From positions 124,001 through 188,000 of IMG/VR virus record IMGVR_UViG_3300036770_004723: a stretch of DNA of 64,000 bases. One strand, written 5' to 3'. Position numbers and translations under genes: made by a program. Below, piece after piece: positions 1 through 64,000 of this stretch (positions are counted from its first letter, which is position 1; every line of letters starts with the position of its first letter). The notes beneath the pieces are model-generated. The model did not search any database. It saw only the letters and a program-made list of their open reading frames with translations, and was not told where the DNA came from.

Positions 1-750
1 TTCGAAACAGAAGAAAGAAATAAGGTAAAGGAAACAGCAACCACAATACCTCTAGATTTTGAGGACTTGGTAACAGAAGGTACTGGAGTAGATTGTGGAA
101 TTTGTTTTCGTGAAGGACGTGAACCACCTTTTGAATTCACTAACTACCGCCAAAGTTTAATGACAAGTTTGGATATAGGTGAATGTTATGGATATTATTT
201 AGATGATGGCGCACCTTGCAATATAGTACAGCAAGACAAAGAAGGCTACGTGTGTTTTGATATTCTTGTACCAAAGTATTTTATCAGCGTAGAATACAGT
301 ATAAGAAATAACACTTCGGTACTACCTTCTTCTGCACGTTTTTATCTTGATAACACTAACGAGTTGCTTACAAAACAACATTTGGAAAATAGTAGAGGTA
401 AAGCTATTCGTATATGTGTCCGTAACGTAGCTACGTTCACTCATTGTATAGTCATGTTTAAGCTAAGTAACGATAGTATTCAGGCCAATATCAGTCAAGA
501 AAACGAAATGATCAACTACGAAAACGAAGTTACTATAGGTGACATTACTGTAGTTCTTCCGGCTAGAGTAGGTCTATTTCGGTCAGAAGATTTTATCATT
601 ATACCAGAACGTAATTTGGTACTAAAGGTAAATGACAACCCACGTAAAAGCACCGCTGATAGGCAAGTATGGGAATGGATGGCAACAACACGCGCTGTTC
701 AAAGATCAGAAGCAACCAACAGCATTTTTAAACACTATAAACTATATTGA
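1..750 (+). CDS. Partial (5'-truncated) protein, probably virion structural (neck/head-completion-like)
   Basis: Frame is open from base 1 to TGA at 748-750. CGIC motif and beta-rich C-terminus. Function is a guess. Confidence 0.55.
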   Translation, partial: FETEERNKVKETATTIPLDFEDLVTEGTGVDCGICFREGREPPFEFTNYRQSLMTSLDIGECYGYYLDDGAPCNIVQQDKEGYVCFDILVPKYFISVEYSIRNNTSVLPSSARFYLDNTNELLTKQHLENSRGKAIRICVRNVATFTHCIVMFKLSNDSIQANISQENEMINYENEVTIGDITVVLPARVGLFRSEDFIIIPERNLVLKVNDNPRKSTADRQVWEWMATTRAVQRSEATNSIFKHYKLY

Positions 751-757
751 GGTAATT

Positions 758-979
758 ATGAAAGTACTAGTATCTTTAAGTAAAGGTAAGAAAGGCGGCG
801 GTAAAAAGAAAACAGGTCGAAGTCTGATGTTAAGTACGGTAATGCCACACTTAAGCGGCGAGAATGGAGATCAGCTTGTTGCTGCCGTTGAAAAACTAGA
901 AGGTGATAAAGTTGAGGCCATAATGGTACGAATTGGCAAGAAGTTACGTGAAGAACTTGAGTTAAAGCGTAAGAAGTAA
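758..979 (+). CDS. Small basic protein (73 aa) with N-terminal MKVLVSLS leader
   Basis: GAGGT SD at 749-753, ATG at 758; followed by a terminator. Confidence 0.75.
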   Translation: MKVLVSLSKGKKGGGKKKTGRSLMLSTVMPHLSGENGDQLVAAVEKLEGDKVEAIMVRIGKKLREELELKRKK

Positions 980-995
980 TTTTAAATTCAAGTGT

Positions 996-1023
996 AAAAG
1001 GTGGCAAATTTGCCACCTTTTTT
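996..1023 (+). terminator. Rho-independent terminator, possibly bidirectional
   Basis: AAAA-GGTGGCAA-AT-TTGCCACC-TTTTTT. Confidence 0.85.
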
Positions 1024-1614
1024 ACGTCTAAATTTTGCCAATTTCAGCCTAAAATAAAAAACTTTTTAGCTTAAAAGCTCTTGACTGTGTTCCTATTATA
1101 GGTCAAAAAAGTCATTTTGAGCATTGAAGCGTGCAAAATGACTGGTTAAAAAATGAACAGCAATCGGCACATTAGTTTGACATAGCACAGAGCTGTCTCG
1201 TTGTATCAAAACGAAGTCCCGTTTTGTACCTTAAAAAGGGTCATAAATAATGGGTACTGTAAATCACTCACTATAGGACCTAATGTATCAATGGCTAAAT
1301 GTCTCCGACTATAAAAACCGTAGGTTTTAGGATGGACGTAACGAAGTGAAGTCCAGCCTGAATCAATGATTCTTACTTTTAAAAATTTCTCCAGACCCCG
1401 GCAGACAACAGACAAATAGTAAAAATTAAGGATCATTTATAATAAATTTAAACGGATACGGGTCTTAGTAAATTTATTTAATGCCATAGATCTGCCTGCG
1501 TTTTCTCTTGCAGGATCTTTTGATAGAAGTCTTTTCTCTGCGCTAGATAGCTCTAAAGAGCAAACAAGCAAAACCGATGATCTGTATAAAGATCTTTAGT
1601 AAAATAGATTTTAC

Positions 1615-1897
1615 TAGTTGTTTGCCGGGTGTTGGGGTTCCGGGGAAATATTCTATAATGTATTAAAGCTATTCGCTTCGCTCATAGCTACTAATGTGTT
1701 GCAAGCTAACGCTTGCACTTTTTCTTTTCTTTTCTTTTCTTTTCTTTTCTTTTCTTTTCTTTTCTTTTCTTTTCTTTTCTTTTGATCTTTAGTTGTTTGC
1801 CGGGTGTTGGGTCCTGGAGTAATTGTTTATTAATGTGTTTTAGGTTGTTTCGCTTCGCTACACAACCAAAACGGATTGCAAGCGTTAGCTTGCATCC
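1615..1897 (+). repeat. Imperfect ~105-bp direct repeat (1615-1718 and 1790-1897), with a partial inverted third copy at 1381-1410
   Basis: Identical 22-mer TAGTTGTTTGCCGGGTGTTGGG at 1615 and 1790; shared TTCGCTTCGCT and TGCAAGC-N4-GCTTGCA elements. Confidence 0.9.
1720..1783 (+). repeat. (TTTTC)12 pentanucleotide microsatellite
   Basis: Directly visible; pure pyrimidine run 1718-1783. Confidence 0.97.
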
Positions 1898-2129
1898 TTT
1901 ATTATCTAATAGATCCCTTTACAAATATTTGGGTTAATAGATCTTGATCAGATCCGGGGGCTGTGGCTCGACCCGCGCCCACAAAACCCGCGCCCGCGAC
2001 AGCGCACAGCCTCATTTCTATGACACACAGAACGCTGCCGTTCACTAATAAAACACTGCTTTTTGAAAATCTGAAGCTAACCACTGAAAACCTTACTGCG
2101 TATTAAGAGATTTACCGGAAGACCCTTTT

Positions 2130-2948
2130 ATGGCTGAAATCGTTAAAAAAACTAGTACCTTGTCAAGTGCTTGGGGAACCACTGCAAAAATGCACAATAC
2201 CCGTTGGACACCTGACGAATTTGTCGAAGAACTTTGTGTTCTTGCAAAATACAGACTAAGAAAGCGTAAAATGGTTGCACTGGTAAAAGAATTTATTGAT
2301 GTTTGTGTTGAATACCGTTACATGAAGAAAATAAACTTGCTTCTATTAGGCTTAGCAAAAAAACTTAAGGATCTTAACTTACTTGCGGAAATACTTGTAT
2401 ATTGCGGAGATTTAAGGTTACGTGATGTACTGAAGTTCCGCATGGACAGTTTTGTAGATACCTTTAACAATAGAAATGTAGGTAAAAAAATTTTGGCTCA
2501 AGTTTACACATTAGACCATTTGTGGTTTAATCTTTATGGTAACAGTTTAAAACGTATTAGAGGTTGCGCCGTCCATCCAAATTCAATTATAAACAGAGAG
2601 AAAGTACTAAGGTACATTAATGAAAATTGGCCTACATCCGCAAGATCTAGTTATCAAACTTTCTTTGATCGATTTCCTCAAATTTCTGATAATAGGCAGC
2701 TAATAAGATTCTTATACTGTAAATATTATTGTAATAGGGTAAGACCTAAAAGTATAATCATATTCTTTAGCATGGAATCTTGTATACATAAAAAGCTATG
2801 CGGTTTTAATTACAGGCTAACAAGTAAATGCGGGAAGTACGTAATTTATCAACGAAGTAGACTGAAAAAGAACAGTTACTTTGAATTACATCATAACAAT
2901 CAAGTTAGTATACTAACAAAGGAAGACCTACAATGTCTAGAACAGTAA
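2130..2948 (+). CDS. Hypothetical basic protein directly downstream of the origin-like region (possible DNA-binding/initiator)
   Basis: 272-aa K/R-rich ORF; no recognisable motif. Confidence 0.6.
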   Translation: MAEIVKKTSTLSSAWGTTAKMHNTRWTPDEFVEELCVLAKYRLRKRKMVALVKEFIDVCVEYRYMKKINLLLLGLAKKLKDLNLLAEILVYCGDLRLRDVLKFRMDSFVDTFNNRNVGKKILAQVYTLDHLWFNLYGNSLKRIRGCAVHPNSIINREKVLRYINENWPTSARSSYQTFFDRFPQISDNRQLIRFLYCKYYCNRVRPKSIIIFFSMESCIHKKLCGFNYRLTSKCGKYVIYQRSRLKKNSYFELHHNNQVSILTKEDLQCLEQ

Positions 2949-4105
2949 CCGTTGGTTTAAAAATGAAAGCAAAGAAAGATGTGGTGAAAAAGAAAAAAAC
3001 AACTAGTGAAGCTGTTGTAGATAAAGCTATTAAAAAAATCAAAAAGAAAAATCGCGTTGAACTAGGTGAAGTTAAGTCAAGTAAGAAAACTGATAAAACT
3101 GAAGAAGTAGGATCTATTAAATATGAATCCGACGACGTTTTGGTTGTGCGTTATGGAACCAAAACAATATACGGTACTTATATTGGCCGTGATCGTATTC
3201 TTCGTGAAGACGGTGTTGAAAAAGATGATGCTGATAGTGATGAAATGCAAGTATCATTTAAACCTACGGATGTTTTAGCTAATCTAGGTAAAAAACCTAG
3301 TGTAGGATCTGTCTACGGTTTAAAAATTGAACCTTTCATTCGTAAAATCGAAATTCCATTTTTAGGTGAAGTTCGTATTTACCGCGAAAATTTTGTCAAA
3401 GAAAATGTAGATGTATTAAAGTCTTGTGCTGAATCAGTAGGAGACTTATTTAAAAAGAAGCGCATTACTAAATGGCTTGATCATTTATCCCATACTGAAT
3501 TGCGCAGTAAGAAAGGGAAATATGCAGGTTCCTTTACCTTTAGAAAAAGTAAGGATGGAGGTAAAACAGATAGTATATCCCTTAACAATATTCCTTTTGA
3601 CGATAGAACTTATTTAGAATACGTTTTAATTCATGAGTGTACGCATGGAGTTTGGTTCCGTCAAGTTCCAGATCATTTAAAAGCTAAGTGGTCCAAACTT
3701 TATACAAAACGTATTGAACGTAAAAGTTACGATCAATCTGACTTAAATGATTTACTTGAAAGTATTAAGAGTTATGACGGTTCGATCAATAATTTTAGCA
3801 AGGAAATGGCTGATGATGTTCAACGCCAATTACTGAAAGAAATCTATTCATATATAAAGCGTGTTCATCGTTTAGATAGAGGCGATGTAGACACTTTAAT
3901 TGAAAATGATAAAGATTCTCTTGATAAAATTTGGCCTGAACATCAGGATATTAGTAATCATACAAATGACGTAGGATCTGAGTATGCACTAACTAATGTG
4001 CGTGAATTCTTTGCGGAAACCATGACCTTTTATTTGTTAGGAAAAAAATTACCTAAGGATGTATTAAAGGGCTGCGAAGCAACATTACAAAAATGTATTC
4101 GCTAA
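2933..4105 (+). CDS. Zincin-like metallopeptidase domain protein with Lys-rich N-terminus
   Basis: HECTH (HExxH) plus distal EYALTNVREFFAE, resembling lethal-factor/PPEP-type zincins. Confidence 0.7.
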   Translation: MSRTVTVGLKMKAKKDVVKKKKTTSEAVVDKAIKKIKKKNRVELGEVKSSKKTDKTEEVGSIKYESDDVLVVRYGTKTIYGTYIGRDRILREDGVEKDDADSDEMQVSFKPTDVLANLGKKPSVGSVYGLKIEPFIRKIEIPFLGEVRIYRENFVKENVDVLKSCAESVGDLFKKKRITKWLDHLSHTELRSKKGKYAGSFTFRKSKDGGKTDSISLNNIPFDDRTYLEYVLIHECTHGVWFRQVPDHLKAKWSKLYTKRIERKSYDQSDLNDLLESIKSYDGSINNFSKEMADDVQRQLLKEIYSYIKRVHRLDRGDVDTLIENDKDSLDKIWPEHQDISNHTNDVGSEYALTNVREFFAETMTFYLLGKKLPKDVLKGCEATLQKCIR

Positions 4106-4130
4106 AGAACGCTTTTAGAGAAAATTTATT

Positions 4131-4799
4131 ATGAACCCAAAAGACTACGACAGAAACAACGAATTAAGAAAAAAGATTTGGAACATATACGAACAAGGCC
4201 GATCAGTTATCGCTATTGATCTTGATGAATGTATGCTTGATACTTGTAGTGTTATACTTTCACATGTAAACAAGATCTGTGGCACTGACCATAAAGTAGA
4301 ACACATTCATCAATATGATATGGCCAAGACCTTAAATATAGATCCTAAAGTCTTTCAAGAGATCTTACATGAAACTGATTATTTAAGTAACACACCTCCG
4401 TTTCCTTTTGCGAAAGAATTTCTCAATAGATTAAAATCAAAAGACTTTAATGGGCTTCTTGACATTCCAGAACAAGATGTACCTTATATTGTATTTATCA
4501 CACATAGAGGCTTTAGACCTGATGGCTTTATATTAACTCATGACCTACTTATAGATCACGATCTGATTCCTGACATGTTGATTGTGTGCCCTATTGGCAT
4601 GAATAAAGTTGAGGTAATGGACGAATTGTTTGACGATAATGTTAAACTTGCTATTGAAGATCAACCTAAAATTCTTCATGATTTTTTAGAAGCAGGTATT
4701 CCTGTCATGAAGAATTTAAGACCCTGGAACATATCTTCTGTCTGGACAGATTTTAGTATTGACCTTAAAGTTAGTTCTTTGTTGATAGCTGAACGCTAA
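4131..4799 (+). CDS. HAD-superfamily 5'(3')-deoxyribonucleotidase-like protein
   Basis: IAIDLDEC motif I, FITHR motif II, K and IEDQP motifs III/IV, RPWN C-terminal motif. Confidence 0.8.
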   Translation: MNPKDYDRNNELRKKIWNIYEQGRSVIAIDLDECMLDTCSVILSHVNKICGTDHKVEHIHQYDMAKTLNIDPKVFQEILHETDYLSNTPPFPFAKEFLNRLKSKDFNGLLDIPEQDVPYIVFITHRGFRPDGFILTHDLLIDHDLIPDMLIVCPIGMNKVEVMDELFDDNVKLAIEDQPKILHDFLEAGIPVMKNLRPWNISSVWTDFSIDLKVSSLLIAER

Positions 4800-4805
4800 T
4801 TTATT

Positions 4806-4958
4806 AAAGAGACTGCAAGTGTGTTGTTGATTCTCGTTTGGTAAAACTAGCGCTTCAAAGGAGTGAAGTTTTATTATCATACTGCACTTAATTTTTCCCC
4901 ATTTTGAGTGTGATTTTTGATAGAGCCGTTCTTTCTTATTGATTGAACGGCTTTTTTT
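4806..4958 (+). ncRNA. Candidate small structured RNA
   Basis: Intergenic; preceded by TAATTTATT; two to three hairpins; ends in a terminator. Confidence 0.3.
4924..4958 (+). terminator. Rho-independent terminator
   Basis: AGCCGTTC...GAACGGCT followed by a T run. Confidence 0.75.
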
Positions 4959-4970
4959 ATGCTTGGCCAA

Positions 4971-4980
4971 ACTGTAAATA
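4971..4980 (+). promoter_or_regulatory. ACTGTAAATA candidate phage promoter element
   Basis: Same 10-mer at 10674 and 28313, each 23-35 nt before a start codon. Confidence 0.6.
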
Positions 4981-5014
4981 CATACAATGAATCTAAAAGA
5001 CTGGAGAATCGAAA

Positions 5015-6169
5015 ATGGCTGTTAAAAAATCTACAAGTAAAAAATCCAACATTGTATCCGAGAATCTTCCTGAAAAATATAGACCTGTTACATTAGATGA
5101 TCTTGTTGGTCAAGATTCAGCTGTGTCAATGATTAAAGGCTGGATCAAAAAGAAAAGATTTCCTTCAACTATCTTAATAAGTGGTACAACTGGTGCAGGT
5201 AAAACCACACTTGCACGTATGATCGCACGTTATATAAATTGCGAAAAGCATACATCTTGCGGCAAATGTGATTTTTGTAAGATAAGTAAAGAAGAGGTTT
5301 TTGATTTACTTGAAATCAACGCAGGTACAAACGGCAACATCGACGATGTTAGATCTCTTATTGAAAAAGCCAAAAGATTACCGACCTTCAATAAATATGT
5401 TGTTCTTATTGACGAGGCTCATTTACTTGGAGATAAAGCAGAAAGCGCTTTGCTTGTTCCGATAGAAAAACCTTCTAAAAATTCTATTTGGATACTTTGC
5501 ACAACAGACGTAGATAAAATAAAACCAACTGTTAAAAATCGTTGTGCGCATATTTCTCTGAAACCTGTTCCAGAAAAAGACATTGCCTTACGTTTATTGG
5601 ATATCTCTAAAAAAGAAAAATTCGAGGTAAAAGACAAAGAACTCTTTAAAAAATGCTTGACCAAGATCAGTGAACTTTCTTACGGCCAAGTAAGAAACGG
5701 CATTAGTATGCTGGATACATTAATGAGTCAAATTAACGGCGGTAGTAAATTAGATCTGAAAAACTTAGATCAATTAATTACTACTGCTAGTGATGAAGAT
5801 CTAAATCAAGTATGTGCCAATGTTTTACACGGTGTTTTAAGTCACGATTTAAAGGCAATTGTAAAAAACGTAAAACAGTGTAAAGAGCCTTTACGTTTGA
5901 TAATGAATTTACGTTTCTTAGTAGATAACATTATTGATTCTGATATAGGTATTTCAAAATTTACACCTAATATAACCAAAAGTTTTAATCAACTTGTTAC
6001 CAAATCTAAGATTAAATACAATATAGCCAGTTTAGTAAAAATTCAGTCTCTTTTAATTCAAGTACATTTACATATTGTGCAAGTTCCTTCTTATCCTGCC
6101 TCAGTAGGTCTTTACACTTCATTATGTGATCTTTGTGTTGACGATTACTTTAAAAAAGTTAAAGGATGA
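5015..6169 (+). CDS. dnaX: Clamp loader ATPase, DNA polymerase III gamma/tau-like (gamma length)
   Basis: EKYRPVTLDDLVGQ, Walker A GTTGAGKTT, Zn module C-x4-C-x2-C-x2-C, EINA, IDEAH, NRC (SRC-like). Confidence 0.9.
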   Translation: MAVKKSTSKKSNIVSENLPEKYRPVTLDDLVGQDSAVSMIKGWIKKKRFPSTILISGTTGAGKTTLARMIARYINCEKHTSCGKCDFCKISKEEVFDLLEINAGTNGNIDDVRSLIEKAKRLPTFNKYVVLIDEAHLLGDKAESALLVPIEKPSKNSIWILCTTDVDKIKPTVKNRCAHISLKPVPEKDIALRLLDISKKEKFEVKDKELFKKCLTKISELSYGQVRNGISMLDTLMSQINGGSKLDLKNLDQLITTASDEDLNQVCANVLHGVLSHDLKAIVKNVKQCKEPLRLIMNLRFLVDNIIDSDIGISKFTPNITKSFNQLVTKSKIKYNIASLVKIQSLLIQVHLHIVQVPSYPASVGLYTSLCDLCVDDYFKKVKG

Positions 6170-6309
6170 TCATGACTTACACTGAGATCATTACATTTAA
6201 TAATGTATTACTTTTATTGTTTTTTATCATTGTGATCTTCATAGGTTACGTAATAAGTAAATTTATAGGTAAGGCACCCTACAATGAAAAAGATAATTCA
6301 GACTCTTGA
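6166..6309 (+). CDS. Small single-pass membrane protein (45-47 aa), absent from the ORF track
   Basis: ATGA overlap with the dnaX stop; MIMTYTEIITFNNVLLLLFFIIVIFIGYVISKFIGKAPYNEKDNSDS. Confidence 0.6.
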   Translation: MIMTYTEIITFNNVLLLLFFIIVIFIGYVISKFIGKAPYNEKDNSDS

Positions 6310-6862
6310 CCGATCTATAGGATCTCCGTTGACCAGAATCTTTACTTCAGGTATGCCAGATAAAGATTCTTTAATTCAGTTTTTCGGCCAACCTGATGAT
6401 CTATACACAGGTCCTGTTGAGTTAGTAACTTACGTTTGTAATGTTTTATGTAAGGATGTTACTGAAAAATATAGTAAATACGCTCAAACAATTTTTGTTA
6501 TACGTCACATGATGTTGACACAAAGATTAAATCTACCTGAAAAGCATTACACTAAAATTTCTCTTAACTCATTAGATGTGCCTGTTTCGCAAATACATTG
6601 GCGTATGCCATTTATTGACTTTGAGCCTAGGTTAGCTCATGTTTGTTTTTGTTGTAATTATACCGACTTTGAAAAAGTATTTAATTGCTTCAAAGACTTT
6701 CTCACTCATGTCCATGATAAAGAAAATTTAAATCCTTTCCTTTCAAATAAAAGATTTAAAAATGACAGTGTATATCTTAACACTGTTGCTAAGACCTACG
6801 GCGTATTTTATTCTGTTGAAACTGTTTTATCAATTGACATTTTTTATGTGCATTTAATTTAA
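6284..6862 (+). CDS. Hypothetical protein
   Basis: 192-aa ORF in operon context. Confidence 0.65.
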   Translation: MKKIIQTLDRSIGSPLTRIFTSGMPDKDSLIQFFGQPDDLYTGPVELVTYVCNVLCKDVTEKYSKYAQTIFVIRHMMLTQRLNLPEKHYTKISLNSLDVPVSQIHWRMPFIDFEPRLAHVCFCCNYTDFEKVFNCFKDFLTHVHDKENLNPFLSNKRFKNDSVYLNTVAKTYGVFYSVETVLSIDIFYVHLI

Positions 6863-6873
6863 GAAGAAAACTT

Positions 6874-7419
6874 ATGGAACCTCTATTCGCAGCTGATCTT
6901 CATTTTGGTCAAGAAACTGTAGTTAAATACCGAAACCATTTTAAATCTAGTTTAGAGCATGACTCTATTATATATGAAAATATTTCAAGACAGTTAAACA
7001 AAAAAACTACTCTTTACCTATTAGGTGATTTATGCTTTTCAAAAGATTCCTTAAAGTATTTGAAAGGATTTAAAGAACTTTGCCATAGTGTAGTGGTGAT
7101 TGGAGGCAATCACTGCACAGAAAAAATAAGTGTAGTAGATCTTTATGAATCAGTTAGCCAAGTGCATTTCTATAAGAATAAATACGGCTTTACGCTCAGC
7201 CACATGCCTATACATCCTGAACACTTACGCGGTAAGTTAAATGTACATGGTCACTTACATACTGATCTAGTTAAAGACCCTAGATACGTTTGTGTAAGTC
7301 TAGAACACACTAACTATAAGGCAATGTCTTTAACTCAAATACGTGAAGTATTCAGATCAAGAATTCTTGATCTGAATCTATCAGACGAATATTTGAATGT
7401 TTTAAAATCTACCGGATAA
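6874..7419 (+). CDS. Calcineurin-like metallophosphoesterase
   Basis: ADLHFG, LGD, GNH, SHMP, VHGHLH motifs. Confidence 0.88.
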   Translation: MEPLFAADLHFGQETVVKYRNHFKSSLEHDSIIYENISRQLNKKTTLYLLGDLCFSKDSLKYLKGFKELCHSVVVIGGNHCTEKISVVDLYESVSQVHFYKNKYGFTLSHMPIHPEHLRGKLNVHGHLHTDLVKDPRYVCVSLEHTNYKAMSLTQIREVFRSRILDLNLSDEYLNVLKSTG

Positions 7420-7424
7420 GACAA

Positions 7425-9770
7425 ATGCACAGACTTAATGCGTTTTCTGTTAAAAACGTTTTGACCTTTCAAGACACTACAATAGAGTTAGGTACAGAAC
7501 ATGGCTTGTATGTTATACAAGGACAAAACAAAGATAGCAGGTTAGCCAACAATACAAATGCCGTAGGTAAAAGCCGTTTATTTGCTGCTATACCCACAGT
7601 TTTATATGAAACAGATCCGTTATCTTTAAAGAAAAGAAACAAGAAAGATATTTTAAAATCCAAAACAAGCTGCATGTCATTGGATATTACTAGTCATGGA
7701 AAAGAGCGATTCCTTTTCCAACAAATGCCTAGTAACTATTTAGTACATAAATATGAAAACAGTAAATTCGTTAATATAAATGAAGCAGGAAAAGCTGTTA
7801 AATTGGAAATAGCTAGGAATTATATTTCAAAAGCATTTCCTATCTCAGAGTCATTATTTTACTCTACTTGTTATATTAGTGATCAGCGTAATTGTAATTT
7901 TTTAAATGCTACTTCAAGAGATCGCCTTGCATTTATAACCGATATTTTCGGTCTTGATGTTTACGATCAGTTAAGAAAATATTTTACTAAGAAGCTAGGT
8001 GAAGTAGCTAAAGCAGAAATTGAGTATCAAACTTTAGCCAAAGAATTGCTAGCAGCACAGACCAGACTGTCAGAACTTAATTGGTCTGATGTTAAATCGT
8101 CAAAATTAAAAAAATATAAAACAGAACAAGAAAATTTAAGAAACGATTTAACTAAGCGGTACTCGCGTCTTGGTGAGCTGAAACTTGCACGTACTAAAAG
8201 TGAAAAACTTGAGCAATTACTAGAACATAAAAAAACATTTAGTAAAGAAATAAAGATTCTTACAACAAAACAGGCAGAGCTTGAACTTAAGAATTCATCT
8301 TCTCAGTTGAAAATAGCTGAAATTTATGCAAACTATTTAGAAGATTTAACAGAGTATAAGCAGAGAAAAAAGAAGCTAAATCAAGAACTAGACGACCTAG
8401 AAAAATTAGATCTTACCGAAGAACAATTAGAGAAAAAACATGATGTTCTAACAAGCGAAATTGAGTCGTTGTATAAAATACAAGAAAGGTATCTTGCTCT
8501 AAAAGAAAACTATGATGAAAAAATAGCAGAGTACGAAAAGTATGTAAGACAGTCTAAAAAATTGCTAAGTGCTTTGTTGTCTACACCTACTGCAAAAAAA
8601 TTTAAATTAACTGAAAATTCCATTGACGATGTATTGCCTTTGATTCAAGAATCTTATGATATGGCACGTACAACAGTGTCAATTGCACGTAAGTTATCTG
8701 ACCACGATCATAAAGGAATGTGTGCCGTATGTGGATCTAGTACAACAACCAAAGATGTTAAAGCTCGTTTAAAATCTGCTGAAGCTTTAATAGAAGACCT
8801 TCAACCTTTAAAAGAATATCTTGCGTTAGATGAAGTTAAAAAGCCGAAAAAGGTGGAAGGAAAAGACCAAACCGATTTACTTAAATCGAAAAGACAAAAA
8901 CTTAAATCAATAACAAACGATCTACAACTGTCTAGAAAAATCAAGTCAATTAACGATAGAATAAAAGATTTAAAGAAACCTAAAGAGCCAAAGCATAAAC
9001 CTAACAAGTCACTTAAAGAACTTAAAGACTCGGTAAAGAACTTGGAGTCTTACGTTTCTTTGATGACACGTATTAAAGACATAGGGACAGTTTCATATGA
9101 CAAGAAACTATACAAGGAAACTCAAAATCGTATTTCATTACTTGAAAATAGAGTAAATGAATTAGAGACCTTTATACGAAAACTGGATTTAAGTAGGATA
9201 GAACATTCTAACTATTCGCAAATTGTAAAAGACTTGAGCTTTAAAGTAGCAGAAGTAGAGCCTTTATTGCGTGAAAGGGAAAAACTGAAAACTTTACAAA
9301 CAGCCTATTCTCCGAATAATTTAAAACTACAAGCTGCTGAACAAATTGTCAGTGAATTAGAAGACAGTTTAAATCGTTATAGTAGCCTTGTATTTTTGGA
9401 ACCTATGAAGTTTCAGATTCGTACCGTAAAAGATGGTATTAGCGCTACAGTAACACGTAACAACGGTGAAAGTAGCGATATAATTCATTTATCTGGTGCA
9501 GAAGCCAACTGTTTCCGTTTATTGTTTTTTTATAGTCTTGTACGTCTTTTACCTGAAAACAAACGTACAAATTTCTTAATATTAGATGAACCTGATAGTA
9601 GATGTAGTGCTGCAATTAGATCACATCTAATTCGTGAATTTTTACCTAACCTGAGAAAAGTAGTACCTCACGTCTTTTGGATAACACCTAAGAGTGTTCA
9701 TGATTTTCAAGATCATAAACTGCTTACTGTTATCAAGGAAAAAGGAGTATCTAGGTTAGAACTTACTTAA
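7425..9770 (+). CDS. sbcC: SbcC/Rad50-like ABC ATPase (recombination nuclease subunit)
   Basis: NAVGKS Walker A, long coiled coil with CAVC zinc hook, LSGAE signature, LILDEP Walker B. Confidence 0.9.
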   Translation: MHRLNAFSVKNVLTFQDTTIELGTEHGLYVIQGQNKDSRLANNTNAVGKSRLFAAIPTVLYETDPLSLKKRNKKDILKSKTSCMSLDITSHGKERFLFQQMPSNYLVHKYENSKFVNINEAGKAVKLEIARNYISKAFPISESLFYSTCYISDQRNCNFLNATSRDRLAFITDIFGLDVYDQLRKYFTKKLGEVAKAEIEYQTLAKELLAAQTRLSELNWSDVKSSKLKKYKTEQENLRNDLTKRYSRLGELKLARTKSEKLEQLLEHKKTFSKEIKILTTKQAELELKNSSSQLKIAEIYANYLEDLTEYKQRKKKLNQELDDLEKLDLTEEQLEKKHDVLTSEIESLYKIQERYLALKENYDEKIAEYEKYVRQSKKLLSALLSTPTAKKFKLTENSIDDVLPLIQESYDMARTTVSIARKLSDHDHKGMCAVCGSSTTTKDVKARLKSAEALIEDLQPLKEYLALDEVKKPKKVEGKDQTDLLKSKRQKLKSITNDLQLSRKIKSINDRIKDLKKPKEPKHKPNKSLKELKDSVKNLESYVSLMTRIKDIGTVSYDKKLYKETQNRISLLENRVNELETFIRKLDLSRIEHSNYSQIVKDLSFKVAEVEPLLREREKLKTLQTAYSPNNLKLQAAEQIVSELEDSLNRYSSLVFLEPMKFQIRTVKDGISATVTRNNGESSDIIHLSGAEANCFRLLFFYSLVRLLPENKRTNFLILDEPDSRCSAAIRSHLIREFLPNLRKVVPHVFWITPKSVHDFQDHKLLTVIKEKGVSRLELT

Positions 9771-9781
9771 AAGGAATATAC

Positions 9782-10672
9782 ATGAGTAAAACCTTAGTTA
9801 TTTATAACGCACATACTTTAGATGGACAAGCAGGTGCGTTAGCTGCTTATTATAAAATTGGTAAGCATAGTGAATTCATGGCATTTGATTATGGAAAATT
9901 AAGTGTCATGGATTACTTTATAAAAGGAACGTATTTAAAAGTATTGTATGTGATAGGATTACATTTGACAGCTAATGACATAGCTAGATTATGTCAGTAC
10001 GCACAAACAATTTGCTATATAGATCATGTTAATGTTGAATTACCTGAGACCATTAAGAATAAAGTAAAAATCATAAATATTCCTAATCGCTGTACTTGTG
10101 TTACTGCATGGGCACATTTCATGCCTACTCAAATGATACCTCAAATGTTTCATATAATTGAAGACGTTGTATTAGGTAAAAATGAAATAACAAACAGCAG
10201 ATCAGCATACGAAGGTTTGCGTTATCGACTTTTACAGTGTGAAGAAAATGCTTTTATAATGAATATGCAAGCGTTTCTACAAAATGATCCTACTGAGCTT
10301 ATCATGGATGGGCTTCATGTTGGATCTATGTTTAAAGTCATAGCTTCAAATTTAGCAGGTAATCATTCTAAGTCATCATTGTTAAATAGAGCAGTTGCTT
10401 GCATTAATGCACCTAAGTTATTTGGTTATTCTATATGTCATAATCTAATGCAAAAAGGTTATGACTATGTTTTGCTTTATTCTGACTGTTGTAATCAAAG
10501 TTATGTTTATAGAAGTTGGACAATAGCTGCTAAAAAAGATTTAAAAGTAGATGCAGCTAAAATAGCTTTACTCTTTAACGGTTTTGGTACTGAACGTTTC
10601 GCTGGATTTACTACAACCTCTATATTACGTGACCATGATATCATACATGAAGTAAATCGTTGTTTTATGTAA
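9782..10672 (+). CDS. DHH/DHHA1 phosphoesterase-like protein with degenerate catalytic motifs
   Basis: VIYNAHTLDG, YIDHV in place of DHH, NGFGTERFAGF in place of GGGHxxAAG. Confidence 0.7.
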   Translation: MSKTLVIYNAHTLDGQAGALAAYYKIGKHSEFMAFDYGKLSVMDYFIKGTYLKVLYVIGLHLTANDIARLCQYAQTICYIDHVNVELPETIKNKVKIINIPNRCTCVTAWAHFMPTQMIPQMFHIIEDVVLGKNEITNSRSAYEGLRYRLLQCEENAFIMNMQAFLQNDPTELIMDGLHVGSMFKVIASNLAGNHSKSSLLNRAVACINAPKLFGYSICHNLMQKGYDYVLLYSDCCNQSYVYRSWTIAAKKDLKVDAAKIALLFNGFGTERFAGFTTTSILRDHDIIHEVNRCFM

Positions 10673-10673
10673 A

Positions 10674-10683
10674 ACTGTAAATA
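10674..10683 (+). promoter_or_regulatory. ACTGTAAATA candidate promoter element
   Basis: In a short intergenic gap upstream of the AAGGAG SD and the gene at 10706. Confidence 0.6.
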
Positions 10684-10705
10684 TGATCGTATAAGGAGAG
10701 CGATC

Positions 10706-11506
10706 ATGCCTAGTTCTACATTTTTTGCTATAGCAGGTCACGCACCTGATGAATTAATAAAAGAGTTGCTACATATAGACAGTGCGCCCTATTACTACAC
10801 AGTTAAAGCCGGAGAACGTCTTAGTAAAAAAATAAATAAAAAATATATTATTTGCCTACGTACCGAAGATTTCGTACTTAACTACAAATTTTTAATCGGT
10901 ACAGGCAAAAAGATTTTTGTATTCGGATCTCCGCTTTTTTTCATGAACTACATGGGATTTACTTTTTTAGATTTTGAGATAGATGAAAAAGATTGCTCTA
11001 GGATACACATATTAGACAATTTAAATTTAAATTTGCTAAAAGATGCTGCATCGAGTCCTATTATAAAGCACGATGTTAGTTATTTTGAATGTGTTGTAGA
11101 AAAAGCAAAAGCAGGATCTATATTTGACAAACTTATGAGTTACATCTATAAGCTACCTGCTAAAACACATCAAAAGCCAGTTAAAAAACTTTGTTGTTTA
11201 TGTGTTAGGAATAATTGGAGCGCACCTAGACTTAAAAAAGAATTAAGTGACCTTACATCTATTATAAAAATAAGTTCTGAAATACAGAATGCTTTGACAG
11301 AGATATTAAACTCTTACACCGCAGTTAGATATAAGAATGCTTTTAAATTAATTAAATCTGAATCTGATGTACCTAAAGTAGCAGCAAATGCAGATTTGAA
11401 CCCTTACGAATTTATGTATATACTTAAGATGTTGGAAAAAGATAAAAAAGTAGAAAATCATACAGAAATAAGCATCGACAGTTATCTAGCTAATGAGAAG
11501 AAATAA
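10706..11506 (+). CDS. Hypothetical protein
   Basis: Strong AAGGAG SD; 266-aa ORF. Confidence 0.75.
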   Translation: MPSSTFFAIAGHAPDELIKELLHIDSAPYYYTVKAGERLSKKINKKYIICLRTEDFVLNYKFLIGTGKKIFVFGSPLFFMNYMGFTFLDFEIDEKDCSRIHILDNLNLNLLKDAASSPIIKHDVSYFECVVEKAKAGSIFDKLMSYIYKLPAKTHQKPVKKLCCLCVRNNWSAPRLKKELSDLTSIIKISSEIQNALTEILNSYTAVRYKNAFKLIKSESDVPKVAANADLNPYEFMYILKMLEKDKKVENHTEISIDSYLANEKK

Positions 11507-12300
11507 TGAATTCTAGATTAGAGTACTTAGAAGTTTACAAAAGATCTATTAGTTTAATATTGCGTCATTTAATACATGTTTTATATTCATCTGCCAATCA
11601 AAAAAATGAAATCAGTTTAGACCCACAAAAGTTGTTGGAGTACCTTGCTTCTGTAACTGACGGACCTTTAGAAGCTGTATCTGGATCAGAACGAGTATTA
11701 ATAAGTGCTATTCTTGTAGGTTACTCTAAAAGTTTTTACGAACAGACTTACAATTATGTAAAAAACTTACCTATAGACCTTGAAGAATTTAATATAGAAT
11801 TTAATACAAAGGACACTTACGACTTTATTAAAAGTGTTAAAAGCATTAGAAAGTACTTTAATAGTCGAGTTGACTTTTCTGACACACTGAATAAATTGGT
11901 GGATATTGGCTTTATTTCAAAACACAAAGCATTCAGCCATGTTCAAAGCCTTGGACGCACGTATATGATTATACTTAGTCCTCAATTCGTACAAGACTTT
12001 TATTCTAAGTACTATTTAAGTCACATGGCTGTTGAAGGTAAAGAAATTAACATAGCTGATTATGTTGGATCCAACATAGCTAAAATAACTCTAGATCAAG
12101 GTGTAATAGAATTTGGTAAAGGCTCAGGTATAGGTGAATTTATTGAATTCTGCTCCAAATTCAAAAAAGAATGGGATAGGCAAGGAATCCCATTCTACAA
12201 AGCAGTTACAATAGCTTTGCTATGTAGTGAACCTAAAGGCGTTTTTTGTTATGTCAAAAACAACTGCTATAGATACCTACACTTGTTGGATGAATCATGA
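11506..12300 (+). CDS. Hypothetical protein
   Basis: TAATG coupling with the upstream gene. Confidence 0.7.
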   Translation: MNSRLEYLEVYKRSISLILRHLIHVLYSSANQKNEISLDPQKLLEYLASVTDGPLEAVSGSERVLISAILVGYSKSFYEQTYNYVKNLPIDLEEFNIEFNTKDTYDFIKSVKSIRKYFNSRVDFSDTLNKLVDIGFISKHKAFSHVQSLGRTYMIILSPQFVQDFYSKYYLSHMAVEGKEINIADYVGSNIAKITLDQGVIEFGKGSGIGEFIEFCSKFKKEWDRQGIPFYKAVTIALLCSEPKGVFCYVKNNCYRYLHLLDES

Positions 12301-12626
12301 AAATATTAAATTTAGCACATAACTTAAAAACAGAAAAAAATCCATTAATACAAAAATCCATTATTAATGAGTTTGGTGTGAAAAAAGTAGCCTTAGCCAA
12401 GGCATTGGCCGATTTGCTTCCTGATGATTTTGGCAGTACCTTAGTTTTTCCTACAAGTAAAGTTCTTATGTTATTTAAAATTTATTTACATGAACTGGAT
12501 CCAAAACATCTTATGCTTCCTGTTCAGGATATAACAGAAATGTTTAAGTTGATATCAGAGTTGAGTCAGACGAATGAAATATTTTTAGACTCATGTTCTA
12601 AAAACATAATAATCAAAAATGATTGA
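12297..12626 (+). CDS. Hypothetical protein
   Basis: ATGA overlap. Confidence 0.65.
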   Translation: MKILNLAHNLKTEKNPLIQKSIINEFGVKKVALAKALADLLPDDFGSTLVFPTSKVLMLFKIYLHELDPKHLMLPVQDITEMFKLISELSQTNEIFLDSCSKNIIIKND

Positions 12627-12635
12627 AGGTAGAGT

Positions 12636-12953
12636 ATGAGCGAATCTTTTTCTTTAGTGCGATATAGTCCTTGCCGTAACAAAAGAAAAACATACTATTT
12701 CTCTATACTACCTAAAGACTTCAATGTTCCTAGTATTACATTCACTGACTATACTTACTCTAAGCTAATAGATGGAAAGTGGAAAATATTAAAAACATTT
12801 AGTGCCATAGGTCATCCAAGCAATTTAACAAATTTAGATGTCCCTGACTTTGTTTGGAAAATGGCCTACGCTCACTATATAAAATTCATAAAAAAGAATT
12901 TATTAATTCACCATCATAAGGGAACGTATGTTTCACGCAGTATTTTCAAGTGA
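12636..12953 (+). CDS. Hypothetical protein
   Basis: 105-aa ORF with GAAGGT upstream. Confidence 0.6.
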   Translation: MSESFSLVRYSPCRNKRKTYYFSILPKDFNVPSITFTDYTYSKLIDGKWKILKTFSAIGHPSNLTNLDVPDFVWKMAYAHYIKFIKKNLLIHHHKGTYVSRSIFK

Positions 12954-13977
12954 CTGGCACTTTGATGGATTGAGAAATCATTATCCACAAGATCATGCTA
13001 GACGTACAATGCGAGAAGTAGAGAAAGCTTACCAGTACGCTATTAAAAAATCAATTCCTTATATGATTGTTGCTGGTGATATAAGTGACAGTTATAAGAT
13101 GACTCCTGAAAGTTTGAAAGCTCTTTTGGAGTTATTGATTAGACACGACGATCATGTTACAACCTACTATATGACAGGTAATCATGACTACGCCGATTCG
13201 ACAACTACGAGTTTGAATATATTTGAATCTATGGTAGAGTTTAAAATGTTAAAAAACTTCATTGTAGTTAAAGATCTTAAACAGATCAAACTCGATGGTG
13301 TAACTTTAAACTTCTGCCCATTTCCACATACTCAACTACAAAAAGTCAAAGCACCTTGCTTGAATATCATTCATCAAGATGTTGCAGGTGCCGTAGGTGA
13401 CAACGGCCGCGAATTAAAAGTAAAACATGATATTGAAATAGATTCTGACAAAGATTTCACTGTAAGCGGCCATATACATAAACATCAGTATCTTAAAAAA
13501 CGAAGATTGCTGTATAACGGATCTCTGTTTCAAAAGACCTTCGGCGAAGAGTTACCTAAAGGCTTTGTTGATCTAAAGGCTAAAGTAGTTAACGGAAAAT
13601 TGAAGGTAACTTGGGAATTTGTGGAGAATCGTCCTCATTTTGAGTTACGTACTATCAAGGTGCTAGATCAAAAACAATTCTCAGACCTTGAAGATGATCC
13701 AAATGTCCGTTATAGGATTTATGTTAGTGATGACGTCGTAGTTCCAGCTAGACTAAGGCAGCAGTATACTAATATTGATCAGCTGTGGTCTATAAAAGGG
13801 AAAAGTCTAACCAAGGATTTTGATGTAGAAAATTTGAATAGTGAATTAAAAGACTTACCTAAAATTGACCCTTTGCTTGGCTTAAAAGATTTTTTCAAAA
13901 AGAATAAAAAAACAAAATCTGATTTTTTGGAAGCTAAGCAGATTGTAAAGCAAGCACTCTCCGAATTAGGTTATTAA
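12928..13977 (+). CDS. sbcD: SbcD/Mre11-like nuclease
   Basis: SDWH, AGDISD, GNHD, HQ, SGHIHKHQ, YNGSLFQKTFGE..KGF motifs. Confidence 0.9.
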   Translation: MFHAVFSSDWHFDGLRNHYPQDHARRTMREVEKAYQYAIKKSIPYMIVAGDISDSYKMTPESLKALLELLIRHDDHVTTYYMTGNHDYADSTTTSLNIFESMVEFKMLKNFIVVKDLKQIKLDGVTLNFCPFPHTQLQKVKAPCLNIIHQDVAGAVGDNGRELKVKHDIEIDSDKDFTVSGHIHKHQYLKKRRLLYNGSLFQKTFGEELPKGFVDLKAKVVNGKLKVTWEFVENRPHFELRTIKVLDQKQFSDLEDDPNVRYRIYVSDDVVVPARLRQQYTNIDQLWSIKGKSLTKDFDVENLNSELKDLPKIDPLLGLKDFFKKNKKTKSDFLEAKQIVKQALSELGY

Positions 13978-14087
13978 AAATTTTATTTTATTTTATTTTA
14001 TTTTTTAAATAATAATAATTTTTTACTATGAGAATTGTGAGAGGTTCTCTGGAGAGTAAATAAACATTTAATTTTTGGAGGCCAAAA

Positions 14088-14759
14088 ATGGCTACTACTG
14101 GTAAAGGTAAAGGTAAAGGCGGTACTGGTGCAGGTTCTCGCTTAAACGGTAACGTGAATGCTAAGACCACTAAGCAAACACAGAAGCAAAAAGCTGCTGC
14201 TGCTGGTCATGGTAAGAAAATGACAGCTGCTGAAAAAGCAAAAGCAGCAAAAGCAGCGGCCTTGCGTGATAGAAAGAAAACTCCTGCCGAGAAAAAATTC
14301 GAAGCAGAACGCGCTAAAGTTTTAGCTGAACGTCGTGCTAAAAAAGAAGGTAAAAAACCTGCTGCTGATAAAAAACCGGCTGCAACAAAAACTTTCGCTG
14401 ATCGTTTAAAAGCGTGGAAAGAACGCGGTAAGACAATTACTGATAGTTTCAAAAAACGTATGACGGATCTTAAAAAACGTCAGTCAGATGCTTTAGCTTT
14501 GCGTAAGAAAAAACAAGCTGAAGCGCGTGAACGTTTAGCTGAACGTTACAAAATGTCCAAAGAAAAATGGGAAAAACGTCAACCACAGAAAGCTCAAGCT
14601 CCAAAAGCTCCAGCAGGTAAAGCTCCAAAAGCTCCAGCAGGTAAAGCTCCAAAAGCTCCAAAAGCTCCAGCAGGTAAAGCTCCAAAAGCTCCAGCAGGTA
14701 AAGCTCCAAAAGCTCCAGCAGGTAAAGCTCCAGCAAGCGGCCGTTTCCCTAAAAAGTAA
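14088..14759 (+). CDS. Histone H1/AlgP-like Lys/Ala-rich DNA-binding protein
   Basis: GGAGG SD; K/A/P-rich with KAPKAPAG repeats; strongly biased codons; own terminator. Confidence 0.8.
   Translation: MATTGKGKGKGGTGAGSRLNGNVNAKTTKQTQKQKAAAAGHGKKMTAAEKAKAAKAAALRDRKKTPAEKKFEAERAKVLAERRAKKEGKKPAADKKPAATKTFADRLKAWKERGKTITDSFKKRMTDLKKRQSDALALRKKKQAEARERLAERYKMSKEKWEKRQPQKAQAPKAPAGKAPKAPAGKAPKAPKAPAGKAPKAPAGKAPKAPAGKAPASGRFPKK
14589..14735 (+). repeat. In-frame tandem repeat, mainly a 24-nt unit AAAGCTCCAAAAGCTCCAGCAGGT (KAPKAPAG)
   Basis: About five copies, one with an extra 9-nt KAP unit. Confidence 0.92.
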
Positions 14760-14763
14760 TAGT

Positions 14764-14793
14764 AAAAAAGGCAGCCTTCGGGTTGCCTTTTTT
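14764..14793 (+). terminator. Rho-independent terminator (UUCG loop)
   Basis: A-run GGCAGCC TTCG GGTTGCC T-run; identical core at 28269. Confidence 0.92.
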
Positions 14794-14874
14794 GTTTTCC
14801 TGTTTGTTTTTCTTATACGTGATGTATGTATAATTTATTTGTAAGTTATTAAAGTCAATCTATTTGAGGACTAT

Positions 14875-16260
14875 ATGTTTAAAGTTGACCTTTTTTCAAA
14901 GCAGGCTGACAAGATTAGAAGCGCAAGATCTTTTCAAGAATTAAATTCTCTAATCAGTGGCATGATAGAAAATGTAGACGAACTATCAGAACAGACGGAT
15001 AAGTTTCTACAATCTCTTTCAAAAAATAAACCAAAAACAGTAGTGTATACTATTGCATTATCTAATAGTAACCGTATTGAATTAGGTGATTTACCTGCAC
15101 CTAAACAAAAGAAAACAAAAGAAACTGGTGATATTATTCCAGCATCTAGTATTAAGTTTCCAAGTGTTACTCCAGATTTTACATCGTTTAAAGCACCTGA
15201 TCTTACTGAAATCACAAGAGAGAATATGGTGCTGCATAAACTAGAGCAGCAAATTACAGAATTACAAGTTGCTGAGCAGGTACTACTAAGCAACACTTTA
15301 TTTTCTAAAATGGAAAATAATAAAGCCTTACGTTTAGAATTAAGGCAAGCAATTAATAAAGGTAAGGTCGCCATAGCAGATCAATTAAAAGCTATGGCAA
15401 AAATTGCCAGAGAAAGCAGACCTAAACATTTAGCTGCTATGATAGACAGTACAGTTAAATTCTTGAACGAGATTATATTAAAACAGCAATTTACTCAGAT
15501 TGTTCCTAGAACATTCGTGTACAAAAGCGATCCATCTTATTCTGGAAAAGATAATCAGATTAATTATCAGACTTTTATTCATATCAAAGATTTTGTGTCT
15601 GACTCTGAGGTCTTAGATAGTTATTCTATTGTCCTTACTTGCTCTATTGATATGGATGATGGCGTTATTAGTTATCATGTTACAAGTTTAACTTCAGATA
15701 AAATTCCTGGTAGTTTCCCTGTAGGTAAACCATTAAAAACATCTAATGAATTACGTAATATGGTAATGGGACTTGTTAAGCGAGATACTAGAAATGTTAC
15801 AGGAGATCGAGTTGCTTTTGGTTTGAATACTAAACAGATGCGGCGTACCACTGAATTTCTGCAACTTGAATTTGTTGATGACATGAGACAGCAAGATGAT
15901 TACTTACTATTCCGTCTTGTAAAAGGTCTGTCTGAAGACGAACAGCATGAAGCGGTTTTGCAAATCGGTGCCGCAGTTGATAAAGTATTTTATAACAAAT
16001 TAACTGATGTACGTAAGCAGATGTCTGTACGTCAAGGTTCTCGTGTAACAGAAGAAGAAAAGAAACAAGCAAAACGAAAAGTTAATATACGTCCTGGTAT
16101 TGAACTTAAAGTTGGTCGAAATAGTAGACGCCTATTTGTTCGAGTGGCTCTTTTACCTAAAACAAAATTGGAAATCACTCGTGATAAATTAAGAAAACTC
16201 GGTACTGAACTTAATATATCACAAAATGCTCTCAATAATATTATGCGGCATATTCAATGA
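14875..16260 (+). CDS. Hypothetical, probably virion protein
   Basis: GAGGA SD; 461 aa; IALS-NS motif near residue 62. Confidence 0.75.
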   Translation: MFKVDLFSKQADKIRSARSFQELNSLISGMIENVDELSEQTDKFLQSLSKNKPKTVVYTIALSNSNRIELGDLPAPKQKKTKETGDIIPASSIKFPSVTPDFTSFKAPDLTEITRENMVLHKLEQQITELQVAEQVLLSNTLFSKMENNKALRLELRQAINKGKVAIADQLKAMAKIARESRPKHLAAMIDSTVKFLNEIILKQQFTQIVPRTFVYKSDPSYSGKDNQINYQTFIHIKDFVSDSEVLDSYSIVLTCSIDMDDGVISYHVTSLTSDKIPGSFPVGKPLKTSNELRNMVMGLVKRDTRNVTGDRVAFGLNTKQMRRTTEFLQLEFVDDMRQQDDYLLFRLVKGLSEDEQHEAVLQIGAAVDKVFYNKLTDVRKQMSVRQGSRVTEEEKKQAKRKVNIRPGIELKVGRNSRRLFVRVALLPKTKLEITRDKLRKLGTELNISQNALNNIMRHIQ

Positions 16261-17387
16261 TACATTCACAAGCTCGATCCACGTTCAAACTAAATCCTAT
16301 TAATGGAATTACAAAAACAGTAAGACGAGCTTTGAATTTTAATGAAAGCTCAGTAATTGATACAAAGCAAATAGGATCTCTGTTAGAGACTTTGTTAAAA
16401 AGGCTTGATAGCTATCCATTTGCTTTAGTGAGGTCAAATTCCTTTAGCCTTATAAATATTTCTACTGTATCAAGTAGTTTTGGTTATTCTAAAATCGAAT
16501 TTTTGAAAAACAAAAGAACCTCAGTTAATCAGGTGTTTTTTACGTTTTCAGTTATTCCATCGCCTGCAAAAAACATAAAACAAGAAAATAGTGTAGATCT
16601 TATCGAAAATGATTTTATGTTTGGAACTAATAGAAGTAACATAAACTATTTGGTTGTTACTTTAGATCAATCCGAAAAGCGACATGGTATTAATTACCAA
16701 ATGCTTAAAAATCTAGAGACCTTATATAATATTGTGGGCGTAGTAACAAAAAGCTTCGTAGTCAATCCTCGCGGCTGGTGGGAATCTGATATATATGTGA
16801 CAAACTATCAACGAGTTTTGTATGATCGTTATTACAGTCGAAGTCCAGAACTTCTTTTTAAAGAAGACCCTATAGGGTTTTGGATATACAGCAAACATGT
16901 ATGGTCAGATTTTCCACATTTAATTTTAACCAGACTGATCGATGAAAACTTCTATAAATATTTTACTTTGTTTATTCTTGATACTATATACGTTAACGAT
17001 GAATTAAGTTACGGCACCAAAGATTGGATGTATGGGAAAACAGGATCTCTGGTTCAATACTATATATCAGGCATAAAAAAACTTTTGGTAATGTTAAACA
17101 ATACTAATGAAATAAACAGTATCTCAGAACTAGAGGACTCTGTGTATTGTATAATTCATTTACTTTATCGTTATGTAGAGGCCGAAGGAATTAACTTAGA
17201 TCCAAAACTTCCTATTACCCTATATAATAGGTTAGCTTCCTACGTTGGAAAACAGTCCGATCAATATCAAGTTAAAGATTTATTCTTTAAACTGTTCTCA
17301 GGCACAGAAAGGGCAGCTTATGATTTACTGGATAAAAGTTTTGAATTCGAAAAACTCGCAGAGAACCTATTCGGAGATTTAAAATGA
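16257..17387 (+). CDS. Hypothetical protein
   Basis: ATGA overlaps on both sides. Confidence 0.72.
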   Translation: MIHSQARSTFKLNPINGITKTVRRALNFNESSVIDTKQIGSLLETLLKRLDSYPFALVRSNSFSLINISTVSSSFGYSKIEFLKNKRTSVNQVFFTFSVIPSPAKNIKQENSVDLIENDFMFGTNRSNINYLVVTLDQSEKRHGINYQMLKNLETLYNIVGVVTKSFVVNPRGWWESDIYVTNYQRVLYDRYYSRSPELLFKEDPIGFWIYSKHVWSDFPHLILTRLIDENFYKYFTLFILDTIYVNDELSYGTKDWMYGKTGSLVQYYISGIKKLLVMLNNTNEINSISELEDSVYCIIHLLYRYVEAEGINLDPKLPITLYNRLASYVGKQSDQYQVKDLFFKLFSGTERAAYDLLDKSFEFEKLAENLFGDLK

Positions 17388-18544
17388 GAGTCGTCGAAGG
17401 AACTCAGCAAAGTTTCACTTTAAAATTCTTGGAAGAAGATGGTACACCTACGTATCCTTACGATGACGTAGGTGGACCTTCCGTTACATTCTACGACACA
17501 GATATGGACATAATCGATCGCCGTAACGCTACACCTACAACAGTAACCGGCGAGTGGCAAGTAGATTTTTCCATTCCAAATTTTAATTTAATTGATGAAA
17601 TTGATTTAGATATTGTTTGGGAAATGTACGATGAAGGCTGTAACAGAGTAAGTAAAACTATTACAGTAACTGTTCTTCCTGAAAAGAATAAAAGATATGG
17701 TGACATTGTTACCGTAATAAAAAAGAGTGACACTAAGTTCACTTTCGTCCTTGAACGTACTGTTGAAGCTAATGATAGTGTTCTAATGACTATTTCATTA
17801 AATAATGAGATAATTGCAGAAGACATTGATCTAATGTCTGACCCTACAATAGAAAAAACTATAACGAAAACTCGTGCAGTTTTTGAAGTTCCTTTAGGTG
17901 CAGATACTGCAAGTTTAAGGTTGGAACCTATAAGTGTTTTAGTTATACACACAGATAAGCGTAAGGTTCCCGATATAGTTCAATCCAATTTATGGGTCAT
18001 TACTAATCAGATAATGGTAGCTGTTAGCATGTTGCAGCAATCTATTGATAAAGCTAAATTGGAAAATGTTATTCCTGAACTTGAATTTACTACAGCAGAT
18101 TATTTACTTTATTTGTATCGTGGTCTTCAAATGTTTAACAGCTATCCGCCTTTAGTTACTTCTATTCGTGGGACTAATATGCAGGGCGTATTATTACATT
18201 TATGGATTGTATGCTCTAGTCTCGAAGCCCTTAAGGCACAAACACTTGCAGAAGGCGCTAGTGCATTTGATTTTAGTGGCCAAACTGTAAATCTTAATGT
18301 TGATAGAACACCTAGTTTAGAAGCAGCGATTGGAAGATTAGAGTCGCAAATCGAAAACGAAGTTAAACCTTACAAAAAATTGTTAGGTAAAGCTAGCATC
18401 ATAGACAATGACGGATCTATAGGATCTAAAAGTTTAGCTAGCGCAATAGCAAGAAACTTTGGTAGGACAAGCATAATCAATAGTCCTACTACTAAATTTA
18501 GACGTACATCAGGTTTCTGGATAAACACCAGATTAAATAGATAA
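17384..18544 (+). CDS. Putative virion structural protein (Ig-like N-terminus, possible neck/connector C-terminus)
   Basis: GGAGA SD; beta-rich N-terminus and helical C-terminus; function inferred. Confidence 0.6.
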   Translation: MRVVEGTQQSFTLKFLEEDGTPTYPYDDVGGPSVTFYDTDMDIIDRRNATPTTVTGEWQVDFSIPNFNLIDEIDLDIVWEMYDEGCNRVSKTITVTVLPEKNKRYGDIVTVIKKSDTKFTFVLERTVEANDSVLMTISLNNEIIAEDIDLMSDPTIEKTITKTRAVFEVPLGADTASLRLEPISVLVIHTDKRKVPDIVQSNLWVITNQIMVAVSMLQQSIDKAKLENVIPELEFTTADYLLYLYRGLQMFNSYPPLVTSIRGTNMQGVLLHLWIVCSSLEALKAQTLAEGASAFDFSGQTVNLNVDRTPSLEAAIGRLESQIENEVKPYKKLLGKASIIDNDGSIGSKSLASAIARNFGRTSIINSPTTKFRRTSGFWINTRLNR

Positions 18545-18558
18545 TTAGGAGAATACAA

Positions 18559-19383
18559 ATGTTCCAAGCTAAAATTAATTCTGCTACACCTATCAGCGGT
18601 GGCGCTATTGTTATTGTAAGTGTGTCACATGGACGCGATCAGGTTATTTCACCAGAACAGTTCCGTGCTGAAATGCAAAATGTAGCTGGCCATAAAATGA
18701 CTGCTTTAGCAGGTTCTTTTCAAGTAATTGAATCAGGCCCTTTCCGTAAATTAGTTCGTGGTGCAATGGTCCCAACTCGTGAAGTTATTCCATTCAACAG
18801 GGATAATATGCGAGGCTTCCATAGTTTAAGTGCTTCTATCTACCAAGATGAATCTGAAAACATGTGGCAATTAAAGCAAGATTCTTCAGGTGATTATTTG
18901 GTTAAGGCAAATAACATTGATGACATTGCAGATATTGAGCAACTGATGGCAAGTTTATCAAGTTCTCCGATCCCTGGAAGTGATAACGCTTACTTCAGTG
19001 CTGTCGCCAGTGTACAGGAAGAAGTTAAATCTGCTAAAGGTGGAGACTTTATTACTTACTTTAATAAAGGTGCTTTGTGTGGAGGTATTGTTGTTGCTTC
19101 ATTATCAGAAGAAAATGATGATGAAAGTTTGGTTGTTCTTCACGGTAAAGAAGAAGCCGTTGATGTAATTGATCATAGTCAAGTTACTTCAATCCAAGAC
19201 AATATCGAATCTGTTAGTTGTGCAGGTCTTACTCTTAATGTACCTGAACATCTTGCATCGCAGTCAGCTTCTGCTTCAGAAACAATTGAAAAATTGGTTA
19301 GTTACTATCAAAAAGTGTACGGTCACAATGCAACGTTCTTTTCTAAGTTAGAGCAGCAAATTCGCGGCCACGCTTGGGCGTAA
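18559..19383 (+). CDS. Probable abundant head/scaffold-associated protein with several internal S-x-S sites
   Basis: AGGAG SD; biased codons; HSLSA, ASLSS, ASLSE, ASQSA; followed by a terminator. Confidence 0.7.
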   Translation: MFQAKINSATPISGGAIVIVSVSHGRDQVISPEQFRAEMQNVAGHKMTALAGSFQVIESGPFRKLVRGAMVPTREVIPFNRDNMRGFHSLSASIYQDESENMWQLKQDSSGDYLVKANNIDDIADIEQLMASLSSSPIPGSDNAYFSAVASVQEEVKSAKGGDFITYFNKGALCGGIVVASLSEENDDESLVVLHGKEEAVDVIDHSQVTSIQDNIESVSCAGLTLNVPEHLASQSASASETIEKLVSYYQKVYGHNATFFSKLEQQIRGHAWA

Positions 19384-19391
19384 CTGCAAAA

Positions 19392-19422
19392 GAAGTGGGG
19401 CAATTTGCCCCACTTCGTTTTT
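19392..19422 (+). terminator. Rho-independent terminator
   Basis: GAAGTGGGGCA-ATT-TGCCCCACTTC-GTTTTT. Confidence 0.85.
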
Positions 19423-19441
19423 GTATTGAGGAAGTTAAAAT

Positions 19442-20173
19442 ATGTCTCGTGTGGAATTAGGTGATATTAAAAAACCGAAAATCAAACCTAAAGTCAAAAC
19501 AGTAGAACAACCTAAAGTCAAAAAGAAAATCAAACCTAAAGTCAAAAAGAAAATCAAACCTAAAGTCAAAACAGTAGAACAGCCTAAAGTCAAAACAGTA
19601 GAACAGCCTAAAGTCAAAAAGAAAATCAATAAAAATCTTGATAAAAAAACAGTTAAAGTCAAAAAGAAAAAAACTCAAAAACTAGATATATCCAGCGGCA
19701 AGGATCTTATTGCTGAAGGTAATGCTATTCTTGAACGCATGTCTGAAAATATTTTCGATGAAAACCGTATTTATTTAGATCAGTATAAACATATGTTTCA
19801 GAAGTTAGCTGCTATGAGTGAAATAGCTGAACATCAATACTTTGCTAAAAAACAAAGTCGTGATATTTATGCACTGATGAAACTTTATGATCAAATGCGA
19901 GAAGTTATTGCGGATCTTAAAGCGCTACAAAACGTAGGGCAATATATTGATGCAGTGATGGATGATGTAATCGAGCCTTTTGCTAAAACAGCTATACAAG
20001 CTTTGCTTGATTTAATTAGTTCTACTAACGCATATAGTAAACGAAATTTAGATCCTGAATTTTCTAAATTATTGGAAGAACAATTGAAATCTTTTGGTAA
20101 AATAGGTGGTATCATGTTGCAAGAAGGATATGATGCCGCAGTAGAAAATACTAGACGTATACTTGAAGGTTAA
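19442..20173 (+). CDS. Protein with Lys-rich repeat N-terminus and helical C-terminal domain
   Basis: GAGGA SD; PKVKTVEQ / PKVKKKIK repeats. Confidence 0.78.
   Translation: MSRVELGDIKKPKIKPKVKTVEQPKVKKKIKPKVKKKIKPKVKTVEQPKVKTVEQPKVKKKINKNLDKKTVKVKKKKTQKLDISSGKDLIAEGNAILERMSENIFDENRIYLDQYKHMFQKLAAMSEIAEHQYFAKKQSRDIYALMKLYDQMREVIADLKALQNVGQYIDAVMDDVIEPFAKTAIQALLDLISSTNAYSKRNLDPEFSKLLEEQLKSFGKIGGIMLQEGYDAAVENTRRILEG
19487..19630 (+). repeat. Six 24-nt tandem units of two types, order A-B-B-A-A-B
   Basis: A = CCTAAAGTCAAAACAGTAGAACAR; B = CCTAAAGTCAAAAAGAAAATCAAW. Confidence 0.92.
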
Positions 20174-20177
20174 CCAA

Positions 20178-20549
20178 ATGGGAATTTCAGCTAGACAAAA
20201 TAAATCGTTTTCAAATAATAGATCTAAGTTAGCTGGCCCATTTACCAAACCTACAGATATAAGGCAAACAGCGGACTGGCGGCGCATAAAAGAGTTAATT
20301 CTAATACGTGACAACTATATATGTCAGAGATGTGGTGCCGTAAATAAACCTGACTACCCGACCGATGTTGCTATGACCGTTGATCATATTATTCCAGTGG
20401 CTTCTGGAGGCAAAAATTTAATGTCTAATCTTATTACTTTGTGCGCTATATGTCACAGTAAAAAACTAGGCAAAAAGAATAAAAGAGGCAAAAATCTTTT
20501 ACTTTCTTTGCAAGCCAGAAAGACAAAAAAATTTGGAGGTAGTAGGTGA
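20178..20549 (+). CDS. HNH endonuclease (McrA-like, Zn-binding)
   Basis: RDNYICQRCG...VDHIIP..SGGKN..SNLITLCAICH; ATG at 20178 after GAAGG. Confidence 0.88.
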   Translation: MGISARQNKSFSNNRSKLAGPFTKPTDIRQTADWRRIKELILIRDNYICQRCGAVNKPDYPTDVAMTVDHIIPVASGGKNLMSNLITLCAICHSKKLGKKNKRGKNLLLSLQARKTKKFGGSR

Positions 20550-21298
20550 GCCTCGAATTAATTCTTAAAAAACAAAAAAGCCTTATCGGTTATGATTCTG
20601 AATCGTACCCTAGTATTCTAAATTTAGATACTTATGAAGGCGAAAAACTATGGAATGCTTTTTTAGAATGTCAAACAGTAAAAGATGTTAGATCTCTGTA
20701 CGGTAAAAACTCTGACATTTACATCAGCATTCTATTTATAAACTATTTTCTAGGCTTAACTTCAAAGCCTTTTAGGCAAGGCAAAAAATATTCACCAGAA
20801 GCCTTAAGTTTGAAACTTCTTACAGCTACCTTGAAAACTGTAAATAGGAAATTGAACTCTTTTTTCTATAGAAAAGGCTTGTTAAAGTTTTCTCAATCTA
20901 ATAGGGAGATTTCTATAGGTGAGAACTACTCAACATTTTTAAATGCTTTTGTCTTACCTAATGTTGTGATATACCAAAATCTTATTATAAAAAATAACGA
21001 TCTCGATAGTGAATTGAATAGGTTAAAAGGTTACTTGTTTAAAGAATTCCCTAGACAGTTAACTAAACCAAGTAAACCTGTGTCAATACAAAACCTAAAA
21101 AATCACAATATAAGTCAATGGCATTATCTAGAAACTGTTGACGGGATAACAGTTAGCATTAGACGTATTGACAGCCAAATTCTTAATTTAAGAATATCAT
21201 TTGATATGCCATTCATCTTTCCTGTAGGAAATTTAAATAAAACATCTTTCTATAATTTAATTCTACGATCTTTAAATTCATTTAATGCAGGATATTAA
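20546..21298 (+). CDS. Hypothetical protein
   Basis: GTG start after GGAGGT, overlapping the upstream stop. Confidence 0.7.
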   Translation: MSLELILKKQKSLIGYDSESYPSILNLDTYEGEKLWNAFLECQTVKDVRSLYGKNSDIYISILFINYFLGLTSKPFRQGKKYSPEALSLKLLTATLKTVNRKLNSFFYRKGLLKFSQSNREISIGENYSTFLNAFVLPNVVIYQNLIIKNNDLDSELNRLKGYLFKEFPRQLTKPSKPVSIQNLKNHNISQWHYLETVDGITVSIRRIDSQILNLRISFDMPFIFPVGNLNKTSFYNLILRSLNSFNAGY

Positions 21299-21302
21299 CA
21301 CA

Positions 21303-21659
21303 ATGAAACAAGCAGCAATTAACATATCTGCTCGTGATTATCCACGAGCACTGAGTTCTCTAAGTGATGAATTCAGTTTGCCTGTCACTATAAATAAAAA
21401 ACCTGAAATAGAAGATGATGGTATTTACATAGATCCTTTACCTTCGCCGGATCAAACAGAACCATTGGACTCGATGCGTGAAAGAATAAAAAGTAGTTTA
21501 ACTAATAGGTCATGTAATGATCTATTGAATATCTACGGTAAAAAAGCATACTGGCAAAATCTTTCTGACTTAGAAATTAAATTCACAGCAATTGCCTTAA
21601 TTGAAATATTTAATGAGCAAGGTATTGATCCTGCTTCATTTTGGAATTCATTGGTGTAA
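21303..21659 (+). CDS. Hypothetical protein (MKQAAINISA leader)
   Basis: ATG at 21303 (alternative 21285). Confidence 0.65.
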   Translation: MKQAAINISARDYPRALSSLSDEFSLPVTINKKPEIEDDGIYIDPLPSPDQTEPLDSMRERIKSSLTNRSCNDLLNIYGKKAYWQNLSDLEIKFTAIALIEIFNEQGIDPASFWNSLV

Positions 21660-21668
21660 GAGGATACT

Positions 21669-24600
21669 ATGGGAACAACTATTGAAGGACAATACTCTGT
21701 TAGCTCTGATCTTACTTCTATTAGTAATGCAACAGAAGACCTTAAAACAACTTTACTTAAATCTATTGCACCTATTGAATTAAATGAAGCACACAGACAA
21801 GCATATGAAGATGTGTTCTTTACGATTAAAGGCGCGAAAGATTCTAAATTTTCTCAAGACAATTTACGCAGTGCCGTTATTGAAGCACTTAACGTAGGCA
21901 GTAATCTTAACACATTCTTCGCTTTTATTCGGAGAGTGTTTGACTATGCACATTTGTTTGATGATTTACCTAGACAAGAGTTGGAAATGAAAATTCAATC
22001 TCTTGCCAATGAAATGAAAACCAACAATTTGGGTGTGACTGAGGCTGAAGGAAATTTATTTCTCCACGCTTTCCGTTTATTAGATTCAGTAGATAGTGAT
22101 GAAATCCGAAACAACCCATTTAAAGGAAAGCCTGTAGATCAACGTCCAAGCGTTATACCTTTGATAAAAAAATCAACTCGGTACAAAGGTGGCTACGACA
22201 TTATCTATGCAGGTAAAAGTAATCGCGGTGGTATGAAAATCAGTATGTCACCTTACCCACATATTGATCAAGATCCTGTAGGTTTAGGTTACGAACGTAA
22301 AAAACAAACAAATTACAATACAGAAATTGCCTTAAAAGCTGTTAAAGCTGCTAAGCGTATTATGGAAATGATTACCTTACGTAGTGACCAAGGTGCTTTT
22401 TCTGTTGAATCTTCGAACAAAAGAAGATTTTGTCAGTTTCCACTAGATTACTCTTTTGAAAGTTGGAATGACGAAATTTCGAAAATTATGGGAATGAGAT
22501 TAGAGTTTTTCAAAAATCTTGATCCTGTTGTTCGCCCGTATAGAAACTTTTTTAGCGCTGTAGTTATCATAGAGCCTCCTGAAAGTGTTGTTTTCGCTTT
22601 AAATTCTTTTAACACAAGCTCTAGAATGGTAGCCCGTGGTTATAGTTCGCGTCCTGTCGTCCGTCCTGTACTAACCGATATTATTAACGAAGAATCCGCC
22701 TACACACGTCAAGTTGGATCTTCTGTAGCAATTAATTTAGATCTTCCTTTTGTCAAATATATTTGCCAAGATGAATCTACTGATAAAGTTTATTATTGCT
22801 TAAGTACTTGGACTAAGCAATGGACTAGTGCTTTTTTGCGTCCTAAAAATACAAGAGGTGGCGTGAATTTGGATCCTAAAAAAGTTGCAAGGTATATTGT
22901 GCCTTGTAGTCGCTTAGGCTCTATGGAAGAAGCACGTAAAAAATTAGGCTTACACGTATCTGATACTAAAACTAACGAAGATGGCTTAGTTGTAATGCCT
23001 AAAGGTCTTATCAGTTATATGCCAAGACCTGAAGATGCAAGCAATAAAAATGCCGTAGAATTTGAACGTAGTTATGAAGATTATTTACAAACCATTTATG
23101 AATTGAATCTAACACCTGGGCAGTCAGTTGACGAATACACTACAACTATGTTTCCAGATGATCCACGTTTAACCGATGGTTCAAATTTAGGTTCTTTCCT
23201 GCAAGATAAAAAGAAAAACGTCGATTTATATGGCGGTTCGTTACTAGCTTTTAACTGGGATTATGGTACAGCACTTTACGCGCAAACTTCTTCAGATGGA
23301 ATTGCGCAGATTCCTTTGAATGGTTGTTCGCAAATGGATCCGTTAATGATAGCGGATTTCTTAGGTTACGACTTTAAACAAAGCGGTCAAGTTGCTCAAC
23401 ATAAAACGTTCTTAGCTGCTTTAAATGAATTTAAATTTTCTTTTGATTCAAAAGATCGTCTTACTTCAGAAGCAACTTTAAGTACTTTGAGTAAAATGGC
23501 TACTAGTCTAAGGTTGCCTGAAAAATTCACAGACTTAGAAAGCGTACCTATTTACCAACGAGTATTTTTAACGCAACGTATGCTGCACTTATTCGAAGCT
23601 TATTCGTTTTTTGCTGCACGTAATAAAGTTAAAAATATCGAAGAGCTTTTCGAAGAAACAAAAAAACAGATGGGTGTTGATCTGTTTACGACGGAAGGCA
23701 CTCCATTAGATTTCAATCTTTATAACGATCTAATTGGTGATAATATTAGCGCCAGTTCTCTTTCTGTAAGACATAAAGAAGGTCAAGGCGCAATTGTACT
23801 TTGCCTACTTTTACTTGCCTTAAAAGATGCGCAAGGCCGCCCAGGATCTAATTTATTTAACTTTGTGTCAAGAGAAGTAGGGTATCAAAACGCTCCTACT
23901 GAAGTTAAATCTCATGAAGCTTACTTTGATTGTACTTCTCCATCTATTAGAATGGCTGATTTTGGAAATGTATACAATTATTTCGGCGGCAGATTGTTTA
24001 AAAACATGTGTAAGGCCATTACACAAATTCCTAAGAAAGATTTGCTTTACTCTGATCGGGTTAAAGACGAATCGTTTAAAAATAACCAACCTACATCATT
24101 TAACTATATAGCTAATGATGTATTGCCAATGGCTGTAATTTTTAGCAAGTACGTTCCGAATTATTTAGATTATTTTGAAAAAGCTGAAGATATTTTTGAT
24201 CAATATAATCCAGATGAAACTATTGACATCAACGACATTATTGCTCCGGGCATTGAAGCAAATAAAAACAGCACTAAACCTGCGTTGTTTCCTCACCAAG
24301 TAAAAGCAAATCAGTTTTTACGTAAAGCACCTAAGTTCGCAATATTGGACATTAGCCCAGGTGGCGGTAAAACTACAATAGGCATCATTGATATTTTATG
24401 TTTGGCTGAAAAGCATAAAACAGAAAAGTTTGTACCTATTGTACTGGCACCGGATCGTTTGTGTGCTAACTGGTGTGAAGATACTGCGAAGTTTACTAAA
24501 GGTAATTGGAATACTATTCCAATCACTCGTGCTGTTGTTAACGTCTGGGGTTACGATTTACTTTATAAAATCATCAAAGAAGCTCCACGCAATACAATAT

Positions 24601-27600
24601 TAATAGTAGGCTTAAACTTTTTAAGTCGTCAGAATCGTTTTAACGTTTCTTACGGTGCGAAAGATATTGATATCTCAGGTAGTGTTGAGTTTATCAAACA
24701 ATTCAACCCATCTTATGTACTACTTGATGAAAGTCATAAAGCAAAACGCTTTGACCGTGCTGGTGGTACAAGCGCCTTACATAGTGCGGTTAAAGAAGTA
24801 ACTACTATGACAGGCGTTAAATATATTCGTTTGGCTACTGGTACACTTGTACATGGATTACTTGAAGATGTTGTAGGACAAGCTGCTTTATTGAGTTCTT
24901 ATGCTTTAAAAACTCCAGATAATATGGATGTTACTTTAGCCACTATGGAACGTGAAAAGTTAGCAGGTGCTATACGTAATAAACTTGGTAAGTATTGTTC
25001 ACTTATTACTTTAAAACGTAAAGAGTGGGCCTTCATGTTACCTAATCCAATTGATGCTTTTTACACTGTGCGTCTTTTTGACTCTAGTATAGGTGCAGAC
25101 AAGTTAGGTAACAGATTACACCAAGAAGCTTATGAACATGTTATGTCAGAAGCTAAAGAGATCATGTTAAAAGGCAGTGTACGTGATCTTGAAAAAGATG
25201 TTGATATTTCGGATGAAGATGAACCTCAGTTTGGTGATGACGATGACGATAGCGATGGTGATCGAGAAGGCAAGTCAGATTCAATCTTAGGTGAAAACGG
25301 AGAAGTTGATACGCATATCATGGCGATGTTGGACAAAAAATATTTCCAACGTGCCGAACAAATGATTGTCAATCCTTGGGGCGACGATTATTTTAAACAG
25401 ATCGCAGATCAAGCCGGATTGAAAGAAACTGATTTTACTCCAGCACCTATTATCAAAACTACACAATCAATTATTAATCACTTTGTTACAATTGATTTTG
25501 ATGGTAATCCTGATAATGAAGGTCGGGTATACAATTGGAAACCTGAAGTACAATTTAAGGAATTCGATGTAGTAGAATACAAAGGCAAATCTTATATGCG
25601 CCGTGCTTTACCTGCTGTTGAAGGTAAAGAAGTATCTATTACACGTAGATTGACACCTGCATCAAATGTATCTCCAGATAAAGATCCTGAAAACTGGAAA
25701 TCTGAAAGTCGAGGTAAAGTTTTAGTTTTATGTCGTTATATAGGTAACACAAAAGCTATATACGAAGCGTTACCTATTAAGTACAGATCTAAAGCCCGTG
25801 TTTTTCATGGTAAGCTGAAAAAATCTGTAGGTGAAGATAACATTGAACAGTTTAAATACAATGACGATGTACAAATACTTATAGCTAACGAACAAGCTAT
25901 TGCAGAAGGTCTTAACCTTCAAATGGCAAGTCGTATTATTCGCGTTGACACACCTTGGTCACCTGGTGAATATGAGCAAAGTACTGCACGTATTTTCCGT
26001 CCTGATCCTGCTGCTGCAAAACGTGATGAAAACGGCAAAGTAGGTGATATATCACGCGAAGTTATTTACATTGATTGGATTATGTGTGAAGGAACTTTGC
26101 AAGTCGGTAAGATCGCTAGATTAATGTGGAAAACTGTTGAAAACGTTCGCTTTAACGAAGAAGGAAATGAACATTACGATCCTATGAAGCCTTTTGTGCT
26201 TGATAAGATTACAATGGGCATGGATCTTTTATTTAATCGTTGTCAGATGGAAGATTACATGGGAGATGATCCTATGAATCCCGAAATAAACAATTATTTC
26301 GGTGCGAAAGCAACACTGGCAACATTGGAACGTCAAGAATTTATGCAAATGCGAAATACCACGCAAGCAGAAATGATTGATATGGTTATCCCACCTATGC
26401 CTAAAGATTTTAAAAAGCTCCAACTTTTGCCTACACTACCTAACCAAGTCATTCCGGATCCAGATGATTTTGGTTTAATAAAATTGCCTGATTTTATTAA
26501 ACAGAACTTAGATGAAATCATTGAAGATCCTGAAGAAGTATTAATAGGCTTACCTGTTAAAACTGGTTTTGGTACTGGGACAATTATTGGCATTCAACGT
26601 GGAAATAGAATTAAGGATTTGACTACAGGTGAGCAAGTTCTAAATCCTGAAAAACCTATTACCAGTGTTAGAATAAAATATCATGCTAGTAATGAAGCAC
26701 TTAAGGATATTCCAAGCGTTAATATGCCAATCGAAATGGTATATGTTGCTACCAAAGTAGATGGAAAACGTGCGGACAAGTTCTTTAAACCTACTGAAGC
26801 AAATGCCGCTGATCGTGCGCGTTTAGAACGCGCAGCACAAGAAGCAGCTAAACAGGCAGAGGAAAAGAACAGAAAAGATCAACGACGTGCCGAAGAACAA
26901 GCGCGTAAAGATCGAGAAGCCGCTGATCGTAAAAAACGAACAGATGCCCGTGTTAAAATACGCGATCAGAATAAGATTGATAACAAACCTATAAATGATG
27001 GAATTGAAGTAGTACCTAAAATTCCAAGAGTCATTCGTGGTGAAGTTGAAATCATTAAACCTGATCAACGTATTCCAGTAAGAAATCAACCAGAAATTAA
27101 ACCTAAAGGTATACCACTCAAACTTATTCCTACATTCTACAACGGATTTTTGTGTTTGCATGTTACTAACAATAACCCTGCGGCACCTAAGTTGAAAAAA
27201 TTAGGTTTTGAGAACTTCGACGACTTTATTTATATGGACTTCGAAGACTTCTATAGGTTTGAAGGTTTGATTCACTGGCTATACAAACAGGAAAAATTAC
27301 AAAACCTTATTATTGAGGAAGAAAGCTTAAAACGTTTAGAAATTATTTCTGATGCGTTTGAGCATGAACACATTAATCCAGAATTAATGTTTAATTACAA
27401 ACAAGCAAAACGTGCCAATAACAAAATTGAAGACTTCTTCAGAACGTTGAAGCGCGTTAATCGTAATAAAAAGCTTGTGCGTATGTACACAATAGTAATG
27501 CACGATAGATTGCGTGTAGTAGTGGATGTTAAGACAAATCCAGTCGCTTCACTAATGAAAGGCAAACTTATCAGTGCTGTAGGTGAAAAGTGGAAACTGC

Positions 27601-27737
27601 ACCCAGGTATGCACATTTACTTTGGTGGTGGTAAACGCGAAGTAGTTAACAAGATCAAAGAACTTCAGGCTAAAGGTTATGATATTGAAAACCTACAGTC
27701 TGTTATTGAAGCAATAGATGAACTGAGACTTAGATAG
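21669..27737 (+). CDS. Giant SNF2-like (SF2) ATPase/helicase, 2022 aa
   Basis: LFPHQ Q-motif, SPGGGKT, LLDESH, ATGT, EGLNLQ, PWSP...QSTARIFR. Confidence 0.88.
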   Translation: MGTTIEGQYSVSSDLTSISNATEDLKTTLLKSIAPIELNEAHRQAYEDVFFTIKGAKDSKFSQDNLRSAVIEALNVGSNLNTFFAFIRRVFDYAHLFDDLPRQELEMKIQSLANEMKTNNLGVTEAEGNLFLHAFRLLDSVDSDEIRNNPFKGKPVDQRPSVIPLIKKSTRYKGGYDIIYAGKSNRGGMKISMSPYPHIDQDPVGLGYERKKQTNYNTEIALKAVKAAKRIMEMITLRSDQGAFSVESSNKRRFCQFPLDYSFESWNDEISKIMGMRLEFFKNLDPVVRPYRNFFSAVVIIEPPESVVFALNSFNTSSRMVARGYSSRPVVRPVLTDIINEESAYTRQVGSSVAINLDLPFVKYICQDESTDKVYYCLSTWTKQWTSAFLRPKNTRGGVNLDPKKVARYIVPCSRLGSMEEARKKLGLHVSDTKTNEDGLVVMPKGLISYMPRPEDASNKNAVEFERSYEDYLQTIYELNLTPGQSVDEYTTTMFPDDPRLTDGSNLGSFLQDKKKNVDLYGGSLLAFNWDYGTALYAQTSSDGIAQIPLNGCSQMDPLMIADFLGYDFKQSGQVAQHKTFLAALNEFKFSFDSKDRLTSEATLSTLSKMATSLRLPEKFTDLESVPIYQRVFLTQRMLHLFEAYSFFAARNKVKNIEELFEETKKQMGVDLFTTEGTPLDFNLYNDLIGDNISASSLSVRHKEGQGAIVLCLLLLALKDAQGRPGSNLFNFVSREVGYQNAPTEVKSHEAYFDCTSPSIRMADFGNVYNYFGGRLFKNMCKAITQIPKKDLLYSDRVKDESFKNNQPTSFNYIANDVLPMAVIFSKYVPNYLDYFEKAEDIFDQYNPDETIDINDIIAPGIEANKNSTKPALFPHQVKANQFLRKAPKFAILDISPGGGKTTIGIIDILCLAEKHKTEKFVPIVLAPDRLCANWCEDTAKFTKGNWNTIPITRAVVNVWGYDLLYKIIKEAPRNTILIVGLNFLSRQNRFNVSYGAKDIDISGSVEFIKQFNPSYVLLDESHKAKRFDRAGGTSALHSAVKEVTTMTGVKYIRLATGTLVHGLLEDVVGQAALLSSYALKTPDNMDVTLATMEREKLAGAIRNKLGKYCSLITLKRKEWAFMLPNPIDAFYTVRLFDSSIGADKLGNRLHQEAYEHVMSEAKEIMLKGSVRDLEKDVDISDEDEPQFGDDDDDSDGDREGKSDSILGENGEVDTHIMAMLDKKYFQRAEQMIVNPWGDDYFKQIADQAGLKETDFTPAPIIKTTQSIINHFVTIDFDGNPDNEGRVYNWKPEVQFKEFDVVEYKGKSYMRRALPAVEGKEVSITRRLTPASNVSPDKDPENWKSESRGKVLVLCRYIGNTKAIYEALPIKYRSKARVFHGKLKKSVGEDNIEQFKYNDDVQILIANEQAIAEGLNLQMASRIIRVDTPWSPGEYEQSTARIFRPDPAAAKRDENGKVGDISREVIYIDWIMCEGTLQVGKIARLMWKTVENVRFNEEGNEHYDPMKPFVLDKITMGMDLLFNRCQMEDYMGDDPMNPEINNYFGAKATLATLERQEFMQMRNTTQAEMIDMVIPPMPKDFKKLQLLPTLPNQVIPDPDDFGLIKLPDFIKQNLDEIIEDPEEVLIGLPVKTGFGTGTIIGIQRGNRIKDLTTGEQVLNPEKPITSVRIKYHASNEALKDIPSVNMPIEMVYVATKVDGKRADKFFKPTEANAADRARLERAAQEAAKQAEEKNRKDQRRAEEQARKDREAADRKKRTDARVKIRDQNKIDNKPINDGIEVVPKIPRVIRGEVEIIKPDQRIPVRNQPEIKPKGIPLKLIPTFYNGFLCLHVTNNNPAAPKLKKLGFENFDDFIYMDFEDFYRFEGLIHWLYKQEKLQNLIIEEESLKRLEIISDAFEHEHINPELMFNYKQAKRANNKIEDFFRTLKRVNRNKKLVRMYTIVMHDRLRVVVDVKTNPVASLMKGKLISAVGEKWKLHPGMHIYFGGGKREVVNKIKELQAKGYDIENLQSVIEAIDELRLR

Positions 27738-27738
27738 A

Positions 27739-28266
27739 ATGGAAATACGAAAAGTTTGTTTGCAGCGTCAGCAAATGATCTTGAAATTTCTAGGATACTA
27801 TCAAGGAAAATGTGACGGCATCTGGTCAGCAATGACTATAGAGGCCAAACGTAATTTTGAAAATAGTGGTAAATTTCATCCGGCATATCCAAATAATGGT
27901 ATGCCGTTTGATCCTACTTCAAAATTTCCTAGTGGTATTATGTTAGATTTTTCAAAACCTAGAACCGGTTTATTGATCCATGTTGACATACCTGAAGAAT
28001 ACTACCAAAAGTTTGCTACTGAGTTAGTCGAATATGATGAAACAGTAGATCTTAATGAATCTAAGATCCCAACTTATGATCCGTTATTAAATCAAACTAT
28101 GCAATTAGGTGTTGAATCTACTGCACTTGCTATACCTCAGCCAGTTTTATTGAAAACCGAAGATAAAGAATTACCCGCTATATCTGAGGAAGTTGTTGAA
28201 AACAAGCAAGAGATTGAAGTAAGGCAAATACCTGTGAGCCAAAATCGACCTAAATTACCTCGTTAA
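27739..28266 (+). CDS. Protein with N-terminal peptidoglycan-binding-like domain
   Basis: QMILKFLGYY.GKCDGIW...TIEA..NF resembles the PG_binding_1 consensus. Confidence 0.65.
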   Translation: MEIRKVCLQRQQMILKFLGYYQGKCDGIWSAMTIEAKRNFENSGKFHPAYPNNGMPFDPTSKFPSGIMLDFSKPRTGLLIHVDIPEEYYQKFATELVEYDETVDLNESKIPTYDPLLNQTMQLGVESTALAIPQPVLLKTEDKELPAISEEVVENKQEIEVRQIPVSQNRPKLPR

Positions 28267-28268
28267 AC

Positions 28269-28297
28269 AAAAAGGCAGCCTTCGGGTTGCCTTTTTT
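28269..28297 (+). terminator. Rho-independent terminator (UUCG loop)
   Basis: GGCAGCC TTCG GGTTGCC TTTTTT. Confidence 0.92.
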
Positions 28298-28312
28298 CTT
28301 AGTATATTGAAT

Positions 28313-28322
28313 ACTGTAAATA
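28313..28322 (+). promoter_or_regulatory. ACTGTAAATA candidate promoter element
   Basis: Lies between the terminator and the polymerase SD (GAGGT). Confidence 0.62.
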
Positions 28323-28353
28323 TACTATAAGTTCAAACTGTGAGGTTTTATTA

Positions 28354-31300
28354 ATGACTATCACTAAAAAAGCCCGTATTAAAATAGATAAAAAGAAATT
28401 AAAAGCAAAGGTTAAACTACCTATTGTTTCTGTCAAACTTCCGTATAAACCAAAAAAGAATATTAAGCAAGCCTTAAAATCTAGACCTCAGGATACTGAA
28501 CTTTATAATGTTCAGGCAATGCGTCAGAAAAATCCAGATGCAAAAAAACGTATAATGTTTTTACTTGATCATGTACCTAAAGAAGATCTACAATCTAAAA
28601 GATTGTTAGGTGGTGTGACAGGTGAAAAGCTATTCATGTTATTTGATTTGGCCTCCACCTTTTATGGATCTAAATTTAATGAAAGCGACTACGATTGGCT
28701 GGCTGTAAATTTTAATCAGTTTCGAACTTACGGTAAACAGTATTCAGATATGCTGGAAGAAAACAATGCAGACTTTGCTAGACACGCAAAAGAGATCATT
28801 GTCACATATCAGCCTGATATAGTTGTTACATTTGGGCAGGATCCATTTATAGCCTTATGCAATCAAGCCTATCTAAAATCCAAACAAAACTTTGCTAACC
28901 ACTTAGGTACAACAATAAAAAGCAAAGTAAAAGCAGAAGAACGCGAAAATAATAAAGTCGTAACCCATGAATTCACTGTAGTACCTACTTTATCTTTGAA
29001 CACTTTATTTAGTGAAACAAATAAAGAAAGCTGTTACTTGTCTGGATATGTAGCCCGCAACTTAGTTACCGCGTTTGACGGCGGGAAAATGCGCTATGCT
29101 ATAGATCCTGTACATAAAGTGGTTGACGGTAAATTTATCCCTAAATATAAAACCAACTATTTAACTAATGTAGCCGATATTAAAAAAGCACTTAAAAAAT
29201 TATCTGCTTGTGAATACGTCAGTGTGGATACTGAAACAGAAGACCTAAGCAAGGTAATGAACAAAGTCCAGACTGTACAGTTATGTGGTGATGTAAAAGA
29301 TACTTACGTAATTCCAATTTATCACATGGATACGCCATTTAGTGTAAGTGAATTAAGAGACATTGTTGACTTACTTAGAGATTTCTTTGAAAGAAAAAAC
29401 AAAAACAAATTACATATCACAACAAACGGTAAGTTTGATCTTAATGTAATGAAGGCAAATTTCGGAATCAGACATTTTAAAGCTGATATGTGGGATATTG
29501 CAGCAGGTGAATTCTGTTTCGATGAAAATATGAAGGTACTTGCTACTACAATTGGTAAAGGTTACTTTAACCTAGGTAACTTAGCTATGCAATACGGTTG
29601 CAGTGCTTTCATTGATAACGATTTTGGTAAAGAAAATCGCGCACACATAGCGCAAACTCACCTGACAAAAAGCGTATTACAATATTGTAGTCTAGACGTT
29701 ATTGTGCCATTTAAAATATTCTTCAAGCAGCTGGAAAGAGCTAAAGATATAGGCTATGATAAATATTACCGCACGGTATCTACTGTTGTAGGTGATCAAA
29801 TTCACGCATTTAATATTTTAGAGTCAACAGGTGCCCTGTGTGATATTGATTATTTATTTTACCTTAAGTCAAAATCTAGTCCTGTAAATGAGATTATAAA
29901 AGATCGTGAACAGAACATATTAAATAGTGATGAAGTACGTAAAGCAAGTGCTGCAATAGCAAAAGCAAAAGGTGCCCCGCGTAAAGGACTTTATGGAACT
30001 ATTGAATTCAATAGTTTTGACTTAAGTAAAGAAGAACATAAACAAACATTGTTCTTTGATATATGCAAGCTTGAGCCTGTTAGTTTTTCCAAGAAGAAAT
30101 TACGAAATGCTAAACCTATGCCGCAGATTGATAAGAAATTTCAAGAACGGCATAAAGACGTTAAGATAGTCGCAGACTTTACTGCACTGCAAAAGGCACA
30201 GAAATTACGAAATGCTTACGTAAACAGTTTCATTAAATTGTTTGCTGTAGACAAAGACTTTAAAGCAACAAAAAGATTACGTCCTACCTACAGTTATCAA
30301 GCCGTTGTTACTGGACGTACATCTGCATCAAATCCAAATCTTCAGCAATTGCCTAGCCGTGATGAATTAGGCTATCATATCAAGCGTTTAATGATCAGTA
30401 GTCCAAACACGTTACTGATCAAAGTTGACTATTCAGCACATGAAGTACGTTGTTGGTCAATTATTAGCGGTGACAGTGTAGTCGCCGATGTATTTAAAGT
30501 AGGTGCTGAACTACGAGATCGCTATAAATTTGTTCCAGATCCTTGGATTGCTCATAGAATTGAATTAGAAGGCGACGTACATAAAATTAATGCCGCTTAC
30601 TTCTTTGGTCTTCCGATCCATGAAGTAACAAAGCCAATTCGAAACGCAGTTAAAACAGTTATATTCGGTTTGATTTATCAGCAAGGTGATGAAGGCTTAT
30701 CGGCTTCAACAAAACAAACAGTTGAAAAAATACGTGAATTAAAAGCACAATTCCTTAAACGTTTCCCTGTTGGGTATAACTGGTTTGATGAATGCAAAGA
30801 ATTTGCCAAGGAAAATCTATATGTAGAAAGCCCTGTAGGGCGTCGTCGTACATTATGGCCTTTAATGTTCAACAAAATTGTAGAACGTGAGAGAAATTCT
30901 CGTGATAAAGATCGACACTTACAATCAATTGTAAGCCGTTGTCTGAGACAATCAGTTAATAGTCCTGTTCAAGGATTCGGTTCTGACCTTATGATGACTG
31001 CCATTAGGTTGATTGATAAGTATAAGTATGAGTATTATCTGGAGACAGGTAAATATCCACTTATGAATTTAAACGTTTCAGTTCATGACAGCTTAACTGT
31101 TGAAGTTGGATATGAATGGTTCTGGTTAGCAGTTAAGTTCATTGAAAAAGCTATGACTATTGGGGCAAAAACAGTTGTAGAAGATAGATTTGGTTATGAA
31201 TTTACTTCAACACCTGAAATGGATTTTGACATAGGTGCAAATGAACGTGATGTTAAAGCATGGAACTTTAGCTACGCTAGTATGGAAAACCTAGTACGTA

Positions 31301-31641
31301 AAGGTTTAGAGTTCCAAAGAGAAGAATTGCATCACAAAGTTAATGTGGATAAAGTTACTGATCGTATTATGAATGATTATTATGATCAAATGCCTGAATG
31401 GCTGCAAAAGCAGTTGTGGGCAAATAACATAAAAATCCGCAGTATGCCAAAGTCTAACCCACTTACTAAAACTGAAACCAAGTTAGCCGCTAAATATCGT
31501 GCTGAACTGAAGGAAAACAAAAAATTACTGGACGAAGCTATTGCAGAGTTAGAGGCTCTTAAGAAAAAAAGTAAATCTACTGAAAGTGATCGTAAAACCA
31601 CTATTAATAGAGCTAAAAACAAGATCAAGCAAGTAGCTTAA
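28354..31641 (+). CDS. polA: Family A DNA polymerase with N-terminal uracil-DNA-glycosylase-like domain and 3'-5' exonuclease
   Basis: DTETE and NGKFD (exo); TGRTSASNPNLQQLP; DYSAHEVR (motif A); RNAVKTVIFGLIY (motif B); VHDS (motif C); EIIVTYQPDIVVTFG is UDG family-4-like. Confidence 0.93.
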   Translation: MTITKKARIKIDKKKLKAKVKLPIVSVKLPYKPKKNIKQALKSRPQDTELYNVQAMRQKNPDAKKRIMFLLDHVPKEDLQSKRLLGGVTGEKLFMLFDLASTFYGSKFNESDYDWLAVNFNQFRTYGKQYSDMLEENNADFARHAKEIIVTYQPDIVVTFGQDPFIALCNQAYLKSKQNFANHLGTTIKSKVKAEERENNKVVTHEFTVVPTLSLNTLFSETNKESCYLSGYVARNLVTAFDGGKMRYAIDPVHKVVDGKFIPKYKTNYLTNVADIKKALKKLSACEYVSVDTETEDLSKVMNKVQTVQLCGDVKDTYVIPIYHMDTPFSVSELRDIVDLLRDFFERKNKNKLHITTNGKFDLNVMKANFGIRHFKADMWDIAAGEFCFDENMKVLATTIGKGYFNLGNLAMQYGCSAFIDNDFGKENRAHIAQTHLTKSVLQYCSLDVIVPFKIFFKQLERAKDIGYDKYYRTVSTVVGDQIHAFNILESTGALCDIDYLFYLKSKSSPVNEIIKDREQNILNSDEVRKASAAIAKAKGAPRKGLYGTIEFNSFDLSKEEHKQTLFFDICKLEPVSFSKKKLRNAKPMPQIDKKFQERHKDVKIVADFTALQKAQKLRNAYVNSFIKLFAVDKDFKATKRLRPTYSYQAVVTGRTSASNPNLQQLPSRDELGYHIKRLMISSPNTLLIKVDYSAHEVRCWSIISGDSVVADVFKVGAELRDRYKFVPDPWIAHRIELEGDVHKINAAYFFGLPIHEVTKPIRNAVKTVIFGLIYQQGDEGLSASTKQTVEKIRELKAQFLKRFPVGYNWFDECKEFAKENLYVESPVGRRRTLWPLMFNKIVERERNSRDKDRHLQSIVSRCLRQSVNSPVQGFGSDLMMTAIRLIDKYKYEYYLETGKYPLMNLNVSVHDSLTVEVGYEWFWLAVKFIEKAMTIGAKTVVEDRFGYEFTSTPEMDFDIGANERDVKAWNFSYASMENLVRKGLEFQREELHHKVNVDKVTDRIMNDYYDQMPEWLQKQLWANNIKIRSMPKSNPLTKTETKLAAKYRAELKENKKLLDEAIAELEALKKKSKSTESDRKTTINRAKNKIKQVA

Positions 31642-31649
31642 GGATAAAC

Positions 31650-32033
31650 ATGATTGATATTGAACTAAGTGCCATACTCGGACAAGAAATAGATCTTGAT
31701 TCCGAGCAGATTAAAAAATTAAATGACTATCTAGATAAAAATATAGCTTTACGTTGTGTCAACCTACTAAACTCATTTATTGATCTGGATCCTAGAACTG
31801 TAAATACTTTAGTACAACAATATACTGTATGTAGTCCAATGCTTGCTGATTCCACTGCATACATTGTTAAACTTTCAGATGTATATGCAATAAATATACT
31901 GGGTATACTTCAAGGTATTTCTGGACAAAGATACTGGATTAAACCTGTACCTAATGAGCTGGTTGGCATTAATAGTGTTTCGACCATTAATAGATTTGAA
32001 ATACATACTGTATACGAAAAGGAAAAGGAATAA
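31650..32033 (+). CDS. Hypothetical protein
   Basis: AAGGA SD; 127 aa. Confidence 0.7.
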   Translation: MIDIELSAILGQEIDLDSEQIKKLNDYLDKNIALRCVNLLNSFIDLDPRTVNTLVQQYTVCSPMLADSTAYIVKLSDVYAINILGILQGISGQRYWIKPVPNELVGINSVSTINRFEIHTVYEKEKE

Positions 32034-32034
32034 T

Positions 32035-33150
32035 ATGAACACAGTTGTTTTTGATGCTAAAATATTATCAGATGCTTTAGACAAGCTGCTGGCAGTTGTT
32101 CCTGTGAAAGAGTTATCCACTTACGGTTTAAGTTTTGGAAAAAAACGCTGCAAGCTAATCGGTCATGACCAAGATAGAACTATTATCCAGACACTGGCCT
32201 CTGTTAGGCAGTCAGGCGAAGGTGATTTCTTTTTCACCGATCCTCAAACTTTAAAGCAATCTATTAAATCTAAAGATGAAGTCGAATTGACTTTTGATAG
32301 CAATTTAGTATTTAAGTCAGGAAGATTTAAAGCTGACATGAAATTGTTTGAGCCTAGTCCTGCGACACTGGCCGATATAAAATATGCAAGTAATGTTGAT
32401 GATGTAGAAAAATCTATTGAGGTAGACCATGAGTTTTTTAAATCTTTAGGTGATGGAGTTAAAATTTCACGCCTTAAAGATCCTTATAATGATGCTTATA
32501 TTCCATCAGCTACAATAGTTTACGATGGATCTAGGTTAACGGTTATGGGGACCACCAATTACCATCTACATGTTTTCACTAGAAAATTAAAAAGCAAAAA
32601 AACTCCTGATATAATGATTACAATTCCGACCGGCGTATTTGCTGTACTTGATAAGCTTATAAAAGACGACGCCAAGTTCTTTATTACTGATGATAGGTTC
32701 TGTATAAAAGGAAACGGTTTGGTAATTAATTTACCTCCAATAGAAACCGAAACACCCTTAGAACTTATTGAGCAATTCGTAGAATCCTTAGGTAAGCCTT
32801 TAGCTAAATTTGATATAGGTAGTGAATTTGCAAAAGCTTATGAAGGTATATCTGCCTTTTTTCGTAAAGGCGTATCTACACTTTCAATGAAAGCAAAAGA
32901 TAAAAAACTTTTTTTAAAATACCAGAACGATAATGGATCCGTTGAAGATGTTATAAAAATAAATAGTAATGCTGAATTTAGTGTTAATATAGATCCAGCT
33001 GTGTTTGCTGATACATATAAAAACATAAAACAGCAGAAAACTATTGAATTCTCTGTATACGGCAATAAGCAAAAAACACCAAATTGTTATCATTTTAAAA
33101 CAGATTCAGGTGCAGGTACTTTAAACGCTTACGGGTATTTTAAAGAATGA
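32035..33150 (+). CDS. Putative sliding clamp (DNA polymerase III beta-like)
   Basis: 371 aa; DnaN-like pattern of three similar domains (LIGHDQD, VMGTTNYHL, NIDPAVFAD); near polA; ATG at 32035 after AAGGA. Confidence 0.7.
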   Translation: MNTVVFDAKILSDALDKLLAVVPVKELSTYGLSFGKKRCKLIGHDQDRTIIQTLASVRQSGEGDFFFTDPQTLKQSIKSKDEVELTFDSNLVFKSGRFKADMKLFEPSPATLADIKYASNVDDVEKSIEVDHEFFKSLGDGVKISRLKDPYNDAYIPSATIVYDGSRLTVMGTTNYHLHVFTRKLKSKKTPDIMITIPTGVFAVLDKLIKDDAKFFITDDRFCIKGNGLVINLPPIETETPLELIEQFVESLGKPLAKFDIGSEFAKAYEGISAFFRKGVSTLSMKAKDKKLFLKYQNDNGSVEDVIKINSNAEFSVNIDPAVFADTYKNIKQQKTIEFSVYGNKQKTPNCYHFKTDSGAGTLNAYGYFKE

Positions 33151-33563
33151 TAAAAGATCCAGATAAACCTTTTAGTATTAAAAATATCCCTATAAATAAA
33201 TTTTACGTGTTAGGTACATCAAAGAATAGGACACAAATCTTATTTATATCTAGCTCTACAAAAAATGATGTCACTATCGACACTGAAAGCGTATTGCAGT
33301 ACGGATCTTCTTGTAAATGCTATCCTGTTTTAAGCATGTCCGGAATCATAGTAGGTTCACTGTTGATAGTTGTTGGTAAATTCCATCTCAAAGAAACACA
33401 TTTAAGTATAAATAAATGCACAGAAGATTGCTTTTCTGTTATACAGGCTGAGGGTGTAGGTGGCCTATTATCATTTATTGATGTAAATGATAACCTACTT
33501 ATACTTCCATATAGCCCAAATACAAACAAGTTAACGGTGACAGATCGTGGACAAAATGACTAA
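33147..33563 (+). CDS. Hypothetical protein
   Basis: ATGA overlap. Confidence 0.65.
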   Translation: MIKDPDKPFSIKNIPINKFYVLGTSKNRTQILFISSSTKNDVTIDTESVLQYGSSCKCYPVLSMSGIIVGSLLIVVGKFHLKETHLSINKCTEDCFSVIQAEGVGGLLSFIDVNDNLLILPYSPNTNKLTVTDRGQND

Positions 33564-34083
33564 AGAGCGCGTACAGCGACTCATAAAAAAGAATGAAAAA
33601 TTATTACGCTTTAAAAAAGCTTTCTCTACTTTACCTCAATATAGAATTGATTTTGAAGATCTTCATAGTGAAATGAAAAATCTTCATAGAATGAGAAAAC
33701 TTCAACTGTTGAGATCTGACGATCCAAACTTTATTAAAAATCTTTCTGGTGCTGCTATTCACGATCATAGTTTTCGATCTAGACTTACAGAAATCTTGGT
33801 TATAGGTTATGAAGCAAGCGCCAATCTAAACAAAACACTTAATAGCTTAACCGATTATTTACTTTCGGAGTACGCAAACGATTTATCTAAGTTAAGAACT
33901 AAAGAAGAACGTAAACAGTTCATTGGAAGTATATTAGATAATTTTTATGATTATCTGCGTGATGCCGAGTTACTTATTACGATAGCAAAAGCCTATATTG
34001 ATAACATTGATAAAGGCGGCTACACTATAAAAGAACTTGTGCAGGCACACCAAGTTATTAGAAAATTTGAAGGTATGACATGA
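33556..34083 (+). CDS. Helical hypothetical protein (position is UvsY-like)
   Basis: All-helical ORF immediately upstream of the SF2 helicase. Confidence 0.65.
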   Translation: MTKERVQRLIKKNEKLLRFKKAFSTLPQYRIDFEDLHSEMKNLHRMRKLQLLRSDDPNFIKNLSGAAIHDHSFRSRLTEILVIGYEASANLNKTLNSLTDYLLSEYANDLSKLRTKEERKQFIGSILDNFYDYLRDAELLITIAKAYIDNIDKGGYTIKELVQAHQVIRKFEGMT

Positions 34084-35720
34084 ACAAAATAGTTTTACGT
34101 GATAGCATCTATATACCAATAAAAGATGTAAGTGATGAAGATGTAGCGAAACATTACGTGAAACATTTTTATGATGAACGTGTTTGTCGTGCGTGTCCTG
34201 AAAAAAAGAATCGTTTCAGTGACGCTTGCGCTAATTGTGAGTTAGGCGGTCATTTAGGTACGGCCAATCTTGTTAAAAAGAAAACTATTAATGGCGTACA
34301 TTGTTATGGCATACCTATAGGTGATCGCTTAAATGTTGAGCGTAAGTTAGGTATTGACTTTGATGATTATAAGATTGTCGATAAAAGAACAAGATGTCCA
34401 ATTGATAAAAGAATTAAATTCTTAGCGCCTTTACGTGACTATCAGATAAAAATCCAAAAAGATTGGTTGACTGCAAAACATGGTATTATTAAGGCACCTC
34501 CTCGTTCAGGTAAAACCATAACCTCGTTGTCTTTATGTATTGCCCTGGGCCAACGCTTTGCGATCATTGCAGATCAAAAAGATTTCTTAGATAACTTCAA
34601 AGAAGAACTTGAACAGCATTCAAATATTTTAAGTGTTCAAGCAAAATCAGGAAAACCTATTTACGGGTTTCTTAAAACAAAAGAAGATTTCTATAACTAC
34701 CAAATTGGTTTTGTCACTTATCAGTCTTTCATCAGTGACAAAAACGGTAAAAAGAAACTTAAGTGGTTAAATGAGAACTTCGGAACCATTTGGACCGACG
34801 AAATACATCGTGGGAACGCAGATGCTTATGCAAAGTTCATTAGTAACGTAGCTTCACGTTATAAAGGCGGTTGTACTGCCACTCCAGAACGTAAAGATAA
34901 AAAACATGTGATTCTGGAAGATTTAGTTGGTCCTGTTGTTGCAGAAGCAACTGTCGAAGCAATGAACCCTTTGATTTCTCTGCATTTAACCGGTGTACAC
35001 CCAAAAAACAAAAGTACTTATACTCGGGGTCCTGCTGCATGGACAAACGCTAACAAATTTCTGGCAGTTCATCCAGAACGAAACAAATATATATTACGTG
35101 GTATACTTAACGATCTAGAAAAAGGCCGATCTATTGTAATGGCCGTTATGTTTACAGATCAGGTTAAAAACATGGTCAACATGATAAACAGCGCTGTAGG
35201 TAAAAATATTGCTGTAGGTTTCGTTGGTGGTGGAGGCGAAAAGAATAAAAAAGCCCGTAAACAGATAATTGATGACGCTCGTGTAGGCAAGATTCGAGTT
35301 GTAGTCGGTATTCGCAAGTTAATGCAGTTAGGTCTTAACGTTCCACGTTGGGACACTCTGTATTTGATTTCACCTATTAGTAATGAACCTAACTGGCAGC
35401 AAGAAAGCCGACGTATATGTACTCCGATGGAAGGTAAAAAGCGTCCTGTGATCAGAATATTTGTTGAAACAGAAATGCCTATACCTTTTGGTTGCTTTAA
35501 GAATACTCTAAAGCACAGTAAAGGTTTTGGTTATCAACTATCTAAACGTGCCAAAAAGATCTTAAGTGAGTTGAATTTAAACAATGCACGAAAAGATCGT
35601 GATCATAACGATGAAGGATTATACGATAGTGAACGTTATGAACAACAAGACAACAAAAAACAAAAACAAAAACAAAATATGGTAGGTGGCTTTATTTCTC
35701 GATTTGGAAGCCTTAAATGA
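34080..35720 (+). CDS. SF2 DNA helicase (UvsW/ResIII-like)
   Basis: LRDYQ, APPRSGKT, DEIH, TATPER, GLNVPRWD, QQESRRI. Confidence 0.9.
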   Translation: MNKIVLRDSIYIPIKDVSDEDVAKHYVKHFYDERVCRACPEKKNRFSDACANCELGGHLGTANLVKKKTINGVHCYGIPIGDRLNVERKLGIDFDDYKIVDKRTRCPIDKRIKFLAPLRDYQIKIQKDWLTAKHGIIKAPPRSGKTITSLSLCIALGQRFAIIADQKDFLDNFKEELEQHSNILSVQAKSGKPIYGFLKTKEDFYNYQIGFVTYQSFISDKNGKKKLKWLNENFGTIWTDEIHRGNADAYAKFISNVASRYKGGCTATPERKDKKHVILEDLVGPVVAEATVEAMNPLISLHLTGVHPKNKSTYTRGPAAWTNANKFLAVHPERNKYILRGILNDLEKGRSIVMAVMFTDQVKNMVNMINSAVGKNIAVGFVGGGGEKNKKARKQIIDDARVGKIRVVVGIRKLMQLGLNVPRWDTLYLISPISNEPNWQQESRRICTPMEGKKRPVIRIFVETEMPIPFGCFKNTLKHSKGFGYQLSKRAKKILSELNLNNARKDRDHNDEGLYDSERYEQQDNKKQKQKQNMVGGFISRFGSLK

Positions 35721-36370
35721 AAAACAAAATTCTAAGCACAAACATATCGTGTATATTTGATAAAGAACGTGAAAATCTTTTACTTGCTTGCGGTCTAGAC
35801 CGTTTAGTATTAGCAAATAAAAGACATAACTACAATCTTGAAGAAAACGTAGCTAGTTTTAAACCTTCTGTTTCTGGCGTTAAAACAAGGAACATAGGTG
35901 AACCTAAACAATTAGATTACTATAATCGCATAATGTTAAACCCTTTAAAAGGAAACGGCACTTATGTACTTAATAGTTTTCCAACGGATTTAAGAGCTAA
36001 ACAATTAGCTGCTGTTATAATGAATAAATCCATAACCGACCATAATGATATAAGTAATAAATTCCGTAAAGGAAGAAATTTACCTATGTGGATAAAGCTA
36101 GTAGGTTACGGTGGGCCTGATCTTATAAAGCAAATTCGTGAGGTTAATCCTTGCGCTTTATTCATAAGCAATATTAACGATGAAAGCACACCACATAAAA
36201 TTGAAAAACTTAGAGATATTCTTGAGGTATTTGATAACATACCAAAATACATTATTACTGCCGGACAAGATCCTTTAACGTTTTTTGCTCGTAAATTATT
36301 CTATCCTGTTAGTGGCGCTATTAGAGTAGGATCCGCTAACAAGGTATCAAACATTTTGGAGATGATGTAA
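35717..36370 (+). CDS. Hypothetical protein, possibly a degenerate P-loop/helicase-loader-like fold
   Basis: ATGA overlap; alpha/beta pattern without an intact Walker A. Confidence 0.6.
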   Translation: MKNKILSTNISCIFDKERENLLLACGLDRLVLANKRHNYNLEENVASFKPSVSGVKTRNIGEPKQLDYYNRIMLNPLKGNGTYVLNSFPTDLRAKQLAAVIMNKSITDHNDISNKFRKGRNLPMWIKLVGYGGPDLIKQIREVNPCALFISNINDESTPHKIEKLRDILEVFDNIPKYIITAGQDPLTFFARKLFYPVSGAIRVGSANKVSNILEMM

Positions 36371-36838
36371 TTGGATTCTTTTATTTATTGGTTACTTTTC
36401 AATAAGCCTAAATTAAAAATGGTGTGGGTTTTTCATAAACCTGTATACAGTATCGTATACAGGAAAGAATTAGTTGTGCCATTACTTGAAAAATATAATA
36501 AAGGTGAAGGCAAATTTAACACTTTGCCTTTTTTAAAACTTGATATAGATAAACGTACTGGCTTCTTTTATAAGATCGAAGATCAATTGTTTTGTCCTAA
36601 ACAACTAGGTGATTGTTTAGTTCAATGTCTTAAAGATCTTTTCGTCTTTTATACAAAAAGATTTGTAAGTATTGAAGATAGATCTGATATGTTAGCGGAC
36701 TGTGATTCTTTATGCAGTAATCTAGTACCTACTTATCTATTAGAGGGTATGTACCACCCATTTGATATGTATTTTAAATTTTTCGCTACTTCCGAAGAAA
36801 ATAAACAGTACCCAAGGAATAACAATGATCTCAATTAA
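36371..36838 (+). CDS. Hypothetical protein
   Basis: TTG start after GGAG, directly after the upstream stop. Confidence 0.6.
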   Translation: MDSFIYWLLFNKPKLKMVWVFHKPVYSIVYRKELVVPLLEKYNKGEGKFNTLPFLKLDIDKRTGFFYKIEDQLFCPKQLGDCLVQCLKDLFVFYTKRFVSIEDRSDMLADCDSLCSNLVPTYLLEGMYHPFDMYFKFFATSEENKQYPRNNNDLN

Positions 36839-37538
36839 AAATCTCACTATTAATAGTTGGACAAAACAATTTGCATTTACTCCAGTAAACTATGTAGAAC
36901 AAATTGACCAAAGTACTGTTAAGCAGACTCGCATTTGGTTAGAAAATTACTGGCAGCGTATTTCGATTAATAGATCAGATAGATCATTAAAGACTAATGT
37001 TTTAACTTGCGATCAATATAAACATTTATGGTTAATGGAAACATTACCTCATATAATTATGCGATCTTACTTAGTTAATGATTTTGATCGTGATCTTACA
37101 ACATTTAGCTGTGACATAAAAAATTATATTGAAGGGAAAACTGATGGTCGTGAAGAATTTTCAGGCGTTTTTCCTATAGTAGAACATGCTAAAACTCTTT
37201 ATCTTAAGTACCATGATACAGGATTAATAGGGCAAGAGGTACTGGTAAAGGAATCAGGTCTTACTTATGTAGATTTTGAATTTACGTATTTACTTCGTAT
37301 TTTAGAATCTATGGAACTTAAAGAAGGCTTTGGTTATACTGAAGTATTGCAAGCTCTTTTAGATAGCTCTCACTTTAAAGATGGTACATTTGTTACCAAA
37401 GCTAATTATTTGAAATCTTTAATTGCTGAAGATCGCTTAAACATTTCGCAAGTACGATCTAAAAACAAAAGATATATTGAAATTCTGCATAAAAACAAAA
37501 CAGTTGACACTATAATTGATTTAGAGGATAGTAAATGA
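36825..37538 (+). CDS. Hypothetical protein
   Basis: AAGGA SD, ATG at 36825. Confidence 0.7.
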   Translation: MISIKNLTINSWTKQFAFTPVNYVEQIDQSTVKQTRIWLENYWQRISINRSDRSLKTNVLTCDQYKHLWLMETLPHIIMRSYLVNDFDRDLTTFSCDIKNYIEGKTDGREEFSGVFPIVEHAKTLYLKYHDTGLIGQEVLVKESGLTYVDFEFTYLLRILESMELKEGFGYTEVLQALLDSSHFKDGTFVTKANYLKSLIAEDRLNISQVRSKNKRYIEILHKNKTVDTIIDLEDSK

Positions 37539-37720
37539 ATTTAAATCGTTTAAATGAATTGCTTATGGATCCAAATTTAGATCTACCTTACCATAGAAGG
37601 AGAGTAGACAAAAGTGGACAAAATTTAGTATGGTTGAATAAACATATTCAACAAAGAAATGCAATAAGTCAAGAACTAAAGACCTTACTATCTAAAAGTA
37701 TTTTTGAACTAACCCGTTAA
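37535..37720 (+). CDS. Small hypothetical protein (61 aa)
   Basis: GAGGA SD; start overlaps the upstream stop region. Confidence 0.65.
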   Translation: MNLNRLNELLMDPNLDLPYHRRRVDKSGQNLVWLNKHIQQRNAISQELKTLLSKSIFELTR

Positions 37721-37762
37721 AAATGTAAAAGGCAAAGGAATGCCTTTAACTTGGAATATATT

Positions 37763-38545
37763 ATGAACAATTTACCTGTATTGTTTAACTGGGATAACAT
37801 TGATAATTGCGACTTAGAGACTCAAATGCACCATTATCAACACCAGATAGAAAAATGTGGAATATTTTTGAAAGGGTTTGATTCAACTATAGAAGAAATA
37901 AAAAATTTTGCTTCAAAAGATTATGAAGTTCAAGATTTAAGTATGGAATTGACCAAAATACAAATACAAATAGATTTAGCTAGAGAGCAACTTAGCTTAC
38001 AAGCTAACTCAAGTGAATCAGATGAAAATGGGTCAGATGAAGATAAATTTAATGATGAAGATAAAGTTACTCTAGCATGTGAGAAAAAACGAAGATCTAG
38101 ATTAAAGAAACGTATCGCCAAATTGCTACATCCAGATAAAACAGGCAGTAATTTTAATAGTGCTATGTACGACCATGCTATGCAATTACTGGATACTTTT
38201 CAGTATACAGAACTTGAAGCATTACTTGATGATCTAGAAAAATCAAAAAGTAATACAGCAAGTAAGTTTAGCAAAAAGCAGGCAAGAGAACGTCTTGAAC
38301 ACGTTGTTAATAATCTTAAGCTTAGATTCAGTTATTTAATGTCTGAAATAGAAGATAAAATTAGATCTTCTGATGGAACCTTATTTGATATTTATCAAAA
38401 ACAGGGTAGGCTTTGTTATCAACATATTGTCATCATACGTAATATTCAATACCAAAATATTAGTGAAGCAAAAACCGAATTAATGATTCTTAGACAAAGA
38501 TTAAAAAACTTGAAAAATGATGCAGATGAATTTACTGTAATCTAG
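37763..38545 (+). CDS. J-domain (DnaJ-like) coiled-coil protein
   Basis: LKKRIAKLLHPDKTG (HPD motif) flanked by coiled coils; alternative TTG start at 37751. Confidence 0.75.
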   Translation: MNNLPVLFNWDNIDNCDLETQMHHYQHQIEKCGIFLKGFDSTIEEIKNFASKDYEVQDLSMELTKIQIQIDLAREQLSLQANSSESDENGSDEDKFNDEDKVTLACEKKRRSRLKKRIAKLLHPDKTGSNFNSAMYDHAMQLLDTFQYTELEALLDDLEKSKSNTASKFSKKQARERLEHVVNNLKLRFSYLMSEIEDKIRSSDGTLFDIYQKQGRLCYQHIVIIRNIQYQNISEAKTELMILRQRLKNLKNDADEFTVI

Positions 38546-38624
38546 GTCTTCCTGCCAAATAAATCGCATATTCTCCATAATTTATTATCATACTTAAAAG
38601 TATTTTAAAACGGAGCAATTTGCG

Positions 38625-40283
38625 ATGTCTATGATTAATCCTTCCAATCCGGCTCCTGGCGTCTATGGTTACTTAAAAGATGCTAGTGAGCGTTTTCCAG
38701 CAGTTAGTTCAAGCATACCGGCTTTTGTAGGTGAAGCAGAGCGTGGCGACGTAGGTGTTGCCACTCTTTGTTTTGATCGTGAAGATCGTCGATCAAAATT
38801 TGGAACCCTAGACCCACAGAAATATGGATTTAGTGGTTACTGTCTTGATCGTACTTTACGAAATACAAATCGCGCATACTTTGTTCGTGTAGTTAACCAA
38901 GCACTTACGGCATTTGCTTGGTTAACTGTTGACGATCCTAACGCTACCAATCCAATAATTCGCTTAACAAATAATAGTGAAGCCGGATCTAGTATCCCTT
39001 CAGGTAACGAAGATCCATTTAAAAATATTGGATTTGTTGCTACTAATGCAGGTATTAGAAATGTCACCGGTTTTTTCTGCGCTAGAAATCCAGGCGACTG
39101 GAATAATAAGATTACAGTTGCTGTAGGGCCAAGTAATCCCGCAGGTGTACCTATCAGAACAAATGGTCACAATCCAAAACATTTCAACGTGTATGTTTAT
39201 TATGGTACTTTTGTTGCTGGTGTCATGCCAGTTGAAAAATTTACTGTAAGTCTGGATTATGAAGTTAATGCTGATGGTCAGCAAATGTACATCGAAGAAG
39301 TAATCAACAACAAGAGTCAATTCATTAAGTTTAAACATAATGAAATTCACGGAGCTAGATACGAATTCGTTACTTCTGCACATGAAACACTTGATGGCGG
39401 CACTAATGGACAACGTGCAACCGTAAATCAAATTCGTGAAGCATGGGAACTTTACGCAGATCCTGAAAGAATCGAAGTTAGCCTGTTAGTAAATAGTGGT
39501 TATACTCACCATCTTATTCAACATAAGATGTTAGAAATTGCTGAGCGTCGTGGAGATGCTTACGCTATTCTAGATGTTCCTAGTAATATGCAAGAAGTTT
39601 CCGATGCTGTTTCATACCGCAAACAAACGTTAAATGCCAATACTTACTTTGGCGGCATTTACGGACCTGATGTTTTAATCTATGATGAATTCACTGATAG
39701 AAGATTTTATATTCCGATCAGTGGTGATGTTGCCCAACGTTGGGCATATACTGCATCAAATAGATTTCTTTGGTTTGCTGCTGCTGGTATGGAAAACGGC
39801 ATTTTGCAGAACGTATCGGGTGTACGTGTTGAGTACGATCAAGGTGGAAGGGATGCTCTTGAATCTGCTCAAGTAAACTACGTGCGTAAACTTCCTGATG
39901 GTCAAGGTTTTGCGCTTTGGTCTCAAAATACTCTATATGCTAGAGCCAGCGCTTTACGTGATGCAAACGTTGTTGCTTTAAGTCTTTATATTCTTAAAGC
40001 AAGTAAAATTTATACTGAGAATCGTTTATTTGACCCTAATGATTCTTTCTTACGTGCTATGGTGAAACAAAGCGCGGATGATTTTATGCGACCTATTCTA
40101 CAAGGCCGTGGTGTGGAGTGGTTTGAAAACCGCTGCGATGAAAAAAATAATCCTGTGGATGTTGTAGCTAATGGCGATCTTATTTTGGATATGATTTATG
40201 ATCCAACAATTGCCACTAAACGGGTTCACGTTCGTTTTAATATCAATCCTAAAGGCAGTCGCTTTACAGGTGTAGATTCTTAA
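38625..40283 (+). CDS. Contractile tail sheath protein
   Basis: PGVY, AFVGEAERG, YFVRV, PGDWNN, LDGG, WFAAAG, FDPND, CDEKNNP sheath motifs. Confidence 0.92.
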   Translation: MSMINPSNPAPGVYGYLKDASERFPAVSSSIPAFVGEAERGDVGVATLCFDREDRRSKFGTLDPQKYGFSGYCLDRTLRNTNRAYFVRVVNQALTAFAWLTVDDPNATNPIIRLTNNSEAGSSIPSGNEDPFKNIGFVATNAGIRNVTGFFCARNPGDWNNKITVAVGPSNPAGVPIRTNGHNPKHFNVYVYYGTFVAGVMPVEKFTVSLDYEVNADGQQMYIEEVINNKSQFIKFKHNEIHGARYEFVTSAHETLDGGTNGQRATVNQIREAWELYADPERIEVSLLVNSGYTHHLIQHKMLEIAERRGDAYAILDVPSNMQEVSDAVSYRKQTLNANTYFGGIYGPDVLIYDEFTDRRFYIPISGDVAQRWAYTASNRFLWFAAAGMENGILQNVSGVRVEYDQGGRDALESAQVNYVRKLPDGQGFALWSQNTLYARASALRDANVVALSLYILKASKIYTENRLFDPNDSFLRAMVKQSADDFMRPILQGRGVEWFENRCDEKNNPVDVVANGDLILDMIYDPTIATKRVHVRFNINPKGSRFTGVDS

Positions 40284-40296
40284 CGGAGATAAAATA

Positions 40297-40956
40297 ATGG
40301 CAAATCCCGCAATGGAGTTACGTTTAGAGAAGTTTATTTCTAGTGCTGAGGTAATCAGCAATATGAGTGACTTAAATAATGAAACTCCTGTGGCATTGCG
40401 TTATCAAGATCCACAAACACTACAGACAATTACATTCGTATGTAGTCAGGTAGAACCCACTAAAATGGTTTTACCTGCCAATGTTGTGTGGATTAATTTT
40501 GATCGCAATAGTCCTTACTACAAACAAGCTTTAAAGCGTACTTCTAAAAATAAAGGTTCTCACCTACAGTACGAACATAGTTGGGAAGTACTGTATTTTT
40601 ATACAAACGTATTTGATAATCAGTTCTATTATCCAGAAGATCTTGCAGACTTAGATGATGAACGTGTTGGACCTGCTTCAGTAGATAAAGCAGGTATCGC
40701 AAAACTCAATGAAGCACCTTTAGAATCTAATTCCCCTCGCTTAATCAGCGAAGGACATTACACTCTTGAGAATAATCGTGATCCTAAAGAACACGAACAC
40801 GCTGAAAAGCCTGCAACAAAATTAAAAACAATCAGTTCTTTTGTGAACATAGTCAACCAACCTAATCCATTAATAGGTATGGCATTAGTGTGCGATAGTC
40901 ATTTAACTGCTAGTTGGCGCAAGCTTACTGAAGCAGACATAAACATGGGAGTTTGA
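40297..40956 (+). CDS. Tail/fibre-associated protein (paralogue 1)
   Basis: Shares the CS..EP....NV.W...S..YK..L.R domain and an HxH-type motif with the next two ORFs. Confidence 0.72.
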   Translation: MANPAMELRLEKFISSAEVISNMSDLNNETPVALRYQDPQTLQTITFVCSQVEPTKMVLPANVVWINFDRNSPYYKQALKRTSKNKGSHLQYEHSWEVLYFYTNVFDNQFYYPEDLADLDDERVGPASVDKAGIAKLNEAPLESNSPRLISEGHYTLENNRDPKEHEHAEKPATKLKTISSFVNIVNQPNPLIGMALVCDSHLTASWRKLTEADINMGV

Positions 40957-40957
40957 T

Positions 40958-41968
40958 ATGGATGCAAGACAAACTCAATTCGTTCAAGCTCTAACAGAAT
41001 TCAGTCAGGTAGAAAATTTAAATCCGGCAAAACCTGTTATTGTAAAAAGAACGAATAGTGTTTTAGGTAAGACAAATTTCTTTGTTTGCTCTAAAACAGA
41101 ACCTAAAGATCTTAAGCTACCTATGAACGTTATGTGGGTTGATTATAATCGTTTAAGTTTGCGTTATAAACAAATACTTAAACGTGTTAATAAAAATCCA
41201 GATCTTCTTTATGGTACTGATCATACTTATGTAGCCGTGACCTCATTCAATGACATGTGGTTTGATCACTTTTATGATCAAGATGATGAACCTTCTGGAT
41301 TTTATGATTTAGCTAGTGAAGAACGTATCGGTATTTTTACATTGTCACGTACACCTAATCTCGATGCGCAAAATCCTGTTGTAGTTACTTCTACTGATCT
41401 TCGTAATACTGATCGCCGCGTTCCATTGCCTCATGAAGGTATGCACGAAGAAATTCCAGCATCAATGTTAAAAACAGCAACAACTTCAAAAATAGTAAAC
41501 ATTGCTAACGGTGATGCTGAAGCACATTACGCACTTATTGCAAATGAATTAGGTAATAGTAATTACAGAAAATTACATATTTCTGAAGTGCATGAACCTT
41601 CACCTAACGAAACACCTAAATCAAGTTCATTGTTATTTGATCCTGTTTACACAGCAGAATTATTTATACCTGAGTTCACTTTAACCGATAGATCTTCAGG
41701 TGTGTCCTTTGTTGAAGCCCGTACTTTTACAGTTGCCTTAAAAGCATTTGGTTCAAGCAATGCGGACACAGAACATCGAAGATACTTAGGGACGTTTTTT
41801 CCAAATTCCATTACAGTAAGACACAACAACGTTATTCAAACCATTAGTAATAATCAATTCGTTGCCAATCAAATTGGCATTTATAGTATTCTTGCTGAAT
41901 TAGTTGACGTTAACGGAATTAGTAGCGTTCAAGTTGAAGGATCTATTACAGTTGTAGGGGCAATATGA
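40958..41968 (+). CDS. Tail/fibre-associated protein (paralogue 2)
   Basis: Same N-terminal domain plus a C-terminal beta-rich extension. Confidence 0.72.
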   Translation: MDARQTQFVQALTEFSQVENLNPAKPVIVKRTNSVLGKTNFFVCSKTEPKDLKLPMNVMWVDYNRLSLRYKQILKRVNKNPDLLYGTDHTYVAVTSFNDMWFDHFYDQDDEPSGFYDLASEERIGIFTLSRTPNLDAQNPVVVTSTDLRNTDRRVPLPHEGMHEEIPASMLKTATTSKIVNIANGDAEAHYALIANELGNSNYRKLHISEVHEPSPNETPKSSSLLFDPVYTAELFIPEFTLTDRSSGVSFVEARTFTVALKAFGSSNADTEHRRYLGTFFPNSITVRHNNVIQTISNNQFVANQIGIYSILAELVDVNGISSVQVEGSITVVGAI

Positions 41969-44589
41969 TGACACTACAAGAATTTATTGATAAACATTTT
42001 CAACTTTGTTCTTATCGCGGAATCGATCCATTAAATCCAATAGATTTTATTATCCAACCTAGCGCAAATGTAAATCAAACTTGGACATTATTGTGTAGCG
42101 TAAGTGAACCTACATTTTCACGGGTTGCTTATAATATTTTGTGGATGCCACTAGATCCTGCTGACTCTAATTACAAAAAGATTTTAATCAGAAAAGACCA
42201 TGAAACCAATAACATGGGATATAGATCATTTTGGGAAGTGATTGACACTTATGAAAATCTGTGGAAAGAAGTTCAGTATTGGATTCCGGTTATAACAGAT
42301 CCTTTCCTGTTAGGCATTACAGATCTTAATGAAGGTATTGGTCCTGCCACTACTCAAGTTTTAGGTCTTGCTTACCTTGAAGGGAATCCTGTAGATCCAG
42401 AATCAGGATTAAAGCAACCTGTTTCACCTATTGCAATTGAACATAATGATATTCGTATGTCTAATCCTAGATACCCGAATTTTCATACACATCCAGACTA
42501 CGCAAGAACTAAGATCAAGATCAATGACACTCAGTACGCATTAGTTTCCACTAGTTTTGTTCCAGAAGCTGGGATGCTTTTATTTATTGAAGGTGTAAAT
42601 CCTGAAAATAGTAACGAATTTATTGCTGTGTGGCGTTATCCTAGATCTGCTGATATTACATTTATAGATAGAAGTCTTGTCAGTATTATGATTTCAGGTG
42701 CAAATATTGTCGATGAACAATCTGTCGAACAGTATGAAGTTTGGGCTACTTTTGCAGATGGTGCCACACGTAAAGTAACACCTAATGTTTTTAAAAATGT
42801 GCAGAATACTTCAAGTGCCAGTATTACCATTAATGGCGTATTGACAACAAATGATATTGCTGTGGATAGTAATATCACACTTGAAGCTTCTTACACATTT
42901 AAAGGTATTACAAAAATCGCGCAGAAACCTGTGACTGTAGTAGCAGGTTTGGAAGTTCTATCAATTGAAATACTAGGCTCAGACGAAGTTCTGGAAAAAA
43001 CAACCAGTAATCCATATTCTGTTCGCGCCTCGTTTAGCGATAACACGCAAAGCATTGTAACACCTCAAACATTTACAAGTAGTAATACAGTGCTTGCACC
43101 TTTAAATGCAAGTCGTAGTATTGTGGCCACAGAAGCAAATGGTGATACTCAAATTGTTTTAACTGCTACCTACATGTTTGCAGGAAAAACAGTAAATGCC
43201 ACAAAACCTGTATTAATAAAAGAAGAACCTGTAGTGCCTGTTTCATTGGCAATACTTGGCCCTAGTCCTTCGACTATGTTAGAAGGTACAAACTTCACAT
43301 TTAAATTCCGTGTAAGCTACAGTAATGGCGATCAAGTTGTCAAAGATGTTATTAATAGTTTCAGCAGTACAAATAATTCTGTTCTTTCAGTAGCACAAAC
43401 CACAACTGCTGTGGGAACTGCTGGGCTAGTAACAGCAAATACAACAGTACGATTGAATGGTACTTATGTAGAAGGTGGAACAACTGTTAGCGCTAGTTTA
43501 GATGTTCTTGTTACTGACGTAGCTGTTCCTACTTCTGCTGAAATTTTTAACGGTTTAACAACCTTTTTTGAAAACCAGCCGCAGGTATATAGAGGCCGGA
43601 TCAAATTCGATAACAATACAACTATAACAGTTAATGATAGCACTAAAACAGTGTGGTCGATTGTTAATGGTGCATCTTACGTTACTATAGCAGAACACCC
43701 AACTGATGGATCATTAGTTCTGACACCTAATGACATTACAGCAGATCAATCAGTACGTATACGACTGGTCGCTACCTACAATGGTCAAGATTTTACTGTT
43801 GAACAAAACTTAACTATACGTGCCAGATTGAACACACCTAATACTTTAAAAATATTTGAAGAAAATATACTGCCTGCCAATTTTGATAGTGCTGTATCAA
43901 GCATTGATATAAATGCAGGATCTTCAAGTAAATTTAAATTTGCTGCCAAAATGTCCTTTACTCCAACGCAATGGTCTGCAATCAATGCAAGTGACACTAA
44001 ACTAACCTTTAGTATTGCTAGTCCAAATTATGGTGTAACTGTTGTAGTAGATGATCAAGATCCTACAAAAGTTAAAGTGGAAGTTCCTTCAGATTTACCG
44101 CAAAATCGAAGTGTGCAGTTAATTGCTTCATACACCAATGACGGATCTTCTGCGAATGCAAGTTACACGATCAATGCTAAAGTTGTATCTACTGATATAA
44201 CTCCAAGGTTTGGTATTGCACCTACTCAACAATTGGTAGCAGATTACGGAACTCCAGCATTTTATAATCTGTTAACTGGATCTTTAACAGGTGTAAACGG
44301 AGAGCAGTTTAGTGTAGGTATTGCAGAGGACATGGATCATCTAGGTTATATGATGTATCCAAAAGAATGGGGATATATTTATATTCAAAATACTTCAGAT
44401 CTTAATTATGGTGGTTGGGATGGAGGTAAGATAACTTATCAAGATGGTACGTTCGGTTCCCCTGCTGAAGTGACAGTTAACGGTAAAGCATATTATATTT
44501 ATCGTATGACATTCCCGGGATATACAGTTCCTACTACTTGGAAAGTTGTTAAGTACAATTCAAGTACACCTGATTCACATTTACCTTAG
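41965..44589 (+). CDS. Tail fibre/whisker protein with tandem Ig-like domains (paralogue 3)
   Basis: Same N-terminal domain; repeated SI.I.G...V.E....Y.V.A.FSD ... L.ASYT Ig-like units. Confidence 0.78.
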   Translation: MMTLQEFIDKHFQLCSYRGIDPLNPIDFIIQPSANVNQTWTLLCSVSEPTFSRVAYNILWMPLDPADSNYKKILIRKDHETNNMGYRSFWEVIDTYENLWKEVQYWIPVITDPFLLGITDLNEGIGPATTQVLGLAYLEGNPVDPESGLKQPVSPIAIEHNDIRMSNPRYPNFHTHPDYARTKIKINDTQYALVSTSFVPEAGMLLFIEGVNPENSNEFIAVWRYPRSADITFIDRSLVSIMISGANIVDEQSVEQYEVWATFADGATRKVTPNVFKNVQNTSSASITINGVLTTNDIAVDSNITLEASYTFKGITKIAQKPVTVVAGLEVLSIEILGSDEVLEKTTSNPYSVRASFSDNTQSIVTPQTFTSSNTVLAPLNASRSIVATEANGDTQIVLTATYMFAGKTVNATKPVLIKEEPVVPVSLAILGPSPSTMLEGTNFTFKFRVSYSNGDQVVKDVINSFSSTNNSVLSVAQTTTAVGTAGLVTANTTVRLNGTYVEGGTTVSASLDVLVTDVAVPTSAEIFNGLTTFFENQPQVYRGRIKFDNNTTITVNDSTKTVWSIVNGASYVTIAEHPTDGSLVLTPNDITADQSVRIRLVATYNGQDFTVEQNLTIRARLNTPNTLKIFEENILPANFDSAVSSIDINAGSSSKFKFAAKMSFTPTQWSAINASDTKLTFSIASPNYGVTVVVDDQDPTKVKVEVPSDLPQNRSVQLIASYTNDGSSANASYTINAKVVSTDITPRFGIAPTQQLVADYGTPAFYNLLTGSLTGVNGEQFSVGIAEDMDHLGYMMYPKEWGYIYIQNTSDLNYGGWDGGKITYQDGTFGSPAEVTVNGKAYYIYRMTFPGYTVPTTWKVVKYNSSTPDSHLP

Positions 44590-44601
44590 GAGAACAATTT
44601 C

Positions 44602-45411
44602 ATGCCTGTAGCTGCTGCTGATTTCTTTTCACCTGCTACCAGATATGTTCCTTTTGTTCTAGAAGATACTTATTTCAAAGGAGGCTATCGTGTTTTTAAC
44701 ACGATAGCTGACCGAGATAAATATCTTACTGATGCCAAACTTTTAAGCTTTGGTGGTACAATAGAAAGATCTGATAGTAGAAAACCTATGATGTTATGCG
44801 GTGTAATTGAAACACCAAACATCATATATAAACTTGATGCTACGAAAGAAAAATGGGAAGTCTTAGAGTTTGGTACAAAATTTAAAACTGAAACCCCTTT
44901 AGATTTTATAGGACCCGATAAAGACAAATTAAGCATAGACCCTAACTATTTGTTACCTCAAGAAGGTAGAGGTCCAAATAAAATTTTGACTATAAGACAA
45001 GATGGTTCCTTGGGTTGGGAACTTCGCGGAGGTATTGCAGGAGTACGTGTTACAAAAACTTATCAGCCCCTGAATTCAATAGAGGCAGGAGAACAGCATA
45101 ATTTCGAATTAGATCTCGGAATGTCTGTTATGTTGTTGCATGTTGAATTAAACACCGTTGACATAGAGTTATTGGGCTTTACCGATAGTTCTCGACAAGA
45201 TCGCAACCCTTATCTTTTTAGAAGTAGTATAGATTTTATGAAAGATGAAGGTATGCGTTATGTTGATGGTGTTTATGAAAAACTTAGACGTTTTGCTTTT
45301 ATGGTAAATTTATCAGAAGAACCTAATAATCTGCAATACTTCTCTATGAAAAATGTAGGCGCTATTGGCGTTAAACCTACACTTAAGATAACTGCTTTAA
45401 CTTTACAATAA
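44602..45411 (+). CDS. Tail-associated protein
   Basis: AGGAG SD; KGGYRVF.TIADRD; tail operon context. Confidence 0.68.
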   Translation: MPVAAADFFSPATRYVPFVLEDTYFKGGYRVFNTIADRDKYLTDAKLLSFGGTIERSDSRKPMMLCGVIETPNIIYKLDATKEKWEVLEFGTKFKTETPLDFIGPDKDKLSIDPNYLLPQEGRGPNKILTIRQDGSLGWELRGGIAGVRVTKTYQPLNSIEAGEQHNFELDLGMSVMLLHVELNTVDIELLGFTDSSRQDRNPYLFRSSIDFMKDEGMRYVDGVYEKLRRFAFMVNLSEEPNNLQYFSMKNVGAIGVKPTLKITALTLQ

Positions 45412-45421
45412 CGGAGACTTT

Positions 45422-46513
45422 ATGCCAGGACATTCATATAAATCTGGTTATACAAATCTTCAGGTTATGATTCGAGATGTAGTTACTGATCTTAAATCAA
45501 TGGGATTTCAATTGCTAACAGCTTATACTGATGTAGCAAGAGGAGTTAACACTGCACCTAATCACGATGCAGCAACCTCGGTTTATGTATTGGCACCGAC
45601 AAAAACAGTAGATCCCTTAGCTGTTGAAGAAGGCGATACATTGGATATTAACTACAGTCGAAGACAGCCTTGGAGAATTGTTATTCAAGTATTGGAATCT
45701 ACTAGAACCTTAAGTTTTTGGGTTTGTACTCCATTACAAATAATTCAAAATGGATCAGGAGTTATTAGTGTCGCAGCTTATGAAAATTCTTTAACAGGAA
45801 GAAAAGATAGCGGCTTTCTTAATACAAATAATTCTGTATCAATTAATAACAAAGCTCAACATTTCTTTGTTGGTAAGAAAAACGTAGATAACTTAGTGTG
45901 GCCTTGTTTTGACGGTGAAAACCTTGATTATCAAGGCTTACCTATGTCATATATTTTAAGTGTGACAGATCACGGCATTTTCTTCAATAGTTGGGCCGAA
46001 AGTTTTGATAGTAAAGGAAACTGCTTTAACTGGTTTGTAGTACAACGGCTGGTAAAAGAAGACGGTTCAATATTGTTAGATGAAAAATCGCCACTGTTTT
46101 GTTTATTCAGTAAAAATGGTGGAGGCACTGACGATTCTAATACGTTGGATCCAAACGGAATTCAATATTTTGTTGTACGTGAAGAAGATATTTCTGCACC
46201 TGCGTCACCCCTATCCGCTGTGCAAGTAAGTGCAGATAGTTTTCCACTATTAAATCCAATACAACAAGTTGGTATGATGGTAAATCGTAATATTGTTATT
46301 CATTTCCCTAAAGGTGTGAATACACATAGATATTACTATCCCTATAAATTGGATATGATTGGTTACGTTAGTGCAGATCTTTTATCTCAAAAATCAGTAC
46401 AGCCTTTAACAATGTTTGGACAAAACAGAATGTACGAGGCTATACAATCAAACTCTGCATATAATAAAGGTATGCGTATTTGTTTTATTAAACAAGGTTC
46501 AGGTATTGTCTGA
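45422..46513 (+). CDS. Virion structural protein (paralogue of the next gene)
   Basis: LAPT.TVDPLA.E.GD...RQPWR, TDHG, KSPLFC, LDMI.Y.S, NKGMR shared with 46524. Confidence 0.75.
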   Translation: MPGHSYKSGYTNLQVMIRDVVTDLKSMGFQLLTAYTDVARGVNTAPNHDAATSVYVLAPTKTVDPLAVEEGDTLDINYSRRQPWRIVIQVLESTRTLSFWVCTPLQIIQNGSGVISVAAYENSLTGRKDSGFLNTNNSVSINNKAQHFFVGKKNVDNLVWPCFDGENLDYQGLPMSYILSVTDHGIFFNSWAESFDSKGNCFNWFVVQRLVKEDGSILLDEKSPLFCLFSKNGGGTDDSNTLDPNGIQYFVVREEDISAPASPLSAVQVSADSFPLLNPIQQVGMMVNRNIVIHFPKGVNTHRYYYPYKLDMIGYVSADLLSQKSVQPLTMFGQNRMYEAIQSNSAYNKGMRICFIKQGSGIV

Positions 46514-46523
46514 GGAGACTATA

Positions 46524-47801
46524 ATGACAACTCGTTATATTGAACGTGGTAATTTTACTGATGTGCAGATTATGATTGCATCTTTAGTAAATGATATGCA
46601 AGCAAATGGATTTAAAGTTTTAAACATTAACAACCAACCGAACACTACACATCCTGTGCAATTAGATAGTACAGTAAAACGTTTATTATTGGCACCGACT
46701 ACAGTAGTAGATCCGTTAGCTATTGAAGATGGGGATAATACAGCACCTAACTATGCAAAACGTCAACCTTGGCGTTTAGTTATTGAAGTGAATTCTCAAG
46801 GTGAAGGCAGTATACCTATCGGTAATGATTTCATGGCAACTGCTGCGCGTGGTGTCATTAACTGGTATGTTTGTACTCCAACAAACATTATTGACGCTGA
46901 AGGAAATTTCAAAGTTGCGGTTTCTCGTGATGAACAAAAAGGAACTTCTCGCATTCAAGCACGTTGTGGTCTGCTTACAACTAATAGTGTGTTTCAGGCA
47001 CCTACATCAGTTGATGCAAAAAGTTGGATACATAAGTCTATTGTTGCAGGCACAGAAGGACAACAGTGGGGCGATACATTAAAAGATCGTTCATCTTTCC
47101 GTTATGAGCATTTTGGTTTCAACCTTAACCGTAGTGATGAAAACCGTGTACACGAACAAGCTGTTCCATTAACTTATGCTCTATCTATTACAGATCATGG
47201 TGTTGCATTCATGATGTGGACAGAAGCCCGTGACAATACAGGTGATCGTTTCCATTGGTGGACTGTTCAACGAATGGTAAACAAGGACACAGGTGCTACT
47301 ATTCTCGATGGAAAGTCGCCACTATTCTGTGTATTTAGCATGGTAGGTGGCGGTACTGTAGCCGGTAATCAAGGAGACAACTTAGGATTTGATGATCTGC
47401 TTGATGCACGCGATGATATTTATTATTTTATCGTCCGTGAAAGCGATGTACATACTCCAACTGTTCCAGTGACAGCTTGTTTTGATACCAATGATAGTAC
47501 ACGTATTATCAACGTTATGCAGCAAGTATCAATCAGTGAAGAAAATAAACTCACACTGAATATGATTAAAGGTATGAATACTCAACGTTATTCATATCCT
47601 CATGAATTGGACATGATTGCTTATTTATCTGGAGATGTTGTTTCTCAATTCGCTGAAGTACAGGTTCAAGTATATGGAGAAGAACAGCCTGCCGGTACAC
47701 CGCATAAGCGTGTGTACAAAGCATTGAAAGCAAACCGTATGAATAACAAAGGTATGCGGCTGTTATTCATTAAGTCAGGCGGCGATATTAATAACAATTA
47801 A
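46524..47801 (+). CDS. Virion structural protein, probably abundant
   Basis: GAGGAG SD, ATG at 46524; paralogue of 45422; followed by a terminator. Confidence 0.78.
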   Translation: MTTRYIERGNFTDVQIMIASLVNDMQANGFKVLNINNQPNTTHPVQLDSTVKRLLLAPTTVVDPLAIEDGDNTAPNYAKRQPWRLVIEVNSQGEGSIPIGNDFMATAARGVINWYVCTPTNIIDAEGNFKVAVSRDEQKGTSRIQARCGLLTTNSVFQAPTSVDAKSWIHKSIVAGTEGQQWGDTLKDRSSFRYEHFGFNLNRSDENRVHEQAVPLTYALSITDHGVAFMMWTEARDNTGDRFHWWTVQRMVNKDTGATILDGKSPLFCVFSMVGGGTVAGNQGDNLGFDDLLDARDDIYYFIVRESDVHTPTVPVTACFDTNDSTRIINVMQQVSISEENKLTLNMIKGMNTQRYSYPHELDMIAYLSGDVVSQFAEVQVQVYGEEQPAGTPHKRVYKALKANRMNNKGMRLLFIKSGGDINNN

Positions 47802-47815
47802 TTAAAGTCAATACT

Positions 47816-47840
47816 AAGGCGGCCTTTGCGCCGCCTTTTT
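47816..47840 (+). terminator. Rho-independent terminator
   Basis: AAGGCGG-CCTTTGCG-CCGCCTTTTT. Confidence 0.8.
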
Positions 47841-47857
47841 CGTTCGGAGATCCTAAA

Positions 47858-50800
47858 ATGGTTTTATCTGATTTACGTCAAAACTTAAAAACAGGAAGTA
47901 GACATACTTCATTGTATTTTACACCTGATATAACTTTAATGTCTTTTGACATGATAGGAAATCTGTATACAAATTTATATGTTAGTGCAGGCCAGCTTAT
48001 AAAAAAAGATGGTACTGTAGTAAATCCTCAAGATAAAATTTCTTTAGGTGAAGAACTTAAAATAATATTAAATGCACCTAATCAGTTTGGATCCAGTGCC
48101 ACTAGTGTTATATACCAGAACAATACGGTAATAGGTTATTTCGCACTTACAACAGAAAACGAAGTATTTTATAGCTATGACCCTAGATACAATGATTTGC
48201 TGTCAGTACAAGTAGTTCCTGAGATCGATTGGTTACTTGATTCACACAAAGAACTAAAGGCTTTTGATTTTGATGGCAATATAGTAAATAGCTATGATTT
48301 AAATCAACAACCTACTAATAGGTTAAGTGACTTTAATACAGTTGTACTTGATTACCATAGAAATATGGCACAAGTTTTTGATGTACAAAACAAACTTGTT
48401 GCAAAAACATTATCAGGTAATAAACCTACAAGTGCCTCCAGTTTATACGCACAAAATAGAATTCTACAGTGTACAGCCATAGCATTTAATGGTGATAGTC
48501 AAATTTGCTTATACGATCAATTCTTCTCTAAATTTCTTACCTTAAATTTAGCTAATGTTATTGGTGTATATTTTTTCAATAATGTGCTGTATGCTTGGGC
48601 CAAAGACTCTAAAGTTTTAAACACATATACATTTAATGAGTTGGTTTTGGTAGGGCAGTCAACTTTACAATTCGACAATTTTATTCAGTCTGTTGTAGGT
48701 TCATCTAGTTTGTTTGTATTAAATGGCAATCGTTTATCTGATTTAGCCAATAATACTTTGCTTCAAATAGATAATGCACGTAACGCTGTTATTGAATCTA
48801 ATAATATGTATGTGACACATGGAGCTAAATCATATATTACTCAAATTAATTTAAGTGATTTCAGTAATACCAGAATTAATATTCCAAATGCTGCTTTCTT
48901 GGACTCTATATGTGTGCAAGCTGGTGGACGTATTTATATAAGTGATATCGAAGCTAAAAAAATCTACGCTCGTGGTCAATTTAACCAAGATTGGGAATTG
49001 GACTTCCGTGCCTTTGGTTTAGTGTTAGGGGATCAAATTTATGCGCTAGATACGTACACTAATATTCCAAGTAAAATAGACATTGACGTATTAAAATATC
49101 AAATTGACGCCACAAATTTTTTGAACATACAGGACGTTCCTTTAGGTTCTTTAGGTACAACAGGAAATATTCGAGTATTAAATACAAATCGTTCACTGCC
49201 TGTACGTTTGTTTCCTCAGCAGCAAAATCTAAAATTGCAAGTAAATGGAGTAACTGTACCTAATACTTATATTTTAAATTCTAATGATGTGGTTACAGTA
49301 GTCTATGATTATGACTTACCTTTACCTAGTATGTTTGTTGGTATAGCCATTGATCAGCAAGTGTTCGAACTTAATTTGTTTTTAGATGACAGCCGTATTG
49401 TACCTTTAGGCTTTAAATTTACCCCTGTTATTAATGCTGTACCTGATTCAAATGTTTTAAGTAATGTCATAACTATTACGGCACTTACAAATCCGGTTAC
49501 AGTAACTTTAGATAAAGGCAGTATAATATTAAACGGTGTGGATGTAGGAAGCACTGCTTTAATTTCAAATAACGATGAATTCGGTATCAAAATAAAAGCA
49601 GATTCTATGTTCTGCACTACAAAAATAGCAAATATAACTATTGAAGACAGGTTTACCTCAGTTTTCAGTGTTACCACTATTTCTGAATTGCCTGATGATT
49701 CTGATTTACCTAGACCTCAACTTAGTTTTGAAACACAGTACGACAAACCTCTAGGATCTACAGTATATAGCAACGAACTTATTTTTGACACAATAAATTT
49801 TGAACCTACTGAATTTACTATACCAGAAATTTATAACGCTTCGTTTTTGGTGAATGGTGTAAATGTAGGCAAGAAGCATTTAATAAAAAATAATGATGCT
49901 GTTCGTATAGTACTAGACTGTAGCTATAACTATGATACTGCCCATTTTGTACCAATAAATTCTTGCTATAGTGTATACGGATTCACGGTGTATACTATAG
50001 GTGATATAATGCCAGATTCTTTTGGTTTTGGTACAATACAAGACGCCAACATAAAAGATTATTTAGTAAGTGATTTAGCTTATTTTACAGGTATAGGGAA
50101 CAATGTTAAAGTTCCGGTAATAATTCCTTACGGTGTATTGTTAAGACACAACGGCCAATACGTTACTTACGAATCACTAAAAGATTGGCGTAATATGCCA
50201 CTAAAAGACCAGGTTGTCATCTTAACTATGTCTAATAATGATACTCTTCAACTTGAAGGTTATCCAAGACCTATACAAGGAATTTATAACAGAATACCTT
50301 TGTATGTAGGTGGCCGTGCTGGATATTGGAATATTAATACTCACTCTGTCGCAGATACAAAACAAATTGATTTAAAACTTGATCAAATACAAGCCTACAA
50401 CTTAATTTATGATGATTTAACTAAAGATTATTTTATAAGCGTAGTGAAAGACGTTGAGGTCGTACACAGAAAAACTGCGGAAATCGAAACAAATTCTACT
50501 AAAGTAACTTCAGGCAAAATCCTTAACCTAGAAGACTTTAAGACTATTTCACTAGCTGCTTCAAATAAAAAAGTAGACAATTTACTTACTATAAACGTGT
50601 TAAACAGACTATTGACTGTTGACCATGACTTACCTTTATACACATATAATTCTGTAGTTCAAATTGAAAGAGATTTAGATGTTTTTGAAAATAAATCGAA
50701 TGTATCTACGTTTGAACATATTAAAGATCTGTACGCTGTTACACCTAATCAATTTTATTTATACAGAGATCTAAATGCGTCAACCATTAAAAGTGTAGCA

Positions 50801-51808
50801 CATCAGTTTGATCAAGACCTGAATGCCTACCATGTTAAAAATATTTCTTATTACTTTCCATCAGCTGATCTTGTTTATTGGAATAGAAATACGCAGTACA
50901 ATGCTGAAATCTTAAATTCGAATTACTTAGATGCTTTCACCATTAACTACGATTTTATAAACGTACAAACTGAATATGTTGTCATTAGTTTTGATTATAA
51001 ACCTTTTCAGCTTTTCGATCTGACAGATAGTACTGTGTTTAAATATGGAGAAAATCCAACAATATCCAATCTATTTATTTGGCAAAATGTTCCTTGGGTA
51101 ACTTCAGAGATAGAGGAAATTTACTACCACAGGCAGCCAGATATAGATGTAGAGGATCGAGTTTATGAAAAATTTGCAGGATCTGACTTAATATACTACG
51201 ATCCTGTGTACGAATGGAAAACACATAAATTTGTAACGTTTGATCCTGACTATACTGTGTTAGATATTAATAGTAATATTAATCTCGATTTCCTTAACGC
51301 AGTTAGTTATGCAAGTAATTCAATTTCGTATGAACCTGATTATGTTGCACTGGCTTCAGGAAATTCTTTACAATTTGAACTATTTAGTACTGTGTTTGGC
51401 ACGTCAGCTAAAGAATTTGATTTAGTTGTATCTAGTGTATTTACTTCAAATTCTCTTATAGTAGATAATGAACTGGAAACCACACTAACGAAGTCAACAT
51501 CCGTAGTATTCGAATACGTTATTGCAGATCACACAGATAGAAACGAAGTAGTTCAGATTGTTAAATATGATACTGTAAATCAACATAGAGACTATATTCG
51601 TAGCCCTTTACCTAACACACTACATCCTGGTTATTTTGCAGACGAACAGGCAGCAAAATCTGATTCGGTACGATACGGCTATCAGCTTGCACAAATCCAA
51701 TCATTTTATGTAGAGGAAAAAGGTTGGGCATGGAACCGAATAATCCCATGTTCTAATCTATGCGATCCTAGAGATTGTCCTCCAAGCGGCTACATTCACG
51801 GTGGTTAA
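47858..51808 (+). CDS. Large beta-rich virion protein (propeller-like N-half, repeated beta-sandwich units)
   Basis: 1316 aa; recurring P..F.F......S and I.NNDE/NNDA/NNDT units; Cys-rich C-terminus. Confidence 0.72.
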   Translation: MVLSDLRQNLKTGSRHTSLYFTPDITLMSFDMIGNLYTNLYVSAGQLIKKDGTVVNPQDKISLGEELKIILNAPNQFGSSATSVIYQNNTVIGYFALTTENEVFYSYDPRYNDLLSVQVVPEIDWLLDSHKELKAFDFDGNIVNSYDLNQQPTNRLSDFNTVVLDYHRNMAQVFDVQNKLVAKTLSGNKPTSASSLYAQNRILQCTAIAFNGDSQICLYDQFFSKFLTLNLANVIGVYFFNNVLYAWAKDSKVLNTYTFNELVLVGQSTLQFDNFIQSVVGSSSLFVLNGNRLSDLANNTLLQIDNARNAVIESNNMYVTHGAKSYITQINLSDFSNTRINIPNAAFLDSICVQAGGRIYISDIEAKKIYARGQFNQDWELDFRAFGLVLGDQIYALDTYTNIPSKIDIDVLKYQIDATNFLNIQDVPLGSLGTTGNIRVLNTNRSLPVRLFPQQQNLKLQVNGVTVPNTYILNSNDVVTVVYDYDLPLPSMFVGIAIDQQVFELNLFLDDSRIVPLGFKFTPVINAVPDSNVLSNVITITALTNPVTVTLDKGSIILNGVDVGSTALISNNDEFGIKIKADSMFCTTKIANITIEDRFTSVFSVTTISELPDDSDLPRPQLSFETQYDKPLGSTVYSNELIFDTINFEPTEFTIPEIYNASFLVNGVNVGKKHLIKNNDAVRIVLDCSYNYDTAHFVPINSCYSVYGFTVYTIGDIMPDSFGFGTIQDANIKDYLVSDLAYFTGIGNNVKVPVIIPYGVLLRHNGQYVTYESLKDWRNMPLKDQVVILTMSNNDTLQLEGYPRPIQGIYNRIPLYVGGRAGYWNINTHSVADTKQIDLKLDQIQAYNLIYDDLTKDYFISVVKDVEVVHRKTAEIETNSTKVTSGKILNLEDFKTISLAASNKKVDNLLTINVLNRLLTVDHDLPLYTYNSVVQIERDLDVFENKSNVSTFEHIKDLYAVTPNQFYLYRDLNASTIKSVAHQFDQDLNAYHVKNISYYFPSADLVYWNRNTQYNAEILNSNYLDAFTINYDFINVQTEYVVISFDYKPFQLFDLTDSTVFKYGENPTISNLFIWQNVPWVTSEIEEIYYHRQPDIDVEDRVYEKFAGSDLIYYDPVYEWKTHKFVTFDPDYTVLDINSNINLDFLNAVSYASNSISYEPDYVALASGNSLQFELFSTVFGTSAKEFDLVVSSVFTSNSLIVDNELETTLTKSTSVVFEYVIADHTDRNEVVQIVKYDTVNQHRDYIRSPLPNTLHPGYFADEQAAKSDSVRYGYQLAQIQSFYVEEKGWAWNRIIPCSNLCDPRDCPPSGYIHGG

Positions 51809-51809
51809 C

Positions 51810-53486
51810 ATGAACAAAAATTTAAAATTGTTTTTAAGTCAAAGCGCTAAATTTGAACAACTTGACGAGTATACTTGGTATAAATATAATGGAATTCAAA
51901 AAGTACAGATAGCTGTAAGAACACACAAAAGAACGATTGAAAAGAATTCTTTGTTTGGTTTACGTTATACACGTAATGGAACCATATACGTAATATTACC
52001 TGAAATGTATCATGTGGATTTTGTAGTAGACAGGACTACAGCAAACAAGCTTTTGAATAAAAGCGATATCGTTAAACGACCTACTATCAAAAATTTAACT
52101 GATAACAATACTGGAAAAATAATTAGACGAGCTGCTGCTGAAATAGCTGCGGAGTTATCACCTAACAGAGTATGGGATAGCCCTAGATATAAAGCAGCTA
52201 GAAACATAACCAACGAATCCGTTATTGATTACAGTAATTATCAATGGCGTAAAATTTCAGCAGTTGATGGTTTTAAACTAGCTAAAGCAGATAGAAAAAT
52301 GCACTATAAACATAATGATATTATAGGCATGAGATTTATAAAACCTGCCACAGGCGGAGTGCTAATTGATAAAAACTTTAATCGTTTTGTCTTAAACACT
52401 GAAGCTTATGACCGTATTGTATCAGGCTCTAAGGTCTTACCTAAATCAAAATGGCCTGAAGGTAAATTTAGCAAAGAAGAAGCTGAAATAGCTAGACAAG
52501 AAGAATTAATTCTTGCCAAACAAAAACGTGCTTCTGAAAGACGTGCTTTACGTGAATTAGAGGCAGCTAAAAAGCGCGAAGAAGAAAAACTATTAAAATT
52601 AAAATTGGCTGAAGAACGAAAAGAAAGAAAGAGAAAAGAATTAGAGGCAAGAGAATCAGCTACTTTGTTAAATGAACATATAGAACGTGTGCGTAAAACT
52701 GCGGTTATTCCTATGGATGATCGTGATATAAGAGAACGAGTTAAACAACGTAGAAGATTAAGCGCTGAAGATTTAGGTCTTAAAGAAGAGTATTTAGATA
52801 ACTCTGAAAAAGAATTTGAATTGAATTTAGATGGACTTACATTAAATACTGACACCAAGGTCGAAAGGAAAGAAAAACCTGCTGAATTAAAGGACATGTT
52901 AGATCAAGTAATTAAAGATACTAAGAAAGATCTAACTTTGTTTAATATGGAAGATATTGAATCAGACCCTGAAGATTTTGAAGATGATCCTGAAGTTCAA
53001 TATGAAGACAGTGAAGTAGAACATGATCTTTACGAAGATGAAGAAAAGTCTAAAGACCTAGATTTAACAAAAGATCCTGAAGATGAAGATGAAGATGAAT
53101 ATGAGCCTGATGAAGAAGTTGAAATAGCAGAAGATGAACTTGAAGAAGTAGAAGATTCTGAAGAAGACGAACTTGAAGAGAAAAAACCTGAAATTAAATA
53201 TGAAGAAGGTCATGTAATTACTTTTGAACAGGATGCTTCAGAAAGCAGAGAATTTTTAATTTACAGTATCGAACCTTTAAAAGGTAACGATCATATTTTA
53301 ATATATAAACTTTACGATATTGATAACGAACCTGACGAATATAGAACCGTTCGTATCGACACACATAAAAAGCGAAAAATTGAAGATATGGCTAAAATGA
53401 TTCGCAAAGTATCCGCTAAGGATTTCATTAGATATCAAGCTATGGCCGAAGATCTTATGAAAAATCCTGAACCTATTGAGAGTTAA
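51810..53486 (+). CDS. Hypothetical protein with SQSA leader, coiled coil and long acidic tract
   Basis: MNKNLKLFLSQSAK; D/E-rich segment at about 52950-53180. Confidence 0.75.
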   Translation: MNKNLKLFLSQSAKFEQLDEYTWYKYNGIQKVQIAVRTHKRTIEKNSLFGLRYTRNGTIYVILPEMYHVDFVVDRTTANKLLNKSDIVKRPTIKNLTDNNTGKIIRRAAAEIAAELSPNRVWDSPRYKAARNITNESVIDYSNYQWRKISAVDGFKLAKADRKMHYKHNDIIGMRFIKPATGGVLIDKNFNRFVLNTEAYDRIVSGSKVLPKSKWPEGKFSKEEAEIARQEELILAKQKRASERRALRELEAAKKREEEKLLKLKLAEERKERKRKELEARESATLLNEHIERVRKTAVIPMDDRDIRERVKQRRRLSAEDLGLKEEYLDNSEKEFELNLDGLTLNTDTKVERKEKPAELKDMLDQVIKDTKKDLTLFNMEDIESDPEDFEDDPEVQYEDSEVEHDLYEDEEKSKDLDLTKDPEDEDEDEYEPDEEVEIAEDELEEVEDSEEDELEEKKPEIKYEEGHVITFEQDASESREFLIYSIEPLKGNDHILIYKLYDIDNEPDEYRTVRIDTHKKRKIEDMAKMIRKVSAKDFIRYQAMAEDLMKNPEPIES

Positions 53487-53489
53487 AAT

Positions 53490-55460
53490 ATGTTAAAATC
53501 TGAAATTAAAAAATTTATGGATATCGGGTGGGAAAAAGCTACTCGTTCTGATTTTGACAGTTTTTTAGATTATATTGATGATGCTTACTACAACAAAGCA
53601 AAGAAACCTATAACAGACGATCAATACGACCTGTTAAAAGAAAATTACTTTGCTCGTTTTCCTAAGTCTAAGCGTAAGGCAAAAGTAGGTCATAGTACAG
53701 GTAACAAACGTGCTGAAGTAAAATTACCAAATCCTATGAGTTCACTTGATAAAATCAAAGAACCAAAAAAGATTGATCTATTTGCCAAGAAATATGCTGG
53801 ACCTTGGGTTGTAAGTGACAAAGAAGATGGAATGAGTTTGCAGTTGATCTACTTTAATGGTGTACCAAGTGAATTGTATACTCGTGGTAATGGACTTAAG
53901 GGGCAAGACATTTCACATCTTATTCCATACCTGCGTATTCCAAAACGTATTGGTATTAAAACGCCATTTGCAATTCGCATTGAAGGAATTGTTGAAAACG
54001 CCGCATTTGAAAAACACTTGTCTAAAAAATCTGGTGGTGACTTTACAGCTGTACGTAATGCAGCTGGAGGTATCATTAATAAATTGCCTAGCAGCAAAGA
54101 TTTTGATAAGTATGCTGCTTATGCAAAACACATGACATTATTTGCATTCAAGATTCTTGAAGGCAAGGGATATAATCTTAAACCAAGCAAGCAATTTGAA
54201 TTACTGGATTCACTAGGTTTTAAAGTTGTTCCATATAAAATTGTGGACACACTAAACTTTGATATTCTTTCTTCTTTACTCAGTGAGAGACTTAAAGCCA
54301 GTAAATATGATATTGACGGTCTTGTTGTTGAACAAGATAAATACCATGCAGTGGGACACAGTTTACCAAAACATGCTGTGAGCTTTAAAGAAAATAATGC
54401 TGCTAGCATGGTAGATATAAAGGTTAAAGATGTTGTATGGGAAGCAAGTAGAAATGGTATTTTGATTCCTGTTGTGACAATTGAACCTACTAAAATTGGT
54501 GGAGTCATGGTCAGCAATTTTACAGGACATAACGCTTTCTATATTCAACATGGCTATAAAAGTGAATTGAAATCTAAGCCGCCTTATGATCCAAGACCTT
54601 TAGGTAAAGGCGCTATCATCCGTGCTGTTAGATCTGGTGGCGTAATTCCTTACATTGTTGAAGTTGTTAAAGCTGCACGTAAACCTCAAATGCCTGATGT
54701 TGAATACAAGCGAAAAGGCATACATGTAGTATTAGCAGGAAAGCAGAACATAGGGAAAGAATTACAGACTCAGAAAAAGATTGAGCATTTCTTTGTCCGT
54801 ATCGGTGTAGATGGATTTAAGTTATCTACTGTTCAACGTTTTTGGGATAATGGATATACAAAACTTAGTCAGTTTCTTAAACTCAAGAAAAAAGACTTTG
54901 TTAACATTGATGGTTTAGGTGAACGTAAAGCAGAGCAGTTTGAGCAAAGTTTAACTAAAGCTCTATCTGAATTGGATTTTGTAAAACTAGCTGACGCAAG
55001 TGGCTACCTGCCAAATTTTGGAACCAGACGTTTTCAAATGATCGTTGATGCGTATCCAGATGTAATGGCATGGCCTAAATCTAGAATGAGTGATCAAACA
55101 ATTGTAAGTAAAATACAACAGCTATCAGGCTTCAACGAACTAGCTTACGATTTTGCTGATGGCTTACCTAAAATTGTTAAGTTTGCAGATACTTTCGGTC
55201 TTAATATTAAGCAAGTTAAAAAAGTAATAAAGGGATCTAAATTTGCAGGGCTGAACGTTACATTCACCGGTGTCAGAGATTTGATCTTAGGTAAAACTAT
55301 TAGTGAGCAAGGCGGAACAGTGCAAGACTGGCGCAAGGATACTAATTTAGTCTTAATAAAAGAAGTTGGTTTTACTAGTTCTACTGTAGAAAAAGCTCAA
55401 GATGCAGGTGTTAAAATATTAACTGTTGATCAGTTTAAAAAGAAATATAAGGTACTTTAA
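53490..55460 (+). CDS. ligA: NAD+-dependent DNA ligase
   Basis: AYYN...ITDDQYD, MSSLDK, KEDG adenylation motif, YTRGNG..GQDI, RNAAGG, DIDGLVV, RSGGVIP, C-terminal BRCT. Confidence 0.93.
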   Translation: MLKSEIKKFMDIGWEKATRSDFDSFLDYIDDAYYNKAKKPITDDQYDLLKENYFARFPKSKRKAKVGHSTGNKRAEVKLPNPMSSLDKIKEPKKIDLFAKKYAGPWVVSDKEDGMSLQLIYFNGVPSELYTRGNGLKGQDISHLIPYLRIPKRIGIKTPFAIRIEGIVENAAFEKHLSKKSGGDFTAVRNAAGGIINKLPSSKDFDKYAAYAKHMTLFAFKILEGKGYNLKPSKQFELLDSLGFKVVPYKIVDTLNFDILSSLLSERLKASKYDIDGLVVEQDKYHAVGHSLPKHAVSFKENNAASMVDIKVKDVVWEASRNGILIPVVTIEPTKIGGVMVSNFTGHNAFYIQHGYKSELKSKPPYDPRPLGKGAIIRAVRSGGVIPYIVEVVKAARKPQMPDVEYKRKGIHVVLAGKQNIGKELQTQKKIEHFFVRIGVDGFKLSTVQRFWDNGYTKLSQFLKLKKKDFVNIDGLGERKAEQFEQSLTKALSELDFVKLADASGYLPNFGTRRFQMIVDAYPDVMAWPKSRMSDQTIVSKIQQLSGFNELAYDFADGLPKIVKFADTFGLNIKQVKKVIKGSKFAGLNVTFTGVRDLILGKTISEQGGTVQDWRKDTNLVLIKEVGFTSSTVEKAQDAGVKILTVDQFKKKYKVL

Positions 55461-55927
55461 TGAAAACTAAAATGTTACATATAGAATCTGCTACCTTAAA
55501 GGAAACAGTAGATCAAAATGAACGCATTAGAAAGCAAACAGGTGTTATACCTTTTTTTATTGACGATGATGGTGAAATATATGTTATGTTGATTGGCAGC
55601 AGACACGCAGGAAACTGGAGCATACCAAAAGGTAAAAAAGAAAAGCACTTATCCAAAAAAGATAGTGCTGCCATTGAAGCATACGAAGAAGCCGGTATTC
55701 GAGGTGATATACTTGGAAAACTCGGCGAGTACCAGTACAGAAAAGGATCGACTGGTGTAATGCAGAATGTTATAGTTTACGCCATGCAGGTTGAACGTCA
55801 GTTGAAAAAATTTCCTGAACAAGGGATGCGTGTACGTAAATGGTTCACTGTTGATAAAGCTGCTAAAAAAATCGGTAAGAAACTTTCGCATATTGTACTG
55901 GCTGTAAAAGATTATGCCCCTGAATAA
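55460..55927 (+). CDS. NUDIX hydrolase (Ap6A/DIPP-like)
   Basis: WSIPKG...SAAIEAYEEAGIRG Nudix box; FPEQ..R.RKW. Confidence 0.88.
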   Translation: MKTKMLHIESATLKETVDQNERIRKQTGVIPFFIDDDGEIYVMLIGSRHAGNWSIPKGKKEKHLSKKDSAAIEAYEEAGIRGDILGKLGEYQYRKGSTGVMQNVIVYAMQVERQLKKFPEQGMRVRKWFTVDKAAKKIGKKLSHIVLAVKDYAPE

Positions 55928-55946
55928 AACTTTGTAGGAAAACATT

Positions 55947-56843
55947 ATGTTCAGCAGCTTGGATATATCTACCGATTATTGGAGACATTTTATTCCAGTT
56001 GCACCTGACATTGATATAACTGTAGTACTGGGCGAAGAAATTTTTATTGATCTTCGCCCATTTATCATTCAAGGTGCTAGGGATTTTTTCGATCAAAGTA
56101 GTCCAGACACAAATGTAATACCTGATAAAGTACCTAGTCAGCGCGGCTGGCGTCTTGAATATTTTATTACGGTTCCACCTAAAAAAGGAACTATTAAAAA
56201 AGAAACATTTTTAAATGGTTTCATTTATAAGCCTGATAAAGGTGCCGGTAACTCTAATGACTGTTTTAACTATCAGCTTAGTAACGGTACTCAATTATCC
56301 CATCACGGAAAAATAAATATCACTATTATAAAACAAAGTGATAATGTCTGGGAAATAATAGGATTCAGACCAGATGCTAACGCAGGAATAGATCCAGTTG
56401 AATTCGAAATGCGTATGAGTGTTAAATCTACGCATGTTTCCTATCCTTTATATAGTGTAAAAGGCTTTAAGTGGTTTGTTGAAAACATACGAGTAGTAGA
56501 TGGGTACGTAGTAAAAACTATGGATCTAGTACATTCATTCAGAACCTATATGAATTCATCTACTGATGAAACTTATGTCATTTCTGATGGAGCTATTTTA
56601 CCTAAACGTATGTATAAAACAGATAAAGATATATTAGGTATTGATCCCTCCACACAAAGAAGATATGTACCTACAAATAAATTTCCTATGGTTATATGTG
56701 AATTTTGGAATTTCCCTCATAAACGCCAAGGTGAGTACGGTCCTGTAACTGACATGAGCAGACCTGAAATAAAACAATTTAAAATTCAGGATTTCCATTC
56801 AATTGATTGGAACCTTAGCGGATCTATAAAACTACCTGAGTAA
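55947..56843 (+). CDS. Ig/cadherin-like domain virion protein
   Basis: PPKKGTI...FIYKP....DCFNYQLSNG...GKINITI, a Big_9-like pattern. Confidence 0.65.
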   Translation: MFSSLDISTDYWRHFIPVAPDIDITVVLGEEIFIDLRPFIIQGARDFFDQSSPDTNVIPDKVPSQRGWRLEYFITVPPKKGTIKKETFLNGFIYKPDKGAGNSNDCFNYQLSNGTQLSHHGKINITIIKQSDNVWEIIGFRPDANAGIDPVEFEMRMSVKSTHVSYPLYSVKGFKWFVENIRVVDGYVVKTMDLVHSFRTYMNSSTDETYVISDGAILPKRMYKTDKDILGIDPSTQRRYVPTNKFPMVICEFWNFPHKRQGEYGPVTDMSRPEIKQFKIQDFHSIDWNLSGSIKLPE

Positions 56844-56850
56844 ACAACAC

Positions 56851-57939
56851 ATGAAACTTGCATCTTATACAGTAGTAAATAACAATATTAATGTTTTACC
56901 GAATTTAGTAAAAACTTTGGAGAAAGTAGATCTAATATTTATAATGGACCTATCAAGCTCTGATGGAAGTTATGAATTTATTTCTGATTGGGCAGAAAAA
57001 GATCATAGGGTGAAAATATCAGAATATAATAATGAAGATGAATTACAAGCACGAAACATGCTATTACACATGGTTCAAACTAGTTTTGCACACACTGCGA
57101 TTTACATAGATCCAAGCTGTGTTTTAACCGATTTGGATTGGGTAGCCAAATTAAAACTTCTTGATTTAAAAAATTCATATTCCGTTTCAGTTAGCCAACT
57201 TGTATTAAAAGATAATGCACCTAAAATTTCTTATGTATCTAAAGAAACTTTAATACATTCATCTACAGCCAGAGCTAGCTATGTTCATACAGATAAACCT
57301 AGATTGTTAGTATCAAACGATGTTGTAGATTCAGGAATTCATTTTATACAGACCTTGGATCGACCTTTGACTGAAAAATCAGTTACGTATTGGCAGGATA
57401 ATCGAACCGACTGTTATGCGATTTTGTTGGCCAGTAATTATTTATCTGATTTTTCAGATTATGAAGAATTCGTTAAACTTGCATTACCTAATGTAATTGA
57501 ACAACTTGATATCCATTTAGATATCTACGCGATTCAATCACTTTTAAGTTTCTATCAAGTAACAGGCAAAGAAATATACCTGAACATCCTTTCATTTTAT
57601 TGCCCGTCGTTATACGAAGTAAGTTTATATAAAGGACTCAATCGAATTCAAGATAACCCTATTGTTGCCTTAGGTTATTTTACTGAAAGTCTTGAAAGAG
57701 TCGATCTTGGTTATAATTTAACTGTATATAAAGATCCTCAAGCTAAATCCAATCTTTACCATTATATAGCTGTTTCCTATAACAATATTTATGAAATAAC
57801 TGGACTAGATTTTCATAAGGCTAAAGCTGTAGAGTTTTTGAATTTAGTTGTTGCATTAGATCCAACAAACGCAAATGCTAAATTAGATTTGGATTATATG
57901 TTAAAAGAGAAACCAAATAATGAAAAAGAAGTGTGTTGA
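56851..57939 (+). CDS. Glycosyltransferase family 2-like domain (degenerate) fused to TPR-like repeats
   Basis: IFIMDLSSSDGSYE is GT2-like; no DxD (YIDPS); C-terminal KAVEFL...VALDPTNANA is TPR-like. Confidence 0.62.
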   Translation: MKLASYTVVNNNINVLPNLVKTLEKVDLIFIMDLSSSDGSYEFISDWAEKDHRVKISEYNNEDELQARNMLLHMVQTSFAHTAIYIDPSCVLTDLDWVAKLKLLDLKNSYSVSVSQLVLKDNAPKISYVSKETLIHSSTARASYVHTDKPRLLVSNDVVDSGIHFIQTLDRPLTEKSVTYWQDNRTDCYAILLASNYLSDFSDYEEFVKLALPNVIEQLDIHLDIYAIQSLLSFYQVTGKEIYLNILSFYCPSLYEVSLYKGLNRIQDNPIVALGYFTESLERVDLGYNLTVYKDPQAKSNLYHYIAVSYNNIYEITGLDFHKAKAVEFLNLVVALDPTNANAKLDLDYMLKEKPNNEKEVC

Positions 57940-59515
57940 AATCAAACCATTTTATTCTATATCGGCTAGACGTGAAATAACGGTTGAGCCTGATTGGTGG
58001 AAAAAACTCGGTGAAGCTAGTCGTAAAAATTATTTAAAGAAACATCCAACTAGCCAAATGGCTAAATTTATTAAGAAGCAAGAAGAAAAGAAAAGAAAAG
58101 CACGTCTTAAAAAAGCTGAAAATAAAAAATCAGAGTTACCTAAGGTAAATCATGTAGATCCTGTTGTTGAAGTAAAACCTGAAAAAGTAGAAACAAAAAA
58201 TGCAGGTAAGAATTTCGCAGAACGGGTAAACACTAGATTAAAAGATTTTTTCTCAAATAAAAAACAAAGAATCAAAGATTACACTAGTGTACAGTTAAAA
58301 GCAGTTGGAGAAAAGATTACTCGTCAGGAAATCAAAAGACGTGCTGCTGAAAAACTACCTTATATAAAAGAAACCTTAATGGAATCTCAGAAAAAATTCA
58401 TGTCCAGCATAAACTCTGTTGGATCTTATATAGATAATTCACTTTCACCTGTTAAAAAACAAAATTTAGGTGAGTGGTTAAAATCTAGATTAACAGGTAA
58501 AGGCAGTAATGAAGCCGGAGAAAAGACGGGAAGTTTGATTGCTGTTAATATTATAACAGCTGCTTTAGGCTTAGGTGCTTTGATTGCAGTAACATCTGGT
58601 GTTGCGCCTCTTGCTGGTGCATTAGCCGGTGCATTTTTTGGATTTAACGATTACCGTAGATCTCTTCCAGATAAAGTAGTAGAAGAAACGAAGAAACGAA
58701 GAAGCAAAAAGAAACCTGTACAGGATTTAAAAGATGAATCTGCAAAAGATTTGTATAAAGAAGAACCTGAGGCCGTAAACCAAGAACCTGAAACATTAGA
58801 TCAAGCATCTAAAGAAATAGATCTAGCCGTAGCTGATGTTGAAAAAGCTATGGAAACCTCAGATGATGTTGTTGAAAAAGCCTCAGAACTTGAATCTAAA
58901 TCCAATGACGAACAAGAGATAGTAGATAATCCTGTCAGATACTTAACTGAAGAAATCGCGTTATGGTTAAAAGATCAAGATCAAGATCTAATTGCGAATA
59001 AAATAGCTGAATTAGCTGCTATAGAGGAAATGATAAACGAAGGTTATTCACCTAACGTTTCAGATCTTTCCGATGAAGAAATTGATAAACTTCTAAACAG
59101 TGATGTAGAGATTATCTCAAATCATCTTCAAAGTTTATCCGAAGAAAAAGAAGATTATGAAAGCGAATATGTACCTGATGCCACTGTTAAAAAACTAACT
59201 TTACGTTGCGACAAGCAGTGCATTAGATTACCTTTGAACGAAAGATGGCGATACAATATCCGTTATGGTGACAGTATAATAGGTAATATCCGGTGCATCG
59301 TAAAGAACACTGGAGGTAAATTTAGCCGTAATTGGATTTGTGTTTTAGAAGACGGCTTCAATGAAAGCGTGTACCGGTCAGGTAAGCCTATTCTAAACAA
59401 TGAGCCTTATACCTTGATTAAAAACGGAAAAATTTACCTAGTGAATCCTATTAAACAAACATTTGATGAAACTTGGTCTTGGGCTAAGCTTAATATCGAC
59501 AAGGATTTTTTATGA
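57920..59515 (+). CDS. Putative internal head/ejection protein with hydrophobic hairpin
   Basis: FYSISAR leader; basic N-half; Gly/Ala-rich hydrophobic stretch; acidic C-half. Confidence 0.68.
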   Translation: MKKKCVEIKPFYSISARREITVEPDWWKKLGEASRKNYLKKHPTSQMAKFIKKQEEKKRKARLKKAENKKSELPKVNHVDPVVEVKPEKVETKNAGKNFAERVNTRLKDFFSNKKQRIKDYTSVQLKAVGEKITRQEIKRRAAEKLPYIKETLMESQKKFMSSINSVGSYIDNSLSPVKKQNLGEWLKSRLTGKGSNEAGEKTGSLIAVNIITAALGLGALIAVTSGVAPLAGALAGAFFGFNDYRRSLPDKVVEETKKRRSKKKPVQDLKDESAKDLYKEEPEAVNQEPETLDQASKEIDLAVADVEKAMETSDDVVEKASELESKSNDEQEIVDNPVRYLTEEIALWLKDQDQDLIANKIAELAAIEEMINEGYSPNVSDLSDEEIDKLLNSDVEIISNHLQSLSEEKEDYESEYVPDATVKKLTLRCDKQCIRLPLNERWRYNIRYGDSIIGNIRCIVKNTGGKFSRNWICVLEDGFNESVYRSGKPILNNEPYTLIKNGKIYLVNPIKQTFDETWSWAKLNIDKDFL

Positions 59516-60051
59516 AACCTAAAATTTTAGCTTTAAGTAGTGGTACTGCAATTTTGTGTGATTCGGATTACGAAGCTCAATCTTTAGTTGATTTTCCACC
59601 TAATGAGCCTTTAAATTTATTTAAAGTTTTGGATTTCGTTAAAGCAATGTACGATGATGCAATTTTTGCCCTGCAAAAGGCTACCAGACCTGTATCTAAT
59701 TCTAAATTCAGTCAAGAAAAAATTGCATCTGATTTCGAAGCACTGGAAAAAGCAATAAATTTTCATCTGAGAAATCAGCACAACGGTCTGCACGAAGTGT
59801 ACAATTGTTTAAATTTACTCAGAAACCGATTAGATTTGGAAACTCGATCCAAACATCCTGTACCTAATTGTTTAAAATTGAAAATTTATCTTGATACTAT
59901 TTGCAGTAAATTTGTACAAGAAAACAAAGGTATTGATTTGCTTGCTACCATGATATTTGAAGACGGTAAGAGTTTACGTAAAAATCCTCTTCTTAAAACC
60001 GACCACGAAAAACGCCTTGAAGAGTATCTGGCCAAAAAACAATTAGATTGA
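59512..60051 (+). CDS. Hypothetical protein (MKPKILALSS leader)
   Basis: AAGGA SD; ATGA overlap. Confidence 0.72.
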   Translation: MKPKILALSSGTAILCDSDYEAQSLVDFPPNEPLNLFKVLDFVKAMYDDAIFALQKATRPVSNSKFSQEKIASDFEALEKAINFHLRNQHNGLHEVYNCLNLLRNRLDLETRSKHPVPNCLKLKIYLDTICSKFVQENKGIDLLATMIFEDGKSLRKNPLLKTDHEKRLEEYLAKKQLD

Positions 60052-60058
60052 GGTAAGT

Positions 60059-60853
60059 ATGTTAAACAAGAAAATAGATTTAAATTTTAAATCAAGTTCT
60101 TTTGATCTTAGTATGTTGAATCGTTATAATATAGGTGAAGGCGAAGGTCGTGGTATTAGTTTGCATGAATTATCTAACAAGAATAAAAACATCGAAGTTA
60201 AGCCTGATATGGCAGGTGGCTGTGATAATGTTATTCTCGATGTTAACTGTTGGCTTCCCGCTGCCGCAAAAGAAATGAATATTAGCCCTAATATTCGTGA
60301 TTATGTAATGGTCCCGACTCCGGCACTTATTACAGATCTGCCTAATACAAACGGTGATAGTGCTAGCCTTAAAGAATTATTACGCTTTAATGTTAAGATG
60401 GGACGTCAAGCATACAAAACGTTTCAGGGTAAACCTACGTTTGTTGAACACGCTAACTCTGATCACACTAAAGCTAAAGGCATTATTCTTGATGCTTATT
60501 TAAAACCTTTAAAAGGATTCAAGGGTGAATTAGCTAAGTTAGTTTTATTATTAGCTTACGATAGAACCCGTGATCCAGAAGCTTGCAATAAAATTCTTAC
60601 CAATCGCTGTAATACTCATAGTGTTGGATTTTATTATACAAGTTACACTTGTAGTATTTGTGGCCATACAACACATCAAGACACTATGAAATTGTGTAGC
60701 CACACTCGATTAATGAAAAAACCTTATATGTTGAACGGCCGTATTTGTTATCGTTGGTGTCATGAGATTACAGGATTCGAATGTAGTCAAGTTGAAAATC
60801 CTGCGTATGTCAGTAATCAACACGATCATAGCAAAATTCTTATGGTGAGATAA
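60059..60853 (+). CDS. Putative prohead (capsid maturation) serine protease, HK97/herpes-assemblin fold, with Zn-finger insert
   Basis: NTNGD, GKPTFVEH (His), HSVG (Ser), CSICGH...CSH, FECSQVENPA (Glu, E-x-S-x-V-x-x-P-A). Confidence 0.72.
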   Translation: MLNKKIDLNFKSSSFDLSMLNRYNIGEGEGRGISLHELSNKNKNIEVKPDMAGGCDNVILDVNCWLPAAAKEMNISPNIRDYVMVPTPALITDLPNTNGDSASLKELLRFNVKMGRQAYKTFQGKPTFVEHANSDHTKAKGIILDAYLKPLKGFKGELAKLVLLLAYDRTRDPEACNKILTNRCNTHSVGFYYTSYTCSICGHTTHQDTMKLCSHTRLMKKPYMLNGRICYRWCHEITGFECSQVENPAYVSNQHDHSKILMVR

Positions 60854-60854
60854 T

Positions 60855-61802
60855 ATGGAATTCAAATACATTGCAGATATACCATTCGTTTACGGTGATT
60901 GGTTTAAGATTTCAAATGACAACCCATTTTATTCTGTAACAATGGATAGTAGGTTAAAAGTAAAAGATGGTAACGGAGCTATTTCTCCAATTACTTTTGA
61001 AGAGTTACGTCAATTACTATTGAATAGCACTACAACAATGGGTAATCAAATTAACCATGCTGAAGTATTCGCTTCATTATTAGATACAGATGTAGAAACT
61101 TTGGCTAAAACCGGTGAATTACCTGATTTCACTAAAACCGCTTCCACGAGTAATGGATATTCTGCTTATCGAGTGGTAAATAATACTATACCCTTAGGTA
61201 CATCTATACCACCTAAATTTACATTGCTTGACCGTGCTAGTGTTTGGTCTTCTCGTGACATACTTCCTCTTGAAGGTATAGAGCAAGTTGCTGTAGATAA
61301 TGCACTAAATCATTTGGGCAATAAAATGATTACAGCACAAAAGAAATTCATTTTATGTAAATCACACCAAATCCCTACTTGTTACGGTCAGTCATTTAAA
61401 AGTAATCAACTAGATGTACATCAATACATAATCTTAAACTTCCATCAATTACAAGGTATTGCTTCTGGATCTGTAACTGCCCAATTTATATGTCAGGTAC
61501 TTACACACGAGTACGCCCATTATATTTTCGATCACGGTATAAAACTTTCGCAGAAAGAAAGATTCAAAAAATTATTTGCAGGACGTGGTGTGCATAAGGA
61601 TCAATTCAACCATCCCGGTTATGAGTATCCTTGGTATAAAGAGGCATGGGCTATATTATGTGAATACATGGTGCATGGTAAATCTGCTCGTGGTCTTAGC
61701 ACTGTTGAAGGTTGGGAAATCGCTGAGCAATACTTTGACAATAATTTTATTAAGAACGGTCATCCTACAGGTGATAGTCTTGAACATTTGATTAAGGTGT
61801 AG
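60855..61802 (+). CDS. Zincin-like metallopeptidase
   Basis: VLTHEYAHY (HExxH) and downstream EAWA third-ligand motif. Confidence 0.7.
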   Translation: MEFKYIADIPFVYGDWFKISNDNPFYSVTMDSRLKVKDGNGAISPITFEELRQLLLNSTTTMGNQINHAEVFASLLDTDVETLAKTGELPDFTKTASTSNGYSAYRVVNNTIPLGTSIPPKFTLLDRASVWSSRDILPLEGIEQVAVDNALNHLGNKMITAQKKFILCKSHQIPTCYGQSFKSNQLDVHQYIILNFHQLQGIASGSVTAQFICQVLTHEYAHYIFDHGIKLSQKERFKKLFAGRGVHKDQFNHPGYEYPWYKEAWAILCEYMVHGKSARGLSTVEGWEIAEQYFDNNFIKNGHPTGDSLEHLIKV

Positions 61803-61804
61803 GT

Positions 61805-62500
61805 ATGAAAATCACAATACGTATGTTCAGCCTATCTAATAACGTAGTCCCATTGATTAAAATACCTAATCTAGCTGAATTACACGAACTATTCAAGAAC
61901 CTTAAACTTAAGAATAACTCTGATCCTAAAGTAATGTCTGATTTTAAACATTTATATAAAATTTATGAAGTAGCTTCTGAAACAGGGCCTTATAAAATTG
62001 CAGATGAATGTTTTGACTTGCTTTCAGACTTAAGACTGGCACGAAATGTCTTAGCTGTCGAAGGTGCTTTTAAAGATACTGTTGTGCAGGCGTGGATAAA
62101 AAAATTTGAGATTGAGCCTCAACTAATAAATGTAACTCGTGTGGCAACAAAACAGAGTTTACTGCAAGCATCAAAAGAAAGAAATGTAAAAGCGAAAAAA
62201 GCATTTAATGATTTGATGGATAAAGCAAAAGCAGTATCACAAGATCTAAAAAAGCAAAACTTAAAGAAGCTTAGTAAAGCAGTTATGACGTTCTCAGAAT
62301 TGCTTGACTCTGAGCGTACATATTTGAGTAAGAGAGAGATTGAAAAATATGAAACACTAATAAAGTTGTTAAACATTGAAATCTCCTTAAACTCTGAAAA
62401 CCTAGATGTTCAAGAGCGATCAGATTTACTCAAACAAAAGAGTTTAGTATTAGTGCGCTTTAGCAAACTTGACGGCATAAACCCATTTACTTTAATATAA
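61805..62500 (+). CDS. Helical hypothetical protein (MFSLSN leader)
   Basis: AAGG SD; 231 aa. Confidence 0.72.
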   Translation: MKITIRMFSLSNNVVPLIKIPNLAELHELFKNLKLKNNSDPKVMSDFKHLYKIYEVASETGPYKIADECFDLLSDLRLARNVLAVEGAFKDTVVQAWIKKFEIEPQLINVTRVATKQSLLQASKERNVKAKKAFNDLMDKAKAVSQDLKKQNLKKLSKAVMTFSELLDSERTYLSKREIEKYETLIKLLNIEISLNSENLDVQERSDLLKQKSLVLVRFSKLDGINPFTLI

Positions 62501-62503
62501 GGC

Positions 62504-62893
62504 ATGAAAATGAAAATTAAGGTTAGATTAATCTCTACTTCGGCATCTAATAGTAAAACTCCAGAAATTAAATCAAAAATATCTGAATTGGCTTCTTTGC
62601 TTTTTGAGTCAAAAAATAAAATAATTAAAGAACTTAAAGTAACCAAGCCTTTAGTTAAATCTGTTGAATCACTAGGTTACGCTGTTCGATTGGCGCGTAA
62701 GTCTCACGTAGCGCAGAATAAATTAGATGATCTTGCTTCTTTGCTTGGTGTTAATCCAGCACATTTAACATCTGCTGTAGATAAAACAGGTTATTGTCTT
62801 CATTTCAGTTCAGGTGCTGCAACTAAAGCCATAGCTTCTTTAAAAAGAATGGCTAAGGCAGAATCTGTGGAGAGTTCTTCTAAAAAAGCCTAA
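62504..62893 (+). CDS. Basic hypothetical protein (LISTSA leader), possibly truncated
   Basis: 129 aa; the following gap looks like decayed coding sequence. Confidence 0.65.
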   Translation: MKMKIKVRLISTSASNSKTPEIKSKISELASLLFESKNKIIKELKVTKPLVKSVESLGYAVRLARKSHVAQNKLDDLASLLGVNPAHLTSAVDKTGYCLHFSSGAATKAIASLKRMAKAESVESSSKKA

Positions 62894-63114
62894 TAGAGAG
62901 TAACCTAAGAAAAGAATAAGATCTTTTAGATAAAGGACTTGAAATTGCGGCCAAATGAATTTGCTTTTGCTGATCGGGTAGAAACTTGTTGTTAAAAATT
63001 CTAAAACTCACGATGTAAAAAGCTTTAATTACTCCGGCAAAAACTATTACATATAACATCACAGAATCTGCGACTGCTCTCCCATTTAAACGACGTTAGT
63101 ATTAAGGAAGCACA

Positions 63115-63669
63115 ATGAAAATTTTCGTATCGCAATCAGCTGAAGTTACACAGCAAACTTTAAAACGTAAGATGAAAATCGGCGCTAAAGTACAATTACT
63201 TATGGTCGCTTCTCCTTCAGAAATAGGAACTTTAGGTCGAGGCAAAGCATCTGTAACAATAGCACATAATTATGTTGTTACAGATATTCAAACAACTAAA
63301 TCAGGTGACATTAAAAACTGTACACTTACAGTAAAAGGACCTAAGCCTTCACCGACATTAGGTTTAAAATCTGTTGAAGTACTAACCGCAACTACATTGG
63401 CTAAGTTGATGTCAACTAAACTTAATAAAGATTCAAAAGTTGGAACTAAATCTTTAAAGTTTGTCACGGTAAAATCTAAAGACACTGCTATGGGTAACGC
63501 TAAAGATTCCAAGTTAGCTCAACTTAAAGATAAAGTTAAAGAACTTGAATCTGCATATAAAAAGGCGATATCAGATTACCATAAAGCAGAAACTGCTGTT
63601 GATAAGGCAGATAATGCACTTGATAAAGCGAAACGTGCTTTAGATCTTTATATGAGTAAAACGCTGTAG
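63115..63669 (+). CDS. Basic protein with MKIFVSQSA leader and C-terminal coiled coil
   Basis: AAGGA SD; 184 aa. Confidence 0.78.
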   Translation: MKIFVSQSAEVTQQTLKRKMKIGAKVQLLMVASPSEIGTLGRGKASVTIAHNYVVTDIQTTKSGDIKNCTLTVKGPKPSPTLGLKSVEVLTATTLAKLMSTKLNKDSKVGTKSLKFVTVKSKDTAMGNAKDSKLAQLKDKVKELESAYKKAISDYHKAETAVDKADNALDKAKRALDLYMSKTL

Positions 63670-63759
63670 GTGGTTTACTTCCCACTAAAGTTAAATTAAC
63701 TGACTCTATAAAGATCTCTGATCTTGATAAGGAATTCGAGTTTGTTGAGTTTAAAGCTT

Positions 63760-64000
63760 AATTGAAAACATGTGATTGCTGCAATTTAGATTCAGCAATT
63801 TTCTACATGTGACCATTTTATTTAAAAGAATTATCCACAAGGTAGGAGGTGATCCATATCTCGTGGTAACTACGCCACGTAAAAGATTGTAGTAGAGCAA
63901 TGGCTCGACTGCATAGCGCAGACAACTTCTTTCTATTAGAGGATTTGCCGTGAAAAACAATGTCAGTGGCGATGTAAGTAATTAAACGAGTGTGTGCGGT
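63760..64000 (+). ncRNA. Candidate structured RNA (runs off the window)
   Basis: No long + strand ORF; at least five consecutive hairpins and a three-way junction; AGGAGGTGATCCA. Confidence 0.4.

What the first reader, a model, noticed from the sequence alone, without database searches (positions are those of the whole stretch)
1381..1897. Duplicated hairpin modules with compensatory stems, conserved GCGAAGC core and a flipped hairpin
Seen: two ~105-bp modules each contain the identical 22-mer, then a hairpin whose stem sequence differs but still pairs (AGCTAT/ATAGCT vs GGTTGT/ACAACC) around a conserved TTCGCTTCGCT. A second hairpin follows: TGCAAGC-TAAC-GCTTGCA in copy 1 and TGCAAGC-GTTA-GCTTGCA in copy 2, which are exact reverse complements. 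A partial third copy lies inverted at 1381-1410. Known: GCTTCGC read on the bottom strand is GCGAAGC, the unusually stable DNA mini-hairpin associated with phage G4-type origins and N4 virion-RNAP promoters. Inference: selection acts on ssDNA (or RNA) structure here, for example primase-loading signals, hairpin promoters or nicking/packaging sites arranged for bidirectional use.
Basis: partly seen in the sequence, partly recalled or inferred. Interest (0 to 1): 0.75.

Follow-up and report, generated by a model that had tools for sequence, protein, structure and literature searches.

The report
Hairpin modules in a mobile cassette
The duplicated hairpin modules are real, conserved in related jumbo phages with compensating stem changes, and look most like small RNA genes within a 1.9-kb non-coding-plus-gene cassette that also occurs in bacterial defence islands; a single-stranded-DNA (replication) role is not excluded.

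Summary
The window lies in a 286-kb jumbo phage. The finding lies in a 1150-bp non-coding gap (980-2129) inside the replication-gene cluster.

The gap is conserved in at least 8 related metagenomic phages. It diverges about 4 times more slowly than neighbouring synonymous sites.

Across 19 module copies, 97.8% of stem positions pair and 5 pairs show changes on both sides. The literal GCGAAGC is not conserved. What is conserved is a 6-bp stem, a TC/TC internal loop, a 2-3-bp GC stem and a variable loop. A second hairpin, TGCAAGC-N4-GCTTGCA, follows with a T-rich run.

The "flip" is a loop inversion inside a palindromic stem and occurred twice independently. The inverted third copy heads its own leftward unit in the same order: box, hairpin, small hairpin, T-run. 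Module number varies (1 or 2) and so does module order.

Best reading (0.42): three paralogous small-RNA transcription units upstream of an orphan 272-aa gene. Main rival (0.25): single-stranded-DNA hairpins of an origin, because mini-hairpin-type loops sit on the template strand 27 times against 2. No RNA data exist.

The gap plus this gene also lies in bacterial defence islands.

The parts
996..1027 (+). GC-rich hairpin plus T-run (intrinsic-terminator type). It marks the left boundary of the 1.9-kb cassette shared with defence islands.
   Evidence: Inverted repeat I5. Conserved in all relatives. Phage-island homology starts here.
1253..1280 (+). Copy of the phage's genome-wide promoter-like motif (CTGTAAAT at 1257-1264, then ACTATAGG), pointing right.
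   Evidence: The motif lies 25-60 nt upstream of many genes. It is conserved in all 8 aligned gaps and is also present in Erwinia phage Y3.
1309..1328 (-). Small hairpin AAAACC-TAC-GGTTTT followed by a T-run on the minus strand: the likely end of the leftward unit. On the plus strand it reads CC-GTA-GG.
   Evidence: The T-run is present in all 9 sequences.
1329..1359 (-). Hairpin hpL of the leftward unit. The stem differs in every lineage; the 13-nt loop TTCACTTCGTTAC (minus sense) is conserved.
   Evidence: Per-sequence folds. Stems seen: GGAC/GTCC, TTGGAC/GTCCAA, GGTTAG/CTAACC, TAAGGCA/TGCCTTA, TAGAACA/TGTTCTA.
1360..1372 (-). GAATC-ATT-GATTC mini-palindrome just downstream of the inverted box. 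It overlaps a -10-like AAGAAT.
   Evidence: 5 pairs, one changed on both sides, and G.U in two lineages on the minus-sense reading only.
1373..1438 (-).
   Evidence: Present in all relatives and evolves in concert with the direct boxes; in L131 it is 27 nt identical to box 2.
1488..1518 (.). Conserved inverted repeat AGATCTGCCTG...CAGGATCT, carrying one GATC in each arm.
1550..1561 (.). Conserved palindrome GCTC-TAAA-GAGC (hp0).
   Evidence: Replaced in L131 by CTGTTC-TTAC-GAACAG, so pairing is kept.
1595..1666 (+). Box 1: the 22-mer at 1615-1636, GGGGTT core, and the -10-like TATAATGT at 1654-1661.
1667..1689 (+). Module 1 hairpin 1: AGCTAT / TC / GC-TTC-GC / TC / ATAGCT.
1700..1717 (+). Module 1 hairpin 2: TGCAAGC-TAAC-GCTTGCA, terminator-like.
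1718..1783 (+). Pyrimidine tract after hairpin 2, expanded in this phage to (TTTTC)12.8.
   Evidence: Relatives have only a 12-20-nt C/T tract. The Logan contigs of run X1 break here.
1784..1842 (+). Box 2: the 22-mer at 1790-1811 and the -10-like TAATGT at 1831-1836.
1843..1867 (+). Module 2 hairpin 1: GGTTGT ... GC-TTC-GC ... ACAACC.
1873..1906 (+). Module 2 hairpin 2: TGCAAGC-GTTA-GCTTGCA (1877-1894), extendable by GGA/TCC, followed by a T-rich run.
1936..2012 (.). Conserved near-palindrome with three GATC sites (1936-1955), then a G+C-rich block with ACCCGCGCCC twice and the inverted repeat GGCTGTG/CACAGCC.
2130..2948 (+). ORF272, an orphan protein with conserved cysteines. It always travels with the gap.
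   Evidence: No Pfam, PHROG, NCBIfam, PADLOC, PDB or fold match.

Best explanation
The two modules are paralogous small transcription units, and the inverted third copy is a more diverged unit pointing left.

Each unit is read as:
- a ~65-bp shared box, taken as a promoter plus the binding site of a regulator, ending in a -10-like hexamer TAATGT or AAAAGT;
- a transcript that starts at the base of a 5' hairpin (hairpin 1, or hpL in the leftward unit), which carries a pyrimidine-rich, fast-changing top;
- an 8-14-nt single-stranded linker;
- a second hairpin followed by a U-rich run, which ends the RNA.

This would give RNAs of about 60-70 nt. They lie in a strongly constrained 1.15-kb regulatory region upstream of the orphan gene ORF272, and together with that gene they form a 1.9-kb cassette. 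I infer that the RNAs act with or on ORF272, either by controlling read-through into it or by binding the protein.

Shown: the structures, their covariation, the fixed order and orientation of the parts, the uniqueness of the locus, the constraint on the gap, and the cassette boundaries.

Inferred: transcription itself, the RNA ends, and any partner.
For: - Structure: 19 copies, 97.8% of stem cells paired, 5 pairs changed on both sides, slid controls 18-40%.
- Terminator-like ends: every copy of hairpin 2 is followed on the same strand by a T/C-rich run. Where the linker ends in GGAT, the run starts after a pairing (GA)TCC extension.
- Promoter position: the -10-like TAnnGT lies 5-6 nt before hairpin 1 in all copies.
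- The leftward unit repeats the same order on the other strand: box, hairpin with lineage-specific stems, small hairpin, T-run. It shows a G.U pair only in the minus-sense reading.
- Units behave as separable genes: one module in L149 and L129, two elsewhere, and swapped order in L006 and L152.
- All genes of this 100-kb block, and a conserved phage promoter motif at 1257, point the same way as the modules.
- The locus is unique in the genome.
- The gap diverges at K = 0.45 against dS 1.3-2.7 in neighbouring genes.
Against: - No transcript data: no RNA run could be listed.
- There is no -35 element. The -10-like hexamer is weak, and no similar box exists elsewhere in the genome.
- The stabilising loop and mismatch motifs lie on the template strand, not in the RNA sense. 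C-G(N)NA-G loops occur 27 times against 2, and the TC/TC loop of hairpin 1 reads as tandem 5'-YGAR-3' G.A pairs on the minus strand.
- No G.U pair occurs in 272 stem cells of the modules.
- The hairpin 2 stem is sequence-invariant in all but one copy, which is unusual for a plain terminator.
- About 800 bp of the gap is conserved without conserved RNA structure (SCI at most 0.46) and without a conserved ORF. That pattern looks like protein-binding DNA.
- No Rfam family matches.
Confidence: 0.42

Rival explanations
1. The gap is a lytic replication origin or origin-like cis element. The three boxes are binding sites for an initiator, possibly ORF272. The hairpins act as single-stranded DNA on the template strand, as SSB-resistant mini-hairpin-capped signals. 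These let the phage's DnaG-type primase start synthesis away from the centre in both directions, as at G4-type ssi sites or RSF1010 ssiA/ssiB.
For: - Loops of the class GCGNAGC/GCGNNAGC/CGNNAG cap the hairpins on the strand that would template outward synthesis, 27 times against 2, with the middle bases free. This matches the DNA mini-hairpin rule better than the RNA GNRA rule.
- The plus-strand CC-GTA-GG hairpin sits on the left side of the gap.
- Hairpin 1 carries tandem G.A pairs in the minus-strand reading in every copy.
- The window gap holds 5 GCGN(N)AGC motifs against 0.35 expected.
- The gap lies inside the replication cluster, with primase and resolvase to the left and clamp loader, 2022-aa helicase, polymerase and ligase to the right.
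- It lies 1.4 kb from the main strand switch, which is also the GC-skew minimum.
- The gap contains many conserved direct and inverted repeats and GATC palindromes without RNA structure, and the phage encodes a Dam-type methylase.
- A cis site plus an adjacent trans factor travelling together is typical of ori-rep modules.
Against: - The T-run orientation in all three units is unexplained by this model.
- There is no distinct conserved AT-rich unwinding element.
- GC skew simply follows gene orientation, with four switches, so it says nothing independent.
- GATC density is not exceptional for this genome.
- ORF272 has no recognisable initiator, helicase or primase domain.
- The cassette is absent from the more distant cultured relatives, where the site is a variable region.
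- It also sits in bacterial defence islands, where an origin has no obvious use.
Confidence: 0.25
2. The modules act in cis as RNA in a long leader of the ORF272 message, which would start at the phage promoter motif at 1257. Hairpin 2 plus the U-run is an attenuator. Hairpin 1 is the binding site of an antiterminator or processing factor, so ORF272 is made only after infection proceeds.
For: - Same structural evidence as the main reading.
- A conserved phage promoter motif lies upstream, and there is no recognisable promoter next to ORF272.
- One or two successive terminator-like hairpins lie between that promoter and the gene.
Against: - Hairpins 1 and 2 do not overlap, so no alternative-pairing switch is visible.
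- Each module has its own box, and the leftward unit cannot be a leader of ORF272.
- No sequence complementary to the hairpin 1 top was found within 1.5 kb.
Confidence: 0.12
3. The palindromes are double-stranded operators, or cruciform sites, for dimeric DNA-binding proteins that control ORF272 and the replication operon. The 'compensatory' changes are symmetric half-site changes.
For: - The hairpin 2 half-sites are invariant while the 4-bp centre varies.
- The boxes evolve in concert within each genome.
- Much of the gap is conserved at sequence level only.
- Loop flips are neutral for a duplex site.
Against: - Conserved asymmetry is not expected for symmetric dimers: TC opposite TC in hairpin 1, and T...C at the loop ends of hairpin 2.
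- Hairpin 1 stems differ at 2-3 positions between module types in one genome, yet always pair.
Confidence: 0.1
4. The hairpins are N4-type promoters read by a phage single-subunit RNA polymerase on extruded template-strand hairpins.
For: GCGAAGC-type loops lie on the template strand in this phage.
Against: - No PF00940-type polymerase was detected in the 286-kb genome (the control was silent, so this is weak evidence).
- The phage group uses host polymerase with its own sigma factor (PMC7412058).
- The apical stem is only 2-3 bp and the 3-nt loop is not conserved.
- There is only one locus in the genome.
- Starts would fall in a T-run.
Confidence: 0.02

Closest known systems
Mini-hairpin-capped priming signals of single-stranded DNA: G4, St-1 and alpha3 complementary-strand origins, and RSF1010 ssiA/ssiB (review PMC13037366)
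   Same: - Stem-loops are capped by GCGNAGC/GCGNNAGC-class loops. The minus strand of window hairpin 2 reads GCGTTAGC, the octamer the review reports for St-1/alpha3.
- Two or three hairpins occur per signal.
- Signals lie on opposite strands on the two sides of a centre, as in RSF1010.
- A DnaG-type primase gene lies nearby.
   Different: - This is a double-stranded 286-kb phage.
- The exact motif is not conserved and half of the hairpin 1 loops fall outside the class.
- Every unit carries a T-run and a promoter-like box, which priming signals do not need.
- No priming or origin activity has been shown.
Duplicated two-hairpin phage regulatory RNAs, recalled from memory: HK022 putL/putR, P4 CI RNA, P1/P7 c4 RNA
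   Same: - Short RNAs of 60-80 nt made of two stem-loops.
- Present in two copies with compensatory differences.
- Placed in the leader of the genes they control.
- Fast-changing loops.
   Different: - No sequence or Rfam similarity.
- Here the second hairpin looks like a terminator and each copy has its own upstream box.
- No complementary target was found nearby.
Type III toxin-antitoxin loci (ToxIN type) and other RNA-plus-protein defence cassettes
   Same: - Repeated structured non-coding units and a terminator-like hairpin lie directly upstream of one protein gene.
- The unit moves as a block and occurs in both phages and defence islands.
   Different: - Repeat units are 146-177 bp with their own boxes, not contiguous 34-36-nt repeats.
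- ORF272 matches no PADLOC, Pfam or structural family.
- No evidence of toxicity.
Iteron-type origins next to their initiator gene (lambda ori-O, P1 oriR-repA, T4 oriE-repEB), recalled from memory
   Same: - Repeated ~20-60-bp elements in direct and inverted orientation.
- GATC clusters.
- Position inside the replication gene cluster.
- An adjacent, fast-evolving specific protein.
- Modular exchange of the site-plus-protein unit.
   Different: - No clear AT-rich unwinding element.
- No recognisable initiator domain.
- Only three boxes, spaced 175-220 bp apart rather than in helical phase.

Membership tests
DNA mini-hairpin priming signals (G4-type ssi / RSF1010 ssi) | Hairpin capped by GCGNAGC, GCGNNAGC or CCGAAGG-type loop on the strand that is used as template | tested here: met
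   The window gap has 5 such motifs against 0.35 expected. Across 19 module copies the C-G(N)NA-G loop lies on the minus strand 27 times and on the plus strand 2 times. The motif definition comes from PMC13037366.
DNA mini-hairpin priming signals (G4-type ssi / RSF1010 ssi) | The specific motif is conserved among relatives | tested here: not met
   GCGAAGC is present only in the window phage. Hairpin 1 loops in relatives, read on the minus strand, include ACCA, TTCA, TTTA and GTAT, which fall outside the class.
DNA mini-hairpin priming signals (G4-type ssi / RSF1010 ssi) | Primase-dependent primer synthesis on the single strand; origin activity | not testable with these tools
   Only assembled contigs of one DNA run are available. 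The complex prediction was not folded for a protein-DNA pair.
N4 virion-RNA-polymerase hairpin promoters | The phage encodes a T7/N4-like single-subunit RNA polymerase | tested here: inconclusive
   PF00940 found nothing in the 286-kb genome, but the control genomes were silent too.
N4 virion-RNA-polymerase hairpin promoters | 5-7-bp stem with a 3-nt purine-centred loop, conserved, at several early promoters | tested here: not met
   The apical stem is 2-3 bp. The 3-nt loop occurs only in the window phage. The locus is single in the genome.
Small RNA gene with intrinsic terminator | Stem-loop followed by a U-run on the transcribed strand | tested here: met
   The terminator scan flags both hairpin 2 copies (6 sites found against 1.0 expected in the region). 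A T/C-rich run follows in all 19 copies, and after the last hairpin of the leftward unit.
Small RNA gene with intrinsic terminator | Promoter at the right distance upstream | tested here: inconclusive
   A conserved TAATGT or AAAAGT lies 5-6 nt before hairpin 1, but there is no -35 or TG extension. The consensus scan does not report a promoter at either module's box (its + strand site at 1876-1905 lies over hairpin 2 of module 2, not at a box). No similar box occurs elsewhere in the genome.
Small RNA gene with intrinsic terminator | Compensatory changes in stems | tested here: met
   Five pairs have changes on both sides, 0 of 500 shuffles reach the covariation score, and slid controls show none. 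The copies are related, so the shuffle count is not a probability.
Small RNA gene with intrinsic terminator | A transcript of the predicted size is detected | not testable with these tools
   No RNA run could be listed.
Any Rfam family | Covariance-model match | tested here: not met
   The best hits have E of 0.025 or more and lie far below gathering scores. None falls on the modules.
Iteron-type replication origin | Conserved AT-rich unwinding element next to repeated binding sites | tested here: not met
   The only AT-rich stretches are 1430-1480, which is not AT-rich in relatives, and the phage-specific (TTTTC)n.
Iteron-type replication origin | Strand-composition switch at the site, independent of transcription | tested here: inconclusive
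   The global minimum of cumulative GC skew lies at 118-124 kb, 1-7 kb to the left. However, skew follows gene orientation at all four switches.
Type III toxin-antitoxin | Contiguous 34-36-nt RNA repeats and a ToxN/AbiQ-type toxin | tested here: not met
   Repeat units are 146-177 bp. ORF272 has no PADLOC or Pfam hit.

The most novel reading that the evidence does not exclude
The 1.9-kb unit (three small structured RNAs or DNA hairpin units, a phage-specific promoter motif, and the orphan zinc-finger-like ORF272) is a previously undescribed RNA-plus-protein conflict cassette. Jumbo phages and their hosts' defence islands exchange it repeatedly. In the island it would be switched on by the infecting phage's own promoter motif and would act against the phage. 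In the phage it would act as the matching regulator or counter-measure.
Probability: 0.2. Interest if true: 0.8.

Novelty: new variant of a known kind. Interest (0 to 1): 0.6.

Why it matters
- Jumbo phages of this group (relatives of Erwinia Y3, Dickeya JA11, Pseudomonas PaBG and Lu11) have, as far as my searches found, no mapped origin, no described small RNAs and few known regulatory sites.
- This gives a precisely delimited, strongly constrained 1.15-kb non-coding region with three oriented hairpin units and a dedicated orphan protein. It can be tested directly.
- The same unit, with the same boundaries, sits between Septu, BrxR-associated and other defence genes in bacterial contigs. Each island copy is closest to a different phage lineage. 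This points to ongoing phage-host exchange of a non-coding element together with its protein.
- The template-strand bias of mini-hairpin-type loops is an unusual, clear-cut sequence signal. It could tell whether DNA hairpins matter in a double-stranded phage.

Tried and rejected
- Phage collection blastn with the gap: no match.
- IMG/VR scans with the 22-mer, the hairpin 2 pattern, single flanking proteins and the ORF272 profile: nothing besides the phage's own record.
- Metagenome scan with the G+C-rich 17-mer: a poor choice. All 120 hits were chance matches in G+C-rich soil contigs and none carried other gap motifs.
- GTDB species genomes: no ORF272 relative.
- Rfam: no family.
- tRNA/tmRNA: none.
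- Large structured RNA spanning the gap: rejected, because SCI is at most 0.46 outside the modules.
- Hidden small protein genes in the gap: rejected. Translated matches occur in several overlapping frames on both strands, and indels are not in threes.
- GATC cluster as an origin mark: not exceptional for this genome, although individual sites are conserved.
- GC skew as origin evidence: confounded by gene orientation.
- Co-variation between ORF272 type and the hairpin 1 top: rejected, because the same protein cluster carries different tops.
- A cis target complementary to the hairpin 1 top: none found.
- ORF272 function: Pfam, PHROG, NCBIfam, PADLOC, a PDB profile search, AlphaFold2 (pLDDT 59.6) with Foldseek, and the ESM Atlas all gave nothing.
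- Protein-DNA complex prediction: the job was not folded, so it is no evidence either way.
- Read laying: only contigs of one DNA run were available. They break at the microsatellite and give no information on DNA ends or transcripts.
Full report
**Where the finding lies.** The window is bases 124001-188000 of a 286,584-bp virus record with 34% G+C. The record's two ends overlap by about 65 bp. By protein similarity of about 45%, it is a distant relative of the jumbo myoviruses Erwinia Y3, Dickeya JA11, Yersinia fHe-Yen9-02 and Pseudomonas PaBG/Lu11.

The finding sits in a 1150-bp gap without genes (980-2129). The gap lies between a 73-aa gene (758-979) and a 272-aa gene (ORF272, 2130-2948). 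The neighbourhood is the replication cluster:
- To the left: a PD-(D/E)XK nuclease, a DnaG-type primase and a Holliday-junction resolvase.
- To the right: a peptidase, a clamp loader, SbcCD, a 2022-aa helicase, a DNA polymerase and a ligase.

The main minus/plus strand switch, which is also the minimum of cumulative GC skew, lies 1.4 kb to the left. Skew follows gene orientation at all four switches of the genome, so it carries no independent information.

**The observation.**
- The 22-mer occurs twice and nowhere else in the genome.
- The TGCAAGC-N4-GCTTGCA hairpin also occurs twice and nowhere else. Shuffles give 0.00 and 0.02 expected matches.
- The two copies of hairpin 2 are exact reverse complements. 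The stem is a perfect palindrome and only the 4-nt loop is inverted.
- The inverted third copy is longer than stated: about 65 bp align with the sequence upstream of both modules.
- Between the modules lies a perfect (TTTTC)12.8 repeat.

**Relatives.** ORF272 has only a handful of relatives among billions of proteins. Their contigs gave seven further syntenic jumbo-phage loci: L005, L008, L131, L148, L149, L150/L151 and L153/L154. All have a gap of 994-1138 bp at the same place.

The whole gap aligns. Between the window phage and L005 or L008 it differs at K = 0.45-0.47. Synonymous sites of the flanking genes are at dS 1.3-2.7, so the non-coding DNA is under strong constraint. It holds no conserved open reading frame. 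Outside the modules it has no conserved RNA fold, with a structure conservation index of at most 0.46 against 0.6-0.8 over the modules. No Rfam family and no tRNA match.

**Anatomy of a module.** Nineteen copies (17 distinct) were collected with a covariance model built from the first twelve. In the window phage's own genome the model finds the modules only at this locus. It finds none in the complete genomes of Y3 and fHe-Yen9-02.

Hairpin 1 consists of:
- a 6-bp lower stem, AGCTAT/ATAGCT in one module type and GGTTAT/ATAACC or GGTTGT/ACAACC in the other;
- an invariant TC-opposite-TC internal loop;
- a 2-3-bp upper stem, GC(C or G)/(G or C)GC;
- a loop of 3-4 nt that changes freely: TTC, TGGC, TGGT, TGAA, TAAA, TAGC, TTAC, ATAC.

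An 8-14-nt linker follows. Hairpin 2 has the stem TGCAAGC/GCTTGCA in every copy but one. In that copy, TTGCGAG/CTCGCAA keeps the pairing.

Overall 97.8% of stem cells pair, against 18-40% when partners are slid. Five pairs show changes on both sides. The 'conserved GCGAAGC core' is not conserved: it is one of many interchangeable tops.

**Three oriented units.** Upstream of each module lies a ~65-bp box. It has a G+C-rich core (...TTTGCCGGGGTC...) and ends in TAATTGTT-N3-5-TAATGT, or in AAAAGT. This hexamer lies 5-6 nt before the first base of hairpin 1. Hairpin 2 is always followed by a T/C-rich run. Where the linker ends in GGAT, the run begins after a pairing (GA)TCC, which lengthens the stem.

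The inverted box at 1373-1438 is followed, on the minus strand, by the same order of parts:
- a mini-palindrome, GAATC-ATT-GATTC;
- a hairpin (1359 to 1329) whose stem differs in every lineage around a conserved 13-nt loop;
- a small hairpin, AAAACC-TAC-GGTTTT;
- a T-run.

So there are three units, one pointing left and two pointing right, from a centre at about 1440-1590. That centre holds further conserved palindromes. Units behave as separable pieces:
- L149 and L129 have a single module, produced by a deletion from box to box.
- L006 and L152 have the two module types in the opposite order.

**Loop flips.** Hairpin 2 loops read T-N-N-C on the plus strand in 16 of 19 copies (TTGC, TGGC, TAAC, TGAC). 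Two copies are exact inversions: GTTA in window module 2, and GCAA in L005 module 1 where close relatives have TTGC. The flip therefore happened at least twice. From general knowledge, this is the signature of intrastrand template switching in a perfect palindrome, a DNA-level mutation. It need not have a function.

**A strand signal that the RNA reading does not explain.** The outer loop bases are fixed and the inner ones are free. Read on the minus strand, the loops are C-GNNA-G or C-GNA-G. This is the class of extraordinarily stable DNA mini-hairpins (GCGNAGC/GCGNNAGC) that a recent review places at:
- the G4, St-1 and alpha3 priming origins;
- RSF1010 ssiA;
- N4 promoters (PMC13037366).

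The class occurs 27 times on the minus strand of the modules and twice on the plus strand; those two are the flipped loops. The TC/TC loop of hairpin 1 becomes tandem 5'-YGAR-3' G.A pairs on the minus strand in every copy, and the minus strand folds 1-4 kcal/mol better. In the leftward unit the GNA loop (CC-GTA-GG) lies on the plus strand. So in all three units it lies on the template strand relative to the box. No G.U pair occurs in 272 stem cells of the modules.

**Weighing the readings.** For small RNA genes:
- the fixed order of box, -10-like hexamer, hairpin, linker, hairpin and T-run appears in three units with consistent orientation;
- the units are separable;
- a G.U pair appears only in the RNA sense of the leftward unit;
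- a conserved copy of the phage's general promoter motif (CTGTAAAT) and all neighbouring genes point the same way.

Against that reading, and for a DNA role such as an origin with priming hairpins:
- the template-strand mini-hairpin bias;
- the invariant hairpin 2 stem;
- the absence of a -35 element;
- about 800 bp of sequence-level conservation full of direct and inverted repeats and conserved GATC palindromes (the phage encodes a Dam-type methylase);
- the position inside the replication cluster, next to a fast-evolving specific protein.

Against an origin:
- no conserved AT-rich element;
- uninformative GC skew;
- GATC density that is ordinary for this genome;
- an unexplained T-run orientation.

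No RNA run could be listed, and the only DNA run is held as contigs that break at the microsatellite. I therefore put small RNA units first at 0.42 and origin-type single-stranded-DNA hairpins second at 0.25. Lower come a cis-acting leader/attenuator (0.12), duplex operators (0.10) and N4-type promoters (0.02). The first two readings are not exclusive.

**The cassette.** Three further contig families carry the gap and ORF272 in a completely different setting: L006/L007, L152 and L129, and probably also L130. In these contigs the unit lies between the following genes:
- Septu (PtuA E = 9e-141, PtuB);
- a methyltransferase with an HNH protein;
- a candidate defence gene (PDC-S63/DUF6933);
- BrxR;
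- a UvrD/PD-(D/E)XK helicase-nuclease;
- an N6/N4 methylase;
- an IS4 transposase.

The nearest PtuA relatives are in marine Gammaproteobacteria. Homology to the phages starts exactly at the terminator hairpin at the left end of the gap. It stops at the stop codon of ORF272, giving about 1.9 kb at 84-88% identity.

Each island copy is closest to a different phage lineage:
- L130 to L150 at 95%;
- L129 to L149 at 90%;
- L006/L152 to L148 at 88%.

This argues for repeated exchange. ORF272 is under purifying selection in both settings (dN/dS 0.09-0.24), and the island copies keep all gap elements, including the phage promoter motif.

ORF272 itself remains an orphan with conserved cysteines. It has no family, structure or fold match. 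In the more distant cultured relatives the same site holds other genes, so the cassette is an accessory block at a variable site rather than a core part of the group.

**Verdict.** The GCGAAGC and N4 details are not. Whether the single strand is RNA or DNA cannot be settled with the data at hand. The element matches no described family. It is best called a new variant of known kinds: phage small RNA genes, or origin hairpin signals. It has one unexpected property, namely that it moves together with its protein between jumbo phages and bacterial defence islands.

Noticed in passing
window 980-2948; L006:5028-6941, L152:8292-10199, L129, L130: The gap plus ORF272 forms a 1.9-kb block. It also lies in bacterial-type defence islands, next to Septu, PDC-S63, BrxR, methylases and an IS4 transposase. 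The boundaries are identical in every case, and each island copy is closest to a different phage lineage.
   Followed up: partly
window 1257-1264 and about 35 intergenic sites genome-wide; L004:7700: A promoter-like motif, aaaCTGTAAATA(N4-5)tAGTAtAA, lies 25-60 nt upstream of many genes on both strands, including replication genes. It is also present in Erwinia phage Y3. It resembles T4-type late promoters and is probably read with a phage sigma factor.
   Followed up: partly
genome positions 112, 81830-96810, 252310-282351 (outside or at the edge of the window): A second motif class, AACTGATCgaaGTGTGTCAAAAA followed about 33 nt later by tgnTATAAT, has 12 copies. All are in minus-strand gene blocks. 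They are probably early host-type promoters with a shared upstream operator.
   Followed up: no
window 1720-1783: A perfect (TTTTC)12.8 microsatellite is private to this phage. It is an expansion of the pyrimidine run after hairpin 2. Independent Logan contigs of the source run break at it, so its copy number is unverified.
   Followed up: partly
window 1185-1235 and 2000-2055: An iterated motif, GCACAGA(A)GCGnTnCnGTT, occurs twice near the left end and twice near the right end of the gap, all in direct orientation. It is conserved in most relatives.
   Followed up: no
window 1936-1955: A near-palindrome, AGATCTTGATCA(A)GATCC, carries three GATC sites within 16 bp and is conserved in 7 of 8 relatives. 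The phage encodes a Dam-type methyltransferase at genome 235250-235996.
   Followed up: partly
genome ends (positions 1-200 and 286385-286584): The two ends of the record share about 65 bp with one mismatch. The assembly is therefore circular or terminally redundant, although it is classed as linear.
   Followed up: no
window 14596-14732 and 19472-19674: Perfect or near-perfect in-frame tandem repeats, with periods of 24, 33 and 57 nt and of 24, 48 and 72 nt, lie inside two protein genes. They encode low-complexity Lys/Pro/Ala-rich stretches.
   Followed up: no
ORF272 (window 2130-2948) compared with its neighbours: ORF272 evolves faster than its neighbours (dN 0.25 against 0.03-0.22). Between L005 and L148 it also has higher dS (0.37 against 0.09-0.20). 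This suggests the cassette has a history separate from the flanking core genes.
   Followed up: partly
window 21669-27737: A 2022-aa protein matches a phage DNA-helicase family over its whole length (PHROG 21391). That is unusually large for a replicative helicase.
   Followed up: no

What the first reader, a model, noticed from the sequence alone, without database searches (positions are those of the whole stretch)
51810..63669. Shared N-terminal S-x-S leader on many unrelated proteins around the prohead protease: candidate capsid-addressing and maturation code
Seen: unrelated proteins begin with a short basic/hydrophobic leader ending in [SAIN]-x-S followed mostly by a small residue. Examples: MKIFVSQS-A (63115), MKMKIKVRLISTS-A (62504), MKITIRMFSLS-N (61805), MLNKKIDLNFKSSS (60059, the protease itself), MKPKILALS-S (59512), ...KPFYSIS-A (57920), MKTKMLHIES-A (55460, NUDIX), MNKNLKLFLSQS-A (51810). 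Elsewhere in the window: MKVLVSLS-K (758), MKQAAINIS-A (21303), MGIS-A (20178, HNH), GQYSVS-S and TSIS-N (21669, SNF2), VYTIALS-N (14875). I did not see it on polA, the clamp, SbcCD, ligase, the sheath or the fibre proteins. Known: T4 internal proteins carry a ~10-aa capsid-targeting propeptide removed by gp21; T4 and phiKZ proteases cut after Glu; herpes assemblin cuts Ala-Ser. Inference: this lineage uses a Ser-specific code (S-x-S|small) that tags head cargo and is clipped by the 60059 protease. The packaged and injected proteome, including enzymes, could then be predicted from sequence, and the leader could be a portable encapsidation tag.
Basis: partly seen in the sequence, partly recalled or inferred. 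Interest (0 to 1): 0.85.

Follow-up and report, generated by a model that had tools for sequence, protein, structure and literature searches.

The report
Shared head-protein leader ending Ser-x-Ser
Many unrelated proteins encoded around the head-maturation protease of this giant phage start with the same short leader ending in Ser-x-Ser, probably a tag that puts them into the capsid and is then clipped off; if so, the proteins the phage injects could be read from sequence.

Summary
In the window plus 15 kb downstream of the same contig, about 16 of 75 proteins begin with M-(K)-hydrophobic run-S-x-S. A strict 5-residue form occurs 14 times at N-termini against 1.1 expected. Twelve of the 15 N-termini with the looser motif lie from 51810 onward, around the head protease.

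The Ser codons come from both codon families, and the mature parts are mutually unrelated. The leader survives in relatives whose protease is 45-75% identical, while the rest of these proteins diverges beyond recognition.

The same S-x-S also sits in three other conserved places:
- the disordered N-terminus of the protease itself
- two places in the capsid-protein propeptide
- the N-terminus of the 2022-aa helicase, whose PaBG orthologue is a virion protein

Of 119 distant KMPT-N proteins, 112 carry a small-x-small site, mostly S-x-S|A.

Best reading: a T4-CTS-like propeptide whose cleavage motif has small residues at P3 and P1 instead of Glu. Cleavage and packaging are inferred, not shown. 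The feature is not special to this lineage. Verdict: a new variant of a known kind, of moderate to high interest.

The parts
60059..60853 (+). Prohead (head maturation) serine protease, 264 aa. H131, S188 and H215 are invariant. The N-terminus is disordered and carries S12-S13-S14|F15.
   Evidence: phrog_18299 E 1e-90. 29-sequence alignment with its invariant residues. AF2 model pLDDT 79.8. Foldseek: the top PDB hit is T4 gp21, weakly; many BFVD prohead serine proteases match.
60059..60100 (+). The protease's own leader, MLNKKIDLNFKSSS|F. The S-x-S-F is conserved in clades A-D, and reads A-T-A|F in L049.
51810..51845 (+). Leader MNKNLKLFLSQS|A of the 558-aa KMPT-N protein.
   Evidence: Pfam PF20294. 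Orthologue alignment A4. AF2: residues 1-11 are disordered and the fold starts at residue 15. 119 family representatives.
55460..55489 (+). Leader MKTKMLHIES|A of the NUDIX hydrolase (155 aa).
   Evidence: Pfam NUDIX. The L014 orthologue has ...PLKSLA|AG before the conserved ERVRKQTG.
57920..57964 (+). Leader MKKKCVEIKPFYSIS|A of a 531-aa protein, followed by a conserved (D/A)WW motif.
   Evidence: Orthologues: NCTB ...VSLS|NQEADWW, L016 MDYGITSLS|AEEAGWW, L026 ...ESLS|QSTAWW.
59512..59541 (+). Leader MKPKILALSS|G of a 179-aa protein.
   Evidence: The L014 orthologue is MKKAKLFLSTS|G.
61805..61837 (+). Leader MKITIRMFSLS|N of a 231-aa protein with no detectable homologue in relatives.
   Evidence: SD spacing favours 61805 over the internal Met that the JGI call uses
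62504..62542 (+). Leader M(KM)KIKVRLISTS|A of a 129-aa protein. The likely start is 62510.
   Evidence: The L014 orthologue is MKVNILISES|A at 70% identity. RBS spacing.
63115..63138 (+). Leader MKIFVSQS|A of a 184-aa protein. Its paralogue MKVFISHS|A lies just past the window end.
21669..21725 (+). Probable 19-aa N-terminal propeptide ...DLTSIS|N of the 2022-aa SF2 helicase-like protein.
   Evidence: In one alignment column NCTB reads ESLS|A and PaBG gp202 reads VSLA|A. PaBG gp202 is a 221-kDa virion band (PMC7412058). Helicase_C/ResIII domains.
758..781 (+). Candidate leader MKVLVSLS|K of a 73-aa, very basic protein. Not verified in relatives.
   Evidence: no orthologue found

Best explanation
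The leader is an N-terminal propeptide of the kind known from T4 as a capsid targeting sequence. It is a 5-19-residue stretch: Met, often Lys, a short run of alternating hydrophobic residues, then [S/A]-x-[S/A] followed mostly by Ala.

Proposed mechanism:
- The leader marks proteins destined for the inside of the prohead.
- These include fast-evolving internal or ejected proteins, a NUDIX enzyme, KMPT-N proteins, the giant SF2 helicase and the protease itself.
- The phage's gp21-like prohead serine protease (60059) removes the leader by cutting after the second small residue.
- The same motif marks cuts in the capsid-protein propeptide, at about residue 33-37 and about residue 62-73, and probably in the portal.

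What is shown: the motif, its enrichment, its protein-level conservation on unrelated proteins across clades, its position at disorder/fold boundaries, the protease identity, and the virion location of one orthologue.

What is inferred: the scissile bond, the enzyme responsible, and the targeting role.
For: - Enrichment and clustering near the head module.
- More leaders directly downstream of the protease, before portal, scaffold and MCP.
- The mature parts are mutually unrelated.
- Ser codons at P3 and P1 come from both AGY and TCN families.
- The leader is kept, with variable P2, in orthologues from L014 (protease 75% identical), NCTB/L016 (about 48%) and Erwinia/Dickeya phages (about 45%), while the proteins themselves diverge.
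- The protease N-terminus has a conserved S-x-S|F in a disordered segment. L049 switches to A-x-A both there and in its KMPT-N and 8088 proteins.
- Every MCP of clades A-D has an x-x-S site, mostly S-x-S, in the otherwise variable linker at residues 62-73. PaBG reads APS|A at about residue 70, which matches the published loss of about 20% of MCP mass (PMC7412058).
- Among 119 distant KMPT-N representatives, 58 have S-x-S|A and 112 have a small-x-small site, about 10 residues before the conserved Trp.
- MAFFT places S-Q-S|A-K over PaBG-clade I-A-E|A-K, that is, over a canonical T4-type I-x-E site.
- AF2 puts the site at the junction of a disordered leader and the folded domain.
- PaBG virion bands include gp202, the giant-helicase orthologue, and gp83, which starts MLIKINLLE|A.
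- T4 internal proteins are likewise diverse, with only a conserved CTS (PMC3012670).
Against: - No mass-spectrometry or N-terminal sequencing data exist for any S-type site.
- Every gp21-type protease characterised so far cuts after Glu (PMC10052503).
- Two leaders read S-x-S-A-E, and all MCPs keep G-E-(I/V)-N-A just after the first S-x-S, so Glu cuts remain possible.
- PaBG has both S-type and E-type candidate sites, so a clean change of specificity is not established.
- Some leaders are only 5-6 residues long, which is short for a targeting signal.
- In KMPT-N proteins the motif could partly reflect family homology.
- The PDB fold match to gp21 is weak (E 0.14), and Pfam protease models do not hit.
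- Genome-wide enrichment in NCTB is modest (9 against 3.8 expected, p 0.017).
Confidence: 0.6

Rival explanations
1. The leader is a real targeting or recognition element, but the protease still cuts after Glu as in T4, phiKZ and SPN3US. The cut would fall a few residues downstream, or some substrates would not be cut at all. S-x-S would then be part of the binding surface and not the scissile site.
For: All characterised relatives cut after Glu. The window has SQSAE and SHSAE. 'hSES' leaders could be read as h-S-E|S. G-E-(I/V)-N-A is invariant in the MCPs. The PaBG clade has h-A-E|A.
Against: Glu sits at no fixed distance or context after most leaders. In the KMPT-N paralogue MLISIS|VTPSYAW there is no Glu before the fold begins. 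The S/A column is what is conserved across 119 KMPT-N proteins. L049 changes S to A coherently in several substrates.
Confidence: 0.2
2. The leader is a short structural N-terminal beta-strand, or a conserved piece of a few protein families. It would have no role in packaging or processing.
For: The alternating hydrophobic pattern looks strand-like. In the family of 60855, clade B proteins start MKVNVL/MKIDVL directly before a W motif, without S-x-S. The KMPT-N conservation could be plain homology.
Against: The same motif occurs on mutually unrelated proteins. It also occurs inside the MCP linker and on the protease N-terminus. AF2 leaves it disordered and outside the fold. It clusters around the head module.
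Confidence: 0.1
3. Another enzyme removes the leader: a host signal-peptidase-I-like enzyme following the -3,-1 small-residue rule, or a Prp-like enzyme as for staphylococcal phage 80alpha.
For: Small residues at -3 and -1 with Ala at +1 resemble the A-x-A rule. MLKLNL... in NCTB superficially recalls the L27 leader.
Against: The leaders are 5-13 aa with only 3-5 hydrophobic residues, too short for Sec export. No second protease was found in the window. Cultured relatives infect Gram-negative hosts, which lack the L27/Prp system (established knowledge). The protease itself carries the motif.
Confidence: 0.07
4. Chance or composition: Ser-rich N-termini plus the common MK start, or a nucleotide-level signal at gene starts.
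For: N-termini are somewhat Ser- and Lys-rich.
Against: Shuffles never reach the observed count. Strict motif: 14 against 1.1 expected. Ser codons are mixed between AGY and TCN. The motif is conserved across clades with variable P2.
Confidence: 0.03

Closest known systems
T4 capsid targeting sequence (CTS, MKTYQEFIAE|) of internal proteins IPI-III, cut by gp21
   Same: A leader of about 10 aa at the N-terminus, starting MK. It is shared by otherwise unrelated, fast-evolving head-internal proteins encoded near the head genes, and it ends at the protease motif. The PaBG-clade versions (MLMIAE|A) even end in I-A-E.
   Different: In T4, P1 is Glu (L/I-x-E). Here P3 and P1 are small (S-x-S, S-x-A, A-x-A) and P1' is mostly Ala. 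Leader length varies from 5 to 19 aa. Targeting and cleavage are untested.
phiKZ / 201phi2-1 / SPN3US propeptides cut by gp175/gp245 at (S/A/G)-x-E
   Same: Jumbo myoviruses with many cleaved head and ejection proteins. P3 is small (Ser/Ala), P4 is hydrophobic, P1' is small. The protease cuts itself, and the portal and MCP carry propeptides.
   Different: In those phages P1 is always Glu and most propeptides are 100-250 aa. Here most are very short N-terminal leaders and P1 is Ser or Ala.
Herpesvirus assemblin (V/L-x-A|S), the same protease clan
   Same: Serine protease of the same fold class, with small residues at P1 and P1' and a cut within scaffold and protease.
   Different: The order is reversed (Ala|Ser against Ser|Ala). 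The sites are C-terminal or internal, not N-terminal tags.
Staphylococcus phage 80alpha capsid and scaffold leaders cut by host Prp (L27-like MLKLNLQFFA|S)
   Same: A short N-terminal leader of 13-14 aa, removed from several head proteins.
   Different: The enzyme there is a host cysteine protease with an F-A|S motif, found in Firmicutes only. Here the motif differs and the cultured relatives infect Gram-negative hosts.
Signal peptidase I, -3,-1 (A-x-A) rule
   Same: Small neutral residues at -3 and -1, following a basic and then hydrophobic N-terminus.
   Different: The hydrophobic core is far too short, and nothing suggests export of these cytoplasmically assembled proteins.

Membership tests
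T4-type capsid targeting sequence / N-terminal head propeptide | Short N-terminal leader shared by otherwise unrelated head-associated proteins | tested here: met
   16 proteins. Their mature parts are unrelated except for 2 weak pairs.
T4-type capsid targeting sequence / N-terminal head propeptide | Leader conserved among relatives while the cargo proteins are hypervariable | tested here: met
   Window against L014, NCTB and L016.
T4-type capsid targeting sequence / N-terminal head propeptide | Leader ends in the protease motif with Glu at P1 (L/I-x-E) | tested here: not met
   It ends in S-x-S (or S/A-x-S/A). Glu occupies this position only in some PaBG-clade orthologues.
T4-type capsid targeting sequence / N-terminal head propeptide | Leader removed in mature virions by the prohead protease | not testable with these tools
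   Needs N-terminomics. Indirect only: the site lies at a disorder/fold boundary, and the PaBG MCP loses about 20% of its mass.
T4-type capsid targeting sequence / N-terminal head propeptide | Leader sufficient to encapsidate a foreign protein | not testable with these tools
   Needs leader-GFP packaging experiments.
Prohead serine protease (T4 gp21 / HK97 gp4 / assemblin fold class) | Characteristic fold | tested here: met
   BFVD matches annotated prohead serine proteases (E 1e-7 to 1e-4), phage G gp19 and phiRSL1. The top PDB hit is T4 gp21, but only weakly (E 0.14, TM 0.48).
Prohead serine protease (T4 gp21 / HK97 gp4 / assemblin fold class) | Invariant catalytic Ser and His | tested here: met
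   S188, H131 and H215 are invariant in 29 homologues. Their superposition on the gp21 catalytic residues was not checked.
Prohead serine protease (T4 gp21 / HK97 gp4 / assemblin fold class) | Match to curated sequence models (Pfam S77/S78/U35) | tested here: not met
   No Pfam hit at E <= 0.01. PHROG 18299 'head maturation protease' matches at E 1e-90.
Prohead serine protease (T4 gp21 / HK97 gp4 / assemblin fold class) | Encoded in the head module next to portal, scaffold and MCP | tested here: met
   Portal, scaffold-like protein and MCP lie 9-12 kb downstream on the same contig. Order is syntenic with NCTB and JA11.
Sec-type signal peptide | Hydrophobic core of at least 7-8 residues and total length of at least about 16 | tested here: not met
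   The leaders are mostly 5-13 aa with 3-5 hydrophobic residues.
KMPT-N domain proteins (PF20294) | Pfam model above the gathering score | tested here: met
   51810: 45.2 bits against a cutoff of 28.9. The paralogue at L012 20046-20693 carries PF20294.

The most novel reading that the evidence does not exclude
A large branch of the gp21-type prohead proteases of jumbo phages (NCTB-, Erwinia/Dickeya-, PaBG- and Lu11-related phages and many uncultured ones) has moved from Glu to small residues at P1, following a '-3,-1 small' rule: S-x-S|A. These phages would use a 5-13-aa portable N-terminal tag. The packaged and injected proteome could then be predicted from sequence alone. It would include a 2000-aa SF2 helicase, a NUDIX enzyme, KMPT-N proteins, some of them fused to an SprT-like peptidase domain, and hypervariable internal proteins.
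Probability: 0.45. Interest if true: 0.75.

Novelty: new variant of a known kind. Interest (0 to 1): 0.62.

Why it matters
If the tag works as inferred, it would give three things:
- A sequence rule for listing the proteins these little-studied jumbo phages carry into the cell. These are candidate anti-defence and takeover factors, including enzymes.
- A natural example of a change in P1 specificity, from Glu to Ser/Ala, within the gp21-type capsid proteases.
- A very short encapsidation and processing tag that could be used to load foreign proteins into large capsids, as the T4 CTS is used.

It would also explain the conserved N-terminus of the widespread KMPT-N family.

Tried and rejected
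- **A clean 'Ser-type against Glu-type by protease clade' model.** Rejected. PaBG has h-A-E|A on some orthologues but S-type sites on its protease, MCP, gp202 and gp84.
- **Fetching orthologues of the SNF2 region from viral contigs.** Two scans returned only the source contig. The NCTB and PaBG records were used instead.
- **The search for homologous proteins on the KMPT-N paralogue.** It gave only 4 hits. The full HMMER profile search replaced it.
- **Structure job with the NCTB row.** It was rebuilt without that row.
- **S1-pocket comparison.** Not possible, because model coordinates are not exposed. One candidate difference was noted (Asp/Glu in IT[DE]LPNTNGD against Ser in the PaBG clade) and not pursued.
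- **PDB sequence searches.** They gave only the phage G MCP (6wkk), and nothing for the protease.
- **Literature.** No paper found reports cleavage sites for this phage group.
- **tRNA and Rfam scans of the window.** Both empty.
- **megablast of the region against phage genomes.** No match.

Full report
**Context**

The window is bases 124001-188000 of a 286,584-bp uncultured jumbo-phage contig (IMG/VR UViG_3300036770_004723 = JGI Ga0310126_0000034). GC is about 34% and all genes lie on the + strand.

Gene order is syntenic with Phage NCTB, Pseudomonas phage PaBG and the Dickeya/Erwinia jumbo phages. In order, the window holds:
- clamp loader, SbcC and SbcD
- neck and virion genes
- an HNH gene
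- a 2022-aa SF2 helicase-like protein (21669)
- DNA polymerase I (28354)
- sheath (38625) and fibres
- a KMPT-N protein (51810)
- NAD-dependent ligase and a NUDIX protein
- a glycosyltransferase-like protein
- the protease (60059)

Downstream of the window the same contig carries a run of small proteins, then portal, a scaffold-like protein, the MCP and a second sheath gene.

**The protease**

- 60059-60853 matches PHROG 18299 'head maturation protease' at E 1e-90.
- tblastn finds 45-50% identical genes annotated as prohead core or head maturation protease in NCTB, JA11, AD1, Alexandra and PaBG.
- No Pfam model hits it.
- In 29 homologues H131, S188 (in NTHSVG), H215, E241 and three Cys are invariant.
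- An AF2 model (pLDDT 79.8, pTM 0.80) has a disordered N-terminus (residues 1-13) and C-terminal tail (248-262).
- Its best PDB match is T4 gp21 (5jbl), but only weakly: E 0.14, TM 0.48.
- In BFVD it matches PaBG, phiRSL1, phage G gp19 and many proteins named prohead serine protease.

I accept it as a divergent member of the prohead serine protease fold class.

**The observation**

The quoted N-termini are correct. In the window plus the 15 kb downstream, these proteins start with a leader:

| Start (window coordinate) | Leader and site | Protein |
|---|---|---|
| 51810 | MNKNLKLFLSQS\|A | KMPT-N protein |
| 55460 | MKTKMLHIES\|A | NUDIX |
| 57920 | ...KPFYSIS\|A | 531 aa |
| 59512 | MKPKILALSS\|G | 179 aa |
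| 60059 | ...NFKSSS\|F | protease |
| 61805 | MKITIRMFSLS\|N | 231 aa |
| 62504 | M(KM)KIKVRLISTS\|A | 129 aa |
| 63115 | MKIFVSQS\|A | 184 aa |
| 64033 | MKVFISHS\|A | paralogue of 63115 |
| 64933 | MKKLTITLVSTS\|K | 114 aa |
| 65295 | MKITLVSTS\|K | 206 aa |
| 65955 | MIISIS\|S | 452 aa |
| 67332 | MKIKLFISES\|N | 127 aa |
| 77865 | MLISIS\|V | KMPT-N paralogue |
| 758 | MKVLVSLS\|K | 73 aa, basic |
| 21669 | ...DLTSIS\|N | giant helicase |

Sources.

Statistics:
- [LIVFMYA]SxS in the first 22 aa: 15/75 proteins against 50/1003 interior windows (p 4e-6). Among 388 pseudo-N-termini starting at an internal Met, 14 carry it. Shuffled N-termini give a mean of 6.0 and a maximum of 13 in 2000 shuffles.
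- The strict five-residue form occurs 14 times at N-termini against 1.14 expected (p 3e-11).
- A scan of all 400 a-x-b patterns, not guided by the hypothesis, puts SxS first after the trivial Met patterns. This holds in this clade (30 observed, 10.2 expected) and in the NCTB clade (32 observed, 8.9 expected). It does not hold in the PaBG clade.
- Twelve of 30 genes from 51810 onward have the motif, against 3 of 45 before it (Fisher p 7e-4).
- The mature parts of the 16 proteins are unrelated, apart from the pair 63115/64033 and a weak 57920/65295 hit.
- The Ser codons at P3 and P1 are split between AGY and TCN, so selection acts on the protein and not on a DNA or RNA signal.

**Conservation**

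With the protease as anchor I fetched 41 related loci and built a protease tree:

| Clade | Members |
|---|---|
| A | window, L014/15 (75% identity) |
| B | NCTB, L016-18 |
| C | PaBG, L027, L029, L045, L049 |
| D | Erwinia/Dickeya phages |
| More distant | L002-L008, L048, L050-L052 |

Window and L014 orthologues keep the site while P2 and the flanks change:

| Window | L014 |
|---|---|
| FLSQS\|AKFEQ | LLSLS\|AKYDE |
| LISTS\|A | LISES\|A |
| FISHS\|A | MLSES\|A |
| LVSTS\|K | LCTS\|V |
| LVSTS\|K (second gene) | FISSS\|N |
| ILALSS\|G | FLSTS\|G |
| FKSSS\|F | FVSSS\|F |
| HIES\|A (NUDIX) | KSLA\|A |

NCTB and L016 have their own, non-homologous small proteins after the protease, and these carry the same leader: MKVFLSES, MKIISIS|A, MKIVSIS|A, MLISIS|L, MEIFISLS|A, MNITINLSSIS|A. 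[quoted passage not shown]

**Sites outside the N-terminal leaders**

1. The protease N-terminus keeps S-x-S|F in clades A-D, PaBG included. L049 has A-T-A|F, and the same phage has MNLALA|A and MLVAIA|A on two other proteins. That is a coherent Ser-to-Ala change across substrates.
2. The MCPs carry L-S-x-S|T-G-E-(I/V)-N-A at about residue 33-37 (MTALSS|NGEVNA in the window phage).
3. The MCPs carry a second site in the otherwise variable linker at about residue 62-73: window FASLS|N, JA11 VSES|H, L024 SSES|A, L030 HSTS|A, L032 HSHS|G, L043 HSQS|A, NCTB VTS|A, PaBG APS|A at about residue 70.
   - The PaBG paper reports that the MCP loses about 20% of its mass on maturation (PMC7412058). Twenty per cent of 368 aa is about 74 aa.
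   - The deposited phage G MCP chain (6wkk) starts at the residue aligned to window MCP residue 70.
4. The giant helicase: MAFFT puts window TSIS|N, NCTB ESLS|A and PaBG VSLA|A in one column, 12-14 residues before the first conserved block. PaBG gp202 is the 221-kDa band of the published virion proteome.
5. The portal has six strict motifs against about 0.9 expected from its length.

**The KMPT-N family as a broad test**

Both KMPT-N paralogues carry the leader in every S-type clade. MAFFT aligns S-Q-S|A-K of the window with I-A-E|A-K and Y-A-E|A-K of the PaBG clade and with A-L-A|A-A of L049. The S-type site therefore occupies the position of a canonical T4-type I-x-E site.

A profile search of 1.84 billion representatives found 381 relatives. 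Results for the top 150:
- 119 have the domain at the N-terminus.
- 112 of those have a small-x-small site.
- The commonest forms are S-x-S|A (58), A-x-A|A (10) and S-x-A|A (8).
- P4 is Ile, Leu or Val.
- The modal leader is 6 aa (for example MLISLS|A).
- The site lies a modal 10 residues before the conserved Trp.
- My site-picking rule rewards S and A, so the proportions are approximate. The raw list shows the same picture, plus a few h-A-E|A cases.

AF2 on the first 100 aa of 51810 gives pLDDT below 50 for residues 1-11 and a confident fold from residue 15. The site therefore lies on the boundary between a flexible leader and the domain.

**Independent genome**

I reassembled the NCTB record from its pieces.
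- 26 of 321 N-termini have the motif, against 4.3% of interior windows (p 0.0016).
- With the strict form there are 9 against 3.8 expected (p 0.017).
- Six of those nine fall within 168.9-194.9 kb, around the head genes.
- The leader is therefore a minority feature, about 5% of proteins, concentrated at the head module. A few carriers lie elsewhere, for example an FHA-domain protein.

**Interpretation**

The most economical reading is a CTS-like propeptide whose terminal motif is the recognition site of the phage's own prohead protease, with small residues at P3 and P1.

This departs from every gp21-type protease characterised so far:
- T4: L/I-x-E (established knowledge)
- phiKZ: S/A/G-x-E (established knowledge)
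- SPN3US: A-x-E (PMC10052503)

It is not foreign to the fold class, since herpes assemblin cuts Ala|Ser (established knowledge).

Which bond is cut remains inferred. The main rival is that cutting still follows Glu:
- SQSAE and SHSAE in the window
- h-S-E|S readings of some leaders
- the invariant GE(I/V)NA in the MCPs

Against this rival, Glu has no fixed position after most leaders and is absent before the fold in MLISIS|VTPSYAW. PaBG has both kinds of candidate site, so P1 may be permissive (S, A or E) in that clade.

Other rivals are less likely, for the reasons given under the rival explanations:
- a structural strand
- another protease
- chance

- All eight in-range examples stand. The NUDIX example is supported by its L014 orthologue.
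- 'TSIS-N' on the SNF2-like protein is supported, and is the most interesting case.
- 'GQYSVS-S' on the same protein is not conserved in the orthologues.
- MGIS-A (HNH) and MKQAAINIS-A (21303) have no conserved counterpart in NCTB or PaBG.
- VYTIALS-N is internal and not conserved.
- The claim that 'this lineage' uses a special code is too narrow. The feature spans several genera of cultured jumbo phages and many uncultured ones.

**Novelty**

I found no publication describing this leader or a Ser/Ala cleavage rule for these phages. That search covers only the open-access library held here. I rate the finding a new variant of a known kind: the T4 CTS and gp21 system.

Noticed in passing
window 980-2130: A 1.15-kb stretch with no convincing gene. 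It has a strong terminator-like hairpin (ggtggcaaatttgccacc + T run, about 1000-1024), a (CTTTT)13 microsatellite at 1718-1784, a repeated 16-mer gtttgccgggtgttgg at about 1622 and about 1796, and a GC-rich patch at 1950-2010. No tRNA or Rfam hit.
   Followed up: partly
window 21669-27737: A 2022-aa SF2 helicase-like protein (Helicase_C, ResIII). Its PaBG orthologue gp202 is the largest band (221 kDa) of the published PaBG virion proteome, so a giant helicase is probably packaged in the virion.
   Followed up: partly
window 14088-14759: A Lys/Ala/Pro-rich protein with KAPAGKAPKAP repeats at its C-terminus (histone-H1-like composition) and no leader. PaBG gp191, at the syntenic position and also very basic, is a virion protein found in several gel bands.
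   Followed up: no
window 35717-36370 and 36371-36838: Two ORFs in the same frame, separated only by a TAA stop. The NCTB orthologue (210 aa) matches the first piece only. Possible read-through, a split gene, or two separate genes.
   Followed up: no
L012 11736-14024 (window-equivalent 69555-71843): The portal protein is 762 aa, about 115 aa longer than in NCTB, JA11 or PaBG. It contains six strict h-S-x-S-small motifs, four of them in the first 260 residues. This suggests a long propeptide cut several times, as in SPN3US.
   Followed up: partly
window 38625-40283 and L012 17159-18778: Two tail-sheath paralogues about 36 kb apart. The published PaBG paper describes the same arrangement for the PaBG/Lu11 group.
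   Followed up: no
L009, L027, L029 (PaBG clade): Several small proteins start h-I-R-I-x-x-D-G-[ST]-[FV]-E|[AST] (for example MTAIRIYLDGTFE|ATAAK). This is a second leader type, ending in Glu, next to S-type sites in the same genomes.
   Followed up: partly
L050 and L048 (distant clade E): Many small proteins begin M-[KR]-K-h-h-V-R-h-x-E-T-[SG]-S (MKKLVVRIIETSS, MRKIIVRFTETGS). This looks like a differently worded leader of the same kind.
   Followed up: no
window 61805 and 62504: Public gene calls disagree on the starts. The JGI call starts the 61805 protein at Met7 and so loses the leader. The Logan call starts the 62504 protein at 62510. Automatic annotation can hide or truncate these leaders.
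   Followed up: yes
NCTB record 9071-9514 and 137634-138005: Leader-like N-termini far from the head module: an FHA-domain protein (MNILISLS|S) and a small protein (..MQLWISLS|A). These are possible further packaged proteins.
   Followed up: no

What the first reader, a model, noticed from the sequence alone, without database searches (positions are those of the whole stretch)
63760..64000. Structured non-coding region with a 13-nt perfect complement to the 16S rRNA 3' end
Seen: AGGAGGTGATCCA (63844-63856) complements 16S 5'-UGGAUCACCUCCU-3', much longer than the SD sequences I noted at real genes here. It precedes only a 9-codon GTG minigene (63863-63892) whose start is buried in hairpin CGTGGT/GCCACG. 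Around it are a long hairpin (63768-63810), a three-way junction (about 63883-63928, with GAGC/GCTC and CTGC/GCAG arms) and another stem (about 63945-63972). Known: SD-like elements without a linked gene can park 30S subunits and stabilise RNA (STAB-SD). Inference: a phage ncRNA that binds or sequesters ribosomes, or is protected by them.
Basis: partly seen in the sequence, partly recalled or inferred. Interest (0 to 1): 0.65.

Follow-up and report, generated by a model that had tools for sequence, protein, structure and literature searches.

The report
Ribosome-docking RNA element in jumbo phages
Between two head genes of an uncultivated giant phage lies a conserved, folded, non-coding RNA whose front end can pair unusually strongly with the end of ribosomal 16S RNA, so it probably docks ribosomes at a spot where no protein is started.

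Summary
AGGAGGTGATCCA (63844-63856) is a perfect 13-nt complement of 16S rRNA 1528-1540. Its predicted duplex is -25 kcal/mol, against a mean of -5.5 (best -10.7) for the window's real ribosome-binding sites.

It is the 5' part of a 93-nt block (63828-63920). That block is the best-conserved DNA of the region, cannot code on either strand, and matches no Rfam family.

I found 12 sequence variants on about 20 contigs, all from one clade of uncultivated jumbo phages and none in bacterial genomes. Flanking genes are not orthologous between variants.

Two diverged variants keep the 16S complement with other letters (9 pairs; 18 pairs with 5 G-U) and have no start codon behind it, so this is an orphan Shine-Dalgarno site.

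Behind it:
- a covarying hairpin whose loop ACUAC can pair with an invariant GUAGU (H-type pseudoknot);
- two small hairpins;
- an ordinary ribosome-binding site with a 2-18-codon ORF at a near-fixed distance;
- a covarying terminator-like hairpin, then the next gene at about 64033.

The long hairpin 63768-63810 is specific to this window.

Best reading, inferred only: a cis-acting module that docks ribosomes on the late head-gene transcript. This is a new RNA family, and its function is untested.

The parts
63828..63920 (+). Conserved non-coding core of the element
   Evidence: Covariance-model hits: R1 at 63828-63920 with 115.7 bits, R2 at 63835-63920 with 105.1 bits. Identity to relatives is 83-88%, against 63-74% for neighbouring coding DNA. 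All three + frames carry stops, and variants differ by 1-nt indels.
63844..63856 (+). Orphan Shine-Dalgarno site: 13-nt perfect complement of 16S rRNA 1528-1540
   Evidence: Relatives keep 14 Watson-Crick pairs (L001), 11 plus 2 G-U (L042), 9 (L011), or 18 pairs including 5 G-U (L051).
63835..63866 (+). P1 hairpin, which half-masks the Shine-Dalgarno site. Outer part: CCAC/GUGG (63835-38 with 63863-66). Inner part: 63840-47 with 63853-61. Loop: GGUGA.
   Evidence: Predicted. Only one-sided changes occur, and they keep pairing through G-U. The outer part competes with P2. Opening the 13 nt costs about 7 kcal/mol.
63862..63879 (+). P2 hairpin, CGUGGU/GCCACG, loop AACUAC
   Evidence: 4 of 6 pairs show changes on both sides (L011 CCCAGA/UCUGGG, L051 CCAG/CUGG, L044 G-U). 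0 of 500 shuffles reach the observed covariation.
63869..63893 (+). Predicted H-type pseudoknot. Loop ACUAC (63869-73) pairs with GUAGU (63889-93), across an A-rich linker (63880-88).
   Evidence: Both pentamers are invariant in all variants except one base in L004. L011 can extend the pairing to 7 bp, CUACUAC/GUAGUAG. There is no covariation, so this rests on complementarity and conservation.
63895..63906 (+). P3 hairpin, GAGC/GCUC
   Evidence: L051 has GAGA/UCUC, a change on both sides. L011 and L042 keep only GAG/CUC.
63909..63921 (+). P4 hairpin, CUGC-AUAGC-GCAG
   Evidence: Covaries: L004/L045 GUUAC/GUAAC, L011 GCCCUC/GAGGGC, L051 ACCUC/GAGGU.
63863..63892 (+). GTG mini-ORF (9 codons) directly behind the Shine-Dalgarno site. 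It spans P2.
   Evidence: It has 6-9 codons in the close variants (M-x-T-T-P/T-R). L011 and L051 have no start codon here. It is therefore not a defining feature.
63938..63985 (+). Ordinary ribosome-binding site (AGAGGA, 63938-43) and tiny ORF (GTG 63950 to TAA 63985, 11 codons)
   Evidence: A Shine-Dalgarno-led start sits 90-112 nt behind the orphan site in 11 of 12 variants. ORF lengths are 2-18 codons. Peptide types are ..GGGG(G/S)N..ALLI, and MQ. Close pairs differ partly by synonymous changes.
63994..64000 (+). 5' arm of a terminator-like hairpin. It runs past the window end, to about 64013. The next gene starts at about 64033.
   Evidence: Read on L003, the same contig. A hairpin with a different sequence, followed by a U/pyrimidine run, sits in every variant. 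Where a tiny ORF is present, the hairpin begins 7-12 nt behind its stop. L051 has a canonical GC stem followed by UUUU.
63768..63810 (+). Specific to this window and not part of the conserved element.
   Evidence: Absent from L038, which is 88% identical across the element. There a 269-aa gene runs to 9 nt before the element.

Best explanation
What it is: 63828-63920 is the core of a conserved, non-coding, + strand RNA module, about 190 nt long and ending near 64013. It is carried by one clade of uncultivated jumbo phages inside their head-gene operons, usually right behind the stop codon of whatever gene lies upstream.

Proposed mechanism:
1. A 30S subunit, or a ribosome that has just terminated on the upstream gene, is caught by the 13-bp (9-18 bp in relatives) duplex between the orphan Shine-Dalgarno site and the 3' tail of 16S rRNA. 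The duplex easily outcompetes the weak hairpin that masks the site.
2. No productive start follows. There is no conserved start codon, and a stable hairpin/pseudoknot begins 6 nt behind the duplex.
3. The docked ribosome therefore acts in cis. It shields the transcript and serves as a standby or loading site for the ordinary ribosome-binding site of a 2-18-codon ORF about 100 nt downstream.
4. That tiny ORF ends 7-12 nt before a terminator-like hairpin. Ribosome traffic on it would then set how much transcript and translation continues into the next head gene.

Shown: conservation, non-coding nature, strand, the complementarity and its maintenance, and covariation of P2, P4 and the terminal hairpin.

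Inferred: ribosome binding, the pseudoknot, and every functional consequence.
For: Strength of the complement: it is perfect over 13 nt and by far the strongest 16S-tail complement in the window and in the related loci L051 and L009.

Maintenance of the complement:
- L001 gains a 14th pair.
- L042 changes C to U and A to G, both giving G-U pairs.
- L051 differs at 3 of 13 positions, all pair-preserving, and extends to 18 pairs (-27.7 kcal/mol).
- L011 keeps AAGGAGGUG.
- The bases GGUG, in the loop of the local hairpin in the close variants and in a different local helix in L011, are invariant in all variants.

Orphan status: no start codon follows the site in L011 or L051.

Evidence for RNA on the + strand:
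- G-U to Watson-Crick exchanges that would be mismatches on the other strand.
- P2 covariation that 0 of 500 shuffles reach.
- All long ORFs lie on the + strand.

Evidence for a unit:
- The start of the tiny ORF sits at +90 to +112 in 11 of 12 variants.
- A covarying hairpin plus U run follows in every variant, 7-12 nt behind the tiny ORF's stop where there is one.
- The module is kept while its neighbours change, and in L051 it sits at another genomic place.

Precedents:
- tisB standby site: a 30S-binding region 100 nt upstream of the ribosome-binding site, plus an essential pseudoknot (PMC7708055).
- mccA: ribosome binding to a tiny ORF controls an intrinsic terminator and stabilises the RNA (PMC4231749).
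Against: - No transcript ends, ribosome footprints or binding data exist for these uncultivated phages.
- The pseudoknot stem never varies, so it has no covariation support.
- The tiny ORF's ribosome-binding site is only moderately structured: opening energy 5-13 kcal/mol, against a mean of 5.7 for ordinary genes of the window.
- Forcing the orphan site open gives no consistent change in that accessibility.
- L042 lacks the tiny ORF. In L011 the order of hairpin and ORF differs.
- L043, a relative with 62% protease identity, lacks the element within 10 kb either side of the protease. The element is therefore dispensable.
- Only three deep lineages exist, so the statistics are thin.
- Pairing beyond 16S position 1530 would have to open the base of helix 45 in a mature 30S subunit (established 16S structure).
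Confidence: 0.45

Rival explanations
1. A trans-acting RNA of about 190 nt that blocks or sequesters ribosomes. It would be released by processing and by the terminal hairpin. It would occupy the anti-Shine-Dalgarno tail of 30S subunits, while its pseudoknot keeps it out of the mRNA channel.
For: - The duplex is very long and stable.
- There is no usable start codon in two lineages.
- A terminator-like 3' end exists, canonical in L051.
- The module is independent of its neighbouring genes.
- The phage's own genes use weak Shine-Dalgarno sites, mean -5.5 kcal/mol.
Against: - No promoter room upstream in 9 of 12 variants.
- One copy per genome stretch examined.
- Titrating tens of thousands of ribosomes would need extreme abundance.
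- It does not explain the conserved ribosome-binding site and tiny ORF.
Confidence: 0.15
2. An ordinary, very strong ribosome-binding site for a translated minigene (GTG, 6-9 codons). It would be a coupling or minigene device like the two-codon bar minigenes of phage lambda, and the rest would be mRNA structure.
For: - In all close variants GTG lies 13 nt behind AGGAGG (6 nt behind the extended complement) and opens a 6-9-codon frame.
- The third position of codon 4 varies silently: ACG, ACA, ACU.
- L051 has a two-codon ORF (AUG CAA UAA) further down.
Against: - L011 and L051 have no start codon behind the site.
- Codon 2 changes freely (V, G, E, D).
- The GTG and the silent position are both explained by P1/P2 pairing.
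- The start codon is buried in a GC-rich stem.
Confidence: 0.12
3. A structured RNA that binds a phage or host protein or a small ligand (operator or riboswitch-like). The purine run would then be a structural or recognition element, and its match to 16S a by-product.
For: - Nearly all single-stranded stretches are invariant (loop GGUGA, linker, GUAGUAGAG, CAUAG), more than secondary structure alone needs.
- The compact pseudoknot plus stacked hairpins resemble small aptamers.
Against: - The substitutions in the purine run track pairing with 16S rather than sequence identity.
- No Rfam riboswitch or leader family matches, even at E-value 10.
- The gene context (packaged head proteins) suggests no metabolite.
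Confidence: 0.13
4. A self-cleaving ribozyme related to pistol. It would have a hairpin whose loop pairs downstream, an A-rich linker, and a stacked second hairpin.
For: - The hairpin CGUGG..CCACG followed by UUAAA is letter-for-letter like the start of the env25 pistol construct (PMC6101554).
- The hairpin-loop pseudoknot stacked on a following hairpin resembles the pistol layout.
- Pistols often lie near phage genes (PMC6154101).
Against: - No hit to the Rfam pistol model, even on a 216-nt search at E-value 10.
- There is no room for pistol's P2 5' strand or for the internal loop with the catalytic purine-32 and G40.
- No counterpart of the P2 3' strand with the G-U cleavage junction is present.
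Confidence: 0.04
5. A DNA-level signal, such as a packaging, recombination or homing site, or a recently transferred mobile segment. It would have no RNA function.
For: - The block is far better conserved than its surroundings.
- It sits between non-orthologous genes and at a different place in L051.
Against: - Compensatory changes in three hairpins and strand-specific G-U pairs point to folded RNA.
- Graded divergence (L042, L044, L011, L051) argues against recent transfer only.
Confidence: 0.04

Closest known systems
STAB-SD / polypurine 5' stabilisers (Bacillus thuringiensis cryIIIA leader; phage SP82 early RNA in B. subtilis). Recalled from my own knowledge of the literature.
   Same: A Shine-Dalgarno-like sequence with no linked gene is thought to hold a 30S subunit on the RNA.
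   Different: - Here the complement is 13-18 nt, not about 8-9.
- It is half-masked in a hairpin and followed by a pseudoknot, a tiny ORF and a terminator hairpin.
- It lies between genes rather than at a mapped 5' end.
- Cultured relatives infect Gram-negative hosts.
Ribosome standby site of the tisB toxin mRNA (PMC7708055, PMC6690012)
   Same: A 30S-binding region lies about 100 nt upstream of the ribosome-binding site of a very small ORF, with an RNA pseudoknot beside the binding region.
   Different: - tisB standby binding depends on protein S1 and is not based on a Shine-Dalgarno site.
- Its target site is strongly sequestered and encodes a toxin.
- Here the target ORF has 2-18 non-conserved codons and its site is only moderately structured.
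mccA leader: ribosome-controlled intrinsic termination and RNA stabilisation in the microcin C operon (PMC4231749)
   Same: A tiny ORF lies immediately upstream of an intrinsic terminator inside an operon. There, ribosome occupancy decides termination and makes the short RNA stable.
   Different: - No MccB-type enzyme is known here.
- An extra orphan Shine-Dalgarno site and pseudoknot lie upstream.
- Several of the tiny peptides here end in Asn, as MccA does, but others end in Ile or Gln.
Pistol self-cleaving ribozyme (Rfam RF02679; PMC6154101, PMC6101554)
   Same: A hairpin loop pairs with a downstream strand across an A-rich linker, stacked on a following hairpin. Both are associated with phages.
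   Different: It lacks P2, the catalytic internal loop and the G-U junction, and does not match the Rfam model.
mRNA pseudoknots that trap 30S subunits on the platform (E. coli rpsO/S15 operator). Recalled from my own knowledge.
   Same: A Shine-Dalgarno site next to a pseudoknot could hold the 30S subunit in a non-productive complex.
   Different: In rpsO a real start codon and a repressor protein are involved. Neither is evident here.

Membership tests
Any Rfam 15 family | Match to a curated covariance model | tested here: not met
   No match at gathering score over the whole window. Only chance-level matches up to E-value 10 on 601-, 216- and 196-nt stretches.
STAB-SD type stabiliser | Shine-Dalgarno-like complement to the 16S 3' end with no start codon at working distance | tested here: met
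   13 nt in the window. No start codon in L011 or L051. In the close variants GTG lies 13 nt from AGGAGG and is buried in a stem.
STAB-SD type stabiliser | Location at or near the 5' end of a primary or processed mRNA, with stabilisation that depends on 30S binding | not testable with these tools
   No transcript data. The element lies 6-35 nt behind an upstream stop codon in 9 of 12 variants.
STAB-SD type stabiliser | Host with 5'-to-3' exonucleolytic decay (RNase J, Firmicutes) | tested here: inconclusive
   The host is unknown. The nearest cultured relatives by protease infect Dickeya, Erwinia, Pseudomonas and Alcaligenes.
Ribosome standby site (tisB type) | 30S-binding region far upstream (about 100 nt) of the regulated ribosome-binding site | tested here: met
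   The tiny-ORF start lies 90-112 nt behind the orphan site in 11 of 12 variants. Binding itself was not tested.
Ribosome standby site (tisB type) | Regulated ribosome-binding site locked in stable structure | tested here: inconclusive
   Opening energy is 5.2-13.2 kcal/mol, against a mean of 5.7 (sd 2.7) for 46 genes of the window.
Ribosome standby site (tisB type) | Pseudoknot required next to the standby region | tested here: inconclusive
   Stem 1 covaries. Stem 2 (ACUAC:GUAGU) is invariant, so it is compatible but unproven.
Pistol ribozyme | Helix P2, internal loop with conserved purine-32 and G40, and the G-U cleavage junction | tested here: not met
   The pseudoknot strand follows the linker directly and is separated from the next hairpin by one base. 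There is no P2 partner and no Rfam hit.
Pistol ribozyme | P1 loop pairs with a downstream strand, stacked between P1 and P3 | tested here: met
   ACUAC/GUAGU lies between the P2 and P3 hairpins of this element. This is a prediction only.
Leader-peptide or mccA-type attenuator | Tiny ORF ending just upstream of an intrinsic terminator inside an operon | tested here: met
   The stop codon lies 7-12 nt before a covarying hairpin plus U/pyrimidine run. L051 has a canonical terminator.
Leader-peptide or mccA-type attenuator | Alternative antiterminator pairing controlled by the ribosome | tested here: inconclusive
   No consistent alternative pairing was found. The thermodynamic coupling test was negative.

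The most novel reading that the evidence does not exclude
The module yields an abundant RNA that pairs in trans with the anti-Shine-Dalgarno tail of host 30S subunits. Its pseudoknot keeps it out of the mRNA channel. The phage would thereby reprogram ribosomes away from host messages with strong Shine-Dalgarno sites and towards its own late messages, whose sites are weak. This would be an RNA counterpart of protein-based masking of the anti-Shine-Dalgarno sequence.
Probability: 0.12. Interest if true: 0.9.

Novelty: new variant of a known kind. Interest (0 to 1): 0.6.

Why it matters
If the element really docks ribosomes, it would be the first conserved phage RNA family built around an over-long Shine-Dalgarno:anti-Shine-Dalgarno duplex. 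It would offer a compact natural case for three questions:
- how a tethered, non-initiating ribosome affects RNA stability;
- how standby initiation works at a distance;
- how termination inside an operon is controlled.

It also marks a control point within the gene array for packaged head proteins of jumbo phages, whose regulation is unknown. As a tool, a 90-nt ribosome-tethering module would be useful in synthetic biology. Even on the cautious reading, it is a new structured RNA family absent from Rfam.

Tried and rejected
- **tRNA or tmRNA:** none found.
- **GenBank phages:** no DNA match to 63000-64000.
- **Coding potential:** stops in all + frames and 1-nt indels rule it out.
- **Chance pattern matches:** L006/L007 (inside a head-morphogenesis gene), L034/L035, L053/L054 and ten bacterial or archaeal contigs L055-L064 all score below 11 bits with the model.
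- **Bacterial genomes:** no copy in one genome per species.
- **Other complementarity to 16S:** chance level only.
- **Outer helix UGUAGU/ACUGCA and the closing helix predicted by RNAfold:** no covariation, and they conflict with P4, which does covary.
- **Long-range pairing of GCCACG with GUGGCG inside the tiny ORF:** not present in the ..ALLI lineages.
- **Allosteric link between the orphan site and the tiny ORF's ribosome-binding site:** no consistent effect.
- **Hydrophobic 20-codon alternative frame in L004/L045 (type I toxin idea):** all six differences between the two are non-synonymous in that frame, against 3 of 6 in the other frame.
- **Second copy in L011 (7972-8048, minus strand, 27 bits):** it lies inside a coding gene and lacks the 16S complement, so I treat it as a false positive.
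- **Frameshift, readthrough or bypass signal:** no ORF crosses the element and there is no slippery site.
- **A third covariance model including L051:** not built, because MAFFT put the P2 3' arm of L011 and L051 one column out of register.

Full report
**Source and setting**

The window is part of IMGVR_UViG_3300036770_004723, a 286.6-kb uncultivated phage contig (loci L003 and L008). Nearly all long ORFs lie on the + strand and G+C is about 34%.

The finding lies 3 kb downstream of a prohead protease gene (60059-60853; PHROG head maturation protease, E-value 1e-90). The nearest cultured relatives of that protease (45-50% identity) are jumbo phages of Dickeya, Erwinia and Pseudomonas, smaller phages annotated on Alcaligenes and Salmonella, and the environmental Phage NCTB.

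The genes around the finding form an array of paralogues that start MKI(K)VF(V/I)SES. In related loci the same array holds DarA_C and ART-PolyVal domains typical of packaged head proteins.

**The observation**

AGGAGGTGATCCA sits at 63844-63856. It is unique in the window. It is a perfect complement of E. coli 16S rRNA 1528-1540, checked against the rrsH gene itself.

Its predicted duplex with the 16S tail is -25 kcal/mol. The 55 gene starts of the window average -5.5, with a best of -10.7. They use short GGAG/AGGA motifs, so the host evidently uses Shine-Dalgarno recognition. The next best site anywhere in the window is -17.1.

**Conservation**

Exact and degenerate pattern scans, a protease-anchored scan of IMG/VR and contigs fetched through protease homologues were searched with two covariance models.

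The element is present in:
- the window lineage (L003, L008, L038, L039);
- L032;
- L001/L002/L033;
- L040;
- L041;
- L004/L005/L009/L010/L031;
- L045 (core identical to L004, but a different downstream leader, counted as its own variant);
- L044;
- L042;
- in diverged form, L011/L036 (59 bits) and L051 (25 bits).

It is absent from L043 (62% protease identity), Phage NCTB and all more distant relatives examined, including with filters off. It is absent from one genome per bacterial species. The window holds one copy.

Between the window and the L009 lineage the element is almost the only stretch of the region alignable at DNA level. It is 86% identical over 92 nt, while the proteases are 58% identical as proteins.

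All three + frames carry stops, and variants differ by single-base indels. It is therefore not coding. It matches no Rfam family.

**It is an independent unit**

The genes on either side are not orthologous between lineages. The order of the head genes is shuffled relative to the element, and in L051 the element lies 6.5 kb upstream of the protease instead of downstream.

In 9 of 12 variants the stop codon of the upstream gene lies 6-35 nt before the element. The window is an exception. Its upstream gene (63115-63669) is shorter than its 269-aa homologue in L038, and a window-specific hairpin (63768-63810) fills the gap.

**Structure**

- **P1 and strand.** RNAalifold and single-sequence folds put the 16S complement in a weak hairpin, 63835-63866. 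Changes in its 5' arm are one-sided but keep pairing through G-U. That fits the + strand and not the minus strand.
- **P2.** The next hairpin (63862-67 with 63874-79) shows changes on both sides at 4 of 6 pairs. No shuffle in 500 reaches the observed covariation.
- **Pseudoknot.** The P2 loop ACUAC and the pentamer GUAGU 15 nt downstream are invariant and complementary. In L011 the complement extends to 7 bp. With the A-rich 9-11-nt linker this gives a classical H-type pseudoknot. It is predicted, not proven.
- **P3.** GAGC/GCUC is GAGA/UCUC in L051.
- **P4.** CUGC/GCAG becomes GUUAC/GUAAC, GCCCUC/GAGGGC or ACCUC/GAGGU in other lineages.
- **Rejected helix.** The outer helix that RNAfold draws around P3 has no covariation and conflicts with P4 and the pseudoknot.

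**The 16S complement is what is kept**

- L001 inserts an A that adds a 14th pair.
- L042 changes the last two positions to U and G, both still pairing as G-U.
- L051 differs from the window at three of the 13 positions (A to G twice, C to U once), each again pair-preserving. Its flanks extend the duplex to 18 consecutive pairs (-27.7 kcal/mol), the strongest site in that 15.7-kb locus.
- L011 keeps AAGGAGGUG.

Of the six or seven substitutions seen inside the segment, only one (U to G in L011) breaks pairing. Two of the preserving changes would also keep the local hairpin, so this is suggestive rather than decisive. However, the GGUG bases are invariant everywhere, although they sit in the loop of the local hairpin in the close variants and in a different local helix in L011.

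The GTG mini-ORF behind the site (63863-63892) has 6-9 codons in the close variants. No start codon exists there in L011 or L051. The site is therefore an orphan.

**Downstream half of the unit**

In 11 of 12 variants an ordinary Shine-Dalgarno motif and start codon lie 90-112 nt behind the orphan site. In the window these are AGAGGA at 63938-43 and GTG at 63950. They open an ORF of 2-18 codons.

Three peptide types occur: ..GGGG(G/S)N, M..ALLI and MQ. Close pairs differ partly by synonymous changes, which suggests the frame is read. A two-codon version suggests that the act of translation matters more than the product.

The stop is followed after 7-12 nt by a stable hairpin whose sequence differs in every lineage, plus a U/pyrimidine run. 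L051 has a canonical GC stem followed by UUUU. The next gene then starts 20-45 nt on. In the window the hairpin is at 63994 to about 64013 and the next gene at about 64033, both read on L003.

**Mechanism**

What is shown is a conserved + strand RNA with a selected, very long complement to the 16S tail and no conserved start, a covarying multi-hairpin fold, a tiny ORF and a terminal hairpin.

I infer that ribosomes are caught at the orphan site and cannot initiate there. These may be free 30S subunits, or ribosomes that have just finished the upstream gene a few bases away. The docked ribosome would act in cis as shield and standby loader, and ribosomes on the tiny ORF would modulate the terminal hairpin.

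The closest precedents are the tisB standby site with its pseudoknot (PMC7708055) and ribosome-controlled termination and stabilisation at mccA (PMC4231749).

Two tests of finer predictions were weak or negative. The tiny ORF's ribosome-binding site is only moderately structured. Opening the orphan site does not consistently change its accessibility.

I give the cis ribosome-docking reading 0.45. About 0.75 goes to the narrower claim that pairing with the 16S tail is the selected property.

**Rivals**

The rivals are a trans-acting ribosome-blocking RNA, a plain minigene ribosome-binding site, a protein- or ligand-binding fold, a pistol-like ribozyme, and a DNA-level signal.

The start of P2 plus linker matches the env25 pistol construct letter for letter. 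However, pistol's P2, catalytic loop and cleavage junction are missing, and the Rfam model does not hit.

**Verdict**

The finding is real and more than chance. It belongs to a new, narrowly distributed RNA family.

Noticed in passing
window 63115-63669; the next gene at about 64033 (L003 993-1826); L004 and L009 arrays (for example the reverse complement of L004, 7337-9592): Arrays of paralogous genes downstream of the prohead protease all start with MKI(K)VF(V/I)SES. This looks like a short N-terminal propeptide or capsid-targeting tag, cut after Glu by the protease, on packaged head proteins. Related loci carry DarA_C and ART-PolyVal domains in the same array.
   Followed up: partly
window 63670-63810: The 184-aa gene ending at 63669 matches only the first ~125 residues of its 269-aa homologue in L038. 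Another frame stays open for 29 codons after the stop (to about 63760). The hairpin 63768-63810 follows. The gene's C-terminal part appears to have been replaced or broken in this phage.
   Followed up: partly
window 58000-64000 compared with L002, L009, L011: The order of head-module genes is shuffled between related jumbo phages. For example, the 315-aa gene at 60855-61802 lies upstream of the RNA element here but downstream of it in L009 and L011.
   Followed up: partly
L004 (reverse complement 5255-5317) and L045: A 20-codon hydrophobic ORF (VYMIVAVAVLVAVVVIKLFG) overlaps the tiny ORF in another frame. All six differences between the two phages are non-synonymous in that frame, so it is probably a by-product of the GT-rich sequence.
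   Followed up: partly
L011 13028-13045: A second strong 16S-tail complement (AAGGAGGTGA, -21.4 kcal/mol) lies inside the 338-aa gene 12754-13770 of this relative. It could be an internal start or chance.
   Followed up: no
L050, L051, L052 (relatives fetched through the protease): Precomputed Pfam hits list the anti-defence families Tad6, Tad2-like and Acb1 within a few kb of the prohead protease. L049 shows an intein in a topoisomerase gene, and a GGDEF / Cas10-palm-like gene next to the protease.
   Followed up: no
tiny ORFs of the window (63950-63985), L038, L004, L045, L044, L011: Six of the tiny peptides end in Asn followed by TAA, and several have a Gly run before it. Microcin C precursors also end in Asn, which is required for their adenylation. 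No MccB-type gene was looked for beyond the loci in hand.
   Followed up: no
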